Origin: Candidatus Undinarchaeales archaeon
GTDB taxonomy: Archaea > SpSt-1190 > JASMDC01
NCBI GenBank assembly: GCA_030753015.1
Contig: JASMDC010000021.1
Location: forward strand, 1-64,000
DNA: 64,000 nt
Direction of reading: 5' to 3'
This document shows, in pieces, positions 1 through 64,000 of this stretch; position 1 is the stretch's first letter; each line of letters starts with the position of its first letter. The notes under the pieces were generated by a model, which did no database searches, was not told where the DNA came from, and saw nothing but the letters and a program-made list of their open reading frames with translations. The translations under genes and the position numbers were made by a program.

Positions 1-1
1 A

Positions 2-1072
2 CCCCTCGTCCTTGGATGCCAGCTCAGCGAACCTGTCCAGCGGGCTCGTGATGCGTGAGAGGTCTCTCTTGCTCACGTGGGTGTAGATCTCGGTTGTCTT
101 GCTGCTGGAGTGTCCCAGAAGCTCCTGGATGTGTCTGAGGCCCACTCCGTCCTCGAGGAGGTGTGTGGCGAAGCTGTGCCGCAAGCTATGGACCGTGACA
201 TCCTTGGTGATGCCAGCACGTCGCTTCGCACGCTCGAACACGTGCTGTACGCTGCGCACGTGTAGGTGGGGCTTTCCGTTCCCACCGGGGAAGAGGTAGC
301 GTCGTGGCCGGGTCTCCTCGAGGTACTTCTCGAGAGCTGAAATGGCCACCTGGGACAACAGGGTGTATCGGTCCTTGCGCCCCTTACCGCCGCGGATGTG
401 GACGAGTGCGCGCTTGACATCGATGTCGTCCACCTTCAGGTGGACCACCTCTCCGATCCGCAATCCCGACGAGTAGGTGAGCGTCAGGGCGGCCACGTGC
501 TTCGGATTGCTAATGGAGCTGAGCAGACGGGCTACCTCCGCCCGGTTCATGACCACGGGGAGCCGGCGCTCCTTGCGGGGCCTGAGGTCATCGAATCCTA
601 ACTTGCGCCCCAGCAGCTTGACATAGAGGAACCTGATGGCGTTCACGGCCTGGTTCAGCGTGGACGCGGACACCTTGCGGTTCTCCACCAGATGCGTTAG
701 ATAGCGTCGCACGTCCTCGTTGTCGACGTCCTCGGCCTGCTTGTCGGTGAACTTCAGCAGCTCCTCGTTGAATCGCATGTAGGCCTTGACGGTCTTGGGG
801 CTGTACCGCTTCATGACTAGCTTGCGCCGCATGCGCTCCAGCGGGGTCACGATGCCCATGAGGGCGGGGTCCACCTCGACGGTGATGTCAGGGAAGAGCG
901 CCTGCAGACACTCCACCATGCCCTTGTCATTGGGGACGGTCCAGACCTTCTCGTCCACGTGCCACGCCCTGCCCGTGACGGTCCGGATGCGCGCGATGAG
1001 GTCCCTGTCATATGGGAGCGCCAGCGATATGCGGTCATCGTCGGTCTTCTGGAGCCTGATACGGGTTGTCAT
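2..1072 (-). CDS. Integron-integrase-like tyrosine recombinase, copy 1 (3' end runs off the window; absent from the ORF track)
   Basis: Hand translation from ATG at 1072: MTTRIRLQK...LPYDRDLIARIRTVTGRAWHVDEKVWTVP...RYSPKTVKAY...YSSGLRIGEV...RGGKGRKDRYTLL...HSLRHSFATHLLEDG...IQELLGHSSSKTTEIYTHVS...ITSPLDR. Catalytic R-K-H-R-H-Y are all present and there is no stop before position 1. Confidence 0.92.
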   Translation of the reverse strand, partial: MTTRIRLQKTDDDRISLALPYDRDLIARIRTVTGRAWHVDEKVWTVPNDKGMVECLQALFPDITVEVDPALMGIVTPLERMRRKLVMKRYSPKTVKAYMRFNEELLKFTDKQAEDVDNEDVRRYLTHLVENRKVSASTLNQAVNAIRFLYVKLLGRKLGFDDLRPRKERRLPVVMNRAEVARLLSSISNPKHVAALTLTYSSGLRIGEVVHLKVDDIDVKRALVHIRGGKGRKDRYTLLSQVAISALEKYLEETRPRRYLFPGGNGKPHLHVRSVQHVFERAKRRAGITKDVTVHSLRHSFATHLLEDGVGLRHIQELLGHSSSKTTEIYTHVSKRDLSRITSPLDRFAELASKDEG

Positions 1073-1437
1073 CTCGTTCACCTTGAGGATACTATGTCCT
1101 GCGTAGATGAAAAAGCACTGTTACCCCCTGAAGGGGGGACCTCGAGCACGCGTCACCCCTGCGGAAAGTGTCGCGTTCCCGCTGGTTGCCGGGATCATAC
1201 GTGAAATGGTATGTCGTCCTTCGCCCGCGTGCTGGTCCGATGACGAGGTTCGTTAGAACGCGTTGTGCCGGACGGAAGACGACAAGGCCCCCGCGGTATT
1301 CTCCGATTACTGACATTGGGTCCGATAAAGCGTCCACCGTTCGTTGTCGGTTATCGCCCCTAAAGCCACAGGAAGGTCCTATCGAGGTCATGTACCGATT
1401 GTCGGATATCCCCCGCAGCGCATGTTTTCGCGACTTG

Positions 1438-2571
1438 TCACGTATGTCCTCCAATACCGGCCGCAGGCTCTCGGCCAGCGTTGAGCCGGTCCAGCGGGCT
1501 TCGGATCCGAGCGACATCCTTCGTCGTCATGTGGGTGTACTTGAGCGTTGTCTGGATGTGCTTGTGCCCAAGAAGCTTCTTGATGTGGAAGAGGTTCGCC
1601 CCGTCCTCGAGGAGATGGGTGGCGAAGCTGTGACGTAGCGTATGGGTCGTGACACGCTTGTCGATGCCCGCCCTGCGTCGGGCGCGCACGATGGCATGCT
1701 GGACCGTCCGCTCGTGAACATGACCTTTCCGTTCCCCCACTTCGAAGATCCATGTCCTCGGCCGATGCTCGCTGCAGTACTGCGTGAGATAATCGCGGGT
1801 GATGCTGGAGAGTACGGTGTACCTGTCCTTCTTTCCCTTCCCGTTCCTCACGAAGATGACCCCCCTCTCGTGGTCGATATCTTCAGGACGGAGACGGACG
1901 GCCTCGCCCACACGAAGACCTGAGCCGTAGAGGAGCATGATGATAAGCTTGTTCCTCATGATCGGGATCGCATCGAGCAGGCGGGCCATCTCATCCCTCC
2001 TCAGAACTATGGGGAGCCGCTTGGCCTTCTTGGGCCTACAGTACGTGTAGTCGAAACGTTTGTCGTACACCCGCCAGTAGAGGAACCGGATGGCGTTCGC
2101 CGCCTGGTTCAACGTGGAATCGGAAAGACACCTCTTCTCGGAGAGATAGGCAAGGAACCGTCGGATGTCCGAGTTGTCGATGTCCCCGGCAGGCTTGTTG
2201 GCAAACCCCAGGAACTCTCTGACGAACCGGAGGTACGCCTTGGCGGTCCTGGGACTGTACCTGCGCGCGACCAGCTCCCTGCGCATCTCCTCGAGCGGTG
2301 CGACACGGCCCGGTAGCGATGGATCTACCACGACTACGTAGCCATCGAACAGCTCCTGGAGGTCCTCAACGGTCCCAGTTGAGTCCGGGACGCTCCAGTG
2401 GCCGCCGTCCCTGTGCCAGCGCAGTCCGTTAAGGGACATCAGCCTGTCGACGATCCCTTCTCCGTCCGGGACCGTGATGCCGATCCTTCGGTCATTCATC
2501 CTCTCGAGCCAGACCTGCCCGCGGGGCCGGTGTACGGGACAAAGGGACCCTATCATCTGCTTGACAGCCAT
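1438..2571 (-). CDS. Integron-integrase-like tyrosine recombinase, copy 2
   Basis: RYSPRTAKAY SAM-like N-domain, YGSGLRVGE, GKGKKDRYT, HTLRHSFATHLLE, LLGH..TTLKYTH and C-terminal SPLD. The long IntI-specific insertion between KDR and HxLRH is absent. Confidence 0.92.
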   Translation of the reverse strand: MAVKQMIGSLCPVHRPRGQVWLERMNDRRIGITVPDGEGIVDRLMSLNGLRWHRDGGHWSVPDSTGTVEDLQELFDGYVVVVDPSLPGRVAPLEEMRRELVARRYSPRTAKAYLRFVREFLGFANKPAGDIDNSDIRRFLAYLSEKRCLSDSTLNQAANAIRFLYWRVYDKRFDYTYCRPKKAKRLPIVLRRDEMARLLDAIPIMRNKLIIMLLYGSGLRVGEAVRLRPEDIDHERGVIFVRNGKGKKDRYTVLSSITRDYLTQYCSEHRPRTWIFEVGERKGHVHERTVQHAIVRARRRAGIDKRVTTHTLRHSFATHLLEDGANLFHIKKLLGHKHIQTTLKYTHMTTKDVARIRSPLDRLNAGREPAAGIGGHT

Positions 2572-2697
2572 GAGATCGTGGCATTAGTGCATGGAATATA
2601 CGTGCCAGCATAGCGGGATGCCGCTATTCCACCTTCGCTCGGTGCTGATCCCGGATGGGACGAAAGCCACTTAATACCTGACGACCACAGGAACGAC

Positions 2698-3954
2698 GTG
2701 GACGGGCCGTACCAGGACTACACGAGCTACTATGCCAATTACATACAGGAATGGCTGAACCAGGGCTACACGCTCTACCAGGTGCGCGCCTATATGATCC
2801 AATCAGGGCACGATCCCGCCACCGTGGACGCTGCAATCCAATCGCTCCAGTACCAGGCCACCCACGAAGAGGCGGTGGCCGCTCCGGCGGAAGCGGTCGC
2901 TGCTGAGGAGGTCGCTGCCAGCAGTCTCCCGGTCCTATTGAGCATGATCGTCGTGCTCGTTCTTGGTGTTACGCTCATCGGATACCAGGGCGGCTACCTG
3001 GACGGGCTCACAGAGACCAGTGGGGGCGAGGGTGCTACACCGACGTCCGTCCCCTGGGAGACGCTGATGAACGGCACCGAGCCAGCACCTGCCGTCGACG
3101 AAGGGCCGACGCCCGCACCGACCGCAGGCCCGACCGTAACCGATATCGGCCCGACACCCACCTCCACACCAACGGGGACGCCGGCCCCCGGCCGCACCGA
3201 TTGTTCTCTCATCGGATCGTGGGTCCAGACCGGGCACACCGACCTGGAGGGCCGCGACATGCCGAGCCCCTCCCCCCTCACCTACGCCATGGTGGTGCTC
3301 ACCTACACCGGTGGGGGTACGGGGACCTTCGGATGCCGTGGCAGCTTCTGCAACAGGGACGAAGCGTTCACGGGCAAGGTCGTTGGCGGGAACCAGCTCT
3401 GCATGGAGATAGGGGGGAAAGAGACCTGCGTCCCCTTCACATTCATCGACTGTGATTCGCTCTACTACTGCTCGGCGGACGACGAGACCCTCGAGGAGGG
3501 CGAGCCGCCCTGCGCCAAGCTCGAGCGGGGAGAGGTACCCCCGGCAGCCACTCCCGGGCCCACAGCCGATCCCAATCCCCTGGGATGCTCCCTGGACGGC
3601 ATGTGGAAGCAGACCGGGTGCGCTACCTCTGCGAACGAGGCCCTACCGTGCATGATCCCGGTGACCCAGTACGCCCGGATGCTCACGTTCACGGGCGACA
3701 CGGTGAACTCCAACTGCGAGGGCGAGACGCCCTACTGCGACGGCCAGCCCTTGAAGCCGTCGAAGGTGAAGGGCAACAAGATCTGCATCGACATGCCAAA
3801 GCCCGACGAGGGCGAGCTCCCCGCAGAAGGGCTCTGCTTTCCGGTGATCTTCACGGACTGCGACACGATCATCTACTGCCTGGCGCCCCCCACGGTACAG
3901 CCCATGCCCGAGGGCATCAAGTATCCGTGCGAGAAGCTGGTGAGGGTGGGGTAG
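2698..3954 (+). CDS. Single-pass membrane protein: cytoplasmic helical motif, TM helix, Pro/Thr linker, two Cys-rich repeat domains
   Basis: YIQEWLNQGYTLYQVRAYMIQSGHDPATVDAAI motif; hydrophobic LLSMIVVLVLGVTLIG; two homologous CSLxGxWxQTG...CxPxxFxDCDxxxYC...PCxKLxR domains. Confidence 0.7.
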   Translation: MDGPYQDYTSYYANYIQEWLNQGYTLYQVRAYMIQSGHDPATVDAAIQSLQYQATHEEAVAAPAEAVAAEEVAASSLPVLLSMIVVLVLGVTLIGYQGGYLDGLTETSGGEGATPTSVPWETLMNGTEPAPAVDEGPTPAPTAGPTVTDIGPTPTSTPTGTPAPGRTDCSLIGSWVQTGHTDLEGRDMPSPSPLTYAMVVLTYTGGGTGTFGCRGSFCNRDEAFTGKVVGGNQLCMEIGGKETCVPFTFIDCDSLYYCSADDETLEEGEPPCAKLERGEVPPAATPGPTADPNPLGCSLDGMWKQTGCATSANEALPCMIPVTQYARMLTFTGDTVNSNCEGETPYCDGQPLKPSKVKGNKICIDMPKPDEGELPAEGLCFPVIFTDCDTIIYCLAPPTVQPMPEGIKYPCEKLVRVG

Positions 3955-3963
3955 ATTGCAGCC

Positions 3964-4677
3964 TTACAATCCTTCGAGCCGTGCGAGTAGCCCCTCGATG
4001 CCGATTGACGCGAAGCGGTTGAGGTTGTTGGTGAGCACGAGGAGACCGAGAACGAGGAGCATGAGCCCTACGACCTTCTCGAAGTACTTGAGCATCCACT
4101 CTGAGCGGTTGATGAAGCCGACCGCCTCGTTGGTGAAGGCACCCACGAGAAGGATAGGCAGGCCCATCCCCAGGGCGTAGGCCATGAGCAGGAGGAAGGC
4201 CATCCCCGGCTGGGTGATGGACAGGGCAAGGACGCTGATGAGGATGGCCCCTGCACACGGGCTCCACCCCACGGCGAATGCCGCCCCGAACACGAACGAC
4301 GTGATATAGGTGATCGAGAACCGGTGCTTCACCGTCAGACGGTATTCCTGCTGGAGGAACCCTATTCTTAGAACCTTCAGGACGTGGAGGGCAAAGCCGA
4401 TGATGATGAGCCCGCCGAGCCGCCCTAGCCAGATCTGGAGGTCGTACGAGATACTCTTGAGCGTGGTGTTGAGCAGCACTCCAACTAGGGCGAACACCAG
4501 CGAGAACCCAGCCACGAACGCCACGCTGTTGAGGAAGGTCTTCCGTCGTTCAAGTTTCTCCCCCAGAGACGTCCCGGAAAGATACGCGATGAAGCCCGGG
4601 AGGAGAGGGAGGACGCAGGGACTGAGGAATGAGATGAGCCCGGCAGCGAATGCGATCAATACACTGGGAGCGGCCAT
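3964..4677 (-). CDS. ccdA: Cytochrome c biogenesis CcdA / DsbD transmembrane-domain protein
   Basis: AGLISFLSPCVLPLLP and WSPCAGAIL motifs; ~6 TM helices. Confidence 0.9.
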   Translation of the reverse strand: MAAPSVLIAFAAGLISFLSPCVLPLLPGFIAYLSGTSLGEKLERRKTFLNSVAFVAGFSLVFALVGVLLNTTLKSISYDLQIWLGRLGGLIIIGFALHVLKVLRIGFLQQEYRLTVKHRFSITYITSFVFGAAFAVGWSPCAGAILISVLALSITQPGMAFLLLMAYALGMGLPILLVGAFTNEAVGFINRSEWMLKYFEKVVGLMLLVLGLLVLTNNLNRFASIGIEGLLARLEGL

Positions 4678-4683
4678 CGTCCA

Positions 4684-5730
4684 TCATATCTTGGCGAGCT
4701 CTTTTGCATAATCGTCCGTTTTCCAGGGCGCTGGCTGGTTGAACACCGGTTGTCCGTCCACGAGGATGACCTTCGTGAAGCGACTGCTGACACCGAGCTC
4801 GCGGGCGAGGTCCTCTTCATCAGTATCGGTGTCGCTGTCCTGGTAATTGATCCGGAACGCGACGACATCAGGATCGTCCATCACGCCGAAGGCCGCCCGG
4901 GCGTAATTATCATCGGCCGCGCAGGTCGGGCACCAGTTGGAATAGAACTGGAGAAGGACCTTCTTCTTCATGCGCAATGCTAAGTCGTAGTCCGCCTTGG
5001 TGAACACCAGGTATTTCGTGGTGGTCCCGGCGAGCACCTCGCCGGTGAACGATACGGCCTCTGCGGTCGTGTCCCCGGCGGCCGCGCCGGGCAGGTAGAT
5101 GCCGTCGTCCCGGACCTCGATCGCGATGGCCTCGAGCGGTGCTGCGGCAGGACCCTGTTCCACGGCGCCATCGTTCGGATCGAACTTGGAGTCGTGCCAT
5201 TGGCATACGATGGCCTCGCCCTGGAGCTCGTTCGGTCCGCCCTTGTGGGTGCAGCGGTTCATGTAGGCGCGGTAATCGCCGTTGAAGTTGACCAGGATGG
5301 CCTTCTCGCCCTCGAGATCGAACTCGAACGTGGCACCAGAAGGTACATCGGCGAGGGTGGCGATGAGGACGCCGGAGGGTTCCGTCGGTGTGGGCGTGGA
5401 CTCTGGCGTCGGGACCGGTGTAGGTTCTGGTGTAGGCTCGGTCGTTGCCGTGGGTGCCGTCGACGGCGCTGGCGTCAGTGTGGGTTCTGACGTCGGCATT
5501 GGATCGGGTGTCGGTGTTGCCGTTGGCTCAGGCGTCGGGACCGGTGTGGGCTCGGCAGTTGACTTGGGTGCCGATGTCGGTACGGGTGTCGGCGTATCGT
5601 CCCCCGCGGGCATAGGGGCGGACGACGTCGGCGCTGGCCCGGTCGATGGGTCAGTGCCCGTGCATCCGGACAGGAACAGGCAGCATACGAGCAGTGTCAT
5701 GATCCGTACTATGTACTTCTCTTTGAGCAT
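4684..5730 (-). CDS. Lipoprotein with Pro/Thr linker, Rieske [2Fe-2S] domain and thioredoxin-like domain
   Basis: Lipobox LSGC; Rieske ligands CTHKG and CQWHDSKF; thioredoxin FYSNWCPTC; same strand and adjacent to ccdA. Confidence 0.85.
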   Translation of the reverse strand: MLKEKYIVRIMTLLVCCLFLSGCTGTDPSTGPAPTSSAPMPAGDDTPTPVPTSAPKSTAEPTPVPTPEPTATPTPDPMPTSEPTLTPAPSTAPTATTEPTPEPTPVPTPESTPTPTEPSGVLIATLADVPSGATFEFDLEGEKAILVNFNGDYRAYMNRCTHKGGPNELQGEAIVCQWHDSKFDPNDGAVEQGPAAAPLEAIAIEVRDDGIYLPGAAAGDTTAEAVSFTGEVLAGTTTKYLVFTKADYDLALRMKKKVLLQFYSNWCPTCAADDNYARAAFGVMDDPDVVAFRINYQDSDTDTDEEDLARELGVSSRFTKVILVDGQPVFNQPAPWKTDDYAKELAKI

Positions 5731-5807
5731 GGAGCATCAACCCTTCTACATACTATCCACGAGCCGATAATATAACTCTTCTAGTATACAAAAGGAAAGT
5801 ACGGGAA

Positions 5808-7562
5808 CTAGCCGTAGATGTAGTTCCACACCGCGATCATGGTGCGTCTGCCATCGGCGTTCCGCTCCCCCGTCTCGTCACGGAGGGCAGCGCCCAGACC
5901 GCTCACCCGCTCACTGGGGACGTTGCGTATCGAGGGGAGGACGTTCCCGGCCGTGAACCGCTGGCGCTGGCGTGTAAGCTCCTCGTCGTTCTCCGGCAGA
6001 TGGAAGAAGAACTGGGTGTCCCGCAGCCCGTCGGGCAGCTCCCTGCCCGCGTTGTCCACGGAATGGGGGAACCGCTCGGGCCACCGCGGATCGGGCGGGT
6101 ACTCACTGGTCGCAGCGATCCGGACGAGCACGACCAGCAGGAGGAGCGCCACGGCGATATGCAGCGGGCGTGATCCGCGCACACCGGCCAGGACCAAGAG
6201 CGCCATGGCAGGGTAGATGGGAAGGAGGAAGGTCATCTTCAGCTCGGACCAGTTCTCCTGCGGAAGGAAGAACACGAAGTAGGGGAGGACCCATAGAAGG
6301 AGAAGGACGGTGGCGGCGCGGTCGTCCCGCCAGAGGAAGGCGATGCCCGCGAGCCCCAGCGCAGAGAGGACGAGGCCGAAGGAGCGGATGACGGTGAGCG
6401 GCAGGAGGAGGAACACCGGGAGGGGGAAGTGGGGTGTCCGGACCACCTCGTCGTAGAACGGCCAGTTGAGCATCCCGTTGAACTTGAACGGTGTCCCCAG
6501 GAGCGGAAGCTTGTGATCGAACTGGGGGCGCCATCCATCGTACCCCGTGTACATCGCGGCGTGGGTGAACATGCTGCCGAACGCGTAGTGGTTCCACGCG
6601 AGGAAGGGGGCGTTGAGGATGAAAGCCGTTGCCAGGAGCAGCACCAGCCGGCGCCGGTCCCAGGGCCGGGTCGCCCATATCACTGCCGGGACGAAGAGCA
6701 GTGCGATGTTACGTACACCGCCCAGTGTGCCCAGGAGCAGGCCTATTACCGCCCACTGCCTCCCCCGGGGCCGGTGGAGCAACAGCATGGTCATCACCGC
6801 GCTCATTGACATGGCGATGGCGTTGGGATTGAGGGTGTCCGCGGTGAGCACGAACCCGTTGAACCCCAGGAGCGTAGCGGCGGCGATGCCCATCCACGGT
6901 GAACCGAAGAGCAGCCGGGCCGCCAGATAGACCGCGGCTACGCTCAGAGCGTGGTAGCAGGCGAAGGCCAGCCTGAACCCCACGTCGCCCAGGAGAAGAG
7001 CATGGACCGAGACCAGCACGCCCGCGCCCAGGCGCTGGTCCTTTGTGATGATTCCGTAGGTGGTATCGTCCCTGAGGTTATCGAACAGCTTTCCGGCCAG
7101 GGTGGCGTTCAGTAGGAGATTGCCGTTCATGTCCACGAAAGCGATGGGCTCGTCGATGATGAACAGGGCGGGGGCCACGATGTAGGTGTCCCAGTAGCCA
7201 AGGGCGGTCCCCTCGTAGAGCGTACCCATCAGGAGAAGGAGCGCCAGCGTCAGAGCTGCGGCCCCGCCGTCCCCGGAATCGCCCCAAGAAGGTGCCTTCG
7301 GCCGACGGACGACAAGGGCCAGCGGGGAGAGGAGGGTGGCGAGAGAGAGCACCAGCGGCACCGACACGACCGTACCGGTCAGCCAGGCGAACAGGAAGGC
7401 GCCCACCGGCATCGCGAAGAGACCGATGGACAGGCCCGTCACGAGGGTGAAGAGGAGCGTTCGGCCGGGATAGAGGGCGAGCGCCCACAGCATCCCCGGT
7501 ACGAGGAGGGCGTAGGTCCAGGTCAGGAATCCGGCCAAAAGACCCCCTGCCTGTCCGAGCAT
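5808..7562 (-). CDS. Polytopic membrane protein, probable GT-C-fold glycosyltransferase
   Basis: Many TM helices, a WDTY acidic loop and a large external loop, in a glycan-modification neighbourhood. Confidence 0.6.
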   Translation of the reverse strand: MLGQAGGLLAGFLTWTYALLVPGMLWALALYPGRTLLFTLVTGLSIGLFAMPVGAFLFAWLTGTVVSVPLVLSLATLLSPLALVVRRPKAPSWGDSGDGGAAALTLALLLLMGTLYEGTALGYWDTYIVAPALFIIDEPIAFVDMNGNLLLNATLAGKLFDNLRDDTTYGIITKDQRLGAGVLVSVHALLLGDVGFRLAFACYHALSVAAVYLAARLLFGSPWMGIAAATLLGFNGFVLTADTLNPNAIAMSMSAVMTMLLLHRPRGRQWAVIGLLLGTLGGVRNIALLFVPAVIWATRPWDRRRLVLLLATAFILNAPFLAWNHYAFGSMFTHAAMYTGYDGWRPQFDHKLPLLGTPFKFNGMLNWPFYDEVVRTPHFPLPVFLLLPLTVIRSFGLVLSALGLAGIAFLWRDDRAATVLLLLWVLPYFVFFLPQENWSELKMTFLLPIYPAMALLVLAGVRGSRPLHIAVALLLLVVLVRIAATSEYPPDPRWPERFPHSVDNAGRELPDGLRDTQFFFHLPENDEELTRQRQRFTAGNVLPSIRNVPSERVSGLGAALRDETGERNADGRRTMIAVWNYIYG

Positions 7563-7838
7563 GAGGTGAACTACCCCTGAAACGTTTATAATGATATGGC
7601 GCGAAGGTATCTGGATTGCCAGGAGGCTGATTTGTTACTACTCTCAGTAGGAGGAGAATAATATAATGCATCCCAACCTACATATCCTTGTGGTGGATGG
7701 CGGACATGAAAGTTCTCCATCTACTATCAGGGCGGGGACCGCCCGCAGTGCCCGTGGAGCCGGGAACGGCGTGGAAGCGGGAAGCTCCTGTTCAAGTAAG
7801 TGGGGCAGTTCACTAAGGTGACAGGCCCCATCCCGACC

Positions 7839-9254
7839 ATGGCACCCTCCATACTGCTGGTGAATCCGCCATACCAGTCGCGGACCGAGGCCATCGCCCA
7901 GATCTCGGTAGGGCCCCCGCTCGGGCTTGCTTACCTCGCCGCGTCCCTTGAAGTGGCCGGTGTACCGGTGGACATCCTCGACGCCAACGCGCTCCAGCTC
8001 TCCGAGGAGGAGACGCTCCGTCGGGTGCTGGACGCCGAACCGGACGTGGTGGGGCTCACCGCCGTCACGCCCACAGCGGACCTGTGCGCCCGCATCGCCC
8101 ATGGCGTCAAGACACTGCGGCCAGAGGCGACCACCGTGCTGGGCGGCATCCATGCCAGTATGGTCCCCGACCAGACCCTCGCTCGGCTCCCGTCGATCGA
8201 CCTGCTGGTGCGGGGCGAGGGCGAGCGCACCCTCCCCGAGCTTGTGGACTCGCTCCCGGGAGGTGCCGGCAAGCTCTCCCGGGTGGCCGGGGTGTCACTC
8301 CGCAAAGGCAAGAGGATCGTGCACGGGCCTCGACGGCCGCTGGTAGATCCCCTGGACGACCTGCCCTTCCCAGCCCTCCATCTCCTGCCCATGGAACGGT
8401 ACAGGGCGCCTGAATCTGATCATTTCTCCACGGTCATCGCCGTCCGCGGCTGCCCGGGCCGGTGCATCTACTGCTCATGTCCCTGGGTGTTCGGCGGGAC
8501 GCTGCGCACACGCTCCCCGCAAAACGTCGCCGAGGAGATAGAGCGGGATCGGCGGGAGTTCGGTGTCAAGCTGATCTCCTTCCTGGACGACACGTTCGCC
8601 GTGAACAGATCATGGGCTCTCGAGCTGTGTCATGAGCTCGTGGACCGCGGTCTGCCCGACGATCTGCGCTGGAAGGCCCTCACGCGGGCCGATACCGTGG
8701 ACAAGGAAGTGCTGGCCGCCATGCACGAGGCGGGGTGCGATCTCATCGAGTTCGGTATCGAGTCGGGCTCCCAAAAGCTCCTGGACGCCATGCGCAAGGG
8801 CATCACCGTGGAGCAGATCAAGAACGCATTCACCCTGGCGCACGACGAGGGTATCAAGACCATGGGATTCCTGATGCTGGGGCTCCCGGGGGAGACCCAA
8901 GAGACCCTGGAGGAGACGCTCCAGCTCGTCCAGGAGGTCGACTGCGACTATCTCCAAGTATCCTTCGCTACGCCCTACCCGGGCACCGGATTGCACGCGT
9001 GGGCCGAGAAGAACGACCTCCTGCAGACAGATGACTGGGAGCGGTACGTGTTCCTCAACGAGACTGTGATGGAGAACCCCACCGCACCACCCGAGTTGCT
9101 CCGGGAGTACTGGCAGCGCATCAACCGGGCGTTCTACCTGCGCCCAGGGTACGTAGTCCGGCAGACGCTCGCCGCTCTGAAGGGTGACGCCCAGGTCCGC
9201 ACCATGGCGTGGGCCGGCGCCAAGACCGCCCGCCGGCTCCTCGACCGCGGGTGA
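7839..9254 (+). CDS. B12-binding-domain radical SAM protein
   Basis: PPLGLAYLAA...GGIHAS B12-binding domain; RGCPGRCIYC motif; DDTF, GIESGS and PYPGT motifs. Confidence 0.92.
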   Translation: MAPSILLVNPPYQSRTEAIAQISVGPPLGLAYLAASLEVAGVPVDILDANALQLSEEETLRRVLDAEPDVVGLTAVTPTADLCARIAHGVKTLRPEATTVLGGIHASMVPDQTLARLPSIDLLVRGEGERTLPELVDSLPGGAGKLSRVAGVSLRKGKRIVHGPRRPLVDPLDDLPFPALHLLPMERYRAPESDHFSTVIAVRGCPGRCIYCSCPWVFGGTLRTRSPQNVAEEIERDRREFGVKLISFLDDTFAVNRSWALELCHELVDRGLPDDLRWKALTRADTVDKEVLAAMHEAGCDLIEFGIESGSQKLLDAMRKGITVEQIKNAFTLAHDEGIKTMGFLMLGLPGETQETLEETLQLVQEVDCDYLQVSFATPYPGTGLHAWAEKNDLLQTDDWERYVFLNETVMENPTAPPELLREYWQRINRAFYLRPGYVVRQTLAALKGDAQVRTMAWAGAKTARRLLDRG

Positions 9255-9258
9255 GACC

Positions 9259-9777
9259 ATGGACCCCCTCACACACTACATGCTCGCCCTCCTCGTTGCA
9301 TCTCGACAGGGACTGGACCGGGAGCGCACCCGCGCGTTCCTGGTGGCCAGCTTGGTACCGGACATCGATCTGGTGATGGTGGTGTTCGGATGGAGTGTAC
9401 TGACACGCACCCATGCCACAGTTCTCGGCAACCTCACCGTGCTCCCCGTGCTCGCGGTAGTGGTCGCCTGGCTGCTCTCGCGGAATCCGGGGCGGTTCCG
9501 TCGCGTCCTGCCCGTGTGCCTCGCAGGTGTGCTGCTCCACACCGCCATCGACCTTGGCGTGGGCCTTCCCATCCTCTGGGAGGGCAACGCCCGTTGCCTG
9601 CGCCCGTTCTCGGAGGCAGTGTGCCTGGTGTCGACGTGGGGGCTGTTACCACGGGAGATGTTCATCGCCGCCCAAATCCTGCTGCTTGCTGTCGGGTGGG
9701 GCGGTTTCGCGGTTATGGTCTCTAGGGGCGTACGGCCCTGGGCAGCGCTGCGCGCCCCGCCGGAGGATGGGAATTAA
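9259..9777 (+). CDS. Membrane-bound metal-dependent hydrolase (YdjM/LexA-regulated type)
   Basis: MDPLTH...VPDID...THA...LHTAID motif pattern with TM helices. Confidence 0.75.
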   Translation: MDPLTHYMLALLVASRQGLDRERTRAFLVASLVPDIDLVMVVFGWSVLTRTHATVLGNLTVLPVLAVVVAWLLSRNPGRFRRVLPVCLAGVLLHTAIDLGVGLPILWEGNARCLRPFSEAVCLVSTWGLLPREMFIAAQILLLAVGWGGFAVMVSRGVRPWAALRAPPEDGN

Positions 9778-10528
9778 AACGTTTGCCCCCCTTCCCGTGA
9801 CCGTGGTGGACGTCACCTTCGTCCGGACCTCGACGCTCCTGCTGCGGTTCGAGGAGCTCACCGTCCTCACCGACCCCTGGTTCTGCATGCAGCTGCGGGG
9901 ACTGCCCTGCTACCAGCGCCCCGGTATCGAGCTCGAGGACCTGCCTACGATCGACCTGATCATCGCCTCCCACCTCCATCCCGACCACTTCGACCGTCGC
10001 TCCCTGAGCCGTATGGACCTGGGTGGCACCAACATCCTCGGGCCGGAGGGGACGGCGCGGTTCGCTCGCGACCTGGGGGCGAAGGCGGTCGTGGACATGG
10101 TCCCTGGCGAGGTCCACAAGCAGAGCGGAGTGACCATAACCGCCACCGAGGCGGACCATCCCGACGGCGAGGTGAACTTCGTCCTCCAGGACGGGTCCAC
10201 GACCATGTTCTTCGGCGGCGACACGAAGTACCATCACGGGTTCACCGATATCGGCCGACGCTTTGCCATCGATGTGGCCATGCTCCCCATGGGAGGCTCC
10301 CGGGTGCTCGGCCGTCGCATCGTCATGACACCCGCCCAGGCCCTCCAGGCGGCGGTGGAGCTGGGCGCGCGCATTGTCGTTCCCATTCATGAGGGCGGCG
10401 CCTGGATGAGCCTACCGCCCCTCTCCTTCCATTCGGGACGGCCCCAGGAGCTGGAGCAGCTGGCGCGGGAGCGGGAGCCCGGCATCGAAGTGCGCACCCT
10501 GCGACCGGGGGAGATGGCTAGGTTCTGA
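9767..10528 (+). CDS. Metallo-beta-lactamase-fold hydrolase (UlaG/RomA-like)
   Basis: TDPWF, SHLHPDH, FFGGDT and PIH motifs; start codon uncertain. Confidence 0.85.
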   Translation: MGIKTFAPLPVTVVDVTFVRTSTLLLRFEELTVLTDPWFCMQLRGLPCYQRPGIELEDLPTIDLIIASHLHPDHFDRRSLSRMDLGGTNILGPEGTARFARDLGAKAVVDMVPGEVHKQSGVTITATEADHPDGEVNFVLQDGSTTMFFGGDTKYHHGFTDIGRRFAIDVAMLPMGGSRVLGRRIVMTPAQALQAAVELGARIVVPIHEGGAWMSLPPLSFHSGRPQELEQLAREREPGIEVRTLRPGEMARF

Positions 10529-10554
10529 CGTCCCGGGAAAAAGTAGCGTAGATG

Positions 10555-10576
10555 GTACTAAAGCATGCTTTAGTAC
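10555..10576. repeat. 22-bp perfect palindrome GTACTAAAGCATGCTTTAGTAC, copy 1
   Basis: Read directly; identical copy at 49230-49251; lies between convergent genes. Confidence 0.95.
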
Positions 10577-10613
10577 TATCCGGACAACACTTCATCGCAT
10601 TTCGTTCGTCCGG

Positions 10614-11672
10614 CTATTCTTCCTCGCCCTCATCGTCCGCAGGGCAGGTGGCCGTCTCCTCGTCGGCCATATCCGGCATCTCACCCGAGGATATGTCGAA
10701 CAGCAGCACGTCCGCTTTGTAGGAGAGGGACATCACCCCGACCACAACTGCGGTCCAGTAGGCGCACAGCCGGTCGATGACCACACCCACCTTAGCTATG
10801 TCGCTCGGCACACCGTGCACCACGAGCAGTCCGACCATGGTGCCCTCGGTGACAACGAGCCCGCCGGGAATGTAGGACACGACGCCCAGTAGGAGGCCGA
10901 GGCAGTAGGTCAGGCCAACGGCCATCGGCGTCACATCTGCACCTATGGCGACGCAGATGAACCACATCCGTGCGACCTGACTCGCCCAGATCAGTACCGT
11001 AATCCCTAACACAGTTGGGACGCTCACACGACGCGCCACCGAGAGGAACGCGGGGATGCTCTCTTCAATCTTCTGTGCCCCGCGCGCGCACCCGGGAACC
11101 CCGCACCTCCCTCCAAAGGAGATCACCCGGACCACAAGCACCATCACCGCCCGGTGGCGCACCGAGAGCACGAGCACGGCAACAAGGAGGAGGGTGAACC
11201 CGACCGTTATCCGGGCAGCGTCCCCGAAAGCGCCCAACTGCGTACCCATACCGGTCACGAGCCCCAGGAGGATGAGGGAGGCCATCACGGACAGGTCGCA
11301 CGCGCGCTCGATGAGGAGCGCGGCGCCGGAGTGGGATGCGTCGATATGACTGATACGCTTGGAGAGGTACAACCGGAACACCTCGCCGGCACGGCCGGGA
11401 GTGAGGGTCGAGAGCAGGAACGCACCACTGATCTGGAAGAAAGCATCTGCGAAAGAGAGCTCGTACCCCAGGGACGACATGAGCAGCTGCCAGCGGTAGG
11501 TGGATATCACGTTGAGGAACACGATGGTGAGCGCTGCGGCGACGAGATGGCCGGGCTGCGCTCCGGACACGAGCTCAATCAGGCGATCGGGGCCGACCGA
11601 CCACAGCATGACGGCGATGACGGCGGCACCCAGGGCACAGGTTAGCAGGAGCTTTGTGTTCAGGCGGTCCAC
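10614..11672 (-). CDS. Lysylphosphatidylglycerol-synthase TM / UPF0104 flippase-like protein, paralog 1
   Basis: RWQLL, TPGRAGEVFR, IERACD and PGGLVVTEG motifs. Confidence 0.85.
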   Translation of the reverse strand: MDRLNTKLLLTCALGAAVIAVMLWSVGPDRLIELVSGAQPGHLVAAALTIVFLNVISTYRWQLLMSSLGYELSFADAFFQISGAFLLSTLTPGRAGEVFRLYLSKRISHIDASHSGAALLIERACDLSVMASLILLGLVTGMGTQLGAFGDAARITVGFTLLLVAVLVLSVRHRAVMVLVVRVISFGGRCGVPGCARGAQKIEESIPAFLSVARRVSVPTVLGITVLIWASQVARMWFICVAIGADVTPMAVGLTYCLGLLLGVVSYIPGGLVVTEGTMVGLLVVHGVPSDIAKVGVVIDRLCAYWTAVVVGVMSLSYKADVLLFDISSGEMPDMADEETATCPADDEGEEE

Positions 11673-11733
11673 CTGTCCAAGTGACAGGCGTCGTTCCTAT
11701 AAGAAGTTACTCTCATCCTCTGTCTGCCACTGC

Positions 11734-12789
11734 TCACGGCTCGTCATCCTCGTCCGCCGGACAGGTGGCGGTCTCGGCGTCCGACAGGTCCGGCAGCTCG
11801 CCAGAAGACAGGTCGAACAGCAGCACGTCCGCCTTGTAGGATAGGGCCATACTCCCGACGAAGAGGGCCAGCCAGAACGAGAACACCCGCTCGATGAGCA
11901 CGGCGATCTTGGCCTGCATGCCGGGCACACCGAACAGCCCGAACAGCATGACCATGGAGCCCTCGGTGACACCCAGCCCGCCCGGGACATAGGACACGAT
12001 GCCCAGCAGGAGGGAGAGACAGTACACGAACCCGATGGTCACCAGATGGACGTTGACGTCCAGGGCCTTGAAGAGGACCCACATGCGCGCAGCATCGAGC
12101 ACCCACACGCACGCCGTGAGGCCGAGGATGAGGGGGAGGTTGATCCTGCCGGCGACCGAGTGGAAGGCGGGAGCGCACTCATCGATCTTCTTGGCGCCAC
12201 GTTCACACCCGGGCAGCCCGATCCGGCCTCCCAGTTCGAGCACGCGGACCACCATCGCCAGCACGCCCGGGTGGCGGACCGAGAGCACGATTACCGCGAT
12301 GACCGTCATCGTGAAGGCCACGGTGGCATACGCTGCGGATGCGTAGTCGCCAAGCTGTGACTCGAGGCCGGTCACCAGCCCCAGGAGGATGAAGGAGGTC
12401 ATCACGGACAGGTCGCACGCGCGCTCGATGAGGAGCGCGGCGCTTGAGTGGGAGACGTCGATACAGCTTATGCGCTTGGCGGCGTAGAGCTTGAACACCT
12501 CGCCGGCACGGCCGGGAGTGAGGGAGGAGACCACGAAAGGTCCGCTAACCTGGCAGAATACGTCGACGAACCCCGCGTCATAGCCGAGCTGACGGAGGAG
12601 CGTGTACCATCGGACGGTGTTGATGATGAGGGTGATGACTACGAGGATCACACCGGCCAGCAGGTAGTCGTTCCGGGCCGTCGACCACACACGTGACAGT
12701 TCCGCCGGATCCTCCGTCCAGAACATAGCTATAGCAACGGCTAGTCCCAGGACGACGGTGAACACGAGCTTTTTGTTCAGTCACTTCAC
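11734..12789 (-). CDS. UPF0104 flippase-like protein, paralog 2 (TGA at codon 3 of the homologous start; possibly a pseudogene or re-initiated at 12765)
   Basis: Same motifs as paralog 1. GTG AAG TGA CTG AAC AAA AAG CTC aligns with paralog 1 GTG GAC CGC CTG AAC ACA AAG CTC. Confidence 0.75.
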
Positions 12790-12813
12790 CAGTCTAGGCA
12801 CCCACGATAATGG

Positions 12814-12822
12814 TTATATAAA
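12814..12822. promoter_or_regulatory. Candidate bidirectional archaeal TATA box (TTATATAAA)
   Basis: AT-rich box ~22-25 nt from the divergent starts at 12789 (-) and 12844 (+), consistent with leaderless transcripts. Confidence 0.55.
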
Positions 12823-12843
12823 CTTGCCCTGAACACTCGCGCC

Positions 12844-14541
12844 ATGGACATCCTGGGCGTGTGGGACGGTCATGACACCGGTGCCTGCGTGGTCCGCGAC
12901 GGACGGGTGATCGCCGCCGCCAACGAGGAGCGGTTCACACGGCGCAAGCTCGAGGTCCAGTTCCCCCACAAGGCCCTGTCCTGGTGTCTTGGGGCCGCCG
13001 ACCTCAGACCGGCGGACGTCGAGGTCGTGGCCGGGTGCACATCCGACTTCTCGGTCACCCTGGGTCGCGTGTGGCCCAAGGTGAAGGAGGACTACTATCC
13101 GGTCCGCCGTCACAAGGTCGACCCGCCCTGGAACGTCGAGATCAACCGGCTCATCCAGAACGCCACCGGAAAGCTACGGTCGAACAGGATGTTCCACGCC
13201 CTGTCGAAACGGGCGCTGCGCAAGGAACTGGCACGGGCCGGGTTCGACCACGATTACATCCTCCACATCGTCGACCATCACGAGGCCCATGCTGCTGCTG
13301 CGGCCCTCTGCTCGGGATTCCGTAAGAGCCTGGTCGTCACCATGGACGCCCTGGGCGACGGGATCTCCACCACGATTGGCATCGGCGAGGACGGCGATGT
13401 CAGGAATCTGGAGACTATGGCGACCCGCGACTCACTGGGTCTGTTCTACCAGGAGATCACCCACCTCATCGGCATGCGCATCCTCGAGGACGAGGGGAAG
13501 GTCATGTCGCTTGCGGACTTCGCCTACGGGGTGCCCGATGAGAAGAACCCCTTCCTCGACCTCTACGAGGTCAACGGGATGCGGATCCGGGCACGGCTCT
13601 CCCCCGGCGCCCGATACAAGCTGCTCCAGCGGACGCTGTGGCGCAATTCCCGCGAGCAGTTCGCGCATATGGCCCAGCGTGCCTTCGAGCACTTCACGAG
13701 CCAGCTGTTCGCCAACGCCGTGAAGGAGACGGGGCTGTCCTCGGTGGTATGGAACGGGGGCATCGCCTCAAACATCAAGATGAACATGCACATCCGCCTG
13801 CTCCCCGACGTCAAGGAATGGTTCGTGTTCCCGCACATGGGCGACGGGGGTCTTGCCATCGGCGCCGCACTCAAGGTGGCAAAGGAGGTGGACGTGGTCC
13901 ACCCGGAGCGCATCCCCCACATATTCCTGGGACCGGAGTACGGCGAGGACGATGTGCTCACGGCCCTCAAGGGGTTTGCGGGGAAGGTGCGCTGGGAGCG
14001 GTCCGATGACGCGGCCGGGACCGCTGCAGAGCGCATAGCCGCCGGCGACATCGTGTTCTGGTACAACGGCCGCATGGAGCTGGGACCGAGGGCGTTGGGG
14101 AACCGCAGCATCCTGGCCCGCGCCGACTCGCCAACGGCCAAGCACGACCTGAACCTGCGGGTAAAGAAGCGGGTGTGGTTCCAGCCGTTCTGTCCCTCGG
14201 TGCTGGAGGAGGACTGCAAGCGGTTCTTCGAGGACGTGGACTCCTACGACCGGTTCATGACCATGGGCTACGTGATCCAGGACGGGTTGAAGGATCAGCT
14301 CCGTGCCGTCATCAACGTAGACGGCTCCTCCCGCCCCCAGATGCTCGGACAGGAGAACCCGGACTACCGACGGGTCATCGAGGGCGTTCGGAAGGAGACG
14401 GGGGACGGTATCGTGCTCAACACCTCGTTCAACGTCCACGGCCAGCCCATCGTGTGCACGCCCGAGGACGCGCTGCAGACGTTCGTGGACACCGGCGTCC
14501 CCCTCATGGCCCTGGGTGACGTGCTCGTCGAGCAGGCCTGA
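12844..14541 (+). CDS. Carbamoyltransferase, NodU/CmcH family
   Basis: GHDTGA...AANEERFTRRK, DHHEAHAA, EGKVMSLA, ELGPRALGNRSIL and LNTSFNVHGQPIV motifs. Confidence 0.95.
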   Translation: MDILGVWDGHDTGACVVRDGRVIAAANEERFTRRKLEVQFPHKALSWCLGAADLRPADVEVVAGCTSDFSVTLGRVWPKVKEDYYPVRRHKVDPPWNVEINRLIQNATGKLRSNRMFHALSKRALRKELARAGFDHDYILHIVDHHEAHAAAAALCSGFRKSLVVTMDALGDGISTTIGIGEDGDVRNLETMATRDSLGLFYQEITHLIGMRILEDEGKVMSLADFAYGVPDEKNPFLDLYEVNGMRIRARLSPGARYKLLQRTLWRNSREQFAHMAQRAFEHFTSQLFANAVKETGLSSVVWNGGIASNIKMNMHIRLLPDVKEWFVFPHMGDGGLAIGAALKVAKEVDVVHPERIPHIFLGPEYGEDDVLTALKGFAGKVRWERSDDAAGTAAERIAAGDIVFWYNGRMELGPRALGNRSILARADSPTAKHDLNLRVKKRVWFQPFCPSVLEEDCKRFFEDVDSYDRFMTMGYVIQDGLKDQLRAVINVDGSSRPQMLGQENPDYRRVIEGVRKETGDGIVLNTSFNVHGQPIVCTPEDALQTFVDTGVPLMALGDVLVEQA

Positions 14542-14584
14542 CGCCACCATCAGACCTATATGTCTTGGGCTTCCTCTTCCCACC

Positions 14585-15607
14585 ATGGTCCACTTGGTGC
14601 TCGAGGACGGACGCCATACACTTCCTCGTGAGGTCGTCCGGCTCATGGCCGGCGCCCGACGCTCACTGGACATCATCGCACCCATCTTCCTGGAGGAGCC
14701 GCGGCTCAGGTCCGAGCGGTCGACGGTACGACTCCGAGTGGTGGCCAACCTGGCCAAGGGCACCCTGGACCCCCTGGCCCTCCGACGGTTCGAGAACAGG
14801 TTCCTCGGGGCCCGGAGCCGGTTCGCCGAAGGACTGGACGGATGCCTGGTGATCGCGGACGGCGAGCGTGCGTACGTCGGCGCCAATCCCTTCGCGGGAC
14901 TGACCGGTGCGGGCGCTGTGGTCTCGGGCAAGGGACGAGTAGCATCACGGTTCTTCGAGGGCGTGTGGAAGAATGCGAAGGGCGGCGGACGACGCCTGCT
15001 GGAGCTTGCTGCTTCGTGCACTCCTGCGCCCGACGGCCCGGTCTCCGGTCAGATAAGGGGCAGGGACGGGACCTTCCTCGACACAGGCGATGGCGTGCTC
15101 CCACTGGACGCCAAGGGCTGGCCCAGCCTCGTGAAGGCCTGCGCCCGTGCTCCCATCGCCACACTCACCGCTAAAGTGGAGGACGGACACGTGGTGCTCG
15201 ACCGTGACGCACGGTTCAGGATCACCGACCACCTGAAGCGGGACGCAAAGGTGGACCCCCCGCGAGGGACCACCGCCTACACGCTCGCCTGCGGCGTCAC
15301 CGCCGTTCAGGACGAACGGCACGGGATGAACCGAGGCACCCTCATCACCGTGGAAGGGAACCCCAGCAAGGGCGCTGCGATGAAGGCCGAGGTAGCGCGG
15401 AAGGCATGGGCTCTCCCCAAGGCACGGTTCCCTCTCGATACAGAGATCACAGATGACGAGGAGAGGCTGACCGTAGTAGAGCTGTGTGACGGCACCCGGG
15501 ACATGGTCGAGGTCGAGGCAGCCGTGCGCGAGCGGCTCGGGAACGCGGCCGTGGACATGGTGCTGAACAAGCTCATCACCCTGGGCGCCATCTCGTACGA
15601 GCGGTGA
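14585..15607 (+). CDS. Hypothetical protein with degenerate phospholipase-D-like N-terminal domain
   Basis: ARRSLDIIAP...LRVV...LDGCLVIADGERAYVGANP resembles the PLD fold, but the catalytic HxK is replaced. Confidence 0.5.
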   Translation: MVHLVLEDGRHTLPREVVRLMAGARRSLDIIAPIFLEEPRLRSERSTVRLRVVANLAKGTLDPLALRRFENRFLGARSRFAEGLDGCLVIADGERAYVGANPFAGLTGAGAVVSGKGRVASRFFEGVWKNAKGGGRRLLELAASCTPAPDGPVSGQIRGRDGTFLDTGDGVLPLDAKGWPSLVKACARAPIATLTAKVEDGHVVLDRDARFRITDHLKRDAKVDPPRGTTAYTLACGVTAVQDERHGMNRGTLITVEGNPSKGAAMKAEVARKAWALPKARFPLDTEITDDEERLTVVELCDGTRDMVEVEAAVRERLGNAAVDMVLNKLITLGAISYER

Positions 15608-15665
15608 GGGAGCGCCGACCGTCCGAAATGTTTAATAACGATCCGGGGAGCGGAGAGCGACCACG

Positions 15666-17234
15666 ATGATAGTCGGTGGAACGGAGCGTGGCGGAGCGGT
15701 CATCGCGCTCCTCCTTGCCGCGCTGGTGCTCCTTGCTGGATGCAATGCGAACCGCGGTGCGGAGACGTGCACGGGGCTCAAGAGCGTCGATGCTGACGGC
15801 TACCAATCTGAGAACGTGGAGGATTCGTGCGACATCTGCACCGACCTCCTGTCGGCCACCGGCCAGGAGACGACATGCTTCGAGGGCAAGGTAGTCGGTA
15901 CCTCGGTACAGGGCAAGAAAACGAAGCACTATCCGCAGCTCTACGGTCGGATCGACAACTGGCTGGATTGCGACATCATCGGGGACGACGGCCTGCGGCT
16001 GGGTTGCGCGTGCTGTCTGGTCGGCAGCCCGACCAACCGGTTCGAGACCGGTGAGTGCTACTCGGTCGCCGACCGCGGTTTCCAGCGTGTCGAGGAGCGC
16101 ACGTACATCGCGAATGGACGGTGCCTGCTCGGCTCCCCTCCGGCCGATACGGCCCCGGCGGATACGACGGCCGACATATCGATGGGCAAGCTCATCTCCC
16201 GGAAGGCGCTGCGGACCCATTCCGAGCATAGGCTCGCCCTCGACGAGCAGCACGGGCACGGCGTCAGCACCCACTACGGCGACGACTCGGAGTACGCTGA
16301 GCTCCTCACCACCCGGTTCGGCGGGAGCCATCCCAAGGCCCTCCTCTACGCCCTGCTGAAACGGGGTGATCTCAGCAAGCTGAACTTCGACCTCTACGGG
16401 CAGCTCGTCCTCCAACCGAAATCCCGGGAGCGCATCATGGCCCAGTTCGAGCAGCGGGTCGGAAAGGAGGTCGAGCAGGTCGTGCCCCGACTGCCGACCA
16501 CTGACGGTGTCTACCGGTACTACCAGCTGAGGATGGATGGGAAGGATCCGGCCGAGGCCCTCTCCCTCGCTGCGGCCTCCACGGCAGGTGACATGGACCG
16601 TGTCCCGCGTGAGAGCTCGTGCATCGGCATCGTGCTGGACGTTCTGAAAGGGGCGCACAACGAGGCGGGGCTGGGCTCCCGGTACCAGCAGCTATTCAGT
16701 GCGTACACACGGACCGGGAAGCGCGGCATAGGCATCGCACGAGAGCTTGTGCGGCAGGGATGGCAGGTCATCTTCGTCGCCCCGGACTCGCAGCATCCCC
16801 ACTGGAACAAGAAGAACGAGCACGGGTACGCCATCCAGGTGGCGCAAGGCCAGCGCACCTATTACGACCTGCCCATCGACCTCTTCCTGCTCGACTTCCG
16901 TCCGTCCACGACGACGGTCACCGACGCAGGCGAGACGACCATAGAAGTGCACGACCGGACGAGGAAGGACAGCACGGTCATCGACCTGCTCCATGACGAT
17001 CCACGGGTGAACGGTGGCTACGTCCTCGCTCGCGGGGGGGACCACATCTCGCTCCTGGTCCGCGACAAGAGCATGGACTGGCTGTCGGTGTTCGAGAACC
17101 ACCAGGACAGGGGACCGACCGACGAGGACCTCTTCGAGGTCACCATCCTGGACACCTGGGACTGGGGCTCCTACGTAGTTCTAGTACCCCCCGGCACGCT
17201 CGACCCAGCACGCTACGAGTTGACCGGGCACTGA
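15666..17234 (+). CDS. Putative lipoprotein of unknown function
   Basis: Lipobox LLAGC, Cys-rich N-domain, 522-aa ORF with host-like codon usage. Confidence 0.65.
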   Translation: MIVGGTERGGAVIALLLAALVLLAGCNANRGAETCTGLKSVDADGYQSENVEDSCDICTDLLSATGQETTCFEGKVVGTSVQGKKTKHYPQLYGRIDNWLDCDIIGDDGLRLGCACCLVGSPTNRFETGECYSVADRGFQRVEERTYIANGRCLLGSPPADTAPADTTADISMGKLISRKALRTHSEHRLALDEQHGHGVSTHYGDDSEYAELLTTRFGGSHPKALLYALLKRGDLSKLNFDLYGQLVLQPKSRERIMAQFEQRVGKEVEQVVPRLPTTDGVYRYYQLRMDGKDPAEALSLAAASTAGDMDRVPRESSCIGIVLDVLKGAHNEAGLGSRYQQLFSAYTRTGKRGIGIARELVRQGWQVIFVAPDSQHPHWNKKNEHGYAIQVAQGQRTYYDLPIDLFLLDFRPSTTTVTDAGETTIEVHDRTRKDSTVIDLLHDDPRVNGGYVLARGGDHISLLVRDKSMDWLSVFENHQDRGPTDEDLFEVTILDTWDWGSYVVLVPPGTLDPARYELTGH

Positions 17235-17289
17235 GCCGGCGCGACCTCCCGTCACGTTTAAATTCCTTCCCTCTGCCTCAGAACGCAGT

Positions 17290-17374
17290 GCGGGGGTACC
17301 CTAGTTGGCCAATGGGGCAGGGCTTAGGACCCTGTGGCTTAGTGCCTTCACGGGTTCGAATCCCGTCCCCCGCA
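17290..17374 (+). tRNA. tRNA-Leu(TAG)
   Basis: GCGGGGG/CCCCCGC acceptor stem, CAGGG-CTTAGGA-CCCTG anticodon arm, long variable arm, ACGGG-TTCGAAT-CCCGT T arm; TTTAAA box upstream. Confidence 0.97.
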
Positions 17375-17596
17375 CTCTTCCTTCGTTTGGTTAATAAGCA
17401 GCGATACGACCTAATCAGTGTAATTCCTCATGATATGTGAGAGCGTGTGAGATAAACCTATCCGGGAGTCTTGTATTCCAAGCCCTCGTGTGGCCTTTCA
17501 TGGTTGTAGTATTGAATGAACTTCTCCAAATCCTTGAATCTTGGATACTGCTCCTTGAAGGTCCGATCTACTCTACGTCCTGAGCCTTTCCAGATA

Positions 17597-19420
17597 TCAA
17601 TAGATCTCGAACCTGTCTATGTCCTCCTTTTCGATCAAGATCTCAGAGCTTATCAAGAGCGACTCCACAACGTTCTCGCTGCAGTCTGCAATCGCTTCAA
17701 GGCTTTCTGACAGTTCGTTCAGGATATGAAACGTAATGCGTGTTATCTTTACCTTATGAAGCCTTGAAACCAATATCTTGTACAATTCGTCTGTCCTATT
17801 CTCCAAGTCACCCACTTCATTCAAGATCGGATTGAGCTTTACTGGCTCATTGTAGAACAGCTCGAACGCTGAGCAAGCCGCCTCAAAGCTTTTCATGCTG
17901 TTCTCACAGAGTTCTTCCAGGCAATCCCTTATTGGCGCTGGAGGCGCATCTTCCAACATTGACAACTCTTCAGAAAGCACTTCCAGATTATCTACGGCTC
18001 TTTTAAGATGAACAATACCCCTCAACGGACCGCCGCCTTCATACACCAAAGAACTGGGTGATTTCAGGAGGGACCTGACCTTTTCATCGGTTTTTCTCTT
18101 CAGGGAAAAAACAGATTCTGCCCGTACAATATTATCCTCGGATTTACCACCAATCACTTCGGAAAAGAACTCATTTGCTCTTCTGCTGACGACCAGACAA
18201 TCTTTCAAATAATCCTGGATGAGCTCTTCTGTTGTTTTTTTCTTTTCTGTTTTTTGCATGAACCATGAATATCCGGCCTTAAGACCGAAGGATGTGAAGA
18301 CTGAACTGGCAAAGCTGATGAATATCAGGATCGTGAACAGTTCATTATCCAGAACGCCCATCTGCCGCCCGACCTCCGCAATTATCAATTCGACAGCGCC
18401 CCTTCCATTCATGCCGAGTCCGACAACGAGGCTTTCATTCTTGCTGCATCCACCCAGATACGCACCCAAGGACGTCCCCATCAGCTTGGAGATTATTGCT
18501 ACGATCAGCAGGCTCATTGTCAAAGAGAACGACGTGTACAGAACGGTCAGATCGATTGGGAACGCTATCCACACAAAGAAGATCGGCGCCAAGAATCCCA
18601 TCGTTATTGAAGAAAATGCGCTCTCCACCTTATGAAAGATCTTGGTGCCGGAGACGCCTTCACTGATGAACAGCCCCGCAATAAACGCGCCTATCGTGAA
18701 ATGTATGCCCAACAATTCAGCCAGTTCTGCGAGCAGGAACGCAAAGAGGATAAAGAACGTGAAAAAGATCGCAGTGCCTCTTGATTTCTTCATTAACGGA
18801 CCAATCCTTGGAAGTAAATGATTTCCCAGGACAAGTGCCAGAGAAAAGAACAGGACTACTTTAAGAATGATCTCTATTATTTGGAAACCAGAGGGAAGAG
18901 TGCCAAGTGTAGCTATATTAACAATTACTGCAAATACGACCAAAGAGATCAGGTTGTCAACGATCGCGGTACCGACGATTATCCTCCCGATTCGTGATTT
19001 CAAAGCCCCGAGGTCCATCAGTATCCTGCTTTTAACCGCTATCGCGGTCATTGAAAGAGCGATGCCAACGAACAAGGACTGCATTACTGCATAATTAAAA
19101 TGTCGGGCGGCCAGATACCCAAAGCCAAGAGGAAAAATGGTTCCTGCCAGTCCAGTAAGAAGAGTTATCCTAAAAAGTCCCTTAAGCTCCATCGGATTGG
19201 TCTTTAAACCCACGAGGAACATGAGAAAGAATATCCCAAGATCTGCCAGGACCTCAAGTGATTCGTGATACTCGATCCAGCCCAGAATTGGCGGACCAAG
19301 CAAGATCCCTGCACCGAGCTCTCCCAAAACAGCAGGCTGTCCTAACCGTTGAGCGAGCTCACCGCCCATCCTTGCTGCAGCCAAGATCAGAACCAGTTCA
19401 ATTATTAGCTCCATGTACAC
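17597..19420 (-). CDS. Cation:proton antiporter (CPA2/NapA-like) fused to a C-terminal DUF47/PhoU-like helical domain
   Basis: LGQPAVLGELGAGILLGP, FLMFLVGL, AIVDN, GAFIAG and MNGRGAV motifs; C-terminal LENRTDEL...LEAIADCSENV. Confidence 0.85.
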   Translation of the reverse strand: MYMELIIELVLILAAARMGGELAQRLGQPAVLGELGAGILLGPPILGWIEYHESLEVLADLGIFFLMFLVGLKTNPMELKGLFRITLLTGLAGTIFPLGFGYLAARHFNYAVMQSLFVGIALSMTAIAVKSRILMDLGALKSRIGRIIVGTAIVDNLISLVVFAVIVNIATLGTLPSGFQIIEIILKVVLFFSLALVLGNHLLPRIGPLMKKSRGTAIFFTFFILFAFLLAELAELLGIHFTIGAFIAGLFISEGVSGTKIFHKVESAFSSITMGFLAPIFFVWIAFPIDLTVLYTSFSLTMSLLIVAIISKLMGTSLGAYLGGCSKNESLVVGLGMNGRGAVELIIAEVGRQMGVLDNELFTILIFISFASSVFTSFGLKAGYSWFMQKTEKKKTTEELIQDYLKDCLVVSRRANEFFSEVIGGKSEDNIVRAESVFSLKRKTDEKVRSLLKSPSSLVYEGGGPLRGIVHLKRAVDNLEVLSEELSMLEDAPPAPIRDCLEELCENSMKSFEAACSAFELFYNEPVKLNPILNEVGDLENRTDELYKILVSRLHKVKITRITFHILNELSESLEAIADCSENVVESLLISSEILIEKEDIDRFEIY

Positions 19421-20002
19421 CTACAAATGCAAAAGGGCCTTTATAAAATTGATTGACACGATCGGTTAATGTTCACCCCGCCACTGGCATGAATTGTTTG
19501 TATCTCGCCATTGATATTGCTTATTGATTCACGCCTCATGATCTTGGCTTTGAACTCCTCGTATCGGGCCTCGTTCGTGTACCTCAGCAGGATGATCGAG
19601 CCGCTTGAACTTGAGACTGATGCGTACACGGGAATGGTGAAGCTGAGGTCCGTCTGCTATCTCAGGAACACCGGAGGACCTTCCTCCTGGATAGGATCGT
19701 CAATACAATCCCCGTGGATACCAACATGACTGTCGTGGCCTGAACGGGAACGATAGCCTAATTAAGGTTAGTACCGTGGGCGAGAGGCATGGCCGAGGAG
19801 ATTGCACCCGGGTCCATGGAGGGAGGGGCCGAACTGATCACGCCGGGTTGACGTTCTGAAACAGGAGTATGTATAAAACCCGATTTCGCAAGGAGGGATT
19901 TGAACTAGCTATTCGGCCCCCGTCCCAAGCTTGATGCAGCTGTTTTGATCGCCTGCGCAGCCTTTCCAAGCATTCCCCAATCCGGGTGCGAACCTCCCTG
20001 AT

Positions 20003-20118
20003 TTCCGAAAAGCTCAAGTAGAGCATGGACCATGAGGTAACCAAGCAAGGGTGCCCACTTGGATAGGATTAAAACGCCGATTTGCTAGCAAATTGGTGCG
20101 CGAATCCCGTCCCCCGCA
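20003..20118 (+). repeat. Conserved 116-bp island right end including the tRNA-Leu 3' copy (attR-like), copy A
   Basis: Ungapped alignment with 28325-28440 gives 20 mismatches in 116 nt by hand count. Confidence 0.92.
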
Positions 20119-20238
20119 CTAGTATTATTACTTAGCAAAGAGGATAATGGGCTGCACCGGCCGTGGTCAGAAGGTTTAAATAGGAAATAACCTACGGGAG
20201 AAGGAGACGGGGGAGTCTCTTCCTATTATGAGGTACGG

Positions 20239-20988
20239 ATGGAAGGTAACGACGGGGAACTGAACGTACGGGTGCTCGGTATGAGCGCCGCCGAGCCCTG
20301 GAACGGTTGGGACAACCATGCCATCGAGATCACCGATGGCGAGCACTCCTACCTCATCGACGCGGGGAGCGGGAAGGTGGCCGGACGGGAGTACGACGCA
20401 GTATTCATCACCCACTACCACATCGACCATACCCAGTACCTCTTCGACATCAAGGCCCGCCAGTACGTCGGGCCCGACCTCATGCCCCACGATGAGTTCC
20501 CCGAGGCCGGTGTCCATGATGCCTGGGAGCGACCCGATCACCGTCTTGAGGGCCTTATCGAGAGGGACGGCACGGTCCTCGATACCTTCGACGCCACAGG
20601 AGATCCGGTCCACGTGTACGAGGACGACCGCATCTCGGTGCACGCCCTCCCCACCTACCACAGCCCCCTGGTCCAGAGCGCCAGCTACCTGATCGAGAAC
20701 AAGGCCACCGGCAACTCCCTCTGGGTCTCCGGGGACTTCCACCACTTCCGTACCGGGGCCTGTGAGGACTACCTCCGGTCGGCGGCACCCTCCTTCTCCC
20801 TGGTGGAGGCCACCTTCTACGACGGTGGTCAACCGCCCGACCACCAGAACCTCGCCACGGCGACGGCACTGGCCGGGGAGCTCGGTTTGGAGGACTACCG
20901 CCTGGTCCACCTCAGCTTCAGGTGGGATGGGTACGTGGACGAGCATGAGGACGTCATCGCCTCGCCGGACGAGCTGTACTCATTCTAG
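20239..20988 (+). CDS. MBL-fold hydrolase (RNase Z/PhnP-like phosphodiesterase)
   Basis: VLG...LIDAG...THYHIDH...H...SGD...VEATF...H...VHLS motif order. Confidence 0.75.
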   Translation: MEGNDGELNVRVLGMSAAEPWNGWDNHAIEITDGEHSYLIDAGSGKVAGREYDAVFITHYHIDHTQYLFDIKARQYVGPDLMPHDEFPEAGVHDAWERPDHRLEGLIERDGTVLDTFDATGDPVHVYEDDRISVHALPTYHSPLVQSASYLIENKATGNSLWVSGDFHHFRTGACEDYLRSAAPSFSLVEATFYDGGQPPDHQNLATATALAGELGLEDYRLVHLSFRWDGYVDEHEDVIASPDELYSF

Positions 20989-20996
20989 CCCGAGGC

Positions 20997-21518
20997 CTAC
21001 CGTATCTTCTCGACGATGTCCAGGTAGGTCACAGTGCTCCCCGTCGCCTCGCTGTCCGCGCCGTCAGGGATCGGGATGTCCAGGTCCATCATATTCTCTA
21101 TGACGTCCCCCAGCTCGGTCTTGATGACGTTGAGCACGCGCCGTTTCTCCTCGAAGTCCTTGAACACGGCGATGAACAATCCGTCGTACTTTGTGGAGTT
21201 GAGGGAGCTCATGAACACCAGATTATCCTTGATGCGCTCGATACAGCCGAACATCCGCTCCTCGTTCGCCACGTGGTCGCGCCAGTAGTCGGCGTTCCAG
21301 AGGATGAAGATGAGGCTGCCGAACCGGTAGCCCAGTCCGTGGAGGTCCACGAGGCAGGTGTAGCCGCTAATGAGGCCCTCAGATTCCAGCTGGTTGCGTA
21401 TCTTGCTCACCGTCACCTGGGAGAGCCCCACCCTTCTCGCAATGTCGTTGTCCGACGAGCGGGCGTTCGCGGCCAGCTCCCTGAGCACACGTCGGGGATT
21501 TTCCTTCACACACATCAC
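20997..21518 (-). CDS. Lrp/AsnC family transcriptional regulator
   Basis: LAANARSSDNDIARRVGLSQVTVSKIRNQLESEGLISGYT..VDLHGLG HTH; divergent from the iol operon. Confidence 0.9.
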   Translation of the reverse strand: MMCVKENPRRVLRELAANARSSDNDIARRVGLSQVTVSKIRNQLESEGLISGYTCLVDLHGLGYRFGSLIFILWNADYWRDHVANEERMFGCIERIKDNLVFMSSLNSTKYDGLFIAVFKDFEEKRRVLNVIKTELGDVIENMMDLDIPIPDGADSEATGSTVTYLDIVEKIR

Positions 21519-21520
21519 CT

Positions 21521-21573
21521 AAAGTTATTGAATTAAAGTGTTTTCTTAATTTATCCTATTAATCAATAGCTTT
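21521..21573. promoter_or_regulatory. AT-rich divergent promoter region with inverted repeat AAAGTTATTGA...TCAATAGCTTT (candidate operator or back-to-back promoters)
   Basis: 11-bp arms with one mismatch, between the Lrp gene and the iol operon. Confidence 0.45.
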
Positions 21574-21624
21574 TTATTTGTTTCTCAGCTTGAAATCTTT
21601 GACATCTGCCAAGAGGCGATCACC

Positions 21625-22671
21625 ATGGACATCATGAACGCATTGCTCTTCCGCGACAAGGGTCGGTTCGACCTGACCGAGACCGATGGACCGGGCGCCA
21701 TCGGCCCCAAGGATGTGCTCATCGAGGTGAAGAGGGCGGGGATCTGCGGTACGGACCTGCACATCTTCCGCGGCACACACCCCGCCAATCCCGACATCAT
21801 CCTCGGGCACGAGTACGCCGGGGTAGTGGCGCAGGCCGGTGATAGCGTCACCCACCTACAAGAGGGCGACGCCGTCGTCATCGATCCCAACGTCACCTGC
21901 GGTACATGCTTCTTCTGCCGCAACGGGATGAGCAACCAGTGCGATGCCCTCGACACGGGCACCACCCTGGGCATATTCCGCCACGGCGGGTTCGCCCGGT
22001 TCAACGTGGCCCCCTCCCACATGGTGTACAAGGCGCCCAAGGACATGGACATGACCGCAGCAGCCCTGGTCGAGCCGCTGTCATGCGTACTGAACGGAGT
22101 AAAGAATGCCGCCATCCAGCCCGAGGACACGGTGGTCGTGCTCGGCGCCGGCCCCATCGGCCTCCTCTTCACTAACGTCCTCTCGCACTTGGCAAGCCTC
22201 CTCATCGTGTCCGAGGTGGACGATCTGCGGGCCGGAAAGGCCCGGCAGTTCACGCCCCACGTGCTCGACCCCAAGGAGACGGACATAGGCAAGGAGGTGC
22301 GGTCGCTCACCGACGGCCGCGGCGCTAACGTGGTGGTGGACGCCACCGGCGTGCTCATGGGCGACGCTCTGGGCCTGGTCGCCAAGGGCGGGAAGGTGGT
22401 GCTCTTCGGCATGAACTCGGCCCACACGGCTGCTATCCGGCCGTACGACATCACCCGTAACGAGATCCAGGTCATCGGCACCTACATCGCCAATCGCACC
22501 GTCGTCCCGGCCATGACCATGCTCCACCAGGGGCGGATCGACGTGGAGCACTACGTGGACACTGTGCTCCCCCTGGACGACATCTACGACGGCTTCCGCC
22601 GGCTGGGTCTCGACCCGGAGACGGGCGAGCGAACACCTATGGACGCCGTCAAGGTGCTCGTGAAGCCGTAG
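21625..22671 (+). CDS. Zn-dependent (MDR) alcohol/polyol dehydrogenase
   Basis: GICGTD, GHEYAG, CGTCFFC...C structural Zn site, GAGPIG. Confidence 0.92.
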   Translation: MDIMNALLFRDKGRFDLTETDGPGAIGPKDVLIEVKRAGICGTDLHIFRGTHPANPDIILGHEYAGVVAQAGDSVTHLQEGDAVVIDPNVTCGTCFFCRNGMSNQCDALDTGTTLGIFRHGGFARFNVAPSHMVYKAPKDMDMTAAALVEPLSCVLNGVKNAAIQPEDTVVVLGAGPIGLLFTNVLSHLASLLIVSEVDDLRAGKARQFTPHVLDPKETDIGKEVRSLTDGRGANVVVDATGVLMGDALGLVAKGGKVVLFGMNSAHTAAIRPYDITRNEIQVIGTYIANRTVVPAMTMLHQGRIDVEHYVDTVLPLDDIYDGFRRLGLDPETGERTPMDAVKVLVKP

Positions 22672-22682
22672 GGTGCCCTGCG

Positions 22683-23696
22683 ATGGCCGAGGACACGACC
22701 GAAAAAAACCTCGACGTCCTCACCACCGGGATGGTGGTGACGGACGTCATTACCGCGGACCTGCCCCGGTTCGCCGACCCTAGCGAGATGATGTTCGTTC
22801 CCCGCGGGGTGGAGGTTCACGTGGGGGGGCACCCGGCCAACGTGGCCATCGACCTCGCCGCCGTGGGCGTGAACCCGGCCACCATCGGCGTGGTCGCAGC
22901 GGTAGGGGAGGACGTGTTCGGTGATTTCATCGAGGGCACCCTCACGAGGCACGGCATCATTCCCCTCCTACAGCGGAAGCCCGTCGGGACGAGCAAGAAC
23001 ATGATTCTTGTGCTCACCGGCGAGGACAGGCGGTTCCACCTGGACCCAGGGGCCAACATGGAGCTCGAGGCGGACCATGTGATCGATGCCCTGCGGGAGC
23101 ATCACCCCCGTGTGCTCTGCTGTCGGCCCGGCTACTCGGGGATCGACTTGGAGATGGAGCGGGTGGTGCGGGCCGCCCGGGAGGTCGGCACCACCGTCTT
23201 CCTCGACATCTGCAGGCCGTACGCGAAGCCCTGGGACTACATCGCCCCGGCCCTCCCCCATGTGGACATCTTCCACTCCAACGAGGGCGAGGCCATGGGC
23301 GTCACCCGCACCACCACCGTGGATGACGCCCTGGACGCCCTCCTGGACACCGGCATCGGCGCAGTGTTCATCACCGGCGGCGGGAGCGGGGCGAGGGTCA
23401 GGACCAGGCGATGGGATCTGGCCCAGCCGGGGCTCGCGGTGGATGCCATCGACCCCACTGGAGCGGGGGATGCCTTCTGTGCGGGGGTGGTCCGCACGCT
23501 CCTGGACAGGAACGAGCTGGACTGCGACGTACTGGGGCGGGAGGGGCTCGCCCGGCTCCTTGCCTATGCCCAGGCCATGGGCGCCGCCGCGGCGTCGGCA
23601 GTAGGAACGACGACGGGTGTTACTGCCGAGCGTGTACGGTCCCTGGTAGAGGCCCAGGGAGAGCGTCTGGTCACAGAAACCCACTCCCCGGAATAG
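22683..23696 (+). CDS. PfkB-family sugar kinase (IolC-like role by context)
   Basis: GGHPANVA, VGEDVFG and DPTGAGDAF motifs. Confidence 0.88.
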   Translation: MAEDTTEKNLDVLTTGMVVTDVITADLPRFADPSEMMFVPRGVEVHVGGHPANVAIDLAAVGVNPATIGVVAAVGEDVFGDFIEGTLTRHGIIPLLQRKPVGTSKNMILVLTGEDRRFHLDPGANMELEADHVIDALREHHPRVLCCRPGYSGIDLEMERVVRAAREVGTTVFLDICRPYAKPWDYIAPALPHVDIFHSNEGEAMGVTRTTTVDDALDALLDTGIGAVFITGGGSGARVRTRRWDLAQPGLAVDAIDPTGAGDAFCAGVVRTLLDRNELDCDVLGREGLARLLAYAQAMGAAAASAVGTTTGVTAERVRSLVEAQGERLVTETHSPE

Positions 23697-23707
23697 AGGT
23701 GCTGCTC

Positions 23708-24505
23708 ATGGTACGAACCAACGACGTCCACATCCGGGCCCCCGCCGCCCTGGCGGAGGGCGAGAACGAGTATATCGGCCCGGCCGATCCCCACGGGATG
23801 GGGTTCTCGGTCCTCAGACTTACTAGAGCGCTCACCGGGCGCACCGACCACGAGACCTGCCTCGTGCTCCTCTCGGGAAAGGGGAGGGTGCGCGTGGGAG
23901 GCGAGGATCACGACGTTGAGCGCTCCTCCCTGCTGGACGAGGAGCCGTGGACCTTCCTCCTCCCGGCGGGCGAGGATTTCGCCGTCCTCCCGGAACCCGA
24001 AATGGAGCTCGCGGTCATACGAACGGAGAACGAGCGACGCTTTTCGCCGCGGGTGTTCGCACCGGACGCGGTCGACGTGGAGCGACGGGGCGAGGACCTG
24101 GTCGACGGGGCGTGCTTCCGTCTGGTAAAGACCGTGTTCGATCATTCCACCATGGCGGAGAGCAATCTCGTCGTGGGCGAGGTGGTGAACCAGCCGGGAC
24201 GCTGGTCGAGCTATCCTCCGCATCACCACCCCCAACCAGAGCTATACTACTACCGCTTCGTCCCCGGGCAGGGTTACGGCTTCTCCCAGCTCGGTGACAG
24301 GGCGATCAAGGTGTCCGAGGGGAGCCTGGTGTGCATCCCGCCGGACACAGATCACCCGCAGGTGGCCGCACCAGGATACGCCATGTGGTACCTGTGGGTG
24401 GTGCGCCACCTGCCCGACGACCCCTACACGGGATTCACGTTCGATCCACGACATGAATGGACCCTGGACCCCGGAGCGGATGTATGGAGGATAGGAAAGG
24501 GATAG
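23708..24505 (+). CDS. iolB: 5-deoxy-glucuronate isomerase
   Basis: LVVGEV...PGRWSSYPPHHHPQPELYYYRF...HPQVAAPGYAMWYLW. Confidence 0.92.
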   Translation: MVRTNDVHIRAPAALAEGENEYIGPADPHGMGFSVLRLTRALTGRTDHETCLVLLSGKGRVRVGGEDHDVERSSLLDEEPWTFLLPAGEDFAVLPEPEMELAVIRTENERRFSPRVFAPDAVDVERRGEDLVDGACFRLVKTVFDHSTMAESNLVVGEVVNQPGRWSSYPPHHHPQPELYYYRFVPGQGYGFSQLGDRAIKVSEGSLVCIPPDTDHPQVAAPGYAMWYLWVVRHLPDDPYTGFTFDPRHEWTLDPGADVWRIGKG

Positions 24506-24508
24506 ATC

Positions 24509-26365
24509 ATGGCTTCAAAGGAACGGAACCGACAGGAGATGACGGCCTCCCAGGCCATCGTCCGCTACCTAATCCACGAGGGTTTGCCGTACGTGTTCGG
24601 CATCTTCGGTCACGGCAACGTGCAGCTGGGCGAGGCCCTGAAGGAGCACGAGGACGAGATCACGTATATCCAGCTGAAGAACGAGCAGAACGGCGTCCAC
24701 ATGGCCATCGGCTATGCCAAGATGACCGGACGGCCGCTCGCCGTGACCACGTCCATCGGGCCCGGGTGCACCAATCTCGTCACCGGCGCTGGGGCGGCGC
24801 GGGTGAACCGCCTGCCTGTGCTTCTGCTTCCCGGTGACGCCTTCGCAGACGCCGCGGGGCCGTTGCTCCAGCAGGTGGAGGGGAACGCGTGCCCGGAGGA
24901 CATGGCCTCGGACACCCTCCGGCCCGTCTCCCGGTACTGGACGCGGATCACCCGGCCAGAGCAGCTCGCACGCCGCCTTCCACAGGCGTTCGACGCCATG
25001 CTGGAGCCCGGTAACGAGGGCCCGGCCACCCTCGCACTGCCCATGGACACCCAGACATTCTCCCACCCCTTCGACGTGGATATGCTCTTCAAACCGCGTG
25101 ACCGGGAGTGGGAGCGCACACGGCCCGACGAGCGGGCCGTAAGGAGGGCGGCGGAGCGTATCTCCAAGGCCACCCGACCCCTCATCATTGCCGGAGGGGG
25201 CGTCATCCGTTCGGAAGCGTGGGAAGAGGTCATTCGGCTCGCCGAGCGCATCTGCGCCCCCGTGGTCTCCACCCAGGCCGGGAACGGTACCATGCTGTGG
25301 GACCACCACATGAACGCCTTCACGGTCGGCCCGGACGGCAGTTCATGCGGCAACCGCCTATGCAAGAAGGCCGACCTGGTCATCGGCATCGGTACGCGGT
25401 ACGGGGACTTCACCACCTGCTCGGACACACTGTTCGGTCCCGACGTGGAGTTCGTCAACCTCAACATCTGCAACTTCGACGTGGGCAAGCAGCGGGCCGT
25501 GAAGCTCCTGGGTGACGCGAGGGAGTCCCTGCGGCTGCTCCTGGAGGAGCTCACCGGGCTCGGCGTGGAGCGGGAGCTTGACGGTAGCCCGTACTACGAG
25601 GAGCTCCAGCGAGAGCGCCGGGAGTGGATGGCCGAGGTGGACCGCGTCACCGGCGAGGATGCCTCGCCCATGACCCAGAACCGCGTCATCGGCGTGCTCA
25701 ACGAGGTCACCGACGACCGGGCGGTGATCGTTTCGGCCGCCGGCAGCCTGCCGGGCCACCTCCTGCGCTTGTGGAAGACCAAGGACCCCACACGGAAGGG
25801 CTACCACTGCGAGTACGCCTTCTCCACCATGGGGTACGAGGTGGCCGGCGGCATGGGTGTGAAGCTCGCCGATCCCTCCCGCGACGTGTACGTCATGGTG
25901 GGGGACGCCTCCTTCCTCATGGCCCCCCAGGAGCTGGTCACCGCCGTCCAGGAGGGTATCGCCGTGACCGTCGTCCTCGTGGACAACCACGGCCCCCAGG
26001 TCATCCGTAACCTCCAGGCCTCCTGCGGCTTCGAGGAGTTCGGGTGCGAGTTCAAGGCCCGCAATGGGAAGGGCCTTGACGGCGGCTACCTCAATCTGGA
26101 CTTCGCCGGGATGGCAGAGTCCATGGGGTGCGTGGGCCTGCGGGCCGCCAACCCCGAAGAGCTCAAGGACGCACTGGCCACAGCAAGGGAGGTCACCGAC
26201 CGACCCACCCTCATCCACGTGCTGGTGGAGCCCGGGCGCAGGTTCCTCGGGTGCTACGACGGCTGGTGGGACGTGCCCCGACCCGTGTTATCGGACCGGG
26301 AGGAGATGCGCCGGCACCGCGCGGAGTACGAGCGGGTGAAGCGCGAGGAGCAGGTGGTGAGGTGA
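24509..26365 (+). CDS. iolD: 3D-(3,5/4)-trihydroxycyclohexane-1,2-dione acylhydrolase
   Basis: FGIFGHGNV, NEQ, TTSIGPG, AAGSLPG, YHCEYAFSTMGYE, TPP motif GDASF and WWDVP. Confidence 0.95.
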   Translation: MASKERNRQEMTASQAIVRYLIHEGLPYVFGIFGHGNVQLGEALKEHEDEITYIQLKNEQNGVHMAIGYAKMTGRPLAVTTSIGPGCTNLVTGAGAARVNRLPVLLLPGDAFADAAGPLLQQVEGNACPEDMASDTLRPVSRYWTRITRPEQLARRLPQAFDAMLEPGNEGPATLALPMDTQTFSHPFDVDMLFKPRDREWERTRPDERAVRRAAERISKATRPLIIAGGGVIRSEAWEEVIRLAERICAPVVSTQAGNGTMLWDHHMNAFTVGPDGSSCGNRLCKKADLVIGIGTRYGDFTTCSDTLFGPDVEFVNLNICNFDVGKQRAVKLLGDARESLRLLLEELTGLGVERELDGSPYYEELQRERREWMAEVDRVTGEDASPMTQNRVIGVLNEVTDDRAVIVSAAGSLPGHLLRLWKTKDPTRKGYHCEYAFSTMGYEVAGGMGVKLADPSRDVYVMVGDASFLMAPQELVTAVQEGIAVTVVLVDNHGPQVIRNLQASCGFEEFGCEFKARNGKGLDGGYLNLDFAGMAESMGCVGLRAANPEELKDALATAREVTDRPTLIHVLVEPGRRFLGCYDGWWDVPRPVLSDREEMRRHRAEYERVKREEQVVR

Positions 26366-26373
26366 CGGACCGG

Positions 26374-27264
26374 ATGAGGGTGCGGCTTGGAGTATCACCC
26401 ATCGCCTGGAGCAACGACGACATGCACGACCTCGGGGGCGAAATACCCCTCGAGCGGTGCCTGGGCGAGGCCAGCACGGCCGGGTACGTCGGCGTCGAGC
26501 TGGGGCACAAGTTCCCCCGCGACCCCGCCGTGCTCATGCCGCTCCTGGTCGGCCACGGGCTGGACCTCGTCTCGGGCTGGCACTCCACGTTCTTCACCAG
26601 GGAGAAGGGCCACGATCGTGAGCGTGCGAACTTCAAGAGCCACCTGTCCTTCCTAAAGTCCATGGGGTGTAGCGTCATCATCTGCGCCGAGTGCAACCGG
26701 ACCAGGCACTCTACCATCGACGCCGCTCCACGGGAGAAAGGAGTACCGCTCTTCACCGACGAGGAGTGGGCACGTCTTGCCACCCGGCTCGACGAGGCGG
26801 GACACGTCGCCGCCAATGCCGGGCTGAGGCTCGTGTACCACCACCACATGGGCACGGGCGTGGAGTCTCCGGAGGAGATCCACCGGCTCATGGACACCAC
26901 GGATCCGGACCTGGTGCACCTGCTGGGCGACACGGGCCACATGCTCTATGGCGGAGGTGATCCTGCGACGCTGTTCTCCCGGTACGCCGAGCGCATCGGG
27001 CACGTTCACTTGAAGGACATCCGACGCGACGTGCTGGAGGAGGTCAAGCGGAACCGCCTCTCCTTCCTCGCCTCGGTGCGCATGGGGGTGTTCACCGTCC
27101 CAGGGGACGGGTGCATCGACTACGGGCCGGTCATCGGCTCGCTGGACCGCTCCGGGTATGAGGGCTGGCTGGTGGTAGAGGCCGAGCAGGATCCTGCGAT
27201 CGCCGAGCCCCTGGCATACGCCCGGAAGGCGCGAGGTTTCATCAGGAATAAGGCCGGGATATGA
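26374..27264 (+). CDS. iolE: myo-inosose-2 dehydratase
   Basis: PIAWSNDD, ELGHKFP, YHHHMGT, DTGH, HVHLKD, FTVPGDG and VEAEQDP motifs. Confidence 0.95.
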   Translation: MRVRLGVSPIAWSNDDMHDLGGEIPLERCLGEASTAGYVGVELGHKFPRDPAVLMPLLVGHGLDLVSGWHSTFFTREKGHDRERANFKSHLSFLKSMGCSVIICAECNRTRHSTIDAAPREKGVPLFTDEEWARLATRLDEAGHVAANAGLRLVYHHHMGTGVESPEEIHRLMDTTDPDLVHLLGDTGHMLYGGGDPATLFSRYAERIGHVHLKDIRRDVLEEVKRNRLSFLASVRMGVFTVPGDGCIDYGPVIGSLDRSGYEGWLVVEAEQDPAIAEPLAYARKARGFIRNKAGI

Positions 27265-27361
27265 TGGACGACATGTTCTCCGTCGAGGACGCCGTAGCCT
27301 CAAGAGAGTACCTCGAGCGCTTCCTTCGTCCGGCTAGGGATGGGTCCGGGTCCGTTTGACC

Positions 27362-28255
27362 ATGGATCGGTTCGTCGTTGCCCTGATCCTGGGCTCCACC
27401 TTCATGCACGCCGGATGGAACCTGCTCGCCCGCCGGCAGCGGTGCGAGACCTCGTTCTTCGAGCGGATGCTCCTCGTGACCGTCCTCGCCGGGCTCGTTC
27501 CGGCGGCGATGAGCGAGGCGGCGATGAGCGAGGCGGCGACCCGGTCTCTTACCCCAATTGCGTGGGCGTGCGTGGTCGGCTCTGGGCTCTGCTGCGGGAT
27601 GTATTACTTCTTCCTTGCCCGGGCGTACGAGTCCGCGGACTTCACCGTGGTCTATCCTGTAGCTCGCTCCCTGCCAGTGGTGCTCGTCGCCCTCGGCGAC
27701 ATGGTGCGGGGGAGGTATCCCAGCCCCGCCGGCTGGTCCGGTATGCTCCTCGTGGTGTCCGGATGCTTCCTCGTCTCGCTCCGCTCGAGCCGGGACGTGA
27801 ACGTTCGGCGCTATCTCGACCGGGCCCACCTGTGGATGCTGTTCACCGCCCTTGGAACGGTGGGCTACACCCTGCTCGACAAGGTAGCCGCTGAGACCAT
27901 GCAACAGGGGCCGACGACAGCCGCCCGGTACGGCTACGTGTTCTTCCTCGTCTCCTACCTGGCCTTCTCGGTGCTCCTGAGGGTGCTTGGACGCGGGGAG
28001 CAGCGCCCGGCGTCCATCGGATGGCGGGACCCGGCCATCGCCGCCGCCCTCAACTTCGGCGCCTACTGGCTCGTGCTCTGGGCATACCAGCTGAGCACGT
28101 TCGCCAGCTACATCGTCGCCCTGCGGCAGTTCAGCATCGTCATCGGCGTCGTGCTGGCCCTCGCCATCTTCAAGGAGAAGGAACCGGGCATCCGTCTCGC
28201 GGGCACCCTGGTGATCACCGTCGGACTCGTGGTCGTCAGTCTCTTTAGCGGGTGA
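27362..28255 (+). CDS. EamA/DMT family transporter
   Basis: HAGWNLL, AYESADFTVVYPVAR, YTLLDK and ALRQFSI; ~10 TM helices. Confidence 0.88.
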   Translation: MDRFVVALILGSTFMHAGWNLLARRQRCETSFFERMLLVTVLAGLVPAAMSEAAMSEAATRSLTPIAWACVVGSGLCCGMYYFFLARAYESADFTVVYPVARSLPVVLVALGDMVRGRYPSPAGWSGMLLVVSGCFLVSLRSSRDVNVRRYLDRAHLWMLFTALGTVGYTLLDKVAAETMQQGPTTAARYGYVFFLVSYLAFSVLLRVLGRGEQRPASIGWRDPAIAAALNFGAYWLVLWAYQLSTFASYIVALRQFSIVIGVVLALAIFKEKEPGIRLAGTLVITVGLVVVSLFSG

Positions 28256-28324
28256 TCGACGGCCCAGGACGGCCACCGCGATCCGACAGCGCGGCTTTCA
28301 CTAGAGGGCTCTATTGGGATTGGC

Positions 28325-28440
28325 TTCCGAAAAGCTCAAGTAGAGCATAGGCTACGAGGTAACCAGACAAGGGTGTCGACTGGGATAGGATGAGCCTGCC
28401 GATTTGTAAGCAAGATCGTGCGCGGATCCCGTCCCCCGCA
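28325..28440 (+). repeat. Conserved 116-bp island right end including the tRNA-Leu 3' copy, copy B
   Basis: Homologous to 20003-20118; followed by CCA. Confidence 0.92.
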
Positions 28441-28454
28441 CCACCCCATGATCA

Positions 28455-29207
28455 ATGGTGGACCACATGGACCCACAGACCATCGCGACCGTGACCCTCG
28501 TGCTCGGCGTCCTTACCCTCCTGACCGGCTGCCAACGGAGCTCGTCGGGCAGCGATGCCGAGGCCCCCGCAGCACAGTTCGAGATATCGGATGGCCAGGG
28601 TCTGGTCGGGGTCGACACAAGCACACTCAAGGAGGACGCGAACGCGACCATCACCATCGTCGGCCGTATCGAGGACACGGGCGCCCTCAACCTCTTCCGC
28701 ACCTATAGTCTGGCCGATGGTCATGCTCTCTCCCGTCAGTACTACCTCACTGAGCGCGTGTACGAGGATCTGCACGGTTCGACCTGGGTACGCCTGACCT
28801 GCCAGCCAGCGGGCACTCTGTACGGCGGGCCCGCCCTCCGCGTGTCGTCCTTCGAGCCTGTGCCTGGACTGAACGCCTCGCTCGAGCGTGCAGTGCTGGA
28901 TGCCTGTGGGCATGTGGAAGCTAGCCGGAATAACTTCGACCTGAACCTGTACAAGGGGACCGAGCGGTTCAAGGCAGCCCTGGCCGAGCACGCCGATAAG
29001 GACCTCAACACACTGCCCTTCGAGCCGAGGGACGAGGTGGTGTTCGTTGACCGTGACGTTCGCAAGGCAGGTATCGACTGCGGCCGAGTGGTGCTCCGCA
29101 ACGGTCCCGTGCGGGGCGACTTCCTCAGCTTCCTGGCCGTGTACGACCTTGAGGCCAAGAGAGTAGAACGGGTGCTCGTCAGGAACACGGGCTACTTCAT
29201 GGAGTGA
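28455..29207 (+). CDS. Putative lipoprotein
   Basis: Lipobox LLTGC; no recognised domain. Confidence 0.6.
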   Translation: MVDHMDPQTIATVTLVLGVLTLLTGCQRSSSGSDAEAPAAQFEISDGQGLVGVDTSTLKEDANATITIVGRIEDTGALNLFRTYSLADGHALSRQYYLTERVYEDLHGSTWVRLTCQPAGTLYGGPALRVSSFEPVPGLNASLERAVLDACGHVEASRNNFDLNLYKGTERFKAALAEHADKDLNTLPFEPRDEVVFVDRDVRKAGIDCGRVVLRNGPVRGDFLSFLAVYDLEAKRVERVLVRNTGYFME

Positions 29208-29264
29208 GCAGGCCGGGGGGGCTCGCTGAAAGGAAAGACATAAGTAGGCCGTTCCCAGGCGACC

Positions 29265-30248
29265 ATGTCATTATTAGACACGGTCGTGAACATCATGGCA
29301 TCAACGAACGCTCATTCCACGAAAGGGCTGCTGTCGCAGCTGGACGATGCGGTCACCAACTGGCTGGCCAAGGACGGGTACCTGGACACCACCAGCGTGA
29401 AGCGAGCGGTGGACCTGTCCAAGTTCGAGCTGCAGAAGGACATCGACACTGAGATGCAGCAGTACATCGATGACCACCGGCCCGAGCTGGAGCAGGACCT
29501 CACTGAGCGGGCCCAGGCCTATGCTTCCGGTGGTGGTTGCCCGGGCGCTGCGAAGATGCGTGCTCAAAAGGAGATCGTGTTCGAGGTGCGCCAGACCGTC
29601 CTCGAGGAGCGCGATCCTCCAAGCTACCAGGCCATCCACGAGCTGGAGCACGGCCACCTCGACTTCAAGCTCAGCCAGGACAAGGTGCCGTTGGGCTTCC
29701 TGGATAAGCTGCCCGATCTCGTGGGAAAGAACGTACACCGTCTGGGTGACGATGCCTACGCCACGGCCGACGCCCTCTCGCTGGAGCTACGGGACGAGCT
29801 TGACCTCGACAACGGCTTCGACGACTACTCCATGACCGTGGTAGCCAAGGCATGCGGTGCAAACCTCAAGAACCCCGCGGCCAAGATCTACGAGTCCACG
29901 ATCGTCATGAAGTTCGACCACAAGCTCGACGATACAGACCGCGACGCCTTTGAGGGACGTCTGAAGAGCGAGGGCTATGCTGCCTTCGAGCCCGAGGTGA
30001 CTCAGTACGCCAAGGGCTTCGCCCTCACCACGTCCTACGAGCTGGACAAGGGCGAGGTCATCCAGCACAAGGTCGTCAAGATGGGCGAGTTCAAGGGCCA
30101 GTACGAGCACACCGACCTCCTGGGCCTCTGTCCGAGCCTTTCCTGCGCCGGTGCGGGATACGATGCCCATGCTCCGCTCACCATGGAGGCCCCGCCGGCC
30201 TATGGCGCCGGGGACGGTCCGTGCGGCGGTTGTGGCGGCTGCGGCTGA
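29265..30248 (+). CDS. Hypothetical protein
   Basis: 327-aa acidic ORF with strong GC3 bias, ending in GPCGGCGGCG. Confidence 0.6.
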   Translation: MSLLDTVVNIMASTNAHSTKGLLSQLDDAVTNWLAKDGYLDTTSVKRAVDLSKFELQKDIDTEMQQYIDDHRPELEQDLTERAQAYASGGGCPGAAKMRAQKEIVFEVRQTVLEERDPPSYQAIHELEHGHLDFKLSQDKVPLGFLDKLPDLVGKNVHRLGDDAYATADALSLELRDELDLDNGFDDYSMTVVAKACGANLKNPAAKIYESTIVMKFDHKLDDTDRDAFEGRLKSEGYAAFEPEVTQYAKGFALTTSYELDKGEVIQHKVVKMGEFKGQYEHTDLLGLCPSLSCAGAGYDAHAPLTMEAPPAYGAGDGPCGGCGGCG

Positions 30249-30387
30249 TCCGCGTCCGAAGGAACGCACGTACCTCGTACACGCAGGTCCATCGCGATAT
30301 CCCTAGACGTTAGGCTCAGGAAGAAGAAGGGCAGGACCGAAGACCACGTACGATCTTCGACCCAACAACTCTGATGATTATCTGGTC

Positions 30388-30564
30388 TTACTCGGGCTCG
30401 GAGATGGCGTCCACGGGACAGGAGTCGATGCAGGCAAGGCAGTCGATGCATGTCTCCGGGTTAACAACGGCCTTGTCATCGTTCATCTCAAGGGCCTCGC
30501 TGGGGCACGTGCCCACACAGGAGCCGCACCCGATGCACTCTTCCTCGTCGATCTTAACAGCCAT
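30388..30564 (-). CDS. fdx: 2[4Fe-4S] ferredoxin (58 aa; below the ORF-track cutoff)
   Basis: Hand translation MAVKIDEEECIGCGSCVGTCPSEALEMNDDKAVVNPETCIDCLACIDSCPVDAISEPE contains two CxxCxxCxxxCP motifs. Confidence 0.95.
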   Translation of the reverse strand: MAVKIDEEECIGCGSCVGTCPSEALEMNDDKAVVNPETCIDCLACIDSCPVDAISEPE

Positions 30565-30626
30565 GATGATTACCTGCGGGTGTCGACGGGAGAGCAGGTT
30601 AAAAACGTTTGCTTTGGCACGCCTCC

Positions 30627-30658
30627 ATAGGAAACCCTAAAAAGTTAGGTGACCCCAA
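30627..30658. promoter_or_regulatory. Two tandem DtxR/MntR-type operator boxes
   Basis: ATAGG-AAAC-CCTAA (30627-30640) and TTAGG-TGAC-CCCAA (30645-30658) match TTAGG-N4-CCTAA; directly upstream of the feoAB-dtxR operon. Confidence 0.7.
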
Positions 30659-30667
30659 GCAGACCTG

Positions 30668-32848
30668 ATGGGATTGTCGCTCGTCGAGCTCAGTGCGGGG
30701 CGGAGCGGTACCGTCGAGTCCATCGACGGCCGTAGCAACCTCGCACGGTGGCTCGATGAAAAGGGCGTCCGCAAGGGTACCCTCGTCAAGGTGGTCTCCG
30801 TGCCCTCCGACAGCGGGCCCATGACCGTCGAAGTGGACGGGAAGGAGGTCGAGCTGGGACGGGGGATGGCCGACAAGGTCATCGTGAGTACATCCCCCCG
30901 GCGCCTGGTGCTGGTGGGCAATCCCAACGTGGGCAAGAGCGTCATATTCTCCCATCTTACCGGCCAGTACGCAGTGGCCTCCAACTACCCCGGCACCACC
31001 GTGGAGATGCTGTGCGGTAACGGCACCATCGGTGGAGAGGAGTTCGAGGTGATGGATACCCCGGGCACCAACAGCCTCGTGCCCATGAGCGAGGACGAGG
31101 CGGTCACCCGTGACATCCTCCTCGAGGGCGCTGATATCGTCCTCCAGGTGGTCGACGCCAAGAACCTCCGCCGGTCGCTGGTCCTCACCCTCCAGCTCCT
31201 CTCCATGCGACAGCCGGTGGTGCTCGCACTCAACATGTGGGACGAAGCGCTGGCAAAGGGAGTCTCGATCGACACCGAGCGCCTATCCCAACTGCTGGGC
31301 ATCCCGGTAGTCATCACCGTTGCCCCGGAGAGCAAGGGCATCTTCACGCTCCGCCGCCGTCTCGCAGAAGTGGCCGCGAGCGACGTGCTGCCCCCGACGC
31401 CCGACATCTACCGGGGCGCTGCCGGCAAGGCCGTGGAGGAACTGTCCGAGCTCCTGAGCAGTCCCCAGGAGGCCGTCATGGCGCTCTCCGGTGACGCCAC
31501 CCTCAACGAGCATCTCAGGAAGGTCCACGGGAAGGATACCATGCTCCAGTTGAAGAATGTGCGTGCGCGGCTCGAGGAGGAGTACACGCGACCGCTCGCC
31601 CAGGTGTTCGATACCTCTCTCCAGAGGAAGGTGTCCGCCGTCCACGACCAGGTCTACCGCCAGGAGCTCCCTTCGACCACGAGCGTTGAGGAGCAGTTCT
31701 CTCAGCTGACCTTCTCCCCGGTCACCGCCATCCCCATCCTGCTCGCGGTGATGTTCCTGGTCTATCAGTTCGTCGGGATAGTGGGTGCGGGTTTCTTGGT
31801 GGACTTCCTCGAGACCGATGTGTTCGACGCTCATATCATCCCCTGGCTCCAGAACACTGCATTGTTGTTCGTCCCGGAGACGAACATCGTGTACGACTTC
31901 TTCCTTGGTGATTTCGGCATCATCAGCATGGGCCTTACCTATGCCATCGCCATCGTGCTCCCCATCGTCGGCACGTTCTTCATCACCTTTGGCATCCTGG
32001 AGGATTCGGGCTACCTCCCACGGCTCACCATCATGGTGAACCGCGTGTTCCGCGAGATAGGGCTGTCGGGCAAGGCCATCCTGCCTATCGTGCTCGGGTT
32101 CGGGTGCGGGACCATGGCCGTGCTAACCGCACGCATCCTCGAGACGCGGAAGGAGCGGCTCATCGCAACCCTGCTCATCGCCCTGGCCATCCCCTGCTCC
32201 GCCCAGCTGGGTGTGATGATGGGGCTGCTCGCCGGGCTCTCAACGGCCGCCTTGACCGTGGCCTTCGTGACCGTGCTCCTTCAGCTGATCATCGTCGGCC
32301 GGCTCGCCGCCATCGTCATCCCCGGCGAGGACTCGGACTTCATCATGGAGCTACCGCCCATCCGCCGGCCGTTCCTCCGCAACATCGCCCTGAAAACCTG
32401 GATGCGTACCAAGTGGTTCCTCATGGAGGCCATCCCCCTCTTCATCCTCGGGACGGCCCTCCTCTTCGTGCTTCACCATACCGGAGGGCTCGAGATCCTC
32501 GAGAACGCCCTCCAGCCCGTGGTGAGCTCCATGCTCGGGCTGCCCAAGGAGACCGCCCGGTTCTTCCTCATGGGCTTCATCCGCCGGGACTACGGGGCCG
32601 CAGGCTTCCTGGACATGGCCCGTACCATCGATCCTGTCACCGGCCTGTCCCTCCTCTCCAACAACCAGATCGTGGTGGCCATCGTCACCCTGAACCTCTT
32701 CGTCCCGTGCATCGCCGCCTTCTTCGTCATCCTCAAGGAGCAGGGGCGGTGGATCGGTCTTGCGATATTCGCGTTCGTCATAATCTACTCGGTGCTCGTG
32801 GGCTCTGTGCTCAACGCGCTGCTGACCCTTACGGGGGTGAGCCTCTAG
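30668..32848 (+). CDS. feoB: FeoA-FeoB fusion ferrous iron transporter
   Basis: N-terminal FeoA SH3-like domain; GNPNVGKS, NYPGTTVE, DTPG, LEDSGYLPR, GFGC, IPCSAQ and FIMELP motifs. Confidence 0.96.
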   Translation: MGLSLVELSAGRSGTVESIDGRSNLARWLDEKGVRKGTLVKVVSVPSDSGPMTVEVDGKEVELGRGMADKVIVSTSPRRLVLVGNPNVGKSVIFSHLTGQYAVASNYPGTTVEMLCGNGTIGGEEFEVMDTPGTNSLVPMSEDEAVTRDILLEGADIVLQVVDAKNLRRSLVLTLQLLSMRQPVVLALNMWDEALAKGVSIDTERLSQLLGIPVVITVAPESKGIFTLRRRLAEVAASDVLPPTPDIYRGAAGKAVEELSELLSSPQEAVMALSGDATLNEHLRKVHGKDTMLQLKNVRARLEEEYTRPLAQVFDTSLQRKVSAVHDQVYRQELPSTTSVEEQFSQLTFSPVTAIPILLAVMFLVYQFVGIVGAGFLVDFLETDVFDAHIIPWLQNTALLFVPETNIVYDFFLGDFGIISMGLTYAIAIVLPIVGTFFITFGILEDSGYLPRLTIMVNRVFREIGLSGKAILPIVLGFGCGTMAVLTARILETRKERLIATLLIALAIPCSAQLGVMMGLLAGLSTAALTVAFVTVLLQLIIVGRLAAIVIPGEDSDFIMELPPIRRPFLRNIALKTWMRTKWFLMEAIPLFILGTALLFVLHHTGGLEILENALQPVVSSMLGLPKETARFFLMGFIRRDYGAAGFLDMARTIDPVTGLSLLSNNQIVVAIVTLNLFVPCIAAFFVILKEQGRWIGLAIFAFVIIYSVLVGSVLNALLTLTGVSL

Positions 32849-32882
32849 CCCGGGCAAGTACCGGTGAACGGGGGATACTACC

Positions 32883-33527
32883 ATGATCGAACAACTGGAG
32901 GAGGTGCTCGAGCACCTATGGATCAAGAAGGACAAGGGGGCCGAGGTCAAGATGAAGAGCGTGAGGGACGAGGACCTGAGCGCTCTCATGGACCAGGGCC
33001 TGGCCGAGGTCGTCAACGACCGCGTGGTCCTCACGACCAAGGGCGATGAGGGCGGCCGGGGCATCGTGCGCCGGCACCGGCTCGCCGAGCGGCTGCTCCA
33101 CGACGTACTGGAGATGAACGACACGGAGATCCATGACCAGGCGTGCAGGTTCGAGCACATCCTCTCCCCCGGCGTCGAGGAGAACATCTGCACGCTCCTG
33201 GGCCATCCGAAGGTATGCCCCCACGGCACGCCCATCCCCCCAGGACCCTGCTGCGAGGAACGGCGCATCAAGGCCAAGAGCATCGTGGTCCCGCTCACCG
33301 ATCTAGGGGTCGGCGAGAAGGGGATCGTGTCCTACCTCCACACCAAGCGTCATCCCCGACTCCACAAGCTCATGTCCTTCGGTATCGTGCCGGGGCTTAC
33401 GATACACGTGCACCGGACGTCGCCCTCCCTGGTCATCCAGGTAGGGGAGACGACCATTGCCCTCGAGAGGGGGATAGGTGAGGATATCTTCGTTAGGAGG
33501 AAGGGAAGGAAGACAGGGGAGGAATGA
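32883..33527 (+). CDS. DtxR-family metal-dependent regulator with C-terminal FeoA domain (shortened HTH)
   Basis: RRHRLAERLL...ACRFEH...LGHPKVCPHGTPIP followed by a FeoA-like tail. Confidence 0.88.
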   Translation: MIEQLEEVLEHLWIKKDKGAEVKMKSVRDEDLSALMDQGLAEVVNDRVVLTTKGDEGGRGIVRRHRLAERLLHDVLEMNDTEIHDQACRFEHILSPGVEENICTLLGHPKVCPHGTPIPPGPCCEERRIKAKSIVVPLTDLGVGEKGIVSYLHTKRHPRLHKLMSFGIVPGLTIHVHRTSPSLVIQVGETTIALERGIGEDIFVRRKGRKTGEE

Positions 33528-33531
33528 TCGT

Positions 33532-33990
33532 ATGCGGAAACAGACCAAGGAAGACTACATCGAGGCGATATTCGTGCTGGAGAAGCAGGACGGGCGTGCC
33601 CGGACCGGCAAGCTCGCCGTGCGCCTTGGGGTCAAACCCCCCTCCATCACCGAGATGCTCGGCAAGCTCAAGGACGAGGAGCTGGTCAACTACCAGAGCT
33701 ACGCGGGGGTCACTCTGACACCCAAGGGGATGAAGCTTGCAAAGAAGTGCATGCACCGGCACCGGCTGCTCGCGGCCCTCTTCGAGATGATCGGTGTGGA
33801 GGAGGAGCAGGCAGAGGTGGACGCCGCCCAGGTCGGGCACCACATCTCTCCTGCCACCACGGCACAGTTGGAGAAGCTATTGCAGTTCGTGCAGGCGAAT
33901 CCGAACGATCCCCCGTGGATCGACTGCTTCCGGTACTACTGCGAGACGGGGGAGCGCGTGCACTGCCCGGGTCTCAAGGGGAAAGGCTGA
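33532..33990 (+). CDS. DtxR/MntR-family metal-dependent regulator
   Basis: EDYIEAI...LGVKPPSITEML...LTPKG...HRHRLL. Confidence 0.9.
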   Translation: MRKQTKEDYIEAIFVLEKQDGRARTGKLAVRLGVKPPSITEMLGKLKDEELVNYQSYAGVTLTPKGMKLAKKCMHRHRLLAALFEMIGVEEEQAEVDAAQVGHHISPATTAQLEKLLQFVQANPNDPPWIDCFRYYCETGERVHCPGLKGKG

Positions 33991-34087
33991 GCTTTGTTCC
34001 TGACGAATAGAACCCGTTATGGAGGCCGTTTTTCAAAACCTACTTAAATCGTCCTTTCCTCCAACTTCTCTAGTAGAAGGAAGGGGA

Positions 34088-37000
34088 ATGCACATGAGGC
34101 GGAAATCACTACTGTTTGTGCTCGTATTATTCACCGGTCTGGCGCTCAGCGCAGCCATCTGCGGTGACTGTGTCTGCCAAGAACCCGAAGATACGACCGA
34201 GTGCCCGCACGAGTGCGGCTCGAAATGCAACAGGGACAGCACTTGTCAGAAAGAGCTGTGTGAGGATTCTAATACCTGCCCCAATGACTGTCCGGACGGC
34301 GGCGGATGCCTTCCGGGTAAGGATTGCAGGAGCGATCCCGCGTGCGAATGCACCGACCCGGCATTCCCAATTTGCGACCCTGGCCATCCCGCCGCGAATA
34401 CCTGGGGCTGCGTGCCCGATGGTGGCGGAGGGGAGTGTAGCTGTCAGGACGGCCCTACCTGCCCCTGTGACCGACCCGATGCTCCAATGTGCGACCCGGA
34501 TATGTCTTCAGCAGACGAACGGGGCTGCTGGGGCTGCATGAACCCGGACCAGTGCGAGGACGACGATCCATGCACCGAGAACTTTTGCGACACCGGCGCC
34601 TTCAAGTGCCAGTTCACTAAATTAATGGACGGCCCCAGCGAGGACGGGAAGGGTAGGTGCTGTGACAACAATTACTACCCGGGCGGAGAGTGCTGCGCTG
34701 CCGCTGACTGCCCCAACGGCCAGTGCGATATGGAAACGCGCAAGTGCATCGTGGAGGAGCAGAAGTGCAGCGACGGCACGCTGGTCGATAAGTGCGTAGA
34801 CGGCCGACCGCCCAGTTACTGCGATCGCCAGTTGTCCATCGTGGAGATGCCCAGCAAGTGCGGCTGCCCTGAAGGGCACGGAGATTGTGACAGCTCCGAC
34901 ACTACGGGCTGCGAGACCGAGCTTTACAAGGACAAGTACAACTGCGGCGGGTGCGGGAGGAAGTGCGACGCCAACGAGTTCGACATCTGCGAGAACAGCG
35001 AGTGCAAGACTCCCACGTGCGACGACGGTACAGCGTTTGGCAGCTGCACAAAGACACCACCCGCTTACTGCAACGCCGACGGGAGCATCTCCACTGACCC
35101 AGAGACGTGCCCCTGCACTGATGGCTACGAGCTCGTGGGGAAGGAGTGCGTGAAGCCCAAGACCGCGTGCGACGATGGTACCCCCTTTGGTGAATGCTCG
35201 ACTGTCACTGCATTAACGTTCTGTGCCGATGATGGGACCCTCATCCCGGACGCCGGGAAATGCCCATGCCCGGACGGGACCAAGCTATCAGGTACCCAGT
35301 GCGTCAAGGAGACCACTACAGGGGGCGGGACCGGGGATGGGACGACCGTGTGCGACATGGACAAGCATTGCGAGGATTCTATGGGGGAGAACTGCGGGAC
35401 CTGCCCCATCGACTGTCCCTGCTCGGATGCCGATCCATGTACCCTCGACACGTGTTCGGGCGGCCAGTGCGCGTTCACCGCCGATAGTTCCAAGTACGGG
35501 AACAAGGTCACGATCAGCAGAACCCCCGCTATCTGCTGCGAGAACGGGCATATCAAGTATGGCGAGTGCTGCGACGACGACCAGTGCAACGATGGTTACG
35601 AGTGCATCAACAACAAGTGCGAACAGAAAGCGACCTCTGTTGTCAGCACAACTCCCGCTCCGGAGTGCATGGCCGCCACCCAGTGCACGGAAGCGACATA
35701 CGGTACCTGCACACTCACCACGTGCAAGGACGGTAACTGCCAGTACAACAAGGACTGTTCCGCCTGCGGCGAGGGGACCTCTTACTGGTGCAGATACTGT
35801 GCGACCTTTGGCGAGCCCGGCTGGTGCAAGTACTGCAGGGGCGATGGGCAGTGCTGCGTATCGGAGGACTGCCCTGACGATGGGAACGAGTATGACTGTT
35901 TCCAGAACAAGTGTCGCGAGAAGACCGGGGGGCAGGTCACGGTCACTCCTATACCCGCGGAACCCACTTTGATTCCACCGATCGGGACCGGACACGAGGA
36001 GTTCTTCAGCCTCGGTATGGACGATCCGGTGGTATTCTGTGAATACAAGATCATCTATTCGGGGCTCGCAGAGGGCGACATTGGTTTCTTCGAGATCATC
36101 ACTCCCGATGGTCAGACCGAGAGCATCACGCTCAACTACAACGATGCGAGCGGAGTGACGGAGGCGTCCGTGGGCGCGCTCACGCTGCAGGTCCAGAAGG
36201 ACATGGCGCTCTCTGATTACCTTGCCGAGATCCGGATTATCAAGACCGGGGACTGCCCCGAGGTTACAGAGGAACCTCCTGCGGAAGTAACGTACGAGGA
36301 CAAGGTGAAGCTCTTCAAGGACGAGACCTTCGAGCTCTGTGGATACAAGCTGATCCTCTTTGACATCGACACGCTCGGGACAGCCTCGATCGAGGTCGTC
36401 ACCCCAGACGGCAGCACCGATACCTTCTCAGGCAACTACATCGAGGCCCTCCTCGACGGGAAGGAGATCTCAGGCTCCTATGATGATCTCACCGTGCTCA
36501 TAAACGATGACACATGGGCCTCCGGCGACACCGCCGAGGTCGTGCTCACGTTGGATGGCGATTGTCCCGGTGAACCGACCGAGACGCCTGACGAGTCCGG
36601 CCCGAAGGATGAGCCCACGCTCACCATATTCTGTCGCGAGCTCTCCGTTCGTGGCGGGGATGCTGTGAGCTTACCCTGCCGGTTCGAGGTCGAGGGCACG
36701 CTCCCGGATGTGGAGGTCGAAGTGGGTACTGAAGAGGGTATCAGCTCCGAACCCTCCATGTTCTCGCTCGGCGAGTTCCCTTGGTACGACGAGGACGAAC
36801 AGGAGGAGTCCGGTGTCAGGACCGTTGATCTCATCATCTCAGCGGACCACACCTGCGAGGAGTGGTCCACCTCGGTCAGCCTCACAGGAAGATATCTCTT
36901 CGAGGAAGAGGAGCGAGCGGTCGATGGCGGTACCGCTATGACCATCCTTCCCGCAGAGGACTGCTTCAAGTGCGGCGACGCCCAGTGCGAGATGGGCGAG

Positions 37001-39406
37001 GACTTCAAGACATGCTGCAATGATTGCCCCTGCCCTGAACAATATTCGTGCCAGGACAACTCGTGCATACTCGAGGTCAAGCTCAGTGAACCCGGAGATT
37101 CCTGTAGCTCGAACGAGAAGTGCACGACAGGCAACTGCCAGAACGCAGTGTGCTGTGCCGACGGCGAGAAGTGCTGCGAGTCCGACGCCCACTGCGGCCG
37201 CACGGAGACGTGCGACACGGGACGGTTCTACTGTGTCCCCGCCGGACCCGCCCCAGGCCCTGCGGGCGGGAAGCCCGACGGCACTCCCTGCTTCAAGCCG
37301 GACGAGTGTGGCAGTGGCAACTGCCAGAACATGCGCTGCTGCGAGGCGGGACGGGGCTGTTGCGCGTTCGACGACCAGTGCGGCGATAACGAGATGTGCG
37401 ACCAGGGGCCCGCGCTCTGCGTGCCCGTGGAGCTCAATGAGGAGGACAAGGAGCAGATACAGCAGGAGATGCTCCAGCTCCAGACGGATGTTGCCGAGAC
37501 GTCCCAGAATTTCGTGGAGCTTTCCGATGCCATGGACCAGAAGTACGAGGAGAACAAGGAGGTCATCGAGAAGCTCGGCGGCGAGGAGCGCATCCAGCGG
37601 GAGATCGAACGCATCGACCGGTTACTGGAGGAGCTGAGGGTGCTGGAATCTGACCTTGACGCAAATCCCGGCAAGGCCATGAAGACCATGAAGAAGCTGG
37701 AGCGGACCATGGAGCGGGCCAAGGACAAGGTCACCGTGGACGTTAATCCCTTGCATGACATCGAGGAGCGGGAGGCCGAGGTCCACGAGGAGAAAATCGA
37801 TCACGTGCTCGCGCAGGCCTTGACACCCACAGAGGATTCGCCTCCGCCGCCGGAGACGGTCGAATCGGTCAGGGAGTCGGCCAGGCGGCTGCGGGAGACG
37901 GTGAAGCAGCGCGTAAAAGCGGAGGTCATCGAGGCCACCTATCAGTCCGGTGCGAAGCGTATGCGCACCGTCGTGACCCGGACAATCGAGAACACCGCCG
38001 CCGAGGCCGTGGAGGGCGCCGTGCTCATCATGGAGATCCCCAAGAGCGCGGCCGCGTCAGCGCTCGAGCTGCATTACACCTGCCAGCGCACGTCCGGACA
38101 ACCATGCCCCGTGCCCAGGGTGCTGCGCGACGACCCTCTCGTGGCCTGGGACCTCTCCGCGCTCGAGCCGGGGGAGAGCGTGACCACATCCTACACCGCC
38201 GATGGTGAGATCGGCGAGGAAGAGGTACAGGCCAGCACCACCGTTGTGGCCACCGATGTCGACCTAGGCGCGTACCACACGGTGGACGAGGAGCGCGATG
38301 CCCTGCAGAGCGAGGAGATCCAGATGGAGCTCCGGGCCGCGATCGAGGAGGCCGGAGGTATCGAGGACGAGGGCATGCGCCAGCGCATCGAGGTACTGAC
38401 CATGGAGACGCAGGCCAGCCTCGAGGCCGAGGACCTGGTGGACGCGCACACAGCCGTGGCGCGCATCAAGACCGAGCTGGAGTCCGCCAAGCAACCGCCC
38501 CCGGGAGTAGAACAACCACCGATCGATAAGCCAGAGCCTACCGCCACGGCCAAAGATGATAAGGGCGAGGGCCTGCTGTTCGGCATCATCCCCACCGACA
38601 AGGACGGCCTCGTCAAGTTCGTCAAGGAGTACTGGGAGATCGTGGCCGCCTTCATCGGCTCCCTGAGCATCATCGCGTACTACCTCAAGGTGCTCAAGCG
38701 CAAGACCATCGGCGAGGAGGCGGTCGTGATCCGGCGCGGCAAGACCATGGAGGGCAACGCCGTGAAGCTGGGCATCAAGGTGAAGAACGACTCCACCTTC
38801 AAGATCACCGAGGTGAAGGTCACCATCGACTATCCAAAGGCCTTCAAGGTGCAGGGAGGTTCGCCCACTGTTGAGCTGGGCAACATCCGGCCTGACGAGT
38901 TCCAGAGCGCTATCTTCCACCTGGTCCCTACACGATGCGTGAAGGGCACCGTCACCGGGTACGCCACCTACGAGAACAACAAGGGACAGACCAAGGTCGT
39001 CCAGATCGATCCCGTGGACGTGGGGAGCGTGTGCCCCTTCCTCGAGCGTGTCCGTCTCACTCAGGATGAGTTCGCCAAGCGGCGGCAGTACCTGCAGAGC
39101 GGGACCAAGAGCATGAGCATCCGGACAGATCCCACACAGATCTTCCAAGTGATCAAGAACCGGTTCAACAACATACACACCGTTCATGAGGAAGTGGCCC
39201 CTGACCGAACGAGCATGCTCGGAGAGTACGCAGGGCAGGGTGCATACAGTAAGGCCTTCATCGGCGCCAGTATCAAGGTCATCTACGGCGCCCAGGGCCA
39301 GGTCGAGCTCTCGGTGTACGGCGAGGACGAAGCGATGGTCACCGGTCTGCTGAGCGAGCTGGTGGAGCTCATCGAGAATGCGGAGGGCGGTGGCCAGCAG
39401 GTCTAG
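34088..39406 (+). CDS. Giant Cys-rich single-pass surface protein with a cytoplasmic beta-sandwich plus platform (appendage-like) domain
   Basis: Signal peptide; CGDxxC...CPxDC and CxDGT repeats; Ig-like segments; coiled coil; TM EIVAAFIGSLSIIAYYL followed by KVLKRK; ~230-aa C-terminal domain. Confidence 0.8.
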   Translation: MHMRRKSLLFVLVLFTGLALSAAICGDCVCQEPEDTTECPHECGSKCNRDSTCQKELCEDSNTCPNDCPDGGGCLPGKDCRSDPACECTDPAFPICDPGHPAANTWGCVPDGGGGECSCQDGPTCPCDRPDAPMCDPDMSSADERGCWGCMNPDQCEDDDPCTENFCDTGAFKCQFTKLMDGPSEDGKGRCCDNNYYPGGECCAAADCPNGQCDMETRKCIVEEQKCSDGTLVDKCVDGRPPSYCDRQLSIVEMPSKCGCPEGHGDCDSSDTTGCETELYKDKYNCGGCGRKCDANEFDICENSECKTPTCDDGTAFGSCTKTPPAYCNADGSISTDPETCPCTDGYELVGKECVKPKTACDDGTPFGECSTVTALTFCADDGTLIPDAGKCPCPDGTKLSGTQCVKETTTGGGTGDGTTVCDMDKHCEDSMGENCGTCPIDCPCSDADPCTLDTCSGGQCAFTADSSKYGNKVTISRTPAICCENGHIKYGECCDDDQCNDGYECINNKCEQKATSVVSTTPAPECMAATQCTEATYGTCTLTTCKDGNCQYNKDCSACGEGTSYWCRYCATFGEPGWCKYCRGDGQCCVSEDCPDDGNEYDCFQNKCREKTGGQVTVTPIPAEPTLIPPIGTGHEEFFSLGMDDPVVFCEYKIIYSGLAEGDIGFFEIITPDGQTESITLNYNDASGVTEASVGALTLQVQKDMALSDYLAEIRIIKTGDCPEVTEEPPAEVTYEDKVKLFKDETFELCGYKLILFDIDTLGTASIEVVTPDGSTDTFSGNYIEALLDGKEISGSYDDLTVLINDDTWASGDTAEVVLTLDGDCPGEPTETPDESGPKDEPTLTIFCRELSVRGGDAVSLPCRFEVEGTLPDVEVEVGTEEGISSEPSMFSLGEFPWYDEDEQEESGVRTVDLIISADHTCEEWSTSVSLTGRYLFEEEERAVDGGTAMTILPAEDCFKCGDAQCEMGEDFKTCCNDCPCPEQYSCQDNSCILEVKLSEPGDSCSSNEKCTTGNCQNAVCCADGEKCCESDAHCGRTETCDTGRFYCVPAGPAPGPAGGKPDGTPCFKPDECGSGNCQNMRCCEAGRGCCAFDDQCGDNEMCDQGPALCVPVELNEEDKEQIQQEMLQLQTDVAETSQNFVELSDAMDQKYEENKEVIEKLGGEERIQREIERIDRLLEELRVLESDLDANPGKAMKTMKKLERTMERAKDKVTVDVNPLHDIEEREAEVHEEKIDHVLAQALTPTEDSPPPPETVESVRESARRLRETVKQRVKAEVIEATYQSGAKRMRTVVTRTIENTAAEAVEGAVLIMEIPKSAAASALELHYTCQRTSGQPCPVPRVLRDDPLVAWDLSALEPGESVTTSYTADGEIGEEEVQASTTVVATDVDLGAYHTVDEERDALQSEEIQMELRAAIEEAGGIEDEGMRQRIEVLTMETQASLEAEDLVDAHTAVARIKTELESAKQPPPGVEQPPIDKPEPTATAKDDKGEGLLFGIIPTDKDGLVKFVKEYWEIVAAFIGSLSIIAYYLKVLKRKTIGEEAVVIRRGKTMEGNAVKLGIKVKNDSTFKITEVKVTIDYPKAFKVQGGSPTVELGNIRPDEFQSAIFHLVPTRCVKGTVTGYATYENNKGQTKVVQIDPVDVGSVCPFLERVRLTQDEFAKRRQYLQSGTKSMSIRTDPTQIFQVIKNRFNNIHTVHEEVAPDRTSMLGEYAGQGAYSKAFIGASIKVIYGAQGQVELSVYGEDEAMVTGLLSELVELIENAEGGGQQV

Positions 39407-39412
39407 AGCCCA

Positions 39413-39679
39413 CTATTCCTCGTCCGCATAGGTGCCCATGTGCATGTAGCGCAGGAGCACACCGACGCCGCGATAGTATACATAGCATGCGATGACCACC
39501 GCGACGTACCCTATCATGGCGGTCCGGAAGGTGACACCCATGCCAGAATCGAGGGATCGGACCACCGCGCGGTATACCGGGAACGCCAGCAGCACCATCC
39601 CTGCCAGCACGGCCAGTTCTAGACCGGTCGAATCCCCGGAGCCCTCTTCCGACACGACAGATGGACTGATGGTCCACAT
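39413..39679 (-). CDS. Small two-TM membrane protein
   Basis: Two hydrophobic helices; TATA-like box upstream. Confidence 0.5.
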   Translation of the reverse strand: MWTISPSVVSEEGSGDSTGLELAVLAGMVLLAFPVYRAVVRSLDSGMGVTFRTAMIGYVAVVIACYVYYRGVGVLLRYMHMGTYADEE

Positions 39680-39736
39680 CGTTTATATCGGTTCATTCGG
39701 GCGCGGGACACGTCGTACCAAGAGATATAAACGTCC

Positions 39737-41047
39737 ATGAAGCGTTCAATGATCGTGGACCGACAGGACGACCTCCGTTCCATAGGCAAGGATCTGAAGG
39801 TCGATGGACAGGGCACTGAGGTGCGGCGAGAGCTGTGCCTGCGCTGCAAGGGGGGCAAGCTCCTTTGCGGGAAGAGCCGGTGCCCCATCACCGCCCAGGC
39901 CTCGGCCCAATCGGACATCGCTCGCAAGCTGAGCAAGGACATCGCCTCGCCCAGCCCACCGGGGTTCTTCGTCGGTTGGAAGGGCTATCCCAAGGTGTCC
40001 CTGGGGCCCATGGGCCTGGCCGTTCCCCACGAGGACCCCTCGTTCCTGGACGATCCCGCCCGGTGGTACGGCGCCACCATCCAGGAGGTGGTCGGATTCC
40101 GGTCCCTGCTGGTCCGCTCACGTGAGTCGGTCGACATCCATGCCGCCCGCGATCCTCCGGCCACACTCCGCGATTATCAGGACCTGGTGCTCTCGTCACG
40201 GCCCGTTGATGTGGAGCTCCACCTGCGTCAAGTGCCAAGGTTCCACATCGCCTTCTCTGCCATCGCCCAGCCCATGGGGCCGTCGGCCGAGCTCAAGAGC
40301 TTCGACCTTGTGGGGAACCCCGCCGTCCCCCGGGCCGCCGACAAGGTGACCGGTGACACGGACCTCCGGGCCGAGGAGGGCGTTGCCAACCTCTTTGACG
40401 CTGGGATGGACGTGTACCATGTCCAGAAGGTGCTGTCGGCCGGGCTCTTGGGCCGCGGGAAGGACCGTACCCTCGTGCCCACCCGCTGGGCCATCACCGC
40501 GACAGACGACATCGTTGGCCGGGACCTCGCCGACCGCTTGCGTGACCTGCCGGAGCTCGACGAGGTGCTGCTCTTCTCCAACGAGTACATGGGCAACCAC
40601 TACGAGATAATCCTCATGCCCGGGCCACTGGAGTTCGAGCATCTGGAGTCGTGGGAGGGCGGAAGCGTGTGGGGCGCGGGCGACGGCTGGACGGTAGTAC
40701 AGGAGTACGAGCCCACCGAGGGCCGTACCAGTTATGCTGCCAAGCAGGGGGGCGGGTACTACGCGGCCCGCCTGGCGGTGTACGAGGCGCTGGTCCGCAT
40801 GGGACGCCAGGCGGTAGCCGTGGCCCTGCGGGAGATCGACAAGACCTACTACCTTCCCGTGGGAGTGTGGGAGGTGCGGGAGAACGTGCGGCGCGCCATG
40901 CAGGACGAGCCCGAACGGTTCCCTGACCTGAAGGCGGCCCTGGCCGCGGCGGCGCCGCGCACCGGTACCGGCCTTAAGCGCTGGGTGAGCGAATCCTCGA
41001 TCCTCAAGAACCGCCTGTACCAGCGGAGACTGACGTCTTTCTTCTAG
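39737..41047 (+). CDS. nreA: Archaeal DNA repair protein NreA
   Basis: CLRCKGGKLLCGKSRCP, SPPGFFVGWKGYPKV, LVPTRWAITATD, GGYYAARL, PVGVWEVRENVR and C-terminal PIP box QRRLTSFF. Confidence 0.95.
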   Translation: MKRSMIVDRQDDLRSIGKDLKVDGQGTEVRRELCLRCKGGKLLCGKSRCPITAQASAQSDIARKLSKDIASPSPPGFFVGWKGYPKVSLGPMGLAVPHEDPSFLDDPARWYGATIQEVVGFRSLLVRSRESVDIHAARDPPATLRDYQDLVLSSRPVDVELHLRQVPRFHIAFSAIAQPMGPSAELKSFDLVGNPAVPRAADKVTGDTDLRAEEGVANLFDAGMDVYHVQKVLSAGLLGRGKDRTLVPTRWAITATDDIVGRDLADRLRDLPELDEVLLFSNEYMGNHYEIILMPGPLEFEHLESWEGGSVWGAGDGWTVVQEYEPTEGRTSYAAKQGGGYYAARLAVYEALVRMGRQAVAVALREIDKTYYLPVGVWEVRENVRRAMQDEPERFPDLKAALAAAAPRTGTGLKRWVSESSILKNRLYQRRLTSFF

Positions 41048-41691
41048 CCCGGCGGCGGTGCCGCTCCCGGCGGGACCAGCACGATGTAGAGCCAGCTGAT
41101 CCACCAGTAGGGCGCTCCCGTGGCAATTAGGTTCGCCAGGAGGAGGAGGATGGCGGGCGCTGCCATGACAAGAGCTCGGACCGTCGAGATGGTGTGCACC
41201 TCCCGTAATCCTATCACGATCAGGACCACGAACCAGAGGGAGACGAGCACCTCCACCCCATCCGTCGGTGTCAGGCCCGGAGCAAGGACCCAAGGGACTG
41301 CGATACCGGCGACGGTCAGAAGGAGGGGGAAGAGGAGCGGTGTGGAGCCGTACATGTAGACCTTCATGCTCTCGGGGATGTCGGCGCCAGCGCCCACGAT
41401 GGCCCCGATCGCCTGGGAGAGACCGGCCAGCACGCCGTTGACGATGATGCCAACGAGGGGGGCGATGAAGATCAGCAGGACTACCTCGGGACGGTTCTCC
41501 AATCGGCCTGTGATATGAAGGCGGAGCAGGGTCATGACAAGGGCCAGGATGGCATAATACGGCACCACCCGGGTTATGGGCGTACCCAGCCCTATCTTGC
41601 GGAAGAACGGGACCGGTTTGAGCAGGACACCCATCAACCGGCCGTCCAGACCTAAGTCCTCGCTATCGAACACCTCCGACTGGTGCGACAT
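41044..41691 (-). CDS. Yip1-domain membrane protein, paralog 1
   Basis: LLKPVPFF, KVYMYGSTP and GLREVHTIS..RA pattern. Confidence 0.7.
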   Translation of the reverse strand: MSHQSEVFDSEDLGLDGRLMGVLLKPVPFFRKIGLGTPITRVVPYYAILALVMTLLRLHITGRLENRPEVVLLIFIAPLVGIIVNGVLAGLSQAIGAIVGAGADIPESMKVYMYGSTPLLFPLLLTVAGIAVPWVLAPGLTPTDGVEVLVSLWFVVLIVIGLREVHTISTVRALVMAAPAILLLLANLIATGAPYWWISWLYIVLVPPGAAPPPG

Positions 41692-41742
41692 GGGGCGGGG
41701 ATGAGGGTGAACCTTTTTGAAAGTGATGCCGAGGGCGCCAGG

Positions 41743-42363
41743 TCACACCCAGCCGAGCCAGAGGGTGGCAAGGGCCACGGGATCGGCGGTGATGATGACG
41801 AACAGCACGGCCGGCAGGGCCATGATAAGTGCGCGATAGGTAGGTATGGTGTGGACCTCTTTAAGCCCGATCAGGACGAGGACGGCCCACCACGCGGAGA
41901 AGAAGGCGGCGACCGCGTCCACGGTGAGCAGGTTCCCCGCCACGAAATCCCCCGGAGCGATGGGGAGGACAGCGCCCCCGGTGGCGTGGACCACAAAGAG
42001 GTAGGGGAGTGCGGGAGTGAATGCGTACAGATACACCTTGAGCGTCTCGCGCAGCCCCGCACCGGCACCCTGGATCGAGCCCAGCGCCTGGGAGAGGCAC
42101 GCGAGGAGTGCGTTGGCCGCCAGCGCGCCCACGGGTGCAAGGAGCATGGACAGAGCGGCCGAGTTTCCAGACATCCCAAGGACTCCCTGGGGATGGAACA
42201 CCGCTATGGCCCATACCAGGAGGGCATGGTAGGGCAGTACCCGCTTGAACGGAGTGTCGAGCCCGAGCCGATCGAAGAAGGCCACGGGCTGGAGAATGAG
42301 CCGCAGGAACCGCCGCTCCATGGACAGTTCCTCGGCGTCCCGCCTCCTCAGGTCACCCGTCAT
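41743..42363 (-). CDS. Yip1-domain membrane protein, paralog 2
   Basis: ILQPVAFF, KVYLYAFTP and GLKEVHTIP..RA; tandem paralog of 41044-41691. Confidence 0.7.
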   Translation of the reverse strand: MTGDLRRRDAEELSMERRFLRLILQPVAFFDRLGLDTPFKRVLPYHALLVWAIAVFHPQGVLGMSGNSAALSMLLAPVGALAANALLACLSQALGSIQGAGAGLRETLKVYLYAFTPALPYLFVVHATGGAVLPIAPGDFVAGNLLTVDAVAAFFSAWWAVLVLIGLKEVHTIPTYRALIMALPAVLFVIITADPVALATLWLGWV

Positions 42364-42748
42364 CGGGCTTTCCTAAGGCCTCAAGATATTTATGCGACGC
42401 GTTGGCCGCAGAGGCTTCAGAGGCAGGATGCGGCCATGGCGGCCGATAACACCGTGATCACCAGCAACGGTGTGAGCTCGATGATCGTCATGTCCATCTC
42501 GTCCACGGGCATCGCCTGGGATTCCATCAGTAAGTATTGCTCATTGTCGTTCGCGCGATATATCGTTCTGCAGGGCGGCGTGCCGGTATCCTTGGCAGGC
42601 CCGTACGGCGTTCAGCCCTGTACGGACCACTTCTGAATCCTCCCTGCTCTCCACGTCGGGGACATCCTCGATGGTAGAAAGAAAAGGGGGGGGGGACGGC
42701 GGGTGGGGGCCGCCGCCCCGGGGAAGTGGTGGTTGAGGCAAAGGCAGT

Positions 42749-43567
42749 TCAGGGTGCGATGGTTTCTATGGCCACCGTCTCCACGACGACCGGTGCGTCC
42801 TCGGCACAGGCGCCGTCAGTGTATTGGGCCACCGCGTCGTTCGCACACGCGGTGCACCAGTTGGGATAGGTGCTCCCGTCAGAGGCGCACACGGGGCGGT
42901 ACTCGCGGGTGCACGCCAAGCGGCGGGGTTCGGCGCAGACCGTTACGCTAGTGACCTCGATCTCCTCGGTGAAGGTCCGCCCGCCAGCGCTGCGGCACTG
43001 GCGCGGGTAGCTCTCCATCGCGGGATTGCCTGCGGCTATGCACTCCTCGAACGAGTCGATCTCCTCCTGGCACTCGCCGGGGAGGTACCACTCGGTGGTC
43101 GCGCTCGCGCACGCACCGCACTTGTTGCCGTAGGTCACACCGTCAGAGCCGCAAACGGGAGTGTAGTCCGCGGTGCAGGCAACTGGGCCGGTGGGCTTGG
43201 GGCCTATGCAATTCACGGCTTCGGCCTTGTCCTCGACGCATTCGCCGGGGATGTGCCACTCGACGGACTCGCTGCCGCAGGCCCCGCAGGCGTTGCCGTA
43301 GGTCTTCCCGTCGGAACCGCACACGGGGCGGTAGTCAGCTGTGCAGATCAGGGAGCGCGGCTCCTCGCAGTACTCTTTGTCGGAATCGCCCTCGTCCGGA
43401 GCGGGTGTCGGTTTCTCCAGCCCGATGGCCGGTTCCTCCGGCCCGTCGGCAGGTAGTTGTGGTCTCAGGCCCTCTCGGGCCATGGTCGCTGTGGCCGCGG
43501 CTATAAGTAGCACCGCTACGATACCGATGGCCAGTCGGTAGGTTCCCTTCTCGCTTTCATGTAGCAT
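42749..43567 (-). CDS. Membrane-anchored protein with three Kazal-type serine protease inhibitor domains
   Basis: Three CT(A/R)(D/E)YxPVCxSDGxTYxNxCxAC...GxC repeats plus an SFEECIAAGNPAMESYPRQC module; N-terminal TM. Confidence 0.88.
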   Translation of the reverse strand: MLHESEKGTYRLAIGIVAVLLIAAATATMAREGLRPQLPADGPEEPAIGLEKPTPAPDEGDSDKEYCEEPRSLICTADYRPVCGSDGKTYGNACGACGSESVEWHIPGECVEDKAEAVNCIGPKPTGPVACTADYTPVCGSDGVTYGNKCGACASATTEWYLPGECQEEIDSFEECIAAGNPAMESYPRQCRSAGGRTFTEEIEVTSVTVCAEPRRLACTREYRPVCASDGSTYPNWCTACANDAVAQYTDGACAEDAPVVVETVAIETIAP

Positions 43568-43958
43568 CTCGCTTCACCTACAAGTACGAAGTCGTTCGGA
43601 GCTTTTTAACCGGACAGTTTTTTTATGGTCACTTCCCAAGAAAAAAAACGCCATACCATAATCCCGTCTCTATTGTATATGTTGTATAGTCAGAACGTAT
43701 TTGAACCGTCGGTCGCTCCTTTTCTACAGGGATAGGGGTATGTCCACCCTCCATGAGCTTCTGGAACTTGTCACAAGACGGGCGACCATCGTCCGGATGG
43801 CAAAACCGATCAGCGACTTCATCCAGCTCGAGATCGACCGACAGAAAGCTATTGCGTTCTACGCCGTGCTCGCGCGTCGGTGCGGTGTCGGGTACGCGTG
43901 GATCGCAGCCCACGTGAGTGCCGGAGAAGCCTTCACCGGTCCGGATGTGTGAGACCGC

Positions 43959-44201
43959 TCACGCTTTGCGTGGCCGGATGGGGATGGCGCCCCCGGTGAA
44001 CCGGGCCGCCTCGAATGCGTCAACGATCTCGCCCGACAGCACCTCGTGGACCTCCTTATCGGTGAGCGGCCGCTCGTTGTGCTTGAGGTCGATGTCCCCG
44101 GTGTTGAGCCCCCGGAGGATGCGATACACCAGCTCCTGCATGTCCGGCGGGTCACCCCACCGCTCACCGTCGGGCCAGCCGATCATGTCATCGTCGGTCA
44201 T
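43959..44201 (-). CDS. Small hypothetical protein
   Basis: 80-aa ORF with GAGGGG upstream and a TATA-like box. Confidence 0.4.
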   Translation of the reverse strand: MTDDDMIGWPDGERWGDPPDMQELVYRILRGLNTGDIDLKHNERPLTDKEVHEVLSGEIVDAFEAARFTGGAIPIRPRKA

Positions 44202-44294
44202 CCGTTGTTCCCCTCACACATAATCCTAACCATAACCTATATATACCGCCTCTCGTGCCGAACTCCCTCACCCACAGTAGGGACAGTGCGAACA

Positions 44295-46022
44295 ATGGCC
44301 TATTCATTGGACACTATCGAGATCACCCAGGACAACCAGGAGTGGGCGGAGCGCCTGGGAATGGACCCGGCCTTCGAGGAGCTCCTGTACTCGTCCGGGG
44401 GTCTGAAGGGTGATGTCCACTTCAACGTCCTCTACTCCACCGACGGCCCGCGCTCCGATCCTACCATCCGCGGCTACCTGGCCACGTTCTCCAGTGAGAA
44501 CGGAAAGGAGAGCATCAGTCTCTACAAGCCTATGAGCGTCGAAGAGGGCGAGGACGCCTACAGCAAAGGGGACATCGAGAGCATCCGCGTCGGGAAGAAC
44601 AAGGCCGCATTCTACGGTACTTCCCAAGAAACGGTCCCCCTGAACGTCATGGAACTGAACGCTCCCAAGGTGTACACGGCCACAAAGGAACAGGGTGTCG
44701 AGGACCGGCTGCTCGACCTCCTCTACAAGCCCATGGAAGGTGAGCAGAGCCTAGGCGAGGTCATGAGCGGCATGGGAGCGTCCGACCGCTACATGGAGTC
44801 GCTGTCGACGTTCTTCGAGATGGATGGTAACACCACCGTCCATGCATACGAGCAGAAAGAGCTCAAGTTCTTCCAGAAACTCGGGCACTACGTTGACATC
44901 CTCAAGAGGGACGACGAGTACCGCACCCTCCAGATCTCCGAGTTCATCGGCGAGGGGGCCGAGGGCATGCTCAACGGGCTCGTCACCGGTCTCATCTTCT
45001 CACAGGGCGCCATCTACGGCCTGGCCGGTGCCATGGGCATCATGAGCAAGTTCGTCCCCAAGGTCACCATGAGCCTCGTTGCTCCCATCTGGGGCAGCAA
45101 GGTCGATGAGGCGCGACAGAAGGAGAACAGCCTCGAGGAGTTGCGCGCGGTGGAGCGCGTGCGCGAGGTCGGGTTCTCATGCGCCAACGGGACCTTGAAG
45201 GTGCTCATGCAGCCAGAGGTCATCAAGCCCCTGAGCAAGTTCGTGCCTGCCGCCGGGGCCTTGGGCACCATCTTCGCTGCCGAGCAACTCACCCTTGCGG
45301 TCAAGGACGCCGGGTCCCCCAAGACCCAGGTGGCCATCCGCGAGGAGCTCATCCAGAACAATCCCGAGTACCAGAAGGAGGGATATGACCGCGAGCTCTT
45401 CCAGATGATAGGTACCGAGGAGACAGTCTCCTACGCCACCCACATGGTGGCCGCCGGTGCCGGACTGGCCATCTCGGCCATGTTCCCTGAGGTCGTGTTC
45501 CCCCTCTCGCTCGGAGCGCTTGGCGCATGGTACGTGGGCAAGAGCCTGTGGACCTGCTACAAGCACAATCCCGACGTGCAGTTCGAGGTCAACGCCAACG
45601 AGCACCTGCCCACCGCCAATGGCATCGAGCTCGACAATGGGTACATGCTCGACTTTGAGAAGGTGGGCGAGGAAGGGCTCGAACCCATGGAGGACCTTCT
45701 GCAGGTGAACGAGGTAGCCTCTAGAGCGAAGGTCAAGCTGACCATCGACAAGGCAGAGGGCGACTGGGGCGTGCACATCTCGCCGCGCGAAGGTGAGGAG
45801 CACGAGCTGGGGCACAAGCGCAAGCTGTTCGACCGAGGGTTCCTCAAGCACCTGCTGGGTAACCGCACCATGAAGGAGCAGTACAACCTCGACAACGAGA
45901 TGTTCGTGCAGCGGTTCAACAAGAAGGTCGACCTGAAGTCACTGGAGCTTGCGGACGGCACGTACCTATTCGGTACCGAGGGATATCTCAAGGCCTACCA
46001 GGACCGCGAAGAAATCGCCTGA
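44295..46022 (+). CDS. Hypothetical protein with central hydrophobic helices
   Basis: 575-aa ORF with strong GC3 bias; no recognised motif. Confidence 0.65.
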   Translation: MAYSLDTIEITQDNQEWAERLGMDPAFEELLYSSGGLKGDVHFNVLYSTDGPRSDPTIRGYLATFSSENGKESISLYKPMSVEEGEDAYSKGDIESIRVGKNKAAFYGTSQETVPLNVMELNAPKVYTATKEQGVEDRLLDLLYKPMEGEQSLGEVMSGMGASDRYMESLSTFFEMDGNTTVHAYEQKELKFFQKLGHYVDILKRDDEYRTLQISEFIGEGAEGMLNGLVTGLIFSQGAIYGLAGAMGIMSKFVPKVTMSLVAPIWGSKVDEARQKENSLEELRAVERVREVGFSCANGTLKVLMQPEVIKPLSKFVPAAGALGTIFAAEQLTLAVKDAGSPKTQVAIREELIQNNPEYQKEGYDRELFQMIGTEETVSYATHMVAAGAGLAISAMFPEVVFPLSLGALGAWYVGKSLWTCYKHNPDVQFEVNANEHLPTANGIELDNGYMLDFEKVGEEGLEPMEDLLQVNEVASRAKVKLTIDKAEGDWGVHISPREGEEHELGHKRKLFDRGFLKHLLGNRTMKEQYNLDNEMFVQRFNKKVDLKSLELADGTYLFGTEGYLKAYQDREEIA

Positions 46023-46023
46023 G

Positions 46024-46992
46024 CTACTTAGTCAGCAGCTCGGTCAACCGCTTCGTCACCACGTCGAGCTCTTCTGTCGACGTTATACCACCAACGGCAT
46101 CGGGGTGGCCGCCGCATGACGAGAATCCTGCCTCGGTCAGCAGCTCAACGAGATTTATGTCCTTGCGGGTGGTGCGTGCCGAGAGGGGGACGGGTTCGAG
46201 CGAGGTGTTGTACACGAGGATGATCCACCCCTTCATCCGCCAGCGTAGGATGCTGGACACACGGCTACTGAGGTTGAGGTCGGAGTGGATATCATAGAAC
46301 ATGAGTCGCTGGTCCTCGTGCTTGTCCCCGTTCTTCTTGACGTCCGAGATGAGCCTCCGCGTCTCCTGCTCGATGGTGCGATCGTAGCCTTTAAGGGTGC
46401 GTGCACCAGGGGTCCGGCCCTCGGCCATCTCCCGGGGCGAGCTGGCCGACCTCAGCGCGTCCAATGCCACCCGAGCACCATCCCTTCCCTTAAGGTTCTT
46501 GCCGGAGTTGAGCATACCCATGATGCTCCGCGCCAGTCGCAGATCGCCCCTGGGGAACGCCCTGCGGCAGTAATCCTCGCCCTTGTCACCTCGTGTACCC
46601 GCGCAGGCGATCCATGCAGGACCACCAAGCAGCCGATGGACGGCCAGGCTGACAGGTTCCTTCCGCTGGATGAAGGCGATGCCGTCGGGCGGTGCATCGC
46701 GCTGGTGGTGGTCGACGACCAGCACATCGGCGGAGCAGGCAAGGTAGGCCATGGCGCCGGGCTGCAGCCCTCCCACGTCGACCACGAGCACACGGTCGGG
46801 ATTGGCCTCAAGGACCTCCTCGGCCACCTCGTCGTCCAGCTGGTTGCCGCAGGGTACGAACAAGTCCACGTCGGTTTCATGCCCCACCAGGGCAGCGGCA
46901 CAGATGCCGTCTGCGTCCCAGTGGTACACCACGACCAGCGGACCGCCCGCATCGAGGAATGACCGCAGCTCGTCCTTGTCGCTCACGACCAT
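46024..46992 (-). CDS. DHH-family phosphoesterase (RecJ-like)
   Basis: HWDADG, VVD, DHH and DHHA1 GGHPDAVG motifs. Confidence 0.88.
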   Translation of the reverse strand: MVVSDKDELRSFLDAGGPLVVVYHWDADGICAAALVGHETDVDLFVPCGNQLDDEVAEEVLEANPDRVLVVDVGGLQPGAMAYLACSADVLVVDHHQRDAPPDGIAFIQRKEPVSLAVHRLLGGPAWIACAGTRGDKGEDYCRRAFPRGDLRLARSIMGMLNSGKNLKGRDGARVALDALRSASSPREMAEGRTPGARTLKGYDRTIEQETRRLISDVKKNGDKHEDQRLMFYDIHSDLNLSSRVSSILRWRMKGWIILVYNTSLEPVPLSARTTRKDINLVELLTEAGFSSCGGHPDAVGGITSTEELDVVTKRLTELLTK

Positions 46993-47555
46993 CCCTCCAG
47001 TTCACGCTCGAGCCGACCGAGTCGGAGTTCCGCCCGTTCACGTAACCGGTTCGCCTCCTCGGTCACGGCGCGGACGTAGCCCTCGTCGGCCAGTGGCGTC
47101 CCGTTACGGATCAGGGGCAGCGCCATGGTCTCGGTGGAGCGTACCTCTACAACCGGGTGATGCCCGAGCCCCTTCACGCCGCTCGACTTGTGGCCCGCGG
47201 ACAGCGCCCGGTCGAGCAGGCGCTTGGCCACTTCCAGGTCACGGCAGGTCACGTGGAGGATGGCCCCCTGGACGAACAGCCAGACGGGGCCTGCGGGTGG
47301 CGGAGAGAGGACGATAGTAAGCTCATCTGTGCCCACGGGACCATGCCACTTACCCAGCCACCGGGAAGAGCGCTTACGGTCCTCATCAGGCACCTCCATG
47401 AGCGCGATGCGCCCGGCGCACGAGCTGGTGGTGAACGTGCCGGTCCCGGTGTTGACGAGGTCGACGACAGCCATGGCACCGGGATCGGTCGATCCCTCCT
47501 GTTTCGCGACCGCGAGCTTGCGCAGCGCGGCCTCCTTCTCTTGTGCGAAGCTCAC
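46983..47555 (-). CDS. taw3: tRNA wyosine-pathway methyltransferase Taw3/TYW3
   Basis: TTSSCAGRI, WLGKWH, ILHV and SGVK motifs. Confidence 0.92.
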   Translation of the reverse strand: MSFAQEKEAALRKLAVAKQEGSTDPGAMAVVDLVNTGTGTFTTSSCAGRIALMEVPDEDRKRSSRWLGKWHGPVGTDELTIVLSPPPAGPVWLFVQGAILHVTCRDLEVAKRLLDRALSAGHKSSGVKGLGHHPVVEVRSTETMALPLIRNGTPLADEGYVRAVTEEANRLRERAELRLGRLERELEGWS

Positions 47556-47565
47556 GACAGCACCG

Positions 47566-48096
47566 TTACTCGTCCTTCTTCACGCCTTCGTCAAGGAAGA
47601 TGCCCGAGTACGCTTGTGACTCTTTCGTGTGGTGGAACACGATCTGGACTATACGGGCGTCATCCTCCAGGAACAGGTCACGGTGGGCCACGAGCCCGAA
47701 CTGGAGCCGGCCGCGGTAGCCGGGATCCACCCAGGCGTTTGTGGCGGTGCCACCCATACGGATGAGCGAGGATCGGGGCTTGAACTGGGCCACGAGGTCG
47801 CGGGGCATGTTGATGATCTCGGCGACGCGCACGAGGTAGTAGCCGCCCTTCTCGAGCTTCCATCCGCTACCCGCCCGCTTGAGGGGCCGAGTACCGGGGA
47901 TGCGCCGCTTGTTGTTGGTGAAATCTAGATGGCCCATGGAGAGCACGTCAGCGAACTCCTCCACCTCGGACAGTCTCAGGTCGAACCCAGCGCTCTGGAG
48001 CTGGACATCGATGTCCCGATAGTCAATGATGAGTTCGTTCGCCTCGATGAGGTCGCGAATCTCCTGGCCCGAGAGGGCGCCGATATGATGGGTCAT
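47566..48096 (-). CDS. dcd: dCTP deaminase / dUTPase family protein
   Basis: LQSAGFDLRL, PRSSLIRMG, VDPGYRG and RIVQIVF motifs. Confidence 0.88.
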   Translation of the reverse strand: MTHHIGALSGQEIRDLIEANELIIDYRDIDVQLQSAGFDLRLSEVEEFADVLSMGHLDFTNNKRRIPGTRPLKRAGSGWKLEKGGYYLVRVAEIINMPRDLVAQFKPRSSLIRMGGTATNAWVDPGYRGRLQFGLVAHRDLFLEDDARIVQIVFHHTKESQAYSGIFLDEGVKKDE

Positions 48097-48166
48097 GGGT
48101 GCTCTCGCACGGGGGAAGGGGCAGAACATTTAAATCTCTCCGCCACCGGTTCCGCCGTTGAGGGCG

Positions 48167-48598
48167 ATGGACAGCGAGCATCACTACTGGACCTACTGGG
48201 TGCACAGGATACAGGAGCTCTGGCGCAGCCACGAGACGCTGGAGAAGCGCGTGGCTGAGCTGGAGAAGCTGGTCGCCGGACAGAGCGGCGTCAAGCTGCA
48301 GACACCGTCGCCCGCCACGGCAGGCGCAGACCAGCCCACTGAGAGCGGTGCGCCACCGGAGCCTTCCGGTGAGCCCTTGAAGGAGATGGAGCTGACCGCG
48401 TGCATGGGCCTCAGGGAACTGGGCGGTGATGCATCCATCCACGAGATCAACGCCCAGCTCGCTAAGAGCCGCTCAATCAAGGAGGATGCGAAGACGACCC
48501 TTATGCGACTCCGTGGCGCCGTCCAGAAGGGCTACATCGCCATGGACCCCGAGTCCAAGCGGTTCAAGCTCCTCAGGGACACCTTCGTGGTGGGCTGA
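48167..48598 (+). CDS. Hypothetical protein: short coiled coil plus winged-helix-like domain
   Basis: LEKRVAELEK coil; ASIHEI...LMRLRGAVQKGYI...RFKL resembles a wHTH. Confidence 0.55.
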   Translation: MDSEHHYWTYWVHRIQELWRSHETLEKRVAELEKLVAGQSGVKLQTPSPATAGADQPTESGAPPEPSGEPLKEMELTACMGLRELGGDASIHEINAQLAKSRSIKEDAKTTLMRLRGAVQKGYIAMDPESKRFKLLRDTFVVG

Positions 48599-48600
48599 TC

Positions 48601-49182
48601 GTGGGTACTTCCGCGGACAAATCCGTACAGGACGGGCCCGCGGACCTGACGGCGGTCGTCCACGGTGCAACGGTCACAGTGCGCGACGCAGCCCTCTCCG
48701 AGGAACTCCACGGGAAGGGCTCCTTCGGTTGGTTCCAGGACTCGCCGTCGCTGGTGCTCTCCCTCTCGGAGGCCCACTTCCTCCTGGAGCGTGAGCGCAT
48801 CGAGGTGGTGGACGAGAAGGGGGAAAAGCTCGATATCGACGGGCTCGTGCGTCACGCATCGACGGTAGAGGAGGACTTCTTTCTGCGCTACCGCGTATAC
48901 CGTGACCTCAGGGTCCGCGGGTACGTGGTGAAGTCCGGGCTGAAGTATGGCACCCATTTCCGTGTTTACGAGCGAGGGATCCGCCCGCGCAAGGGCCGCC
49001 GATCGGTCCAAGAGCACGCCAAGTTCCTTGTGCACGCCACATCGGAGAGCTATCAGTGCTCGGTGCCCGAGCTCACCCGCCTTGTGCGCCTGGCCCACTC
49101 GGTAAAGAAGCGAATCTGGATGGGTGTGGTCGACTCCGAGGGGGACGTCACCTACCTCCAGGTCATCCGGGTGACGCCGTAA
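48601..49182 (+). CDS. endA: tRNA-intron endonuclease
   Basis: LSLSEAHFL, YRVYRDLRVRGY, SGLKYGTHFRVY, H, RLAHSVKK and VDSEGDVTY motifs. Confidence 0.95.
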   Translation: MGTSADKSVQDGPADLTAVVHGATVTVRDAALSEELHGKGSFGWFQDSPSLVLSLSEAHFLLERERIEVVDEKGEKLDIDGLVRHASTVEEDFFLRYRVYRDLRVRGYVVKSGLKYGTHFRVYERGIRPRKGRRSVQEHAKFLVHATSESYQCSVPELTRLVRLAHSVKKRIWMGVVDSEGDVTYLQVIRVTP

Positions 49183-49229
49183 CGTCCAGTGTTTAAGATA
49201 CTGCGACTGGGGTCATGGATGGCGGGAGG

Positions 49230-49251
49230 GTACTAAAGCATGCTTTAGTAC
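49230..49251. repeat. 22-bp perfect palindrome GTACTAAAGCATGCTTTAGTAC, copy 2
   Basis: Identical to 10555-10576; perfect symmetry extends to 24 bp here (49229-49252). Confidence 0.95.
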
Positions 49252-49332
49252 CTTCTACACACCTTCCCCCACGGGAAAGCTCCCCTGCCTAGAACGCCGT
49301 GAGGGCCGGTGGCAGGCAGCGGGGAAACGTTC

Positions 49333-50633
49333 GTGGACTACCCCTCTACGACTAGAGGAGCTTCCCGATTCGACGCTGTCTCCAGCTCCACGGGCGCATC
49401 GGGTGGTCCCCACCCTGAGCGGTTAAGGATGTTCAAGGCAGCGTTCAGGTCACGGTCAATTGCAAGGCCACAGTTCCAGCAGCTATGTACTCGAACCGAC
49501 AGGTCCTTCTTGACCAGCATACCACACCGGCTGCACATCTGAGAGGTGTTCTTCGGATCAACCAGTACTACCTTCCCACCAGCCTCTTCCGCTTTGTAGG
49601 TGGTGTACTGGATGAGTGTGTTCCAGGAAGCATCAACGATGGACTTTGCGAGATGGTGGTTCTGCACCATGTTGAGGATGTTGAGTTTCTCGAAGGTGAT
49701 AGTGGAGTAATTGTCAGCGAGCTGACGGGAGAGCTTGTGGGCGAAGTCAGTGCGCTGGTTGCGGACCTTGCGGTGCGCCCTGGCAAGCTCCTTCTTTGCC
49801 TTCTTCCTGCGGTTCGAGCCTTTATTCCTCCTTGAGACCCGACGCTGGCGCTTCTTGATCTTCCTCTCCGACTCGCGGAGAAAGCGGGGATTCTCGATGA
49901 CGGTACCGTCGGAGAGGGTAGCGAACTTCTCGAGGCCGACATCAACACCGACAGCGGTCCCGCCATGTGATCTGGCCTCTACCTCTACCTCGCAGGAGAA
50001 CACGACGTACCACTGATCAACATCTCGCTTGATGGTGCACGTCTTGACCCTGCCTTCGAGCGGACGATGGAGCTCGATGCGAATGGAACCGATCTTCGAG
50101 AGCGTGAGGCGCCGTTCATCCGGAGAAAGTGAGAAGCCGCTCTGCGGATAGGTCAATGAGTCGTACCTCCCCTTGCCTTTGAACCGAGGATATCCGGGCG
50201 TTTCACCGTTCCTGACACGGCGGAAGAACGCATCGAACGCCTTCCTCAACCTCCGGAGGACATCCTGAAGTACTTGGGAGTGGACTTGTTGCTGATACTC
50301 GTCCTTGTTTCCCGGAAGGGCGTCCTGCTGCTCTCTGTAGATGACGCATCGTAGCTCGTCTTTCCAGGCATCCCTGCGTTCCACAAGAGCGTTGTTGTAG
50401 AGTCGACGGCAGGTCTCGAGCGTGGAGATCAGAACCGTTTCCTGAGTCCTGTTCGGAAACAGACGATATCTGTAGCTACGCATCGCTCGTTCCCTGTCCC
50501 CCACCATATCTCTTATTGGATGTAATGGTATTGCGATGAATAAATAGAACAGGAGGGTGGCGTGCCGGTACTCGTCCGGATTGTATCTTTCGAATCCGCC
50601 CCTCCCTCGGAAGGGAACTTCCCGCAGAAAACG
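49333..50633 (-). mobile_element. Non-autonomous IS200/IS605-family element (tnpB only)
   Basis: Right-end hairpin GGGAAGCTCCTCTAGTCGTAGAGGGGTAGTCCAC on the minus strand; related left-end hairpin GGGAAGTTCCCTTCCGAGGGAGGGG at ~50599-50624; no tnpA. The left boundary is approximate. Confidence 0.7.
49338..50507 (-). CDS. tnpB: RNA-guided endonuclease TnpB
   Basis: YRYRLFPN, GYPRFK, RuvC D (GVDVG), E (FEKL), Zn finger CSRC/CWNC and DRDLNAALNI. Confidence 0.96.
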   Translation of the reverse strand: MVGDRERAMRSYRYRLFPNRTQETVLISTLETCRRLYNNALVERRDAWKDELRCVIYREQQDALPGNKDEYQQQVHSQVLQDVLRRLRKAFDAFFRRVRNGETPGYPRFKGKGRYDSLTYPQSGFSLSPDERRLTLSKIGSIRIELHRPLEGRVKTCTIKRDVDQWYVVFSCEVEVEARSHGGTAVGVDVGLEKFATLSDGTVIENPRFLRESERKIKKRQRRVSRRNKGSNRRKKAKKELARAHRKVRNQRTDFAHKLSRQLADNYSTITFEKLNILNMVQNHHLAKSIVDASWNTLIQYTTYKAEEAGGKVVLVDPKNTSQMCSRCGMLVKKDLSVRVHSCWNCGLAIDRDLNAALNILNRSGWGPPDAPVELETASNREAPLVVEG

Positions 50634-50677
50634 ATAAAGAATTAAACCTCGTACGGGTGTGTCGCGCTGGGATGCTC

Positions 50678-52351
50678 ATGGACAAGGTCGTCGAATGTGT
50701 ACCGAACTTCAGCGAGGGACGGGACAAGGCCAAAATCAAGCATATCGCCGATGCCATCGCCGCGGTCGAGGGCGCGGTCCTGCTGGACGTTGATCCGGGA
50801 GCGGACACCAACCGCACCGTTATCACGCTCGTCGGATCGCCCGAGGCCGTCGCTGAGGCCGCATTCCAGGGTATCAGGGCTGCTAGCGGGGTCATCGACA
50901 TGGCCCATCACTCGGGAGCTCACCCCCGCATGGGGGCCTGTGACGTGTGCCCGTTCGTCCCCGTCCGGGGCGTCACCATGGAGGAGTGCGCGGCCATCGC
51001 CCGTCGTGTCGGCGAGCGCGTGGGCACGGAGCTGGACATCCCCGTGTACCTCTACGAAGAGGCGGCCGCAAGCCCCCAGCGCAAGAACCTGGCCGACATC
51101 CGCGCTGGCGAGTACGAGGGGCTGGCAGAGAAGCTCAAGGACACGGCGTGGAAGCCTGACTTCGGTCCGGCGACATTCAACGCCAGGAGCGGCGTCACGA
51201 TCATCGGAGCCAGGACCTTCCTTATCGCCTACAACGTAAACCTCAACACCACCAACGCCAAGCTCGCCCGCCGTATCGGGGGCGCCGTCCGCGAGAAAGG
51301 TCTTCCCGAGTACAACGAGTTCCACGAGCCGCAGCGCAACGAGGACGGCAGCTACGTCTGGACCAAGGGCCGGCTGAAGGGCGTGAAGACCATCGGGTGG
51401 TACATCGAGGAGTACGGGTGCGCCCAGGTGTCCATCAACATCACCGATCATCGGGCAACGCTGGTCCACGTTGTGTACGAGGTGTGCAGGGAGGAGGCCG
51501 AGAAGCTCGGCGTCGTGGTCACCGGCTCGGAAGTAGTAGGGCTCGTGCCCGAGGACGCTCTCCTAGCCGCGGGACGGTACTATCTGGAGCGACAGGGCAG
51601 GTCCACGTCGGTTCCCCGGCGCGACCTGGTCTCCACCGCCCGCCAGTCACTGGGGCTCGACTCGGTGGCGCCCTTCGACCCGGACATGAAGGTCGTGGAG
51701 TACCGCCTGCCTCGCAGCTCGCCGCTCATGGACCTGTCGGCCGCCTGCCTCGTGGAGGAGGTCTCGAGGGACACGGTGGCCCCCGGCGGCGGCTCCGTGG
51801 CCGCGCTGGCGGGAGCCCTGGGCGCCGGGCTGGCCTCCATGGTGGACGCCATCACCGCCGGTAAGCCCCGGCTCCGGGACAAGCGCAAGGCCATGCTCGA
51901 GCACGGCGCTGCGGCCCACGCGCTACGAGAGCGGCTCACGGACGCCGTGGACCGGGACACCGAGGCGTTCAACGGTGTCATCACCGCCATGCGGATGCCC
52001 AAGGCAACAGAGGAGGAGCTGACGGTACGCTCACAGGCTATCCAGGACGCCTACAAGGAAGCTGCCAACGTGCCGCTGACGACCCTTCGCGACTGTCGGA
52101 GAGCCTTGGCCGAAGCACGGTTCGCTGCAGAGAAGGGTCACGCTGCATCCATCACCGACGCCGGTGTGGGAGCTCACGCGGCCTTCGCTGGTGTGGAGGG
52201 CGCGGCCATGAACGTTCTCATCAACCTCAAAGACATCACCGACGAGGCCTATGTGAAGGACCTTCGTACCGAGGTGGAGCAGCTGCGTGTCGAGTCTCGC
52301 GAGGACGTGGATGCTGTCACCGATCTAGTGTTCGCAGAGATCGGAGCGTAG
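50678..52351 (+). CDS. ftcD: Bifunctional glutamate formimidoyltransferase / formiminotetrahydrofolate cyclodeaminase
   Basis: ECVPNFSEGR, HPRMGACDVCPF, GARTFLIAYNVNL, GSEVVGLVP; cyclodeaminase APGGGSVAAL. Confidence 0.95.
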   Translation: MDKVVECVPNFSEGRDKAKIKHIADAIAAVEGAVLLDVDPGADTNRTVITLVGSPEAVAEAAFQGIRAASGVIDMAHHSGAHPRMGACDVCPFVPVRGVTMEECAAIARRVGERVGTELDIPVYLYEEAAASPQRKNLADIRAGEYEGLAEKLKDTAWKPDFGPATFNARSGVTIIGARTFLIAYNVNLNTTNAKLARRIGGAVREKGLPEYNEFHEPQRNEDGSYVWTKGRLKGVKTIGWYIEEYGCAQVSINITDHRATLVHVVYEVCREEAEKLGVVVTGSEVVGLVPEDALLAAGRYYLERQGRSTSVPRRDLVSTARQSLGLDSVAPFDPDMKVVEYRLPRSSPLMDLSAACLVEEVSRDTVAPGGGSVAALAGALGAGLASMVDAITAGKPRLRDKRKAMLEHGAAAHALRERLTDAVDRDTEAFNGVITAMRMPKATEEELTVRSQAIQDAYKEAANVPLTTLRDCRRALAEARFAAEKGHAASITDAGVGAHAAFAGVEGAAMNVLINLKDITDEAYVKDLRTEVEQLRVESREDVDAVTDLVFAEIGA

Positions 52352-52354
52352 GCC

Positions 52355-53671
52355 TCAGAACTGTAGCAGGTCGACCTTGTCGTTGATCTTGTTGATGTGG
52401 TCCGACAGTTCCTTGATCATCTCGAGGGTCTTGTCCATCTTGGTCTCGAGCTTCTTGAGGCGTCCGTGGTCACGCTCCTGGCGCTCGGACGTCTGCTTCA
52501 GCTCCTTCGCCTGCCCCTTCTCCATCTTCGACACGGAGGTGTTCAGGGCGCTCACGGTCCCCTTCAGGGTCTCGAACTCGCCCTCCTTCACCACGCCGAG
52601 GCGGGCCAGACCGGAATCAATCTCCTTCTCCTTGGCGGCCATGCGCTTGCTCCACTCCTCGAGGGTGGCGGCTCGGGCCTCCACCTGCTTGGCCTCCTCG
52701 TCGATGCGGGCCGTGAACGTCTTGATACGCTCGTCGACCATACCGCTCAGGTCCTTCTCAAGTGCAGTCAGGCGCTTCTTGGACTCGCGCTCCAGCACAT
52801 CCTTGACCGTCTCCTCCTCGGCCTGTAGGCGTGAGATTATCTGGGTGCTCACGCGCTGGAGGTCCTTGATACGGTCACGGTGCTCTTCCAGCTCGCGCGT
52901 GTTCCGGTTCGCCTCATCCTTGACCAGGAAAGCAGTGGACACGTTCTCCTCCACACCGTCGAGGCGTGACGTCAGCTCCTTCACGTCCCCGGCGAGACCA
53001 TTGCGCTCGGACGAGGCATTGTCCAGCCGGGAGCCCAGCTCCGCGAACTTCCCGTTGAGCCGAGATATGTCATTTGTGAAGCCGGCGAGCGACTGCTTGA
53101 GGATGCCCACTTCTTTGGCCGTCTCCAGGGCGGACGTCGTCGCTTTGACCAGGGCCTCCTGGACCTCGTCCAGCTGTTCATGGGCAAGCTCGATGCGAGT
53201 CTTGTGACCCTCTGAATCGTTCTCGTGATAGTCGAGCACGTTCTCCATGTGCTCGATTGTGAGATGGATCTTTGAAAGCTCGGCGGACACCGCGTCGATA
53301 TGCGCCAGGCGAGATAGGAAGCTCGACTCGGCCTCGTTGAGCCTTGTTTCCATGTCGACTACCTTGCCGATGAGCTCGGATACCTTGGCGCGAATGGTCG
53401 TCTCGTCCTTGAGGGTGGTCTCGATGGTGTCGTCGGACTGGACGAGCTTGGTCTTGAGTTTGCTCAGCTCGGCCTCCATGATCTCGAGCTTGAACTCCAT
53501 GTTCTTGATGTTCTGCTTCTCCTTCGTGAACTGGACGAGCTCGCCTCGCACGTCCTTGAGCTGCCTGGAGATGTCGGAGCTGATGGTGGTGAGCTTGGTG
53601 ACCACGGTATCTTGAGTGGTCTTGAACTGGCTGAGCTTTTCGCTGAGCTGGAAGATATCCTCCGAGGCCAT
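52355..53671 (-). CDS. Long coiled-coil protein with no ATPase head
   Basis: Heptad-rich E/K/L/S composition over ~430 aa. Confidence 0.7.
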   Translation of the reverse strand: MASEDIFQLSEKLSQFKTTQDTVVTKLTTISSDISRQLKDVRGELVQFTKEKQNIKNMEFKLEIMEAELSKLKTKLVQSDDTIETTLKDETTIRAKVSELIGKVVDMETRLNEAESSFLSRLAHIDAVSAELSKIHLTIEHMENVLDYHENDSEGHKTRIELAHEQLDEVQEALVKATTSALETAKEVGILKQSLAGFTNDISRLNGKFAELGSRLDNASSERNGLAGDVKELTSRLDGVEENVSTAFLVKDEANRNTRELEEHRDRIKDLQRVSTQIISRLQAEEETVKDVLERESKKRLTALEKDLSGMVDERIKTFTARIDEEAKQVEARAATLEEWSKRMAAKEKEIDSGLARLGVVKEGEFETLKGTVSALNTSVSKMEKGQAKELKQTSERQERDHGRLKKLETKMDKTLEMIKELSDHINKINDKVDLLQF

Positions 53672-53711
53672 GGGGTGTGCAAAAGGGGCCAAGTAGTTAA
53701 AATCTTCCGTT

Positions 53712-54728
53712 TTAGAGCGACCGAGCCCGGTCGGTGACGTGGACGCAGTCCTCCCATCGGACGCCCCAGTCATCCAGGTAGACGCCCGGCTCGACGGTGA
53801 ACACCATCCCCCGTTCCACGGTGTCCTTCGATTTCGAGCTCACCGTTGGCATTTCATGCACTGCGATGCCCACGCCGTGGCCCAGGCTGTGAGTGAAGCG
53901 TTCGGCGAGCTCGCCCAGAGCCTCGCGGGCCGCCGCGTCGACGTCCACCAGGGGAACCCCTGGCCTGATCGCGCGCAGGGCGGCCTGCTGCGCCTCCTTG
54001 ACGCGGGCAAGCACGACCTCCTGCTCCTCGGTCCGTGGGATGGTACGGGTCATGTCCCCGCAGTAGCCGGCATACCGCGCCCCGCAGTCCACAAGAACGA
54101 TCCCATCGAGAGGGGCCGTGGTCGTGCTGGCGTGGGGAAGTCGGCTGTTGCGTCCCGCGGCCACGATCGACGGGAATGCCACATCGCAGCCCTCGCGGAG
54201 AAATGCGCCCTCCACCTCGGCCCGCAGCTCGCCCTCGGTGGCAGCGTCCCCCAGGCCCTCCTTCATCAGGCGGTCGAGCACTCCCCGGGTCACCTCGCAG
54301 GCGCGGCGGAGGCGGGCCACCTCGTCGTCGGTCTTGCACGAGCGCAGGCCTTCCAGCACGACCGTGGCATCGGTCCAGCGCACTGAGCGCAGGCGGCGGC
54401 GGAGGGTCCGGGCGGTATGATGCGTGGTGAGCTTGTGGGGGAACGCGATCCTCGGATGGGGCTGACCGGGGATAAGTGCCCTTGCGGCCTTGTAGAGCTT
54501 GGTATCGAAGTCCTCGTACCGCAACACCTCAACCCCTTCACGGGCATCCTCCTCGGCACGCGTGCGCTCGAACTCCGGGACCACCACAGCGATTCGCTCG
54601 GGAGTGACCACCGCCAGCGCCGACTCCTGGCGCAGGCAGCCGGTGAGATAGAACACTGTGTCCTGATCGACGGCGAGGAGCGCGTCCAGGTGCTTCTTCT
54701 GGATGGCGTCGGCGAGGCGCGGGTCCAC
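53712..54728 (-). CDS. pepQ: Xaa-Pro peptidase (M24 family)
   Basis: FPSIVA, PHA, VDCGA, GDMTRT, HSLGHGVG..VHE, TVEPGVY and RWED motifs. Confidence 0.92.
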   Translation of the reverse strand: MDPRLADAIQKKHLDALLAVDQDTVFYLTGCLRQESALAVVTPERIAVVVPEFERTRAEEDAREGVEVLRYEDFDTKLYKAARALIPGQPHPRIAFPHKLTTHHTARTLRRRLRSVRWTDATVVLEGLRSCKTDDEVARLRRACEVTRGVLDRLMKEGLGDAATEGELRAEVEGAFLREGCDVAFPSIVAAGRNSRLPHASTTTAPLDGIVLVDCGARYAGYCGDMTRTIPRTEEQEVVLARVKEAQQAALRAIRPGVPLVDVDAAAREALGELAERFTHSLGHGVGIAVHEMPTVSSKSKDTVERGMVFTVEPGVYLDDWGVRWEDCVHVTDRARSL

Positions 54729-54794
54729 GGGGGAGAAAGGGGACGCTCAAGGTTTAAGGGCTTTTACTATGCCCACGGCGCCGGCCCTCGGGCC
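54682..54794. repeat. Direct repeat of the pepQ-start/promoter/exoD-end junction, copy 1
   Basis: The 58-bp core 54718-54775 matches 60733-60790 with one mismatch; diverged homology extends on both sides (offset 6015). Confidence 0.93.
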
Positions 54795-54863
54795 TGCCAC
54801 GTAAACCTTAAATAGCGATAGAAGGGTGCGTGTTCCCACGGAACGGAAGATCCGTGATGGACC

Positions 54864-55598
54864 ATGCCCCTGCTCTACGATCTCGACCAGATGCGCCGGC
54901 ACTATCGCGAGCTGCTCGACCAGAAGCCCGCAGACTACTTCGAGCGCCTCGATCCGTTCCTCCTGGACAAGCGCCCCCTTGTCGTGGATGTCATGGAGAG
55001 GGCTTTCGAGCGGCTCTTCCCCGAGCCGGTCCGCGACCTGCTGGACGTGGGATGCGGGACATGCTTCTACTTCCCGCTGCTCTCGCGCCACGCCGAGCGA
55101 CTCGTGGGCATCGATCCCTGCATCCCGATGCTCGACCTGGCCCGCGAACTGATCGCGGAGAAAGGGCTTTCCAACTGCGATGTGAGGGAGAGCTCCGCTC
55201 TGGATCTACCCTTCGACGACGAGAGCTTTGACATGGTCCACTCCTGGGACTTCCTGCACCACGTGCCGAACCCCCGGCGGGCTGCCTCCGAGATCGCCCG
55301 CGTGCTAAGGCCGGGCGGCCGCTACCTCGCGGTGGAGCCGAACCTCATGAATCCGGCCATGGTGTACTACCACGCGACCCGTCGCTCGGAGTGGGGTCTC
55401 TTCAGCAAGAACCAGTTCTCGAACGTCCGCATCTTCCGGCGGCACTTCGACGTGTCGGTCCACTTCGACAACGCGATCATCAGCCACGTGAACGAGCGCA
55501 CCAAGGGACTGTTGCGCGCCATCGACGCCTTCACGTCGGTATGGCCCACGCGTTATCTCTCCTTCCGCTACGTGATGGAATGCACGAAGAAGGGCTAG
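54864..55598 (+). CDS. Class I SAM-dependent methyltransferase
   Basis: LLDVGCGT, GID, LPFDDESFD, LHHV and VLRPGG motifs. Confidence 0.92.
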   Translation: MPLLYDLDQMRRHYRELLDQKPADYFERLDPFLLDKRPLVVDVMERAFERLFPEPVRDLLDVGCGTCFYFPLLSRHAERLVGIDPCIPMLDLARELIAEKGLSNCDVRESSALDLPFDDESFDMVHSWDFLHHVPNPRRAASEIARVLRPGGRYLAVEPNLMNPAMVYYHATRRSEWGLFSKNQFSNVRIFRRHFDVSVHFDNAIISHVNERTKGLLRAIDAFTSVWPTRYLSFRYVMECTKKG

Positions 55599-55678
55599 GT
55601 GTGGTGAGCTGAGGCAGGCCTGCACCGTCCACTTGGACCCTTGGTTTAAAAGATTGGGCCGATTATAAGAGCGGGAAG

Positions 55679-57133
55679 ATGCGGTTCTTGTTCGTGTTCA
55701 GGAGCGTCGAGTGGATAGGCGTTGAATACATCTCGGCATCATTGAAGAGGGCCGGGCACGAGACGGACATGGCATTCGAGGCGGACCTTGGAGGGACCTT
55801 CTATTTCGGCTCACGGAGCAGGACGCACGGATCCATCATCGAGAAGGTCAGGGAGTTCGGACCGGACATGGTCCTGTTCTCGTCCACCACACAACTCTTC
55901 CCGTGGGTAAAGGAGGTCTCACGGGATATCAAGGAACACTTTGATATCCCCATCCTGGTGGGAGGTATCCATGCCACAATCCAACCAGAGGAGGTCCTCT
56001 CCGACGACCATATCGACATGGTCTGTGTCGGGGAGGGAGAAGAGGCGATCGTGGAGCTCGCCGACAGGATGCAGGAAGAACAGGACTACAGCGATACAAG
56101 GAACATCTGGCTCAAGTCCGAGAACGGATTGATCAAGAACCCGGTACGGCCCCTGATAAGGGACCTCGACGAACTGCCGTTCCCGGACAAGGACCTCTTC
56201 TATAAATACGGTTGCTTCAGGAAGAGGGCCTACGTCATGGCCACCAGGGGGTGCCCCTACAATTGCCCCTATTGCTTCAACCATCAGCTGAAGAGGATCT
56301 ACAAGGACACGCGCTCACTCTACGTCAGGAGGAGGAGCGTGGGCTCCGTCATCGAGGAGCTGAATGGATACCGGAAAAGATATGGGATCAACAGCGTCCA
56401 TTTCTATGACGACACCTTCACGCTCGACGAGGGATGGGTCATGGAGTTCGCCGAAAGGTACGGGAAGGAGATCGGGCTGCCGTTCTATTGCCTCGTCAGG
56501 CCGGACCATGTCAACGAGAGGATGATCGAGGCCCTCAGGAAGGCGGGTTGCGTGAGCATGGGGATGGGTATCGAGAGCGGTAACGACCATGTCAGGAACC
56601 AGGTCCTGAAAAGGAACATGTCGAACGAGCAGATACTCGAGGCTGCGAGGATCATCAAGGCGCAGGGCATCAAGCTCGTAACGTTCAACATGTTCGGGTT
56701 CCCGGGAGAGGACACCGACCAGATGCTCGACACCATGAGGATCAACCTGGACCTGAGGCCCGATTCCCTGTTCACGTTCATCTTCTATCCGTTCCCGGGG
56801 ACCGATGCATTGAGGATGGCGGTGGAACAGGGCTGCATAGACGACAAGAGCATGGAGATGATAATGAACGGGGAAGGCGGTTTCCAACGCGAATCCGTAC
56901 TGGACCATCCATACAAGGGAATCGCGTACAACATGAAGGTCATACTGCCGCTACTGAACAAGATGCCCAGGTCCACTCACGACTACTTCCTCAAGAAGTG
57001 GGTCTTCAGGGAGCACTCGGGTTCCCTGCTATCGATCATCAGTCTGGTCTCTCTACCCTTCTATTCTTCCTGGGAGTCCTGGGAGAGGGCGAGGGAGCAG
57101 ATCTCCATGTTCAAGGTCCGGTTCACTTCGTGA
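55679..57133 (+). CDS. B12-binding-domain radical SAM protein
   Basis: GGIHAT, GEGE, TRGCPYNCPYC, DDTF, GIESG and PFPGT motifs. Confidence 0.92.
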   Translation: MRFLFVFRSVEWIGVEYISASLKRAGHETDMAFEADLGGTFYFGSRSRTHGSIIEKVREFGPDMVLFSSTTQLFPWVKEVSRDIKEHFDIPILVGGIHATIQPEEVLSDDHIDMVCVGEGEEAIVELADRMQEEQDYSDTRNIWLKSENGLIKNPVRPLIRDLDELPFPDKDLFYKYGCFRKRAYVMATRGCPYNCPYCFNHQLKRIYKDTRSLYVRRRSVGSVIEELNGYRKRYGINSVHFYDDTFTLDEGWVMEFAERYGKEIGLPFYCLVRPDHVNERMIEALRKAGCVSMGMGIESGNDHVRNQVLKRNMSNEQILEAARIIKAQGIKLVTFNMFGFPGEDTDQMLDTMRINLDLRPDSLFTFIFYPFPGTDALRMAVEQGCIDDKSMEMIMNGEGGFQRESVLDHPYKGIAYNMKVILPLLNKMPRSTHDYFLKKWVFREHSGSLLSIISLVSLPFYSSWESWERAREQISMFKVRFTS

Positions 57134-57224
57134 AGCGGTCCGTGCGAAACCCCGGAGCACAAGGCCATTACTCTGCGTCGCCCATTCAAAAAGGATATTA
57201 AGCATTGTCTTGATTTCCTGAGGT

Positions 57225-58661
57225 GTGAACCAGTCCGAGGTTCTCATTCTGGGTGCAGGCCCCGCCGGAATGGCCGCCGCGTTCGAACTGTCCAAGGCAC
57301 AAAGGACCAGCACGGTCATCGAAAGGAACGAGTGCGTGGGGGGATTGGCGAGGACCATTCAGCACGGCGATTTCCGGACGGATATCGGACCCCACCGGTT
57401 CATCAGCCAGGACCGGAAGCTGTACGAGCTGATCGAAGGCCTGCTCGGTCGAAGATGGGCGAAGGTCGACCGCATAACGCATTTCATCATCGGGGGAAGG
57501 TTCTTTCGGTATCCCATAGACGTCAGGAACGCCCTCGTCAACGTGGGACCGTTCAAGGCGATCCGGTTCCTCCTTGATTACCTCTACGAGGGGATCAAGC
57601 CATTGTTCGTGGAACGGGAGTGCCGTTCCTTCGAGGACTACGCGGTCTCCAATTTCGGGAGGGGCCTGGCAGAACTGAACATCCTCAACTACACAGAGAA
57701 GACGTGGGGGCTGCCATGTTCCGAGATATCCCCTGACTGGGCAAGACAGCGGATCAAGGGCCTTTCCATACCATCGATAGTGAAGAAAGCGATAATGGGA
57801 TCGGGCAGCGGACCAAAGACCCTGGTAGATCAGTTCCACTATCCCGACACCGGAACGGGAGCGATCTATGAAGCGATGAAGGAACGGGTTCTGGGCGAAG
57901 GGCATTGCGAGATCCTCACAAACGCTCACCCTATCGAGATCTCGTACGACGGCCATGGGCTTGTTGGGATCGCCGTCGATGTCAACGGCACTATCAAGCG
58001 TTTTCGCCCCGACCACGTGATATCCTCGATCCCCCTCCCGGAACTGATAGGGCTGCTCGAACCTGAACCGCCGGCCAATGTCGTGGAGGCCGCCGGGAAA
58101 CTGAGGTTCCGCTCCCATGTATCCCTCTTCATCACGCTGGATAAATCATCCGTGTTCCCGGACCAGTGGATCTACTTCCCCGACAAGAACATCCCCTTCG
58201 GCAGGATCATGGAGCCAAGGAACTTCAGTGGAAAGATGGCCCCGCCGAACAAGACCTCCTTGCTCATCGAGTTCTTCTGTTGGGAGGACGACGAGATCTG
58301 GAACGCAGACAGCGAAAGGCTGTTGGAGCTTAGCGCCAAGTGGCTGGAGGAGCTGACATCCATCCGGATGGACGAGGTCATCGACAGCTTCGTCCACAAG
58401 GAGCGCCATGCCTACCCGGTCTACGACCTGGGGTACAGGAAGCACCTGGATACGGTCAATGAGTATCTCGGGAGGTTCAAGAACCTGCAATCCATCGGCA
58501 GGGGGGGCTGTTTCAGGTACAATAACCAGGACCACGCACTGGCAATGGGAGCTTTGGCTGCGAGGAGCATAATCGAGGGAAGGCGGTTCAATATCGAGGA
58601 CGTCGGAACGGAGGACGAATACCTCGAAGCGGATCCCGTACCCGGCCGTACGGACCCATGA
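57225..58661 (+). CDS. FAD-dependent oxidoreductase (HemY/UDP-galactopyranose-mutase-like; common in glycan loci)
   Basis: ILGAGPAG, GGLART, DIGPHRF, AYPVY and GRGGCFRYNNQDH motifs. Confidence 0.85.
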   Translation: MNQSEVLILGAGPAGMAAAFELSKAQRTSTVIERNECVGGLARTIQHGDFRTDIGPHRFISQDRKLYELIEGLLGRRWAKVDRITHFIIGGRFFRYPIDVRNALVNVGPFKAIRFLLDYLYEGIKPLFVERECRSFEDYAVSNFGRGLAELNILNYTEKTWGLPCSEISPDWARQRIKGLSIPSIVKKAIMGSGSGPKTLVDQFHYPDTGTGAIYEAMKERVLGEGHCEILTNAHPIEISYDGHGLVGIAVDVNGTIKRFRPDHVISSIPLPELIGLLEPEPPANVVEAAGKLRFRSHVSLFITLDKSSVFPDQWIYFPDKNIPFGRIMEPRNFSGKMAPPNKTSLLIEFFCWEDDEIWNADSERLLELSAKWLEELTSIRMDEVIDSFVHKERHAYPVYDLGYRKHLDTVNEYLGRFKNLQSIGRGGCFRYNNQDHALAMGALAARSIIEGRRFNIEDVGTEDEYLEADPVPGRTDP

Positions 58662-58676
58662 ACGGCTCTGTCAGCT

Positions 58677-60743
58677 CTACTCCAGAGTATCTGTGGACCG
58701 AGGGACGCCCCCCCTGTACGATCTGGAGAGGTACAGGATGACCAAGCCCAAGCCGCACAAGGAGGCCAACCCCGGGATGATTTCCGTACCAGACTGCCGG
58801 AACGCGAACTCGACGACCGTGTGTTCCTGCCCTTCCAAGGGAACCGTCATGAAGTGGTCCCGTGGCGTGATCTGGGCCAATTTCCCGTTCACGTACGCCT
58901 CCCAATTGGGGAAGGAGGTGATCTTCAAGAGCAAGGCTCCCCGGGCCACGTCATCCAGTTCGATCCGAACGTGCTCCGGACCGAGCTCAACGGAGGTGAC
59001 GGTGCCTGGGGCCTCGACGATGCCCGTGGCATCCTTCATCTCGAAGATAGCGATCCTCGGGCTCCTGTAGACCTGGGCGAACCTGTCCGAGCGGTAGAAG
59101 TTGTCGGTGGAATCGGGCATCCAGGTAAGAACGTGGGTCACGCCGAACCTCTGGTATTCGGAGTAGAGTGCATCGAGATCCTTGCTCCCGAGGTCCGTGA
59201 TGAGGTCCAACGTCTCCAGGGACACGGGCGACAGCTCGTGGTTGAGCCCCGAGACCTCCTGGCGAGGGATGAGCGGGACGGTGCTGTGCAGGTAGTGCGG
59301 CGAGCCGAGGCTCCACCTCATGTCCCAGTGGAACTCCGCTGCGATCCTATCTTCGGGCCTGATGTTATCCTCGATCCATTCCAGGGCAGGTCCCAGCTCC
59401 CCGGTGGAATCGCTGTAGTCGCCGTCCGATCTCACGTACTCCTCGCTATCGACCAGCACCTTGGGGGCCGCGAACAGGAGGAAGAGGATGACGAGAAGGA
59501 CGGATGTCGCGGCCTTCGTCCCCTTGCGTGATGGGATGCCACATAGCCCACCTGCGAAGAGGCAGCACACTATCCCCAGGTACGTTGGGGCCCTCACGTA
59601 CTGATGCTGGATGGCGTTCCTGAACGGCATGTATATCATCGCCCCCGGGGCGCCGAGCGAGAGGTAGAGAAGTAGGAAGAAGAGTGCCAGGAGGACAACG
59701 TTCCTGCGAGCCCGGATCGAGAGCAGGATCCCGGATAGCGCAAGTGCTCCCAGGAGGGGGCTCCCCACGCCCGCAGGTTCCCCAATATCGGAGTTCGGGC
59801 TGAAGAAGGTCCGTGTCAATGTGGTCACGGTGGTCGGCAGGTCCACTACAGGGCTGACCCCCCATTCGGGTGCATGGTCCCTGCTGATCGACATGTAACC
59901 GTAATTGGAGTACATGGGGATCGTCCAGAACAACGTCAACACGCCAGAGGTCAACAATGCCAGGAGAAGATATCCTCCACGTTCCCCGTCCCTCGTCAAC
60001 AGGGCCTCGAGGCCCAAGATGAGAACAACGAACATCACCAGGAAGTATGCCGATAGGAGATGAGTCAGCACGATCGCGCCCAGGCAGGTCCCGGCGAGGA
60101 CCGCGTTCCTCGTTCCCGGGTCCCTGCGGAGACGGATGAACGAGGCGAGCACGAGCGGGAACAGGCTCACGCCGAGCGAGCTCGGATACAGGCCCATCCA
60201 GAAATTACCCACCAGTCCTCCGGAATAGGGTGAGCCGATGGTCAGGGATAACAACGCCGAGACGAGAGCGCTCTCCCTTGAAAGGTCCAGCGTTCTCGCC
60301 AGTATGAACACTCCGATGGGTAAGAAGACATGACCCATGGCCACACTGATCTGGTATGCCGAGAGAAGGGAGAGCATTCCGAAAGATACTCGGTGGATGA
60401 GCACGGGCAGCAGGAAGGCCAATGGCGGATAGAAATAGAACATCGGGAAGCCGCAGTACCAGTAGGGGTACCACCCGCTGAGCCTCAAGCGCGGGAGCAG
60501 GTAGGAGTCGAGGAACGAGATACGGTTGAACTGGGGGGGGTGGTCGATCCCCACGGGCATCCCGGAGAAGATGTTCCGGATCGTATAGAGGTTGAACAGC
60601 ACGATCAGGCCGAGTAATGCGTATCCAGGGTGGCCTCTCAGCATGTCATAAGCACGTTCGAGATACCCGCGGTCCCGAGGCGTTCTCATGTTCACAGCGT
60701 CCAGGGACTTCTCCGGGATTGCTATGGCGGGTCGCGGGTCCAC
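58677..60743 (-). CDS. Polytopic GT-C-like membrane glycosyltransferase (PTPS-related/YfhO-like)
   Basis: GIDHPP, WYPYWYCGFPMFYFYPPL, LTHLLS and C-terminal SFPNWEAYVNG. The first ~17 aa derive from the duplicated pepQ start. Confidence 0.75.
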   Translation of the reverse strand: MDPRPAIAIPEKSLDAVNMRTPRDRGYLERAYDMLRGHPGYALLGLIVLFNLYTIRNIFSGMPVGIDHPPQFNRISFLDSYLLPRLRLSGWYPYWYCGFPMFYFYPPLAFLLPVLIHRVSFGMLSLLSAYQISVAMGHVFLPIGVFILARTLDLSRESALVSALLSLTIGSPYSGGLVGNFWMGLYPSSLGVSLFPLVLASFIRLRRDPGTRNAVLAGTCLGAIVLTHLLSAYFLVMFVVLILGLEALLTRDGERGGYLLLALLTSGVLTLFWTIPMYSNYGYMSISRDHAPEWGVSPVVDLPTTVTTLTRTFFSPNSDIGEPAGVGSPLLGALALSGILLSIRARRNVVLLALFFLLLYLSLGAPGAMIYMPFRNAIQHQYVRAPTYLGIVCCLFAGGLCGIPSRKGTKAATSVLLVILFLLFAAPKVLVDSEEYVRSDGDYSDSTGELGPALEWIEDNIRPEDRIAAEFHWDMRWSLGSPHYLHSTVPLIPRQEVSGLNHELSPVSLETLDLITDLGSKDLDALYSEYQRFGVTHVLTWMPDSTDNFYRSDRFAQVYRSPRIAIFEMKDATGIVEAPGTVTSVELGPEHVRIELDDVARGALLLKITSFPNWEAYVNGKLAQITPRDHFMTVPLEGQEHTVVEFAFRQSGTEIIPGLASLCGLGLVILYLSRSYRGGVPRSTDTLE

Positions 60744-60809
60744 GGGGGAGAAAGGGGACGCTCAATGTTTAAGGGCTTTTACTATGCCCAGGGGGCCGGA
60801 CCGAGGCCC
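60697..60809. repeat. Direct repeat of the pepQ-start/promoter/exoD-end junction, copy 2
   Basis: See 54682-54794. Confidence 0.93.
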
Positions 60810-61453
60810 AGTATGTAGCGTACGAACCCCACAAGAGAATGGCCTACCTTGAGCCCGGCGTAGTAGGTGAAGTAGAGCACCGAGACGGAGATGGTGCCCG
60901 CTATCAGCGATAAGCAGAACCCCAGCGCCATCACCAGGCCGTCGGCGTAGAGCAGCCCGAGCCCCATGACGAATACCGAGAAGGCCGGGGCGGTGTTGGT
61001 GAGCGGGACGGGGATGAGCATGCTCGTGCCCATGAGCATGATGAACAGTGAGAAGAACGACCGGAAAAGGCGGTTGGTCGTGAGGACGGAGAAGCGGGGG
61101 CGGGTGAACCTTTCTGTGAAGCGGAGCACGCCGATCCCCTTCTCCAGGAAGGAGGTGACGAACGAGTGCGGGATGCTCTTCTTGCGCAGGAAGGCCGGCA
61201 GCCATGGCACGTGGCGCCCGCTGATTAGCTGGAAGCCCAGAAGGATTATCACGAGGCCGAAGGGGATGGAGTAGCCTGCGGCGGGGATGGGCAGACCCGA
61301 GGGCAGCGCCACCAGCATGAGGATGAACCCGAACCCCCTATCCTCGATGCGCTCTAGGAGCGCCGACACCGGGATGTCCTTATCACCGAAGGAATTGAGC
61401 AGCTCCCGGACGTCCTCGGACAGGGGCCTGTGCGCGACGTTGATGTCGGTCAT
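60782..61453 (-). CDS. exoD: Exopolysaccharide biosynthesis ExoD-family membrane protein
   Basis: RGFG..LVALP..LPIP..GYS..FG, PWLP, RPR, PVPLTNTAP and DG motifs. Confidence 0.85.
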   Translation of the reverse strand: MTDINVAHRPLSEDVRELLNSFGDKDIPVSALLERIEDRGFGFILMLVALPSGLPIPAAGYSIPFGLVIILLGFQLISGRHVPWLPAFLRKKSIPHSFVTSFLEKGIGVLRFTERFTRPRFSVLTTNRLFRSFFSLFIMLMGTSMLIPVPLTNTAPAFSVFVMGLGLLYADGLVMALGFCLSLIAGTISVSVLYFTYYAGLKVGHSLVGFVRYILGLGPAPWA

Positions 61454-61515
61454 AAGAGGACAGTAGAACGGGTGTCGAAAGGTTTAAAAAAAGAAAAGCG
61501 GCCAGCGATGAACGA

Positions 61516-61588
61516 GCCCTGGTAGCTTAGTAGGTAGAGCGGCAGACTGTTAATCTGCAGGTCGCAGGTTCAAATCCTGTCCAGGGCG
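61516..61588 (+). tRNA. tRNA-Asn(GTT)
   Basis: GCCCTGG/CCAGGGC acceptor stem, GCAGA-CTGTTAA-TCTGC anticodon arm, GCAGG-TTCAAAT-CCTGT T arm; TTTAAA box upstream. Confidence 0.97.
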
Positions 61589-63369
61589 CATTTATTAACT
61601 TAATATTAGTAATGCCGTTCCTTTTCCGGATAACGTCATGCCGGGAATCCGGGTGCCACCACCGTTGCGAATCCGTGCAGTGCTGGCCGCAACCGTTATC
61701 GACCTCCATGGACGGGACCATCCCTGACAGTGACCAGACATCGGGATCGGTCCTAATCGACGCACTGGCCGGGGTAACCGATCCCGATCTGGTCGCAGCT
61801 CTTGCCGCCCGTGCAATCGCTGTCGCTCAGGCAGCAGTCGAGGGCCGTCGCGCAATCGGACCAAGTCGCGCAGCACTCCACTCCACCACCACCGCCGATG
61901 ACGAGGTACCCCGCAGGGCACGTACCACCGGTCGGGATACCGTACTGGTTCGTGATGGGGTGAGAGCCGATGCTCGCGCCGATGGAGGGACTGCACATAC
62001 CGCCGCCGCTCATGCCGCAGAGGCCGAGGATCGTGTTGCAGTACGTGCTGCCACCACAGTTCGCATCAGAGTTGCACGAATCGCCGAAGCCGCCCACGAG
62101 GACGCATCGGCCAGGGTAACCGATCCCGATCTGGTCGCAGCTCTTGCCGCCCGTGCAATCGCCGTCGCTCAGGCAGCAGTCGAGGGCCGTCGCGCAATCG
62201 GACCATGTCGCGCAGCACTCCACTCCGCCACCGCCGCCGATAACGAGGTAGCCAGCAGGGCACGTACCGCCCGTGGGGATCCCGTACTGGTTCGTGATGG
62301 GGTGGGAGCCGATGCTCGCGCCGATGGAGGGACTGCACATGCCACCACCGCTCATGCCGCAGAGGCCGAGGACCGTGTTGCAGTACGTGCCCGTGCCACA
62401 GTCAGTGTTAGATGTGCATGCGTCGCCGAAGCCGCCCACGAGGACGCACCGGCCGGGGTAACCGATCCCGATCTGGTCGCAGCTCTTGCCGCCCGTGCAG
62501 TCGCTGTCGCTCAGGCAGCAGTCAAGGGCAGTGGTGCAGTTGGACCATGTCGCGCAGCACTCCACTCCGCCACCGCCGCCGATGACGAGGTAGCCAGCAG
62601 GGCACGTGCCACCGGTCGGAACCCCGTACTGGTTCGTGATGGGGTGGGAGCCGATGCTCGCGCCGATGGAGGGATTGCACATGCCGCCGCCGCTCATGCC
62701 GCAGAGGCCGAGGATCGTGTTGCAGTACGTGCCCGCGCCACAGTTAGCATCGGACGTGCATGCGTCGCCGAAGCTGCCGGTGCTGACGGGCGTCGCCGTC
62801 ACCACGCACACGTTGTCCACCAGGGTGGTACCCTCACCGCACGTGACGGGTGGAGGGCACACAGGACAAGGCTCGGGAGGCGCGCAGGTGGGGCAAGGCA
62901 CCGGCTCGGGACAGGTAGGACACCTCTTCTCGGGGCATTCCGGAGGGGGACATTCGGGGCACTCCTCCTTCCTCTGGAGACCTATGGCGCGCGCCGTCTC
63001 AGGCTTCATCATCCTCCGGAAGGTCTTCGGTCGGGCGTCGGGATTGAACCGCTTCCATCGCTTCGCCTTGCCCCTCTTTCGAGCCCTTGCGTCGGCGGCG
63101 GCCGCTGCGTCCGCGAACAGGACGCAGGCTATGACCAGCAGCACGATCGAGCGGAGAACAAGCTTCCTGGAAAGGACGTTCTTGGATGACATGGGGATAC
63201 CACCTTTGCGCGAGGATCAAGGCCAGAGGAGGCCGGACTCGTCCGTACTGAATTAGTAAATAGGGATGATATATAACACTATCAGGCTCCCCGGGAGGGA
63301 TTACCGGACGGCCGTGGTCCGCCAGCGATGTTGCCCATCTTCCTCCTCATTAGTTCAGATCCTGTCCAG
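61589..63369. mobile_element. Putative integrase-free mini-island at tRNA-Asn
   Basis: GTTCAGATCCTGTCCAG at 63353-63369 matches the tRNA 3' part GTTCAAATCCTGTCCAG (61568-61584) at 16/17. Confidence 0.65.
61753..63192 (-). CDS. Secreted Cys/Gly-rich protein with three ~114-aa tandem repeats
   Basis: Signal peptide, basic segment, CPxCP hinge, then three near-identical 342-bp repeats with 14 Cys each. Confidence 0.8.
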   Translation of the reverse strand: MSSKNVLSRKLVLRSIVLLVIACVLFADAAAAADARARKRGKAKRWKRFNPDARPKTFRRMMKPETARAIGLQRKEECPECPPPECPEKRCPTCPEPVPCPTCAPPEPCPVCPPPVTCGEGTTLVDNVCVVTATPVSTGSFGDACTSDANCGAGTYCNTILGLCGMSGGGMCNPSIGASIGSHPITNQYGVPTGGTCPAGYLVIGGGGGVECCATWSNCTTALDCCLSDSDCTGGKSCDQIGIGYPGRCVLVGGFGDACTSNTDCGTGTYCNTVLGLCGMSGGGMCSPSIGASIGSHPITNQYGIPTGGTCPAGYLVIGGGGGVECCATWSDCATALDCCLSDGDCTGGKSCDQIGIGYPGRCVLVGGFGDSCNSDANCGGSTYCNTILGLCGMSGGGMCSPSIGASIGSHPITNQYGIPTGGTCPAGYLVIGGGGGVECCATWSDCATALDCCLSDSDCTGGKSCDQIGIGYPGQCVD

Positions 63370-63468
63370 AGTTCTTGTGTTAGCTAATAATATTTAGTAT
63401 ACTCTTAGAATCCTAATAGCATAGCGATTCTTCTAATTTAATTGGAGATAAAACGCTGACATTAGATC

Positions 63469-63831
63469 TCAGAACGTCAGCACCTTCTCCGATCCGACCA
63501 CCCACTGGGCCAGCTGGGCCATGGTGCTTGCCTCGACACCCTCTATCAGGGCGAGCTCCTTGATACCGCGGGCCGCGGCGCAGGTGCCGCACGCCTTGAC
63601 CTCCCCCCCTCTGTTGATGACCACCTTGAGCATCCGTTCTATGTTGTAGTAGCCCTGCGGCGTCGATTGGCCAGGCAGGGCACAGGTCACGGCATCCCCC
63701 AGCAGGAAGATCCGCACCGGGGAATCGGCGTGCTCCTTCTGGAGCGTCGTCGCCAGACGCAGTGCGTTGAACGCCTTCTCGGTGCCGTAGGGCGCATCGT
63801 TGATTACTAGCAGTATCTTCATTTCTTTCAC
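63469..63831 (-). CDS. DsrE/DsrF-like (YchN) sulfur-relay family protein
   Basis: INDAPYGTEKAFNALRLA, IFLLGDAV, CGTCAAARGI and KVLTF motifs. Confidence 0.9.
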   Translation of the reverse strand: MKEMKILLVINDAPYGTEKAFNALRLATTLQKEHADSPVRIFLLGDAVTCALPGQSTPQGYYNIERMLKVVINRGGEVKACGTCAAARGIKELALIEGVEASTMAQLAQWVVGSEKVLTF

Positions 63832-64000
63832 CTCGTTCCATGTAAAGACGATAAGAGCGAGTCCGAGAAGTGCCCGTCCATGCCGGGTGTTGAGCGCACC
63901 CCACCCTCTCTTGTCCTCTCCCTGGACATCGCATCCGATAATTCAATGACCGTCCAGATTTATTAACCGTTCGGACATCCCGCTGCTGCTAGCCTTGGCA

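What the first reader, a model, noticed from the sequence alone, without database searches (positions are those of the whole stretch)
17290..28443. tRNA-anchored stack of integrase-free cargo cassettes sharing a conserved, hairpin-rich 116-bp end
Seen: the tRNA-Leu 3' end is repeated at 20101-20120 and 28426-28441, delimiting units of 2.7 kb (low-GC antiporter) and 8.3 kb (high-GC inositol operon). Their cargo and base composition are unrelated and neither encodes a recombinase. Both end in the same 116-nt sequence (20003-20118 vs 28325-28440; ungapped, 20 mismatches). Mismatches fall evenly over codon positions (5/8/7) in the shared open frame, and conservation runs past its stop, so it is conserved as nucleic acid. 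It holds hairpins: invariant GCTC-AAGTA-GAGC; GCA-AGGG-TGC vs GACA-AGGG-TGTC (compensatory G-C/A-T change); CCGATTTGC-TA-GCAAATTGG vs CGATTTG-TAAG-CAAGATCG. The last att copy ends in CCA, consistent with the original tRNA terminus displaced by successive insertions. Tandem integration at tRNAs is established. The inference is a family of non-autonomous gene cassettes defined only by a structured end and inserted in trans, i.e. an integron-like array using a tRNA as its attachment site.
Basis: partly seen in the sequence, partly recalled or inferred. Interest (0 to 1): 0.85.

Follow-up and report, generated by a model that had tools for sequence, protein, structure and literature searches.

The report
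Integrase-less gene islands stacked at tRNA-Leu
Two unrelated gene islands sit one behind the other at a leucine tRNA gene of a marine archaeon; both have lost, or never had, their integrase but keep the same 116-base end, which in a sister species ends an insertion that starts with an integrase gene, so this is a familiar kind of island stacking rather than a new cassette system.

Summary
tRNA-Leu(TAG) lies at 17290-17375. Its 3' end recurs at 20101-20120 and 28426-28441. A 116-117-nt block (20 mismatches, 8/5/7 by position) precedes both copies. No ORF I scanned between them matches an integrase.

The same-genus genome G001 has the empty site: the tRNA ends in CCA and joins directly to the homologue of window 28448 onward. 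So 17376-28441 is inserted, and the terminal CCA is the displaced original tRNA end.

The block occurs four times in two genomes, each time beside different cargo and with the same left boundary.

In G001 one copy forms the right end of an insertion in tRNA-Leu(GAG). That insertion's left end carries a conserved orf188 plus Xer-like tyrosine integrase module, and the site is empty in G000. The block is therefore most likely the integrase-distal arm of the attP of a conventional archaeal integrative-element family.

G000 has no cognate integrase or orf188.

Hairpin and covariation support is no better than the controls.

Best reading: a tandem accretion of integrase-less (CIME-like) islands. 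Whether they entered without an integrase or lost it later is unresolved. An integron-like trans-capture system is not shown. This is a new member of a known kind.

The parts
17290..17375 (+). tRNA-Leu(TAG), the attachment target. Its last about 19 nt (17357-17375) are att core copy 1 (attL). The gene now ends ...GCAC-TCT without an encoded CCA.
   Evidence: ARAGORN, Rfam RF00005 56.8 bits, sequence. The G001 orthologue ends ...GCACCA.
17376..20002 (.). Unit E1 cargo, 2.6 kb, 47.4% GC. It holds one clear gene at 17597-19420 (-), a Na+/H+ exchanger fused to a PhoU_div/DUF47 domain. Non-coding stretches lie at 17376-17596 and 19421-20002.
   Evidence: Pfam; GC. Absent from G001 except for a 97-nt match. 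Only two close protein relatives among the 120 best listed, at 93% and 72% identity, the rest 41% or lower.
20003..20100 (+). Block A: the conserved non-coding end of E1, proposed integrase-distal arm of attP. It contains the palindromes GCTC-N5-GAGC and CCGATTTGC-TA-GCAAATTGG, and the invariant GTGCGCG that forms an inverted repeat with the tRNA acceptor 3' strand (GTGCG...CGCAC).
20101..20120 (+). att core copy 2 (E1/E2 junction): CGAATCCCGTCCCCCGCACT, identical to the tRNA 3' end plus one base.
   Evidence: (100% match of 17357-17376).
20121..28324 (.). Unit E2 cargo, 8.2 kb, 64.9% GC. Genes: MBL-fold 20239-20988 (+), HTH regulator 20997-21518 (-), zinc ADH 21625-22671, PfkB kinase 22683-23696, KduI/IolB (within 23411-24505), TPP enzyme 24509-26365, xylose-isomerase-like TIM (within 26128-27264), EamA transporter 27356-28255. 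This is an inositol-catabolism-like set.
   Evidence: Pfam; GC; no DNA match in G001.
28325..28425 (+). Block B: the conserved non-coding end of E2. It is 79% identical to block A outside the core and 83% with the core included.
28426..28443 (+). att core copy 3 (attR): ATCCCGTCCCCCGCAC followed by CA. This is the displaced original 3' end of the tRNA, with its encoded CCA, followed by the original chromosomal flank.
   Evidence: Sequence. G001 empty site ...CCCCCGCACCA plus flank homologous to window 28448 onward at 85%.

Best explanation
Window 17376-28441 is a tandem array of two integrase-less genomic islands. They were inserted by site-specific recombination into the 3' end of tRNA-Leu(TAG).

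The shared 116 nt is a roughly 98-nt non-coding arm of the elements' attachment site (attP) plus the 16-20-nt core copied from the tRNA. The arm belongs to an archaeal integrative-element family. Its integration module is a conserved 188-aa protein gene followed by a Xer-like tyrosine integrase gene. That module sits at the opposite, tRNA-proximal end of the element.

The invariant GTGCGCG at the arm's inner edge forms an inverted repeat with the tRNA acceptor 3' strand. I infer that this is the recombinase's core site. I also infer that the remaining ~90 nt is a one-sided accessory sequence, as at Xer sites such as cer and psi (recalled), bound by orf188 or host factors.

E2 probably entered first and E1 second, the newest unit lying next to the tRNA. 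This order is inferred.

Both units now lack the integration module, and the genome lacks the cognate integrase, so the array is stranded. It was seen unchanged wherever contigs of other marine metagenomes cover it.

I take loss of the module after integration as somewhat more likely than entry without one. That would make these CIME-like decayed elements stacked by accretion.
For: (1) Real insertion. G001:C6 carries the upstream gene, the tRNA and the downstream flank contiguously, with tRNA ...GCACCA followed directly by the homologue of window 28448 onward.

(2) The same end with an integrase in G001.
- tRNA-Leu(GAG) on C29 is followed by orf188 and a 333-aa tyrosine recombinase. Pfam gives PF00589 7.5e-23 and SAM_1. 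The best NCBIfam match is XerA_Arch, 160 bits, below its 220-bit cut-off.
- The block plus core on C30 is followed by the other flank.
- G000:C33 joins both flanks as an empty site.
- A 15-nt string, ATTTAATGGCAATTT, lies just before the core on C30 and just after the core on C29. This ties the two ends to one attP.

(3) The orf188-int module lies directly after tRNA 3' ends. Integrase relatives of 43-51% identity were found at 4 loci, in Hadesarchaea, Bathyarchaeota, Methanomassiliicoccales and Haloarculaceae MAGs. All 4 sit directly after a tRNA 3' end. orf188 homologues were found by tblastn in 3 of the 4.

(4) The block is non-coding, and its left boundary is the same in 4 of 4 copies, with unrelated cargo beyond it.

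(5) G000 lacks the module. tblastn of orf188 finds nothing, and the best integrase match is 24% identical.

(6) Contigs of runs from two other studies bridge the tRNA-E1 and E1-E2 junctions unchanged.

(7) Precedent from passages read:
- Integrase loss after integration and tandem integration in archaea (PMC8371274).
- CIMEs and accretion (PMC5704250).
- Tandem units separated by partial tRNAs, and degenerated remnants, in marine Prochlorococcus (10.1101/2020.12.28.424599).
Against: (a) The G001 integrase end (C29) and block end (C30) are on different contigs with no overlap. The first 685 nt of C29 match G000:C11 at 91%. The insertion could therefore be an array, or rearranged, and the block could belong to a separate integrase-less unit there too.

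(b) No remnant of orf188 or int is detectable in E1 or E2. tblastn gives only noise, E >= 0.002, from spurious frames. E1 is compositionally foreign (47% against 60-65% GC), so it is probably recent, yet it is already completely integrase-free.

(c) All 6 islands flanked by tRNA 3'-end repeats in G000 lack an integrase. This is more uniform than random decay would lead one to expect.

(d) The integrase has no obvious arm-binding N-terminal domain. The SAM-like domain starts at about residue 33. An 'arm' role for the ~90 nt is therefore an inference. Its function is not shown.

(e) Only 4 copies in 2 genomes are known.
Confidence: 0.7

Rival explanations
1. Trans-mobilised cassettes. E1 and E2 never carried an integrase. 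Block plus core is a self-sufficient attachment site, and an integrase supplied by an autonomous relative inserted the circular cassettes one after another at the tRNA, like integron cassettes at attI.
For: - No remnant of the module in either unit.
- Cargo starts 118-220 nt after the core.
- The left boundary of the block is sharp and identical in 4 of 4 copies, with four unrelated cargos.
- GTGCGCG is invariant in all copies, so each cassette keeps a complete inverted-repeat core.
- E1 is small (2.7 kb), foreign in GC and already integrase-free.
- 6 of 6 tRNA-flanked islands in G000 are integrase-free.
- A cognate autonomous element exists in the genus.
Against: - No circle, single-unit or empty-site form in G000-like populations (contigs only, so a weak test).
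- G000 has no cognate integrase.
- The 15-nt motif that flanks the core on both sides in the G001 element is only weakly matched after the core in E2 (9/16 by eye) and hardly at all in E1.
- No structural conservation of the attC kind.
- Only 4 copies are known.
- Decay is the documented route to such islands.
Confidence: 0.25
2. The 116 nt is a structured non-coding RNA gene, or a folded single-strand DNA site of the attC type, and selection on its hairpins explains the conservation.
For: Inverted repeats are kept in 86.8% of cells, against 33-40% in slid controls. 2 pairs show changes on both sides. Copy A folds with z = -2.44.
Against: - Z-scores of the other three + strand copies are -1.08, +1.13 and +0.94. 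The - strand gives 0.22, -1.30, -0.15 and 0.95.
- Covariation is not above shuffles (183/500, 153/500).
- The alifold covariation term is only -0.75 kcal/mol.
- No Rfam family matches at E <= 1.
- Primary sequence is conserved at 68-79%, unlike attC sites, which keep structure rather than sequence (recalled).
Confidence: 0.04
3. The 116 nt is a fragment of an integrase gene split on integration (SSV-type), or the decayed end of an integrase ORF.
For: Split integrase genes overlapping tRNA halves are known in archaea (PMC7253208, abstract seen in the listing).
Against: Stops lie in every frame of 3 of 4 copies, and in 5 of 6 frames of copy B. Mismatches are spread evenly over positions. tblastn with the family's integrase and orf188 finds nothing in the units. 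In G001 the integrase is intact and lies at the other end, separated from the core by orf188.
Confidence: 0.01

Closest known systems
CIMEs (cis-mobilizable elements) and site-specific accretion at att sites, described for ICESt1/ICESt3-type elements of streptococci (review PMC5704250, passages read; primary papers Pavlovic 2004 and Bellanger 2011 seen only as references there)
   Same: The units are flanked by att repeats, lack integration genes, and are stacked in tandem at the 3' end of a target gene. A related autonomous element with an integrase of the same specificity exists.
   Different: The host is an archaeon and no conjugation genes are involved. The retained conserved sequence is on one side of the core only. 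Decay from a full element is inferred here, not shown. No cis-mobilisation was observed.
Tycheposon islands of marine Prochlorococcus (bioRxiv 10.1101/2020.12.28.424599, passages read)
   Same: Cargo-carrying elements integrate at tRNA genes. Successive integrations push older units outward, with units separated by partial tRNA copies. Islands hold degenerated remnants. The cargo is nutrient or transport genes, and the habitat is marine.
   Different: Tycheposons are defined by their own integrases and replication modules. The two units here have neither. The host domain and the integrase lineage differ (Xer-like with an orf188 partner).
Archaeal integrated elements (iMGEs), including ones without an integrase and ones in tandem (PMC8371274; PMC6563490)
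   Same: tRNA 3'-end targets, att direct repeats, tandem re-use of one site, and loss of integrase after integration reported as the presumed cause of integrase-less elements.
   Different: From the passages I read, I did not see a described case of a conserved about 100-nt one-sided end shared by integrase-less units with unrelated cargo. Supplements were closed and the full texts were not read.
Integron cassettes with attC sites (recalled, not tested against a reference here)
   Same: An array of promoter-proximal-newest, recombinase-free units, each ending in a recombination site of about 60-140 nt. The recombinase is a Xer-related tyrosine recombinase encoded elsewhere.
   Different: attC sites keep structure but not sequence and recombine as folded single strands. 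Here the sequence is kept and structure is not supported. No attI, integron-integrase gene or Pc platform is present. The target is a tRNA, and the units are multi-gene with their own promoters.
Xer accessory sequences at cer and psi sites (recalled)
   Same: A simple Xer-type recombinase core with about 100-180 bp of accessory sequence on one side only.
   Different: cer and psi serve plasmid multimer resolution with host accessory proteins. No such role or proteins are shown here. This is an analogy only.

Membership tests
tRNA-targeting integrative element / genomic island (tyrosine-recombinase type) | Insertion at the 3' end of a tRNA gene, with the tRNA restored and its displaced 3' fragment as a direct repeat at the far end | tested here: met
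   Core repeats at 17357-17375, 20101-20120 and 28426-28441. The displaced copy carries the original CCA.
tRNA-targeting integrative element / genomic island (tyrosine-recombinase type) | An empty site in a related genome | tested here: met
   G001:C6 has the tRNA directly followed by the flank. Reciprocally, G000:C33 is empty where G001 is occupied.
tRNA-targeting integrative element / genomic island (tyrosine-recombinase type) | Element-encoded integrase | tested here: not met
   No PF00589 hit inside 17376-28441. None of the 16 ORFs scanned matches an integrase family. No tblastn remnant. The feature is met only by the G001 relative.
CIME (cis-mobilizable element) | Retains attL and attR but has lost the integration and transfer genes | tested here: met
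   att copies are present and no integration genes are found. That the genes were lost rather than never present is not shown.
CIME (cis-mobilizable element) | Derives by deletion from a full element, and can be mobilised in cis after accretion with an autonomous element | not testable with these tools
   No ancestral full-length E1 or E2 was found. Contigs of 4 runs show no alternative forms.
Integron (cassette array) | Adjacent intI gene with attI and a Pc promoter | tested here: not met
   The array starts at a tRNA. The nearest tyrosine recombinase genes (window 2-1081 and 1438-2571) are 15 kb away and only 21-24% identical to the G001 element's integrase.
Integron (cassette array) | attC sites: conserved imperfect-palindrome structure with little sequence conservation | tested here: not met
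   Sequence is conserved at 68-79%. Folding z-scores are inconsistent. Covariation is not above shuffles.
SSV-type (class I) archaeal integrase element | attP inside the integrase ORF, with int split into N and C fragments flanking the integrated element | tested here: not met
   The block is non-coding. The family's integrase is intact and separated from the core by orf188.
Known RNA family (Rfam 15) | Covariance-model match | tested here: not met
   Only the tRNA and one chance hit at E = 0.81 elsewhere (26048-26134) in 17000-29000 at E <= 1.

The most novel reading that the evidence does not exclude
Block plus core is a portable, self-sufficient attachment site. In this archaeal lineage, arbitrary gene sets that acquire this ~116-nt end become cassettes. 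An orf188/Xer-like integrase encoded by a separate autonomous element then inserts them one after another at tRNA-Leu genes. That would be a tRNA-anchored, integron-like gene-capture system in archaea. The sharp common left boundary at the invariant palindrome GCTC-N5-GAGC could mark a second recombination site where cargo is exchanged.
Probability: 0.2. Interest if true: 0.7.

Novelty: new member of a known kind. Interest (0 to 1): 0.35.

Why it matters
The case shows cleanly, with reciprocal empty sites in two congeneric genomes, how metabolic and transport genes are added at tRNA genes in a poorly known marine archaeal lineage. The added genes are an inositol-catabolism-like set and a foreign Na+/H+ exchanger.

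It also identifies a conserved two-gene integration module, orf188 plus a Xer-like integrase, directly after tRNA 3' ends. The integrase relative was found at 4 of 4 loci in other archaeal lineages, and orf188 at 3 of those 4.

If the integrase-less units were shown to be inserted in trans through the 116-nt end, this would be an archaeal analogue of cassette capture. As it stands it is an ordinary outcome (accretion of integrase-less islands) with an unusually tidy conserved end.

Tried and rejected
Wider search for the block
- Two degenerate patterns against viral contigs: 0 and 0.
- One pattern against metagenome contigs: 1 stretch, with no similarity around it and next to nothing relevant, so a chance match.
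- BLAST over all 17 genomes of the phylum: only G000 and G001.
- A sequence-only Infernal model of the block (R1): the same 4 copies, plus one E = 0.6 hit in the phylum, and nothing better than E = 0.23 in the 4 genomes holding integrase relatives.

Reads
- The look-up of sequencing runs listed 20 holders from 11 studies, and no RNA holder was listed.
- Read laying on 4 runs (X9, X14, X18, X20; Logan contigs only) gave no joint that skips E1, E2 or both, and no circle junction.
- The only joint (21766>22143) is inside E2, in one contig with a 21-nt side.
- Loose ends at 17374-17376 belong to the paralogous tRNA-Leu(GAG) locus or to other organisms' tRNAs.
- Contigs drop rare variants, so this says nothing about rare circles.

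Remnants and left ends
- tblastn of every frame of at least 60 aa of the G001 elements against E1+E2 gave only E >= 0.002 noise.
- Left ends of E1, E2 and G001:C29 share no BLAST match beyond 8-9-mers.
- An alignment with three further integrase-bearing relatives shows a shared post-core motif with a TATA-like box in the integrase-bearing loci. E2 resembles it only weakly and E1 not at all. I count this as inconclusive.

Other steps
- Linking G001:C29 to C30: no overlap of contig ends.
- attR of the Hadesarchaea relative: not on its contig.
- The origin of E1's exchanger could not be placed. There are two unnamed close relatives, and the rest are 41% identical or less and mostly bacterial.
- The core of the G001:C3 copy matches no tRNA of G000 or G001 within 2 mismatches.
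- An SSV-type split integrase and a coding reading of the block were rejected.
- Literature: one search for integrase-less islands mobilised in trans returned 0 papers. A second returned 13, of which I saw only the listing. I make no claim that the trans model is absent from print.
- Supplements are closed and were not consulted. Tables of integrated elements in PMC6563490 and of tycheposons may hold comparable integrase-less units.

Full report
**1. What is in the window**

ARAGORN places tRNA-Leu(TAG) at 17290-17375, and Rfam agrees. An archaeal-type TTTAAAT box lies about 30 nt upstream.

The last 19-20 nt of the tRNA recur at 20101-20120, and its last 16 nt at 28426-28441. Each repeat is preceded by the same sequence. 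The repeat finder reports 20003-20119 vs 28325-28441, 117 nt, 83%, without gaps. Within the 3.85-Mb assembly the second copy scores E = 9.8e-29, and there is no third copy.

The two delimited units differ in composition:
- E1 (17376-20002) has 47.4% GC and one clear gene, a Na+/H+ exchanger fused to a DUF47/PhoU_div domain.
- E2 (20121-28324) has 64.9% GC. It encodes MBL-fold, HTH, zinc-ADH, PfkB, KduI/IolB, TPP-enzyme, xylose-isomerase-like and EamA proteins, consistent with inositol catabolism.
- The genome is 60.3% GC and the flanks 62-65%.

None of the 16 ORFs I scanned inside the region matches a recombinase family. A whole-genome search with PF00589 has no hit inside 17376-28441.

**2. 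It is a real insertion, and the last copy is the old tRNA end**

The only other genome of the family, the same-genus G001, carries the upstream gene, the tRNA and the downstream flank on one contig (C6). There the tRNA ends ...CCCCCGCACCA and runs straight into the homologue of window 28448 onward, at 85-88% identity. So 17376-28441 is absent from G001.

The CCA that follows the third att copy in the window is the original encoded terminus, pushed 11 kb away. The working tRNA now ends ...GCAC-TCT. E2 has no DNA match in G001, and E1 has only a 97-nt match elsewhere.

**3. The 116-nt end recurs, always with other cargo**

BLAST and a sequence-only Infernal model (R1) over all 17 genomes of the phylum find four copies, two in G000 and two in G001. 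Pairwise identity outside the core is 68-79%. That is lower than the 85-88% of orthologous flanks, so the copies are not recent duplicates.

In all four the similarity starts at the same column (TTTCCGAAAAGCTCAAGTAG...) and runs to the core. The DNA to the left is unrelated in each case:
- the exchanger (E1)
- the iol-like genes (E2)
- ArsR/cupin/ABC-transporter genes with an IS (G001:C30)
- a 1338-aa DUF4082 protein with a DUF6345 protein (G001:C3)

Every frame of three copies, and five of six frames of the fourth, contains stops, so the block is non-coding. Pattern scans of viral and metagenome contig collections found no further copy.

**4. The end belongs to an integrase-bearing insertion in the sister species**

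In G001 the tRNA-Leu(GAG) gene on C29 shares the same 3' end. It is followed, on the same strand, by a 188-aa ORF and then a 333-aa tyrosine recombinase. Pfam gives Phage_integrase 7.5e-23 and SAM-like N-terminal domains. The best NCBIfam match is archaeal XerA at 160 bits, below its cut-off, so I call it Xer-like and not XerA.

The block copy on C30 is followed by a core and then by DNA homologous to what follows tRNA-Leu(GAG) in G000. G000:C33 joins the C29 flank and the C30 flank directly, so it is a reciprocal empty site. Whatever lies between in G001 (at least 23 kb on two contigs) therefore begins with orf188-int and ends with the block.

A 15-nt string, ATTTAATGGCAATTT, occurs just before the core on C30 and just after it on C29. 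This variant is specific to these two ends, which argues that they come from one attP.

Caveat: the contigs do not overlap, and the far end of C29 resembles another G000 region at 91%. An array or a rearrangement cannot be excluded.

The module is not a local oddity. Integrase relatives of 43-51% identity in Hadesarchaea, Bathyarchaeota, Methanomassiliicoccales and Haloarculaceae MAGs lie directly after tRNA 3' ends. Three of the four are preceded by an orf188 homologue, and they share a post-core motif with a TATA-like box.

**5. What the block most likely is**

In the circular form the order would be block - core - post-core motif/promoter - orf188 - int. The invariant GTGCGCG at the block's inner edge is the reverse complement of the tRNA's ...CGCAC end. 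This gives an inverted repeat around the crossover region, as expected for the core site of a simple tyrosine recombinase (read; the function is inferred).

The integrase has no room for an arm-binding domain ahead of its SAM-like domain. The remaining ~90 nt is therefore better seen as a one-sided accessory sequence, by analogy with cer and psi at Xer sites (recalled), perhaps bound by orf188. This step is inference.

The structural reading fares poorly:
- Folding z-scores of the four copies are -2.44, -1.08, +1.13 and +0.94 on the + strand, and 0.22, -1.30, -0.15 and 0.95 on the - strand.
- The alifold covariation term is -0.75 kcal/mol.
- Four sequences are too few for a verdict. The palindromes could equally be protein-binding sites.

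**6. How the array arose**

Both units lack the module. tblastn with all frames of the G001 elements finds nothing credible in them. G000 has no orf188 homologue and no integrase closer than 24% identity.

Two routes remain:
- Loss after integration. This is the documented route for integrase-less islands in bacteria (CIMEs; PMC5704250) and the presumed one in archaea (PMC8371274).
- Entry without an integrase, inserted in trans by a relative's enzyme.

For the second route speak several points. There are no remnants at all. E1 is small, compositionally foreign and yet clean. The block has a sharp common boundary. All six islands flanked by tRNA 3'-end repeats in G000 (at 5 of the 36 tRNAs that ARAGORN finds) are integrase-free.

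Against it speak other points. The post-core motif is degenerate in E2 and absent in E1. No alternative forms appear in contigs of four runs, although contigs from two other studies bridge both junctions unchanged. The cognate enzyme is also missing from G000.

I put about 0.5 on decay and 0.2-0.25 on trans insertion, within an overall 0.7 for the framework 'attP arm of a conventional integrase family, with units stacked by accretion'.

**7. Comparison and novelty**

Tandem re-use of a tRNA att site, partial tRNAs between units, and integrase-less remnants are all described:
- streptococcal CIMEs and accretion
- Prochlorococcus tycheposon islands
- archaeal iMGEs

The array does not meet the defining features of an integron. 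It has no intI/attI platform, and its ends keep sequence rather than structure. It is not an SSV-type split-integrase element either. It is a new member of a known kind.

What is modestly new is the well-delimited ~100-nt one-sided end shared by units with unrelated cargo, and the orf188-Xer-like module found across several archaeal phyla.

**8. Limits**

- Only two genomes carry the block.
- The G001 element is split over contigs.
- Read evidence came from assembled contigs only.
- No RNA holder was listed (reported under Tried and rejected only).
- Paper supplements were not available.

Noticed in passing
G000 contigs C11 (tRNA-Gly-TCC, 837 bp), C22 (tRNA-Gly-GCC, 2357 bp), C40 (tRNA-His, 4103 bp), C65 (tRNA-Ser-GCT, 1636 bp); loci L065, L066, L067, L053: Four further small islands are flanked by a repeat of the tRNA 3' end, all without an integrase. 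Cargo: an unknown ORF; a DDE transposase; an HTH protein plus glutamate dehydrogenase; an AAA_14/DUF4143 ATPase. The two tRNA-Gly islands share a short pre-core GTG.GCTTTGTTC that again forms an inverted repeat with the tRNA end.
   Followed up: partly
L012 (G001:C3) 6969-7195 and L053 (G000:C65) about 5600-5665: The fourth block copy has a core (AATCCCGTCACCGGAC) that matches no tRNA of either genome within 2 mismatches. It lies about 90 nt before a tRNA-Ser(GCT) 3'-end repeat. The roughly 55 nt before that Ser repeat is conserved between G000 and G001 although the cargo differs. This suggests a block-bearing junction carried as cargo inside a tRNA-Ser array.
   Followed up: partly
window 2-1081 (-) and 1438-2571 (-): Two adjacent full-length tyrosine recombinase genes (PF00589 E about 1e-40 each, with SAM_4 domains) lie at the contig start. 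They are only 21-24% identical to the G001 element's integrase.
   Followed up: partly
L018 (G001:C6) 6120-10157 (-): G001 has a 1345-aa ORF with a CWB2 cell-wall-binding domain between the upstream gene and the tRNA-Leu(TAG) promoter. G000 has only a few bases there.
   Followed up: partly
window 19489-19585: A 97-nt stretch of E1's non-coding part matches G001:C16:77519-77616 at 79%. It overlaps small ORFs with no Pfam match. Unexplained.
   Followed up: partly
whole genome G000 / phylum: The phylum holds 17 species genomes. The 15 outside this genus are 0.6-1.2 Mb, whereas this genus has 3.6-3.8 Mb and about 60% GC. The public title of the G001 record calls it a Candidatus Undinarchaeota archaeon. 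The size contrast, or the placement, deserves a look. Contamination is 5%.
   Followed up: no
L030 9330-9440 and L031 9300-9420: tRNA-like genes directly upstream of the orf188-int module in the Hadesarchaea and Bathyarchaeota loci were not called by ARAGORN, probably because they carry introns. Their 3' ends resemble the tRNA-Leu end used here.
   Followed up: no
window 27502: One contig of run X14 lacks 15 nt at 27502, inside a short direct repeat (CGGCGATGAGCGAGGCGGCG at 27504 and 27519). This is a strain-level length variant in the EamA-region frame.
   Followed up: no
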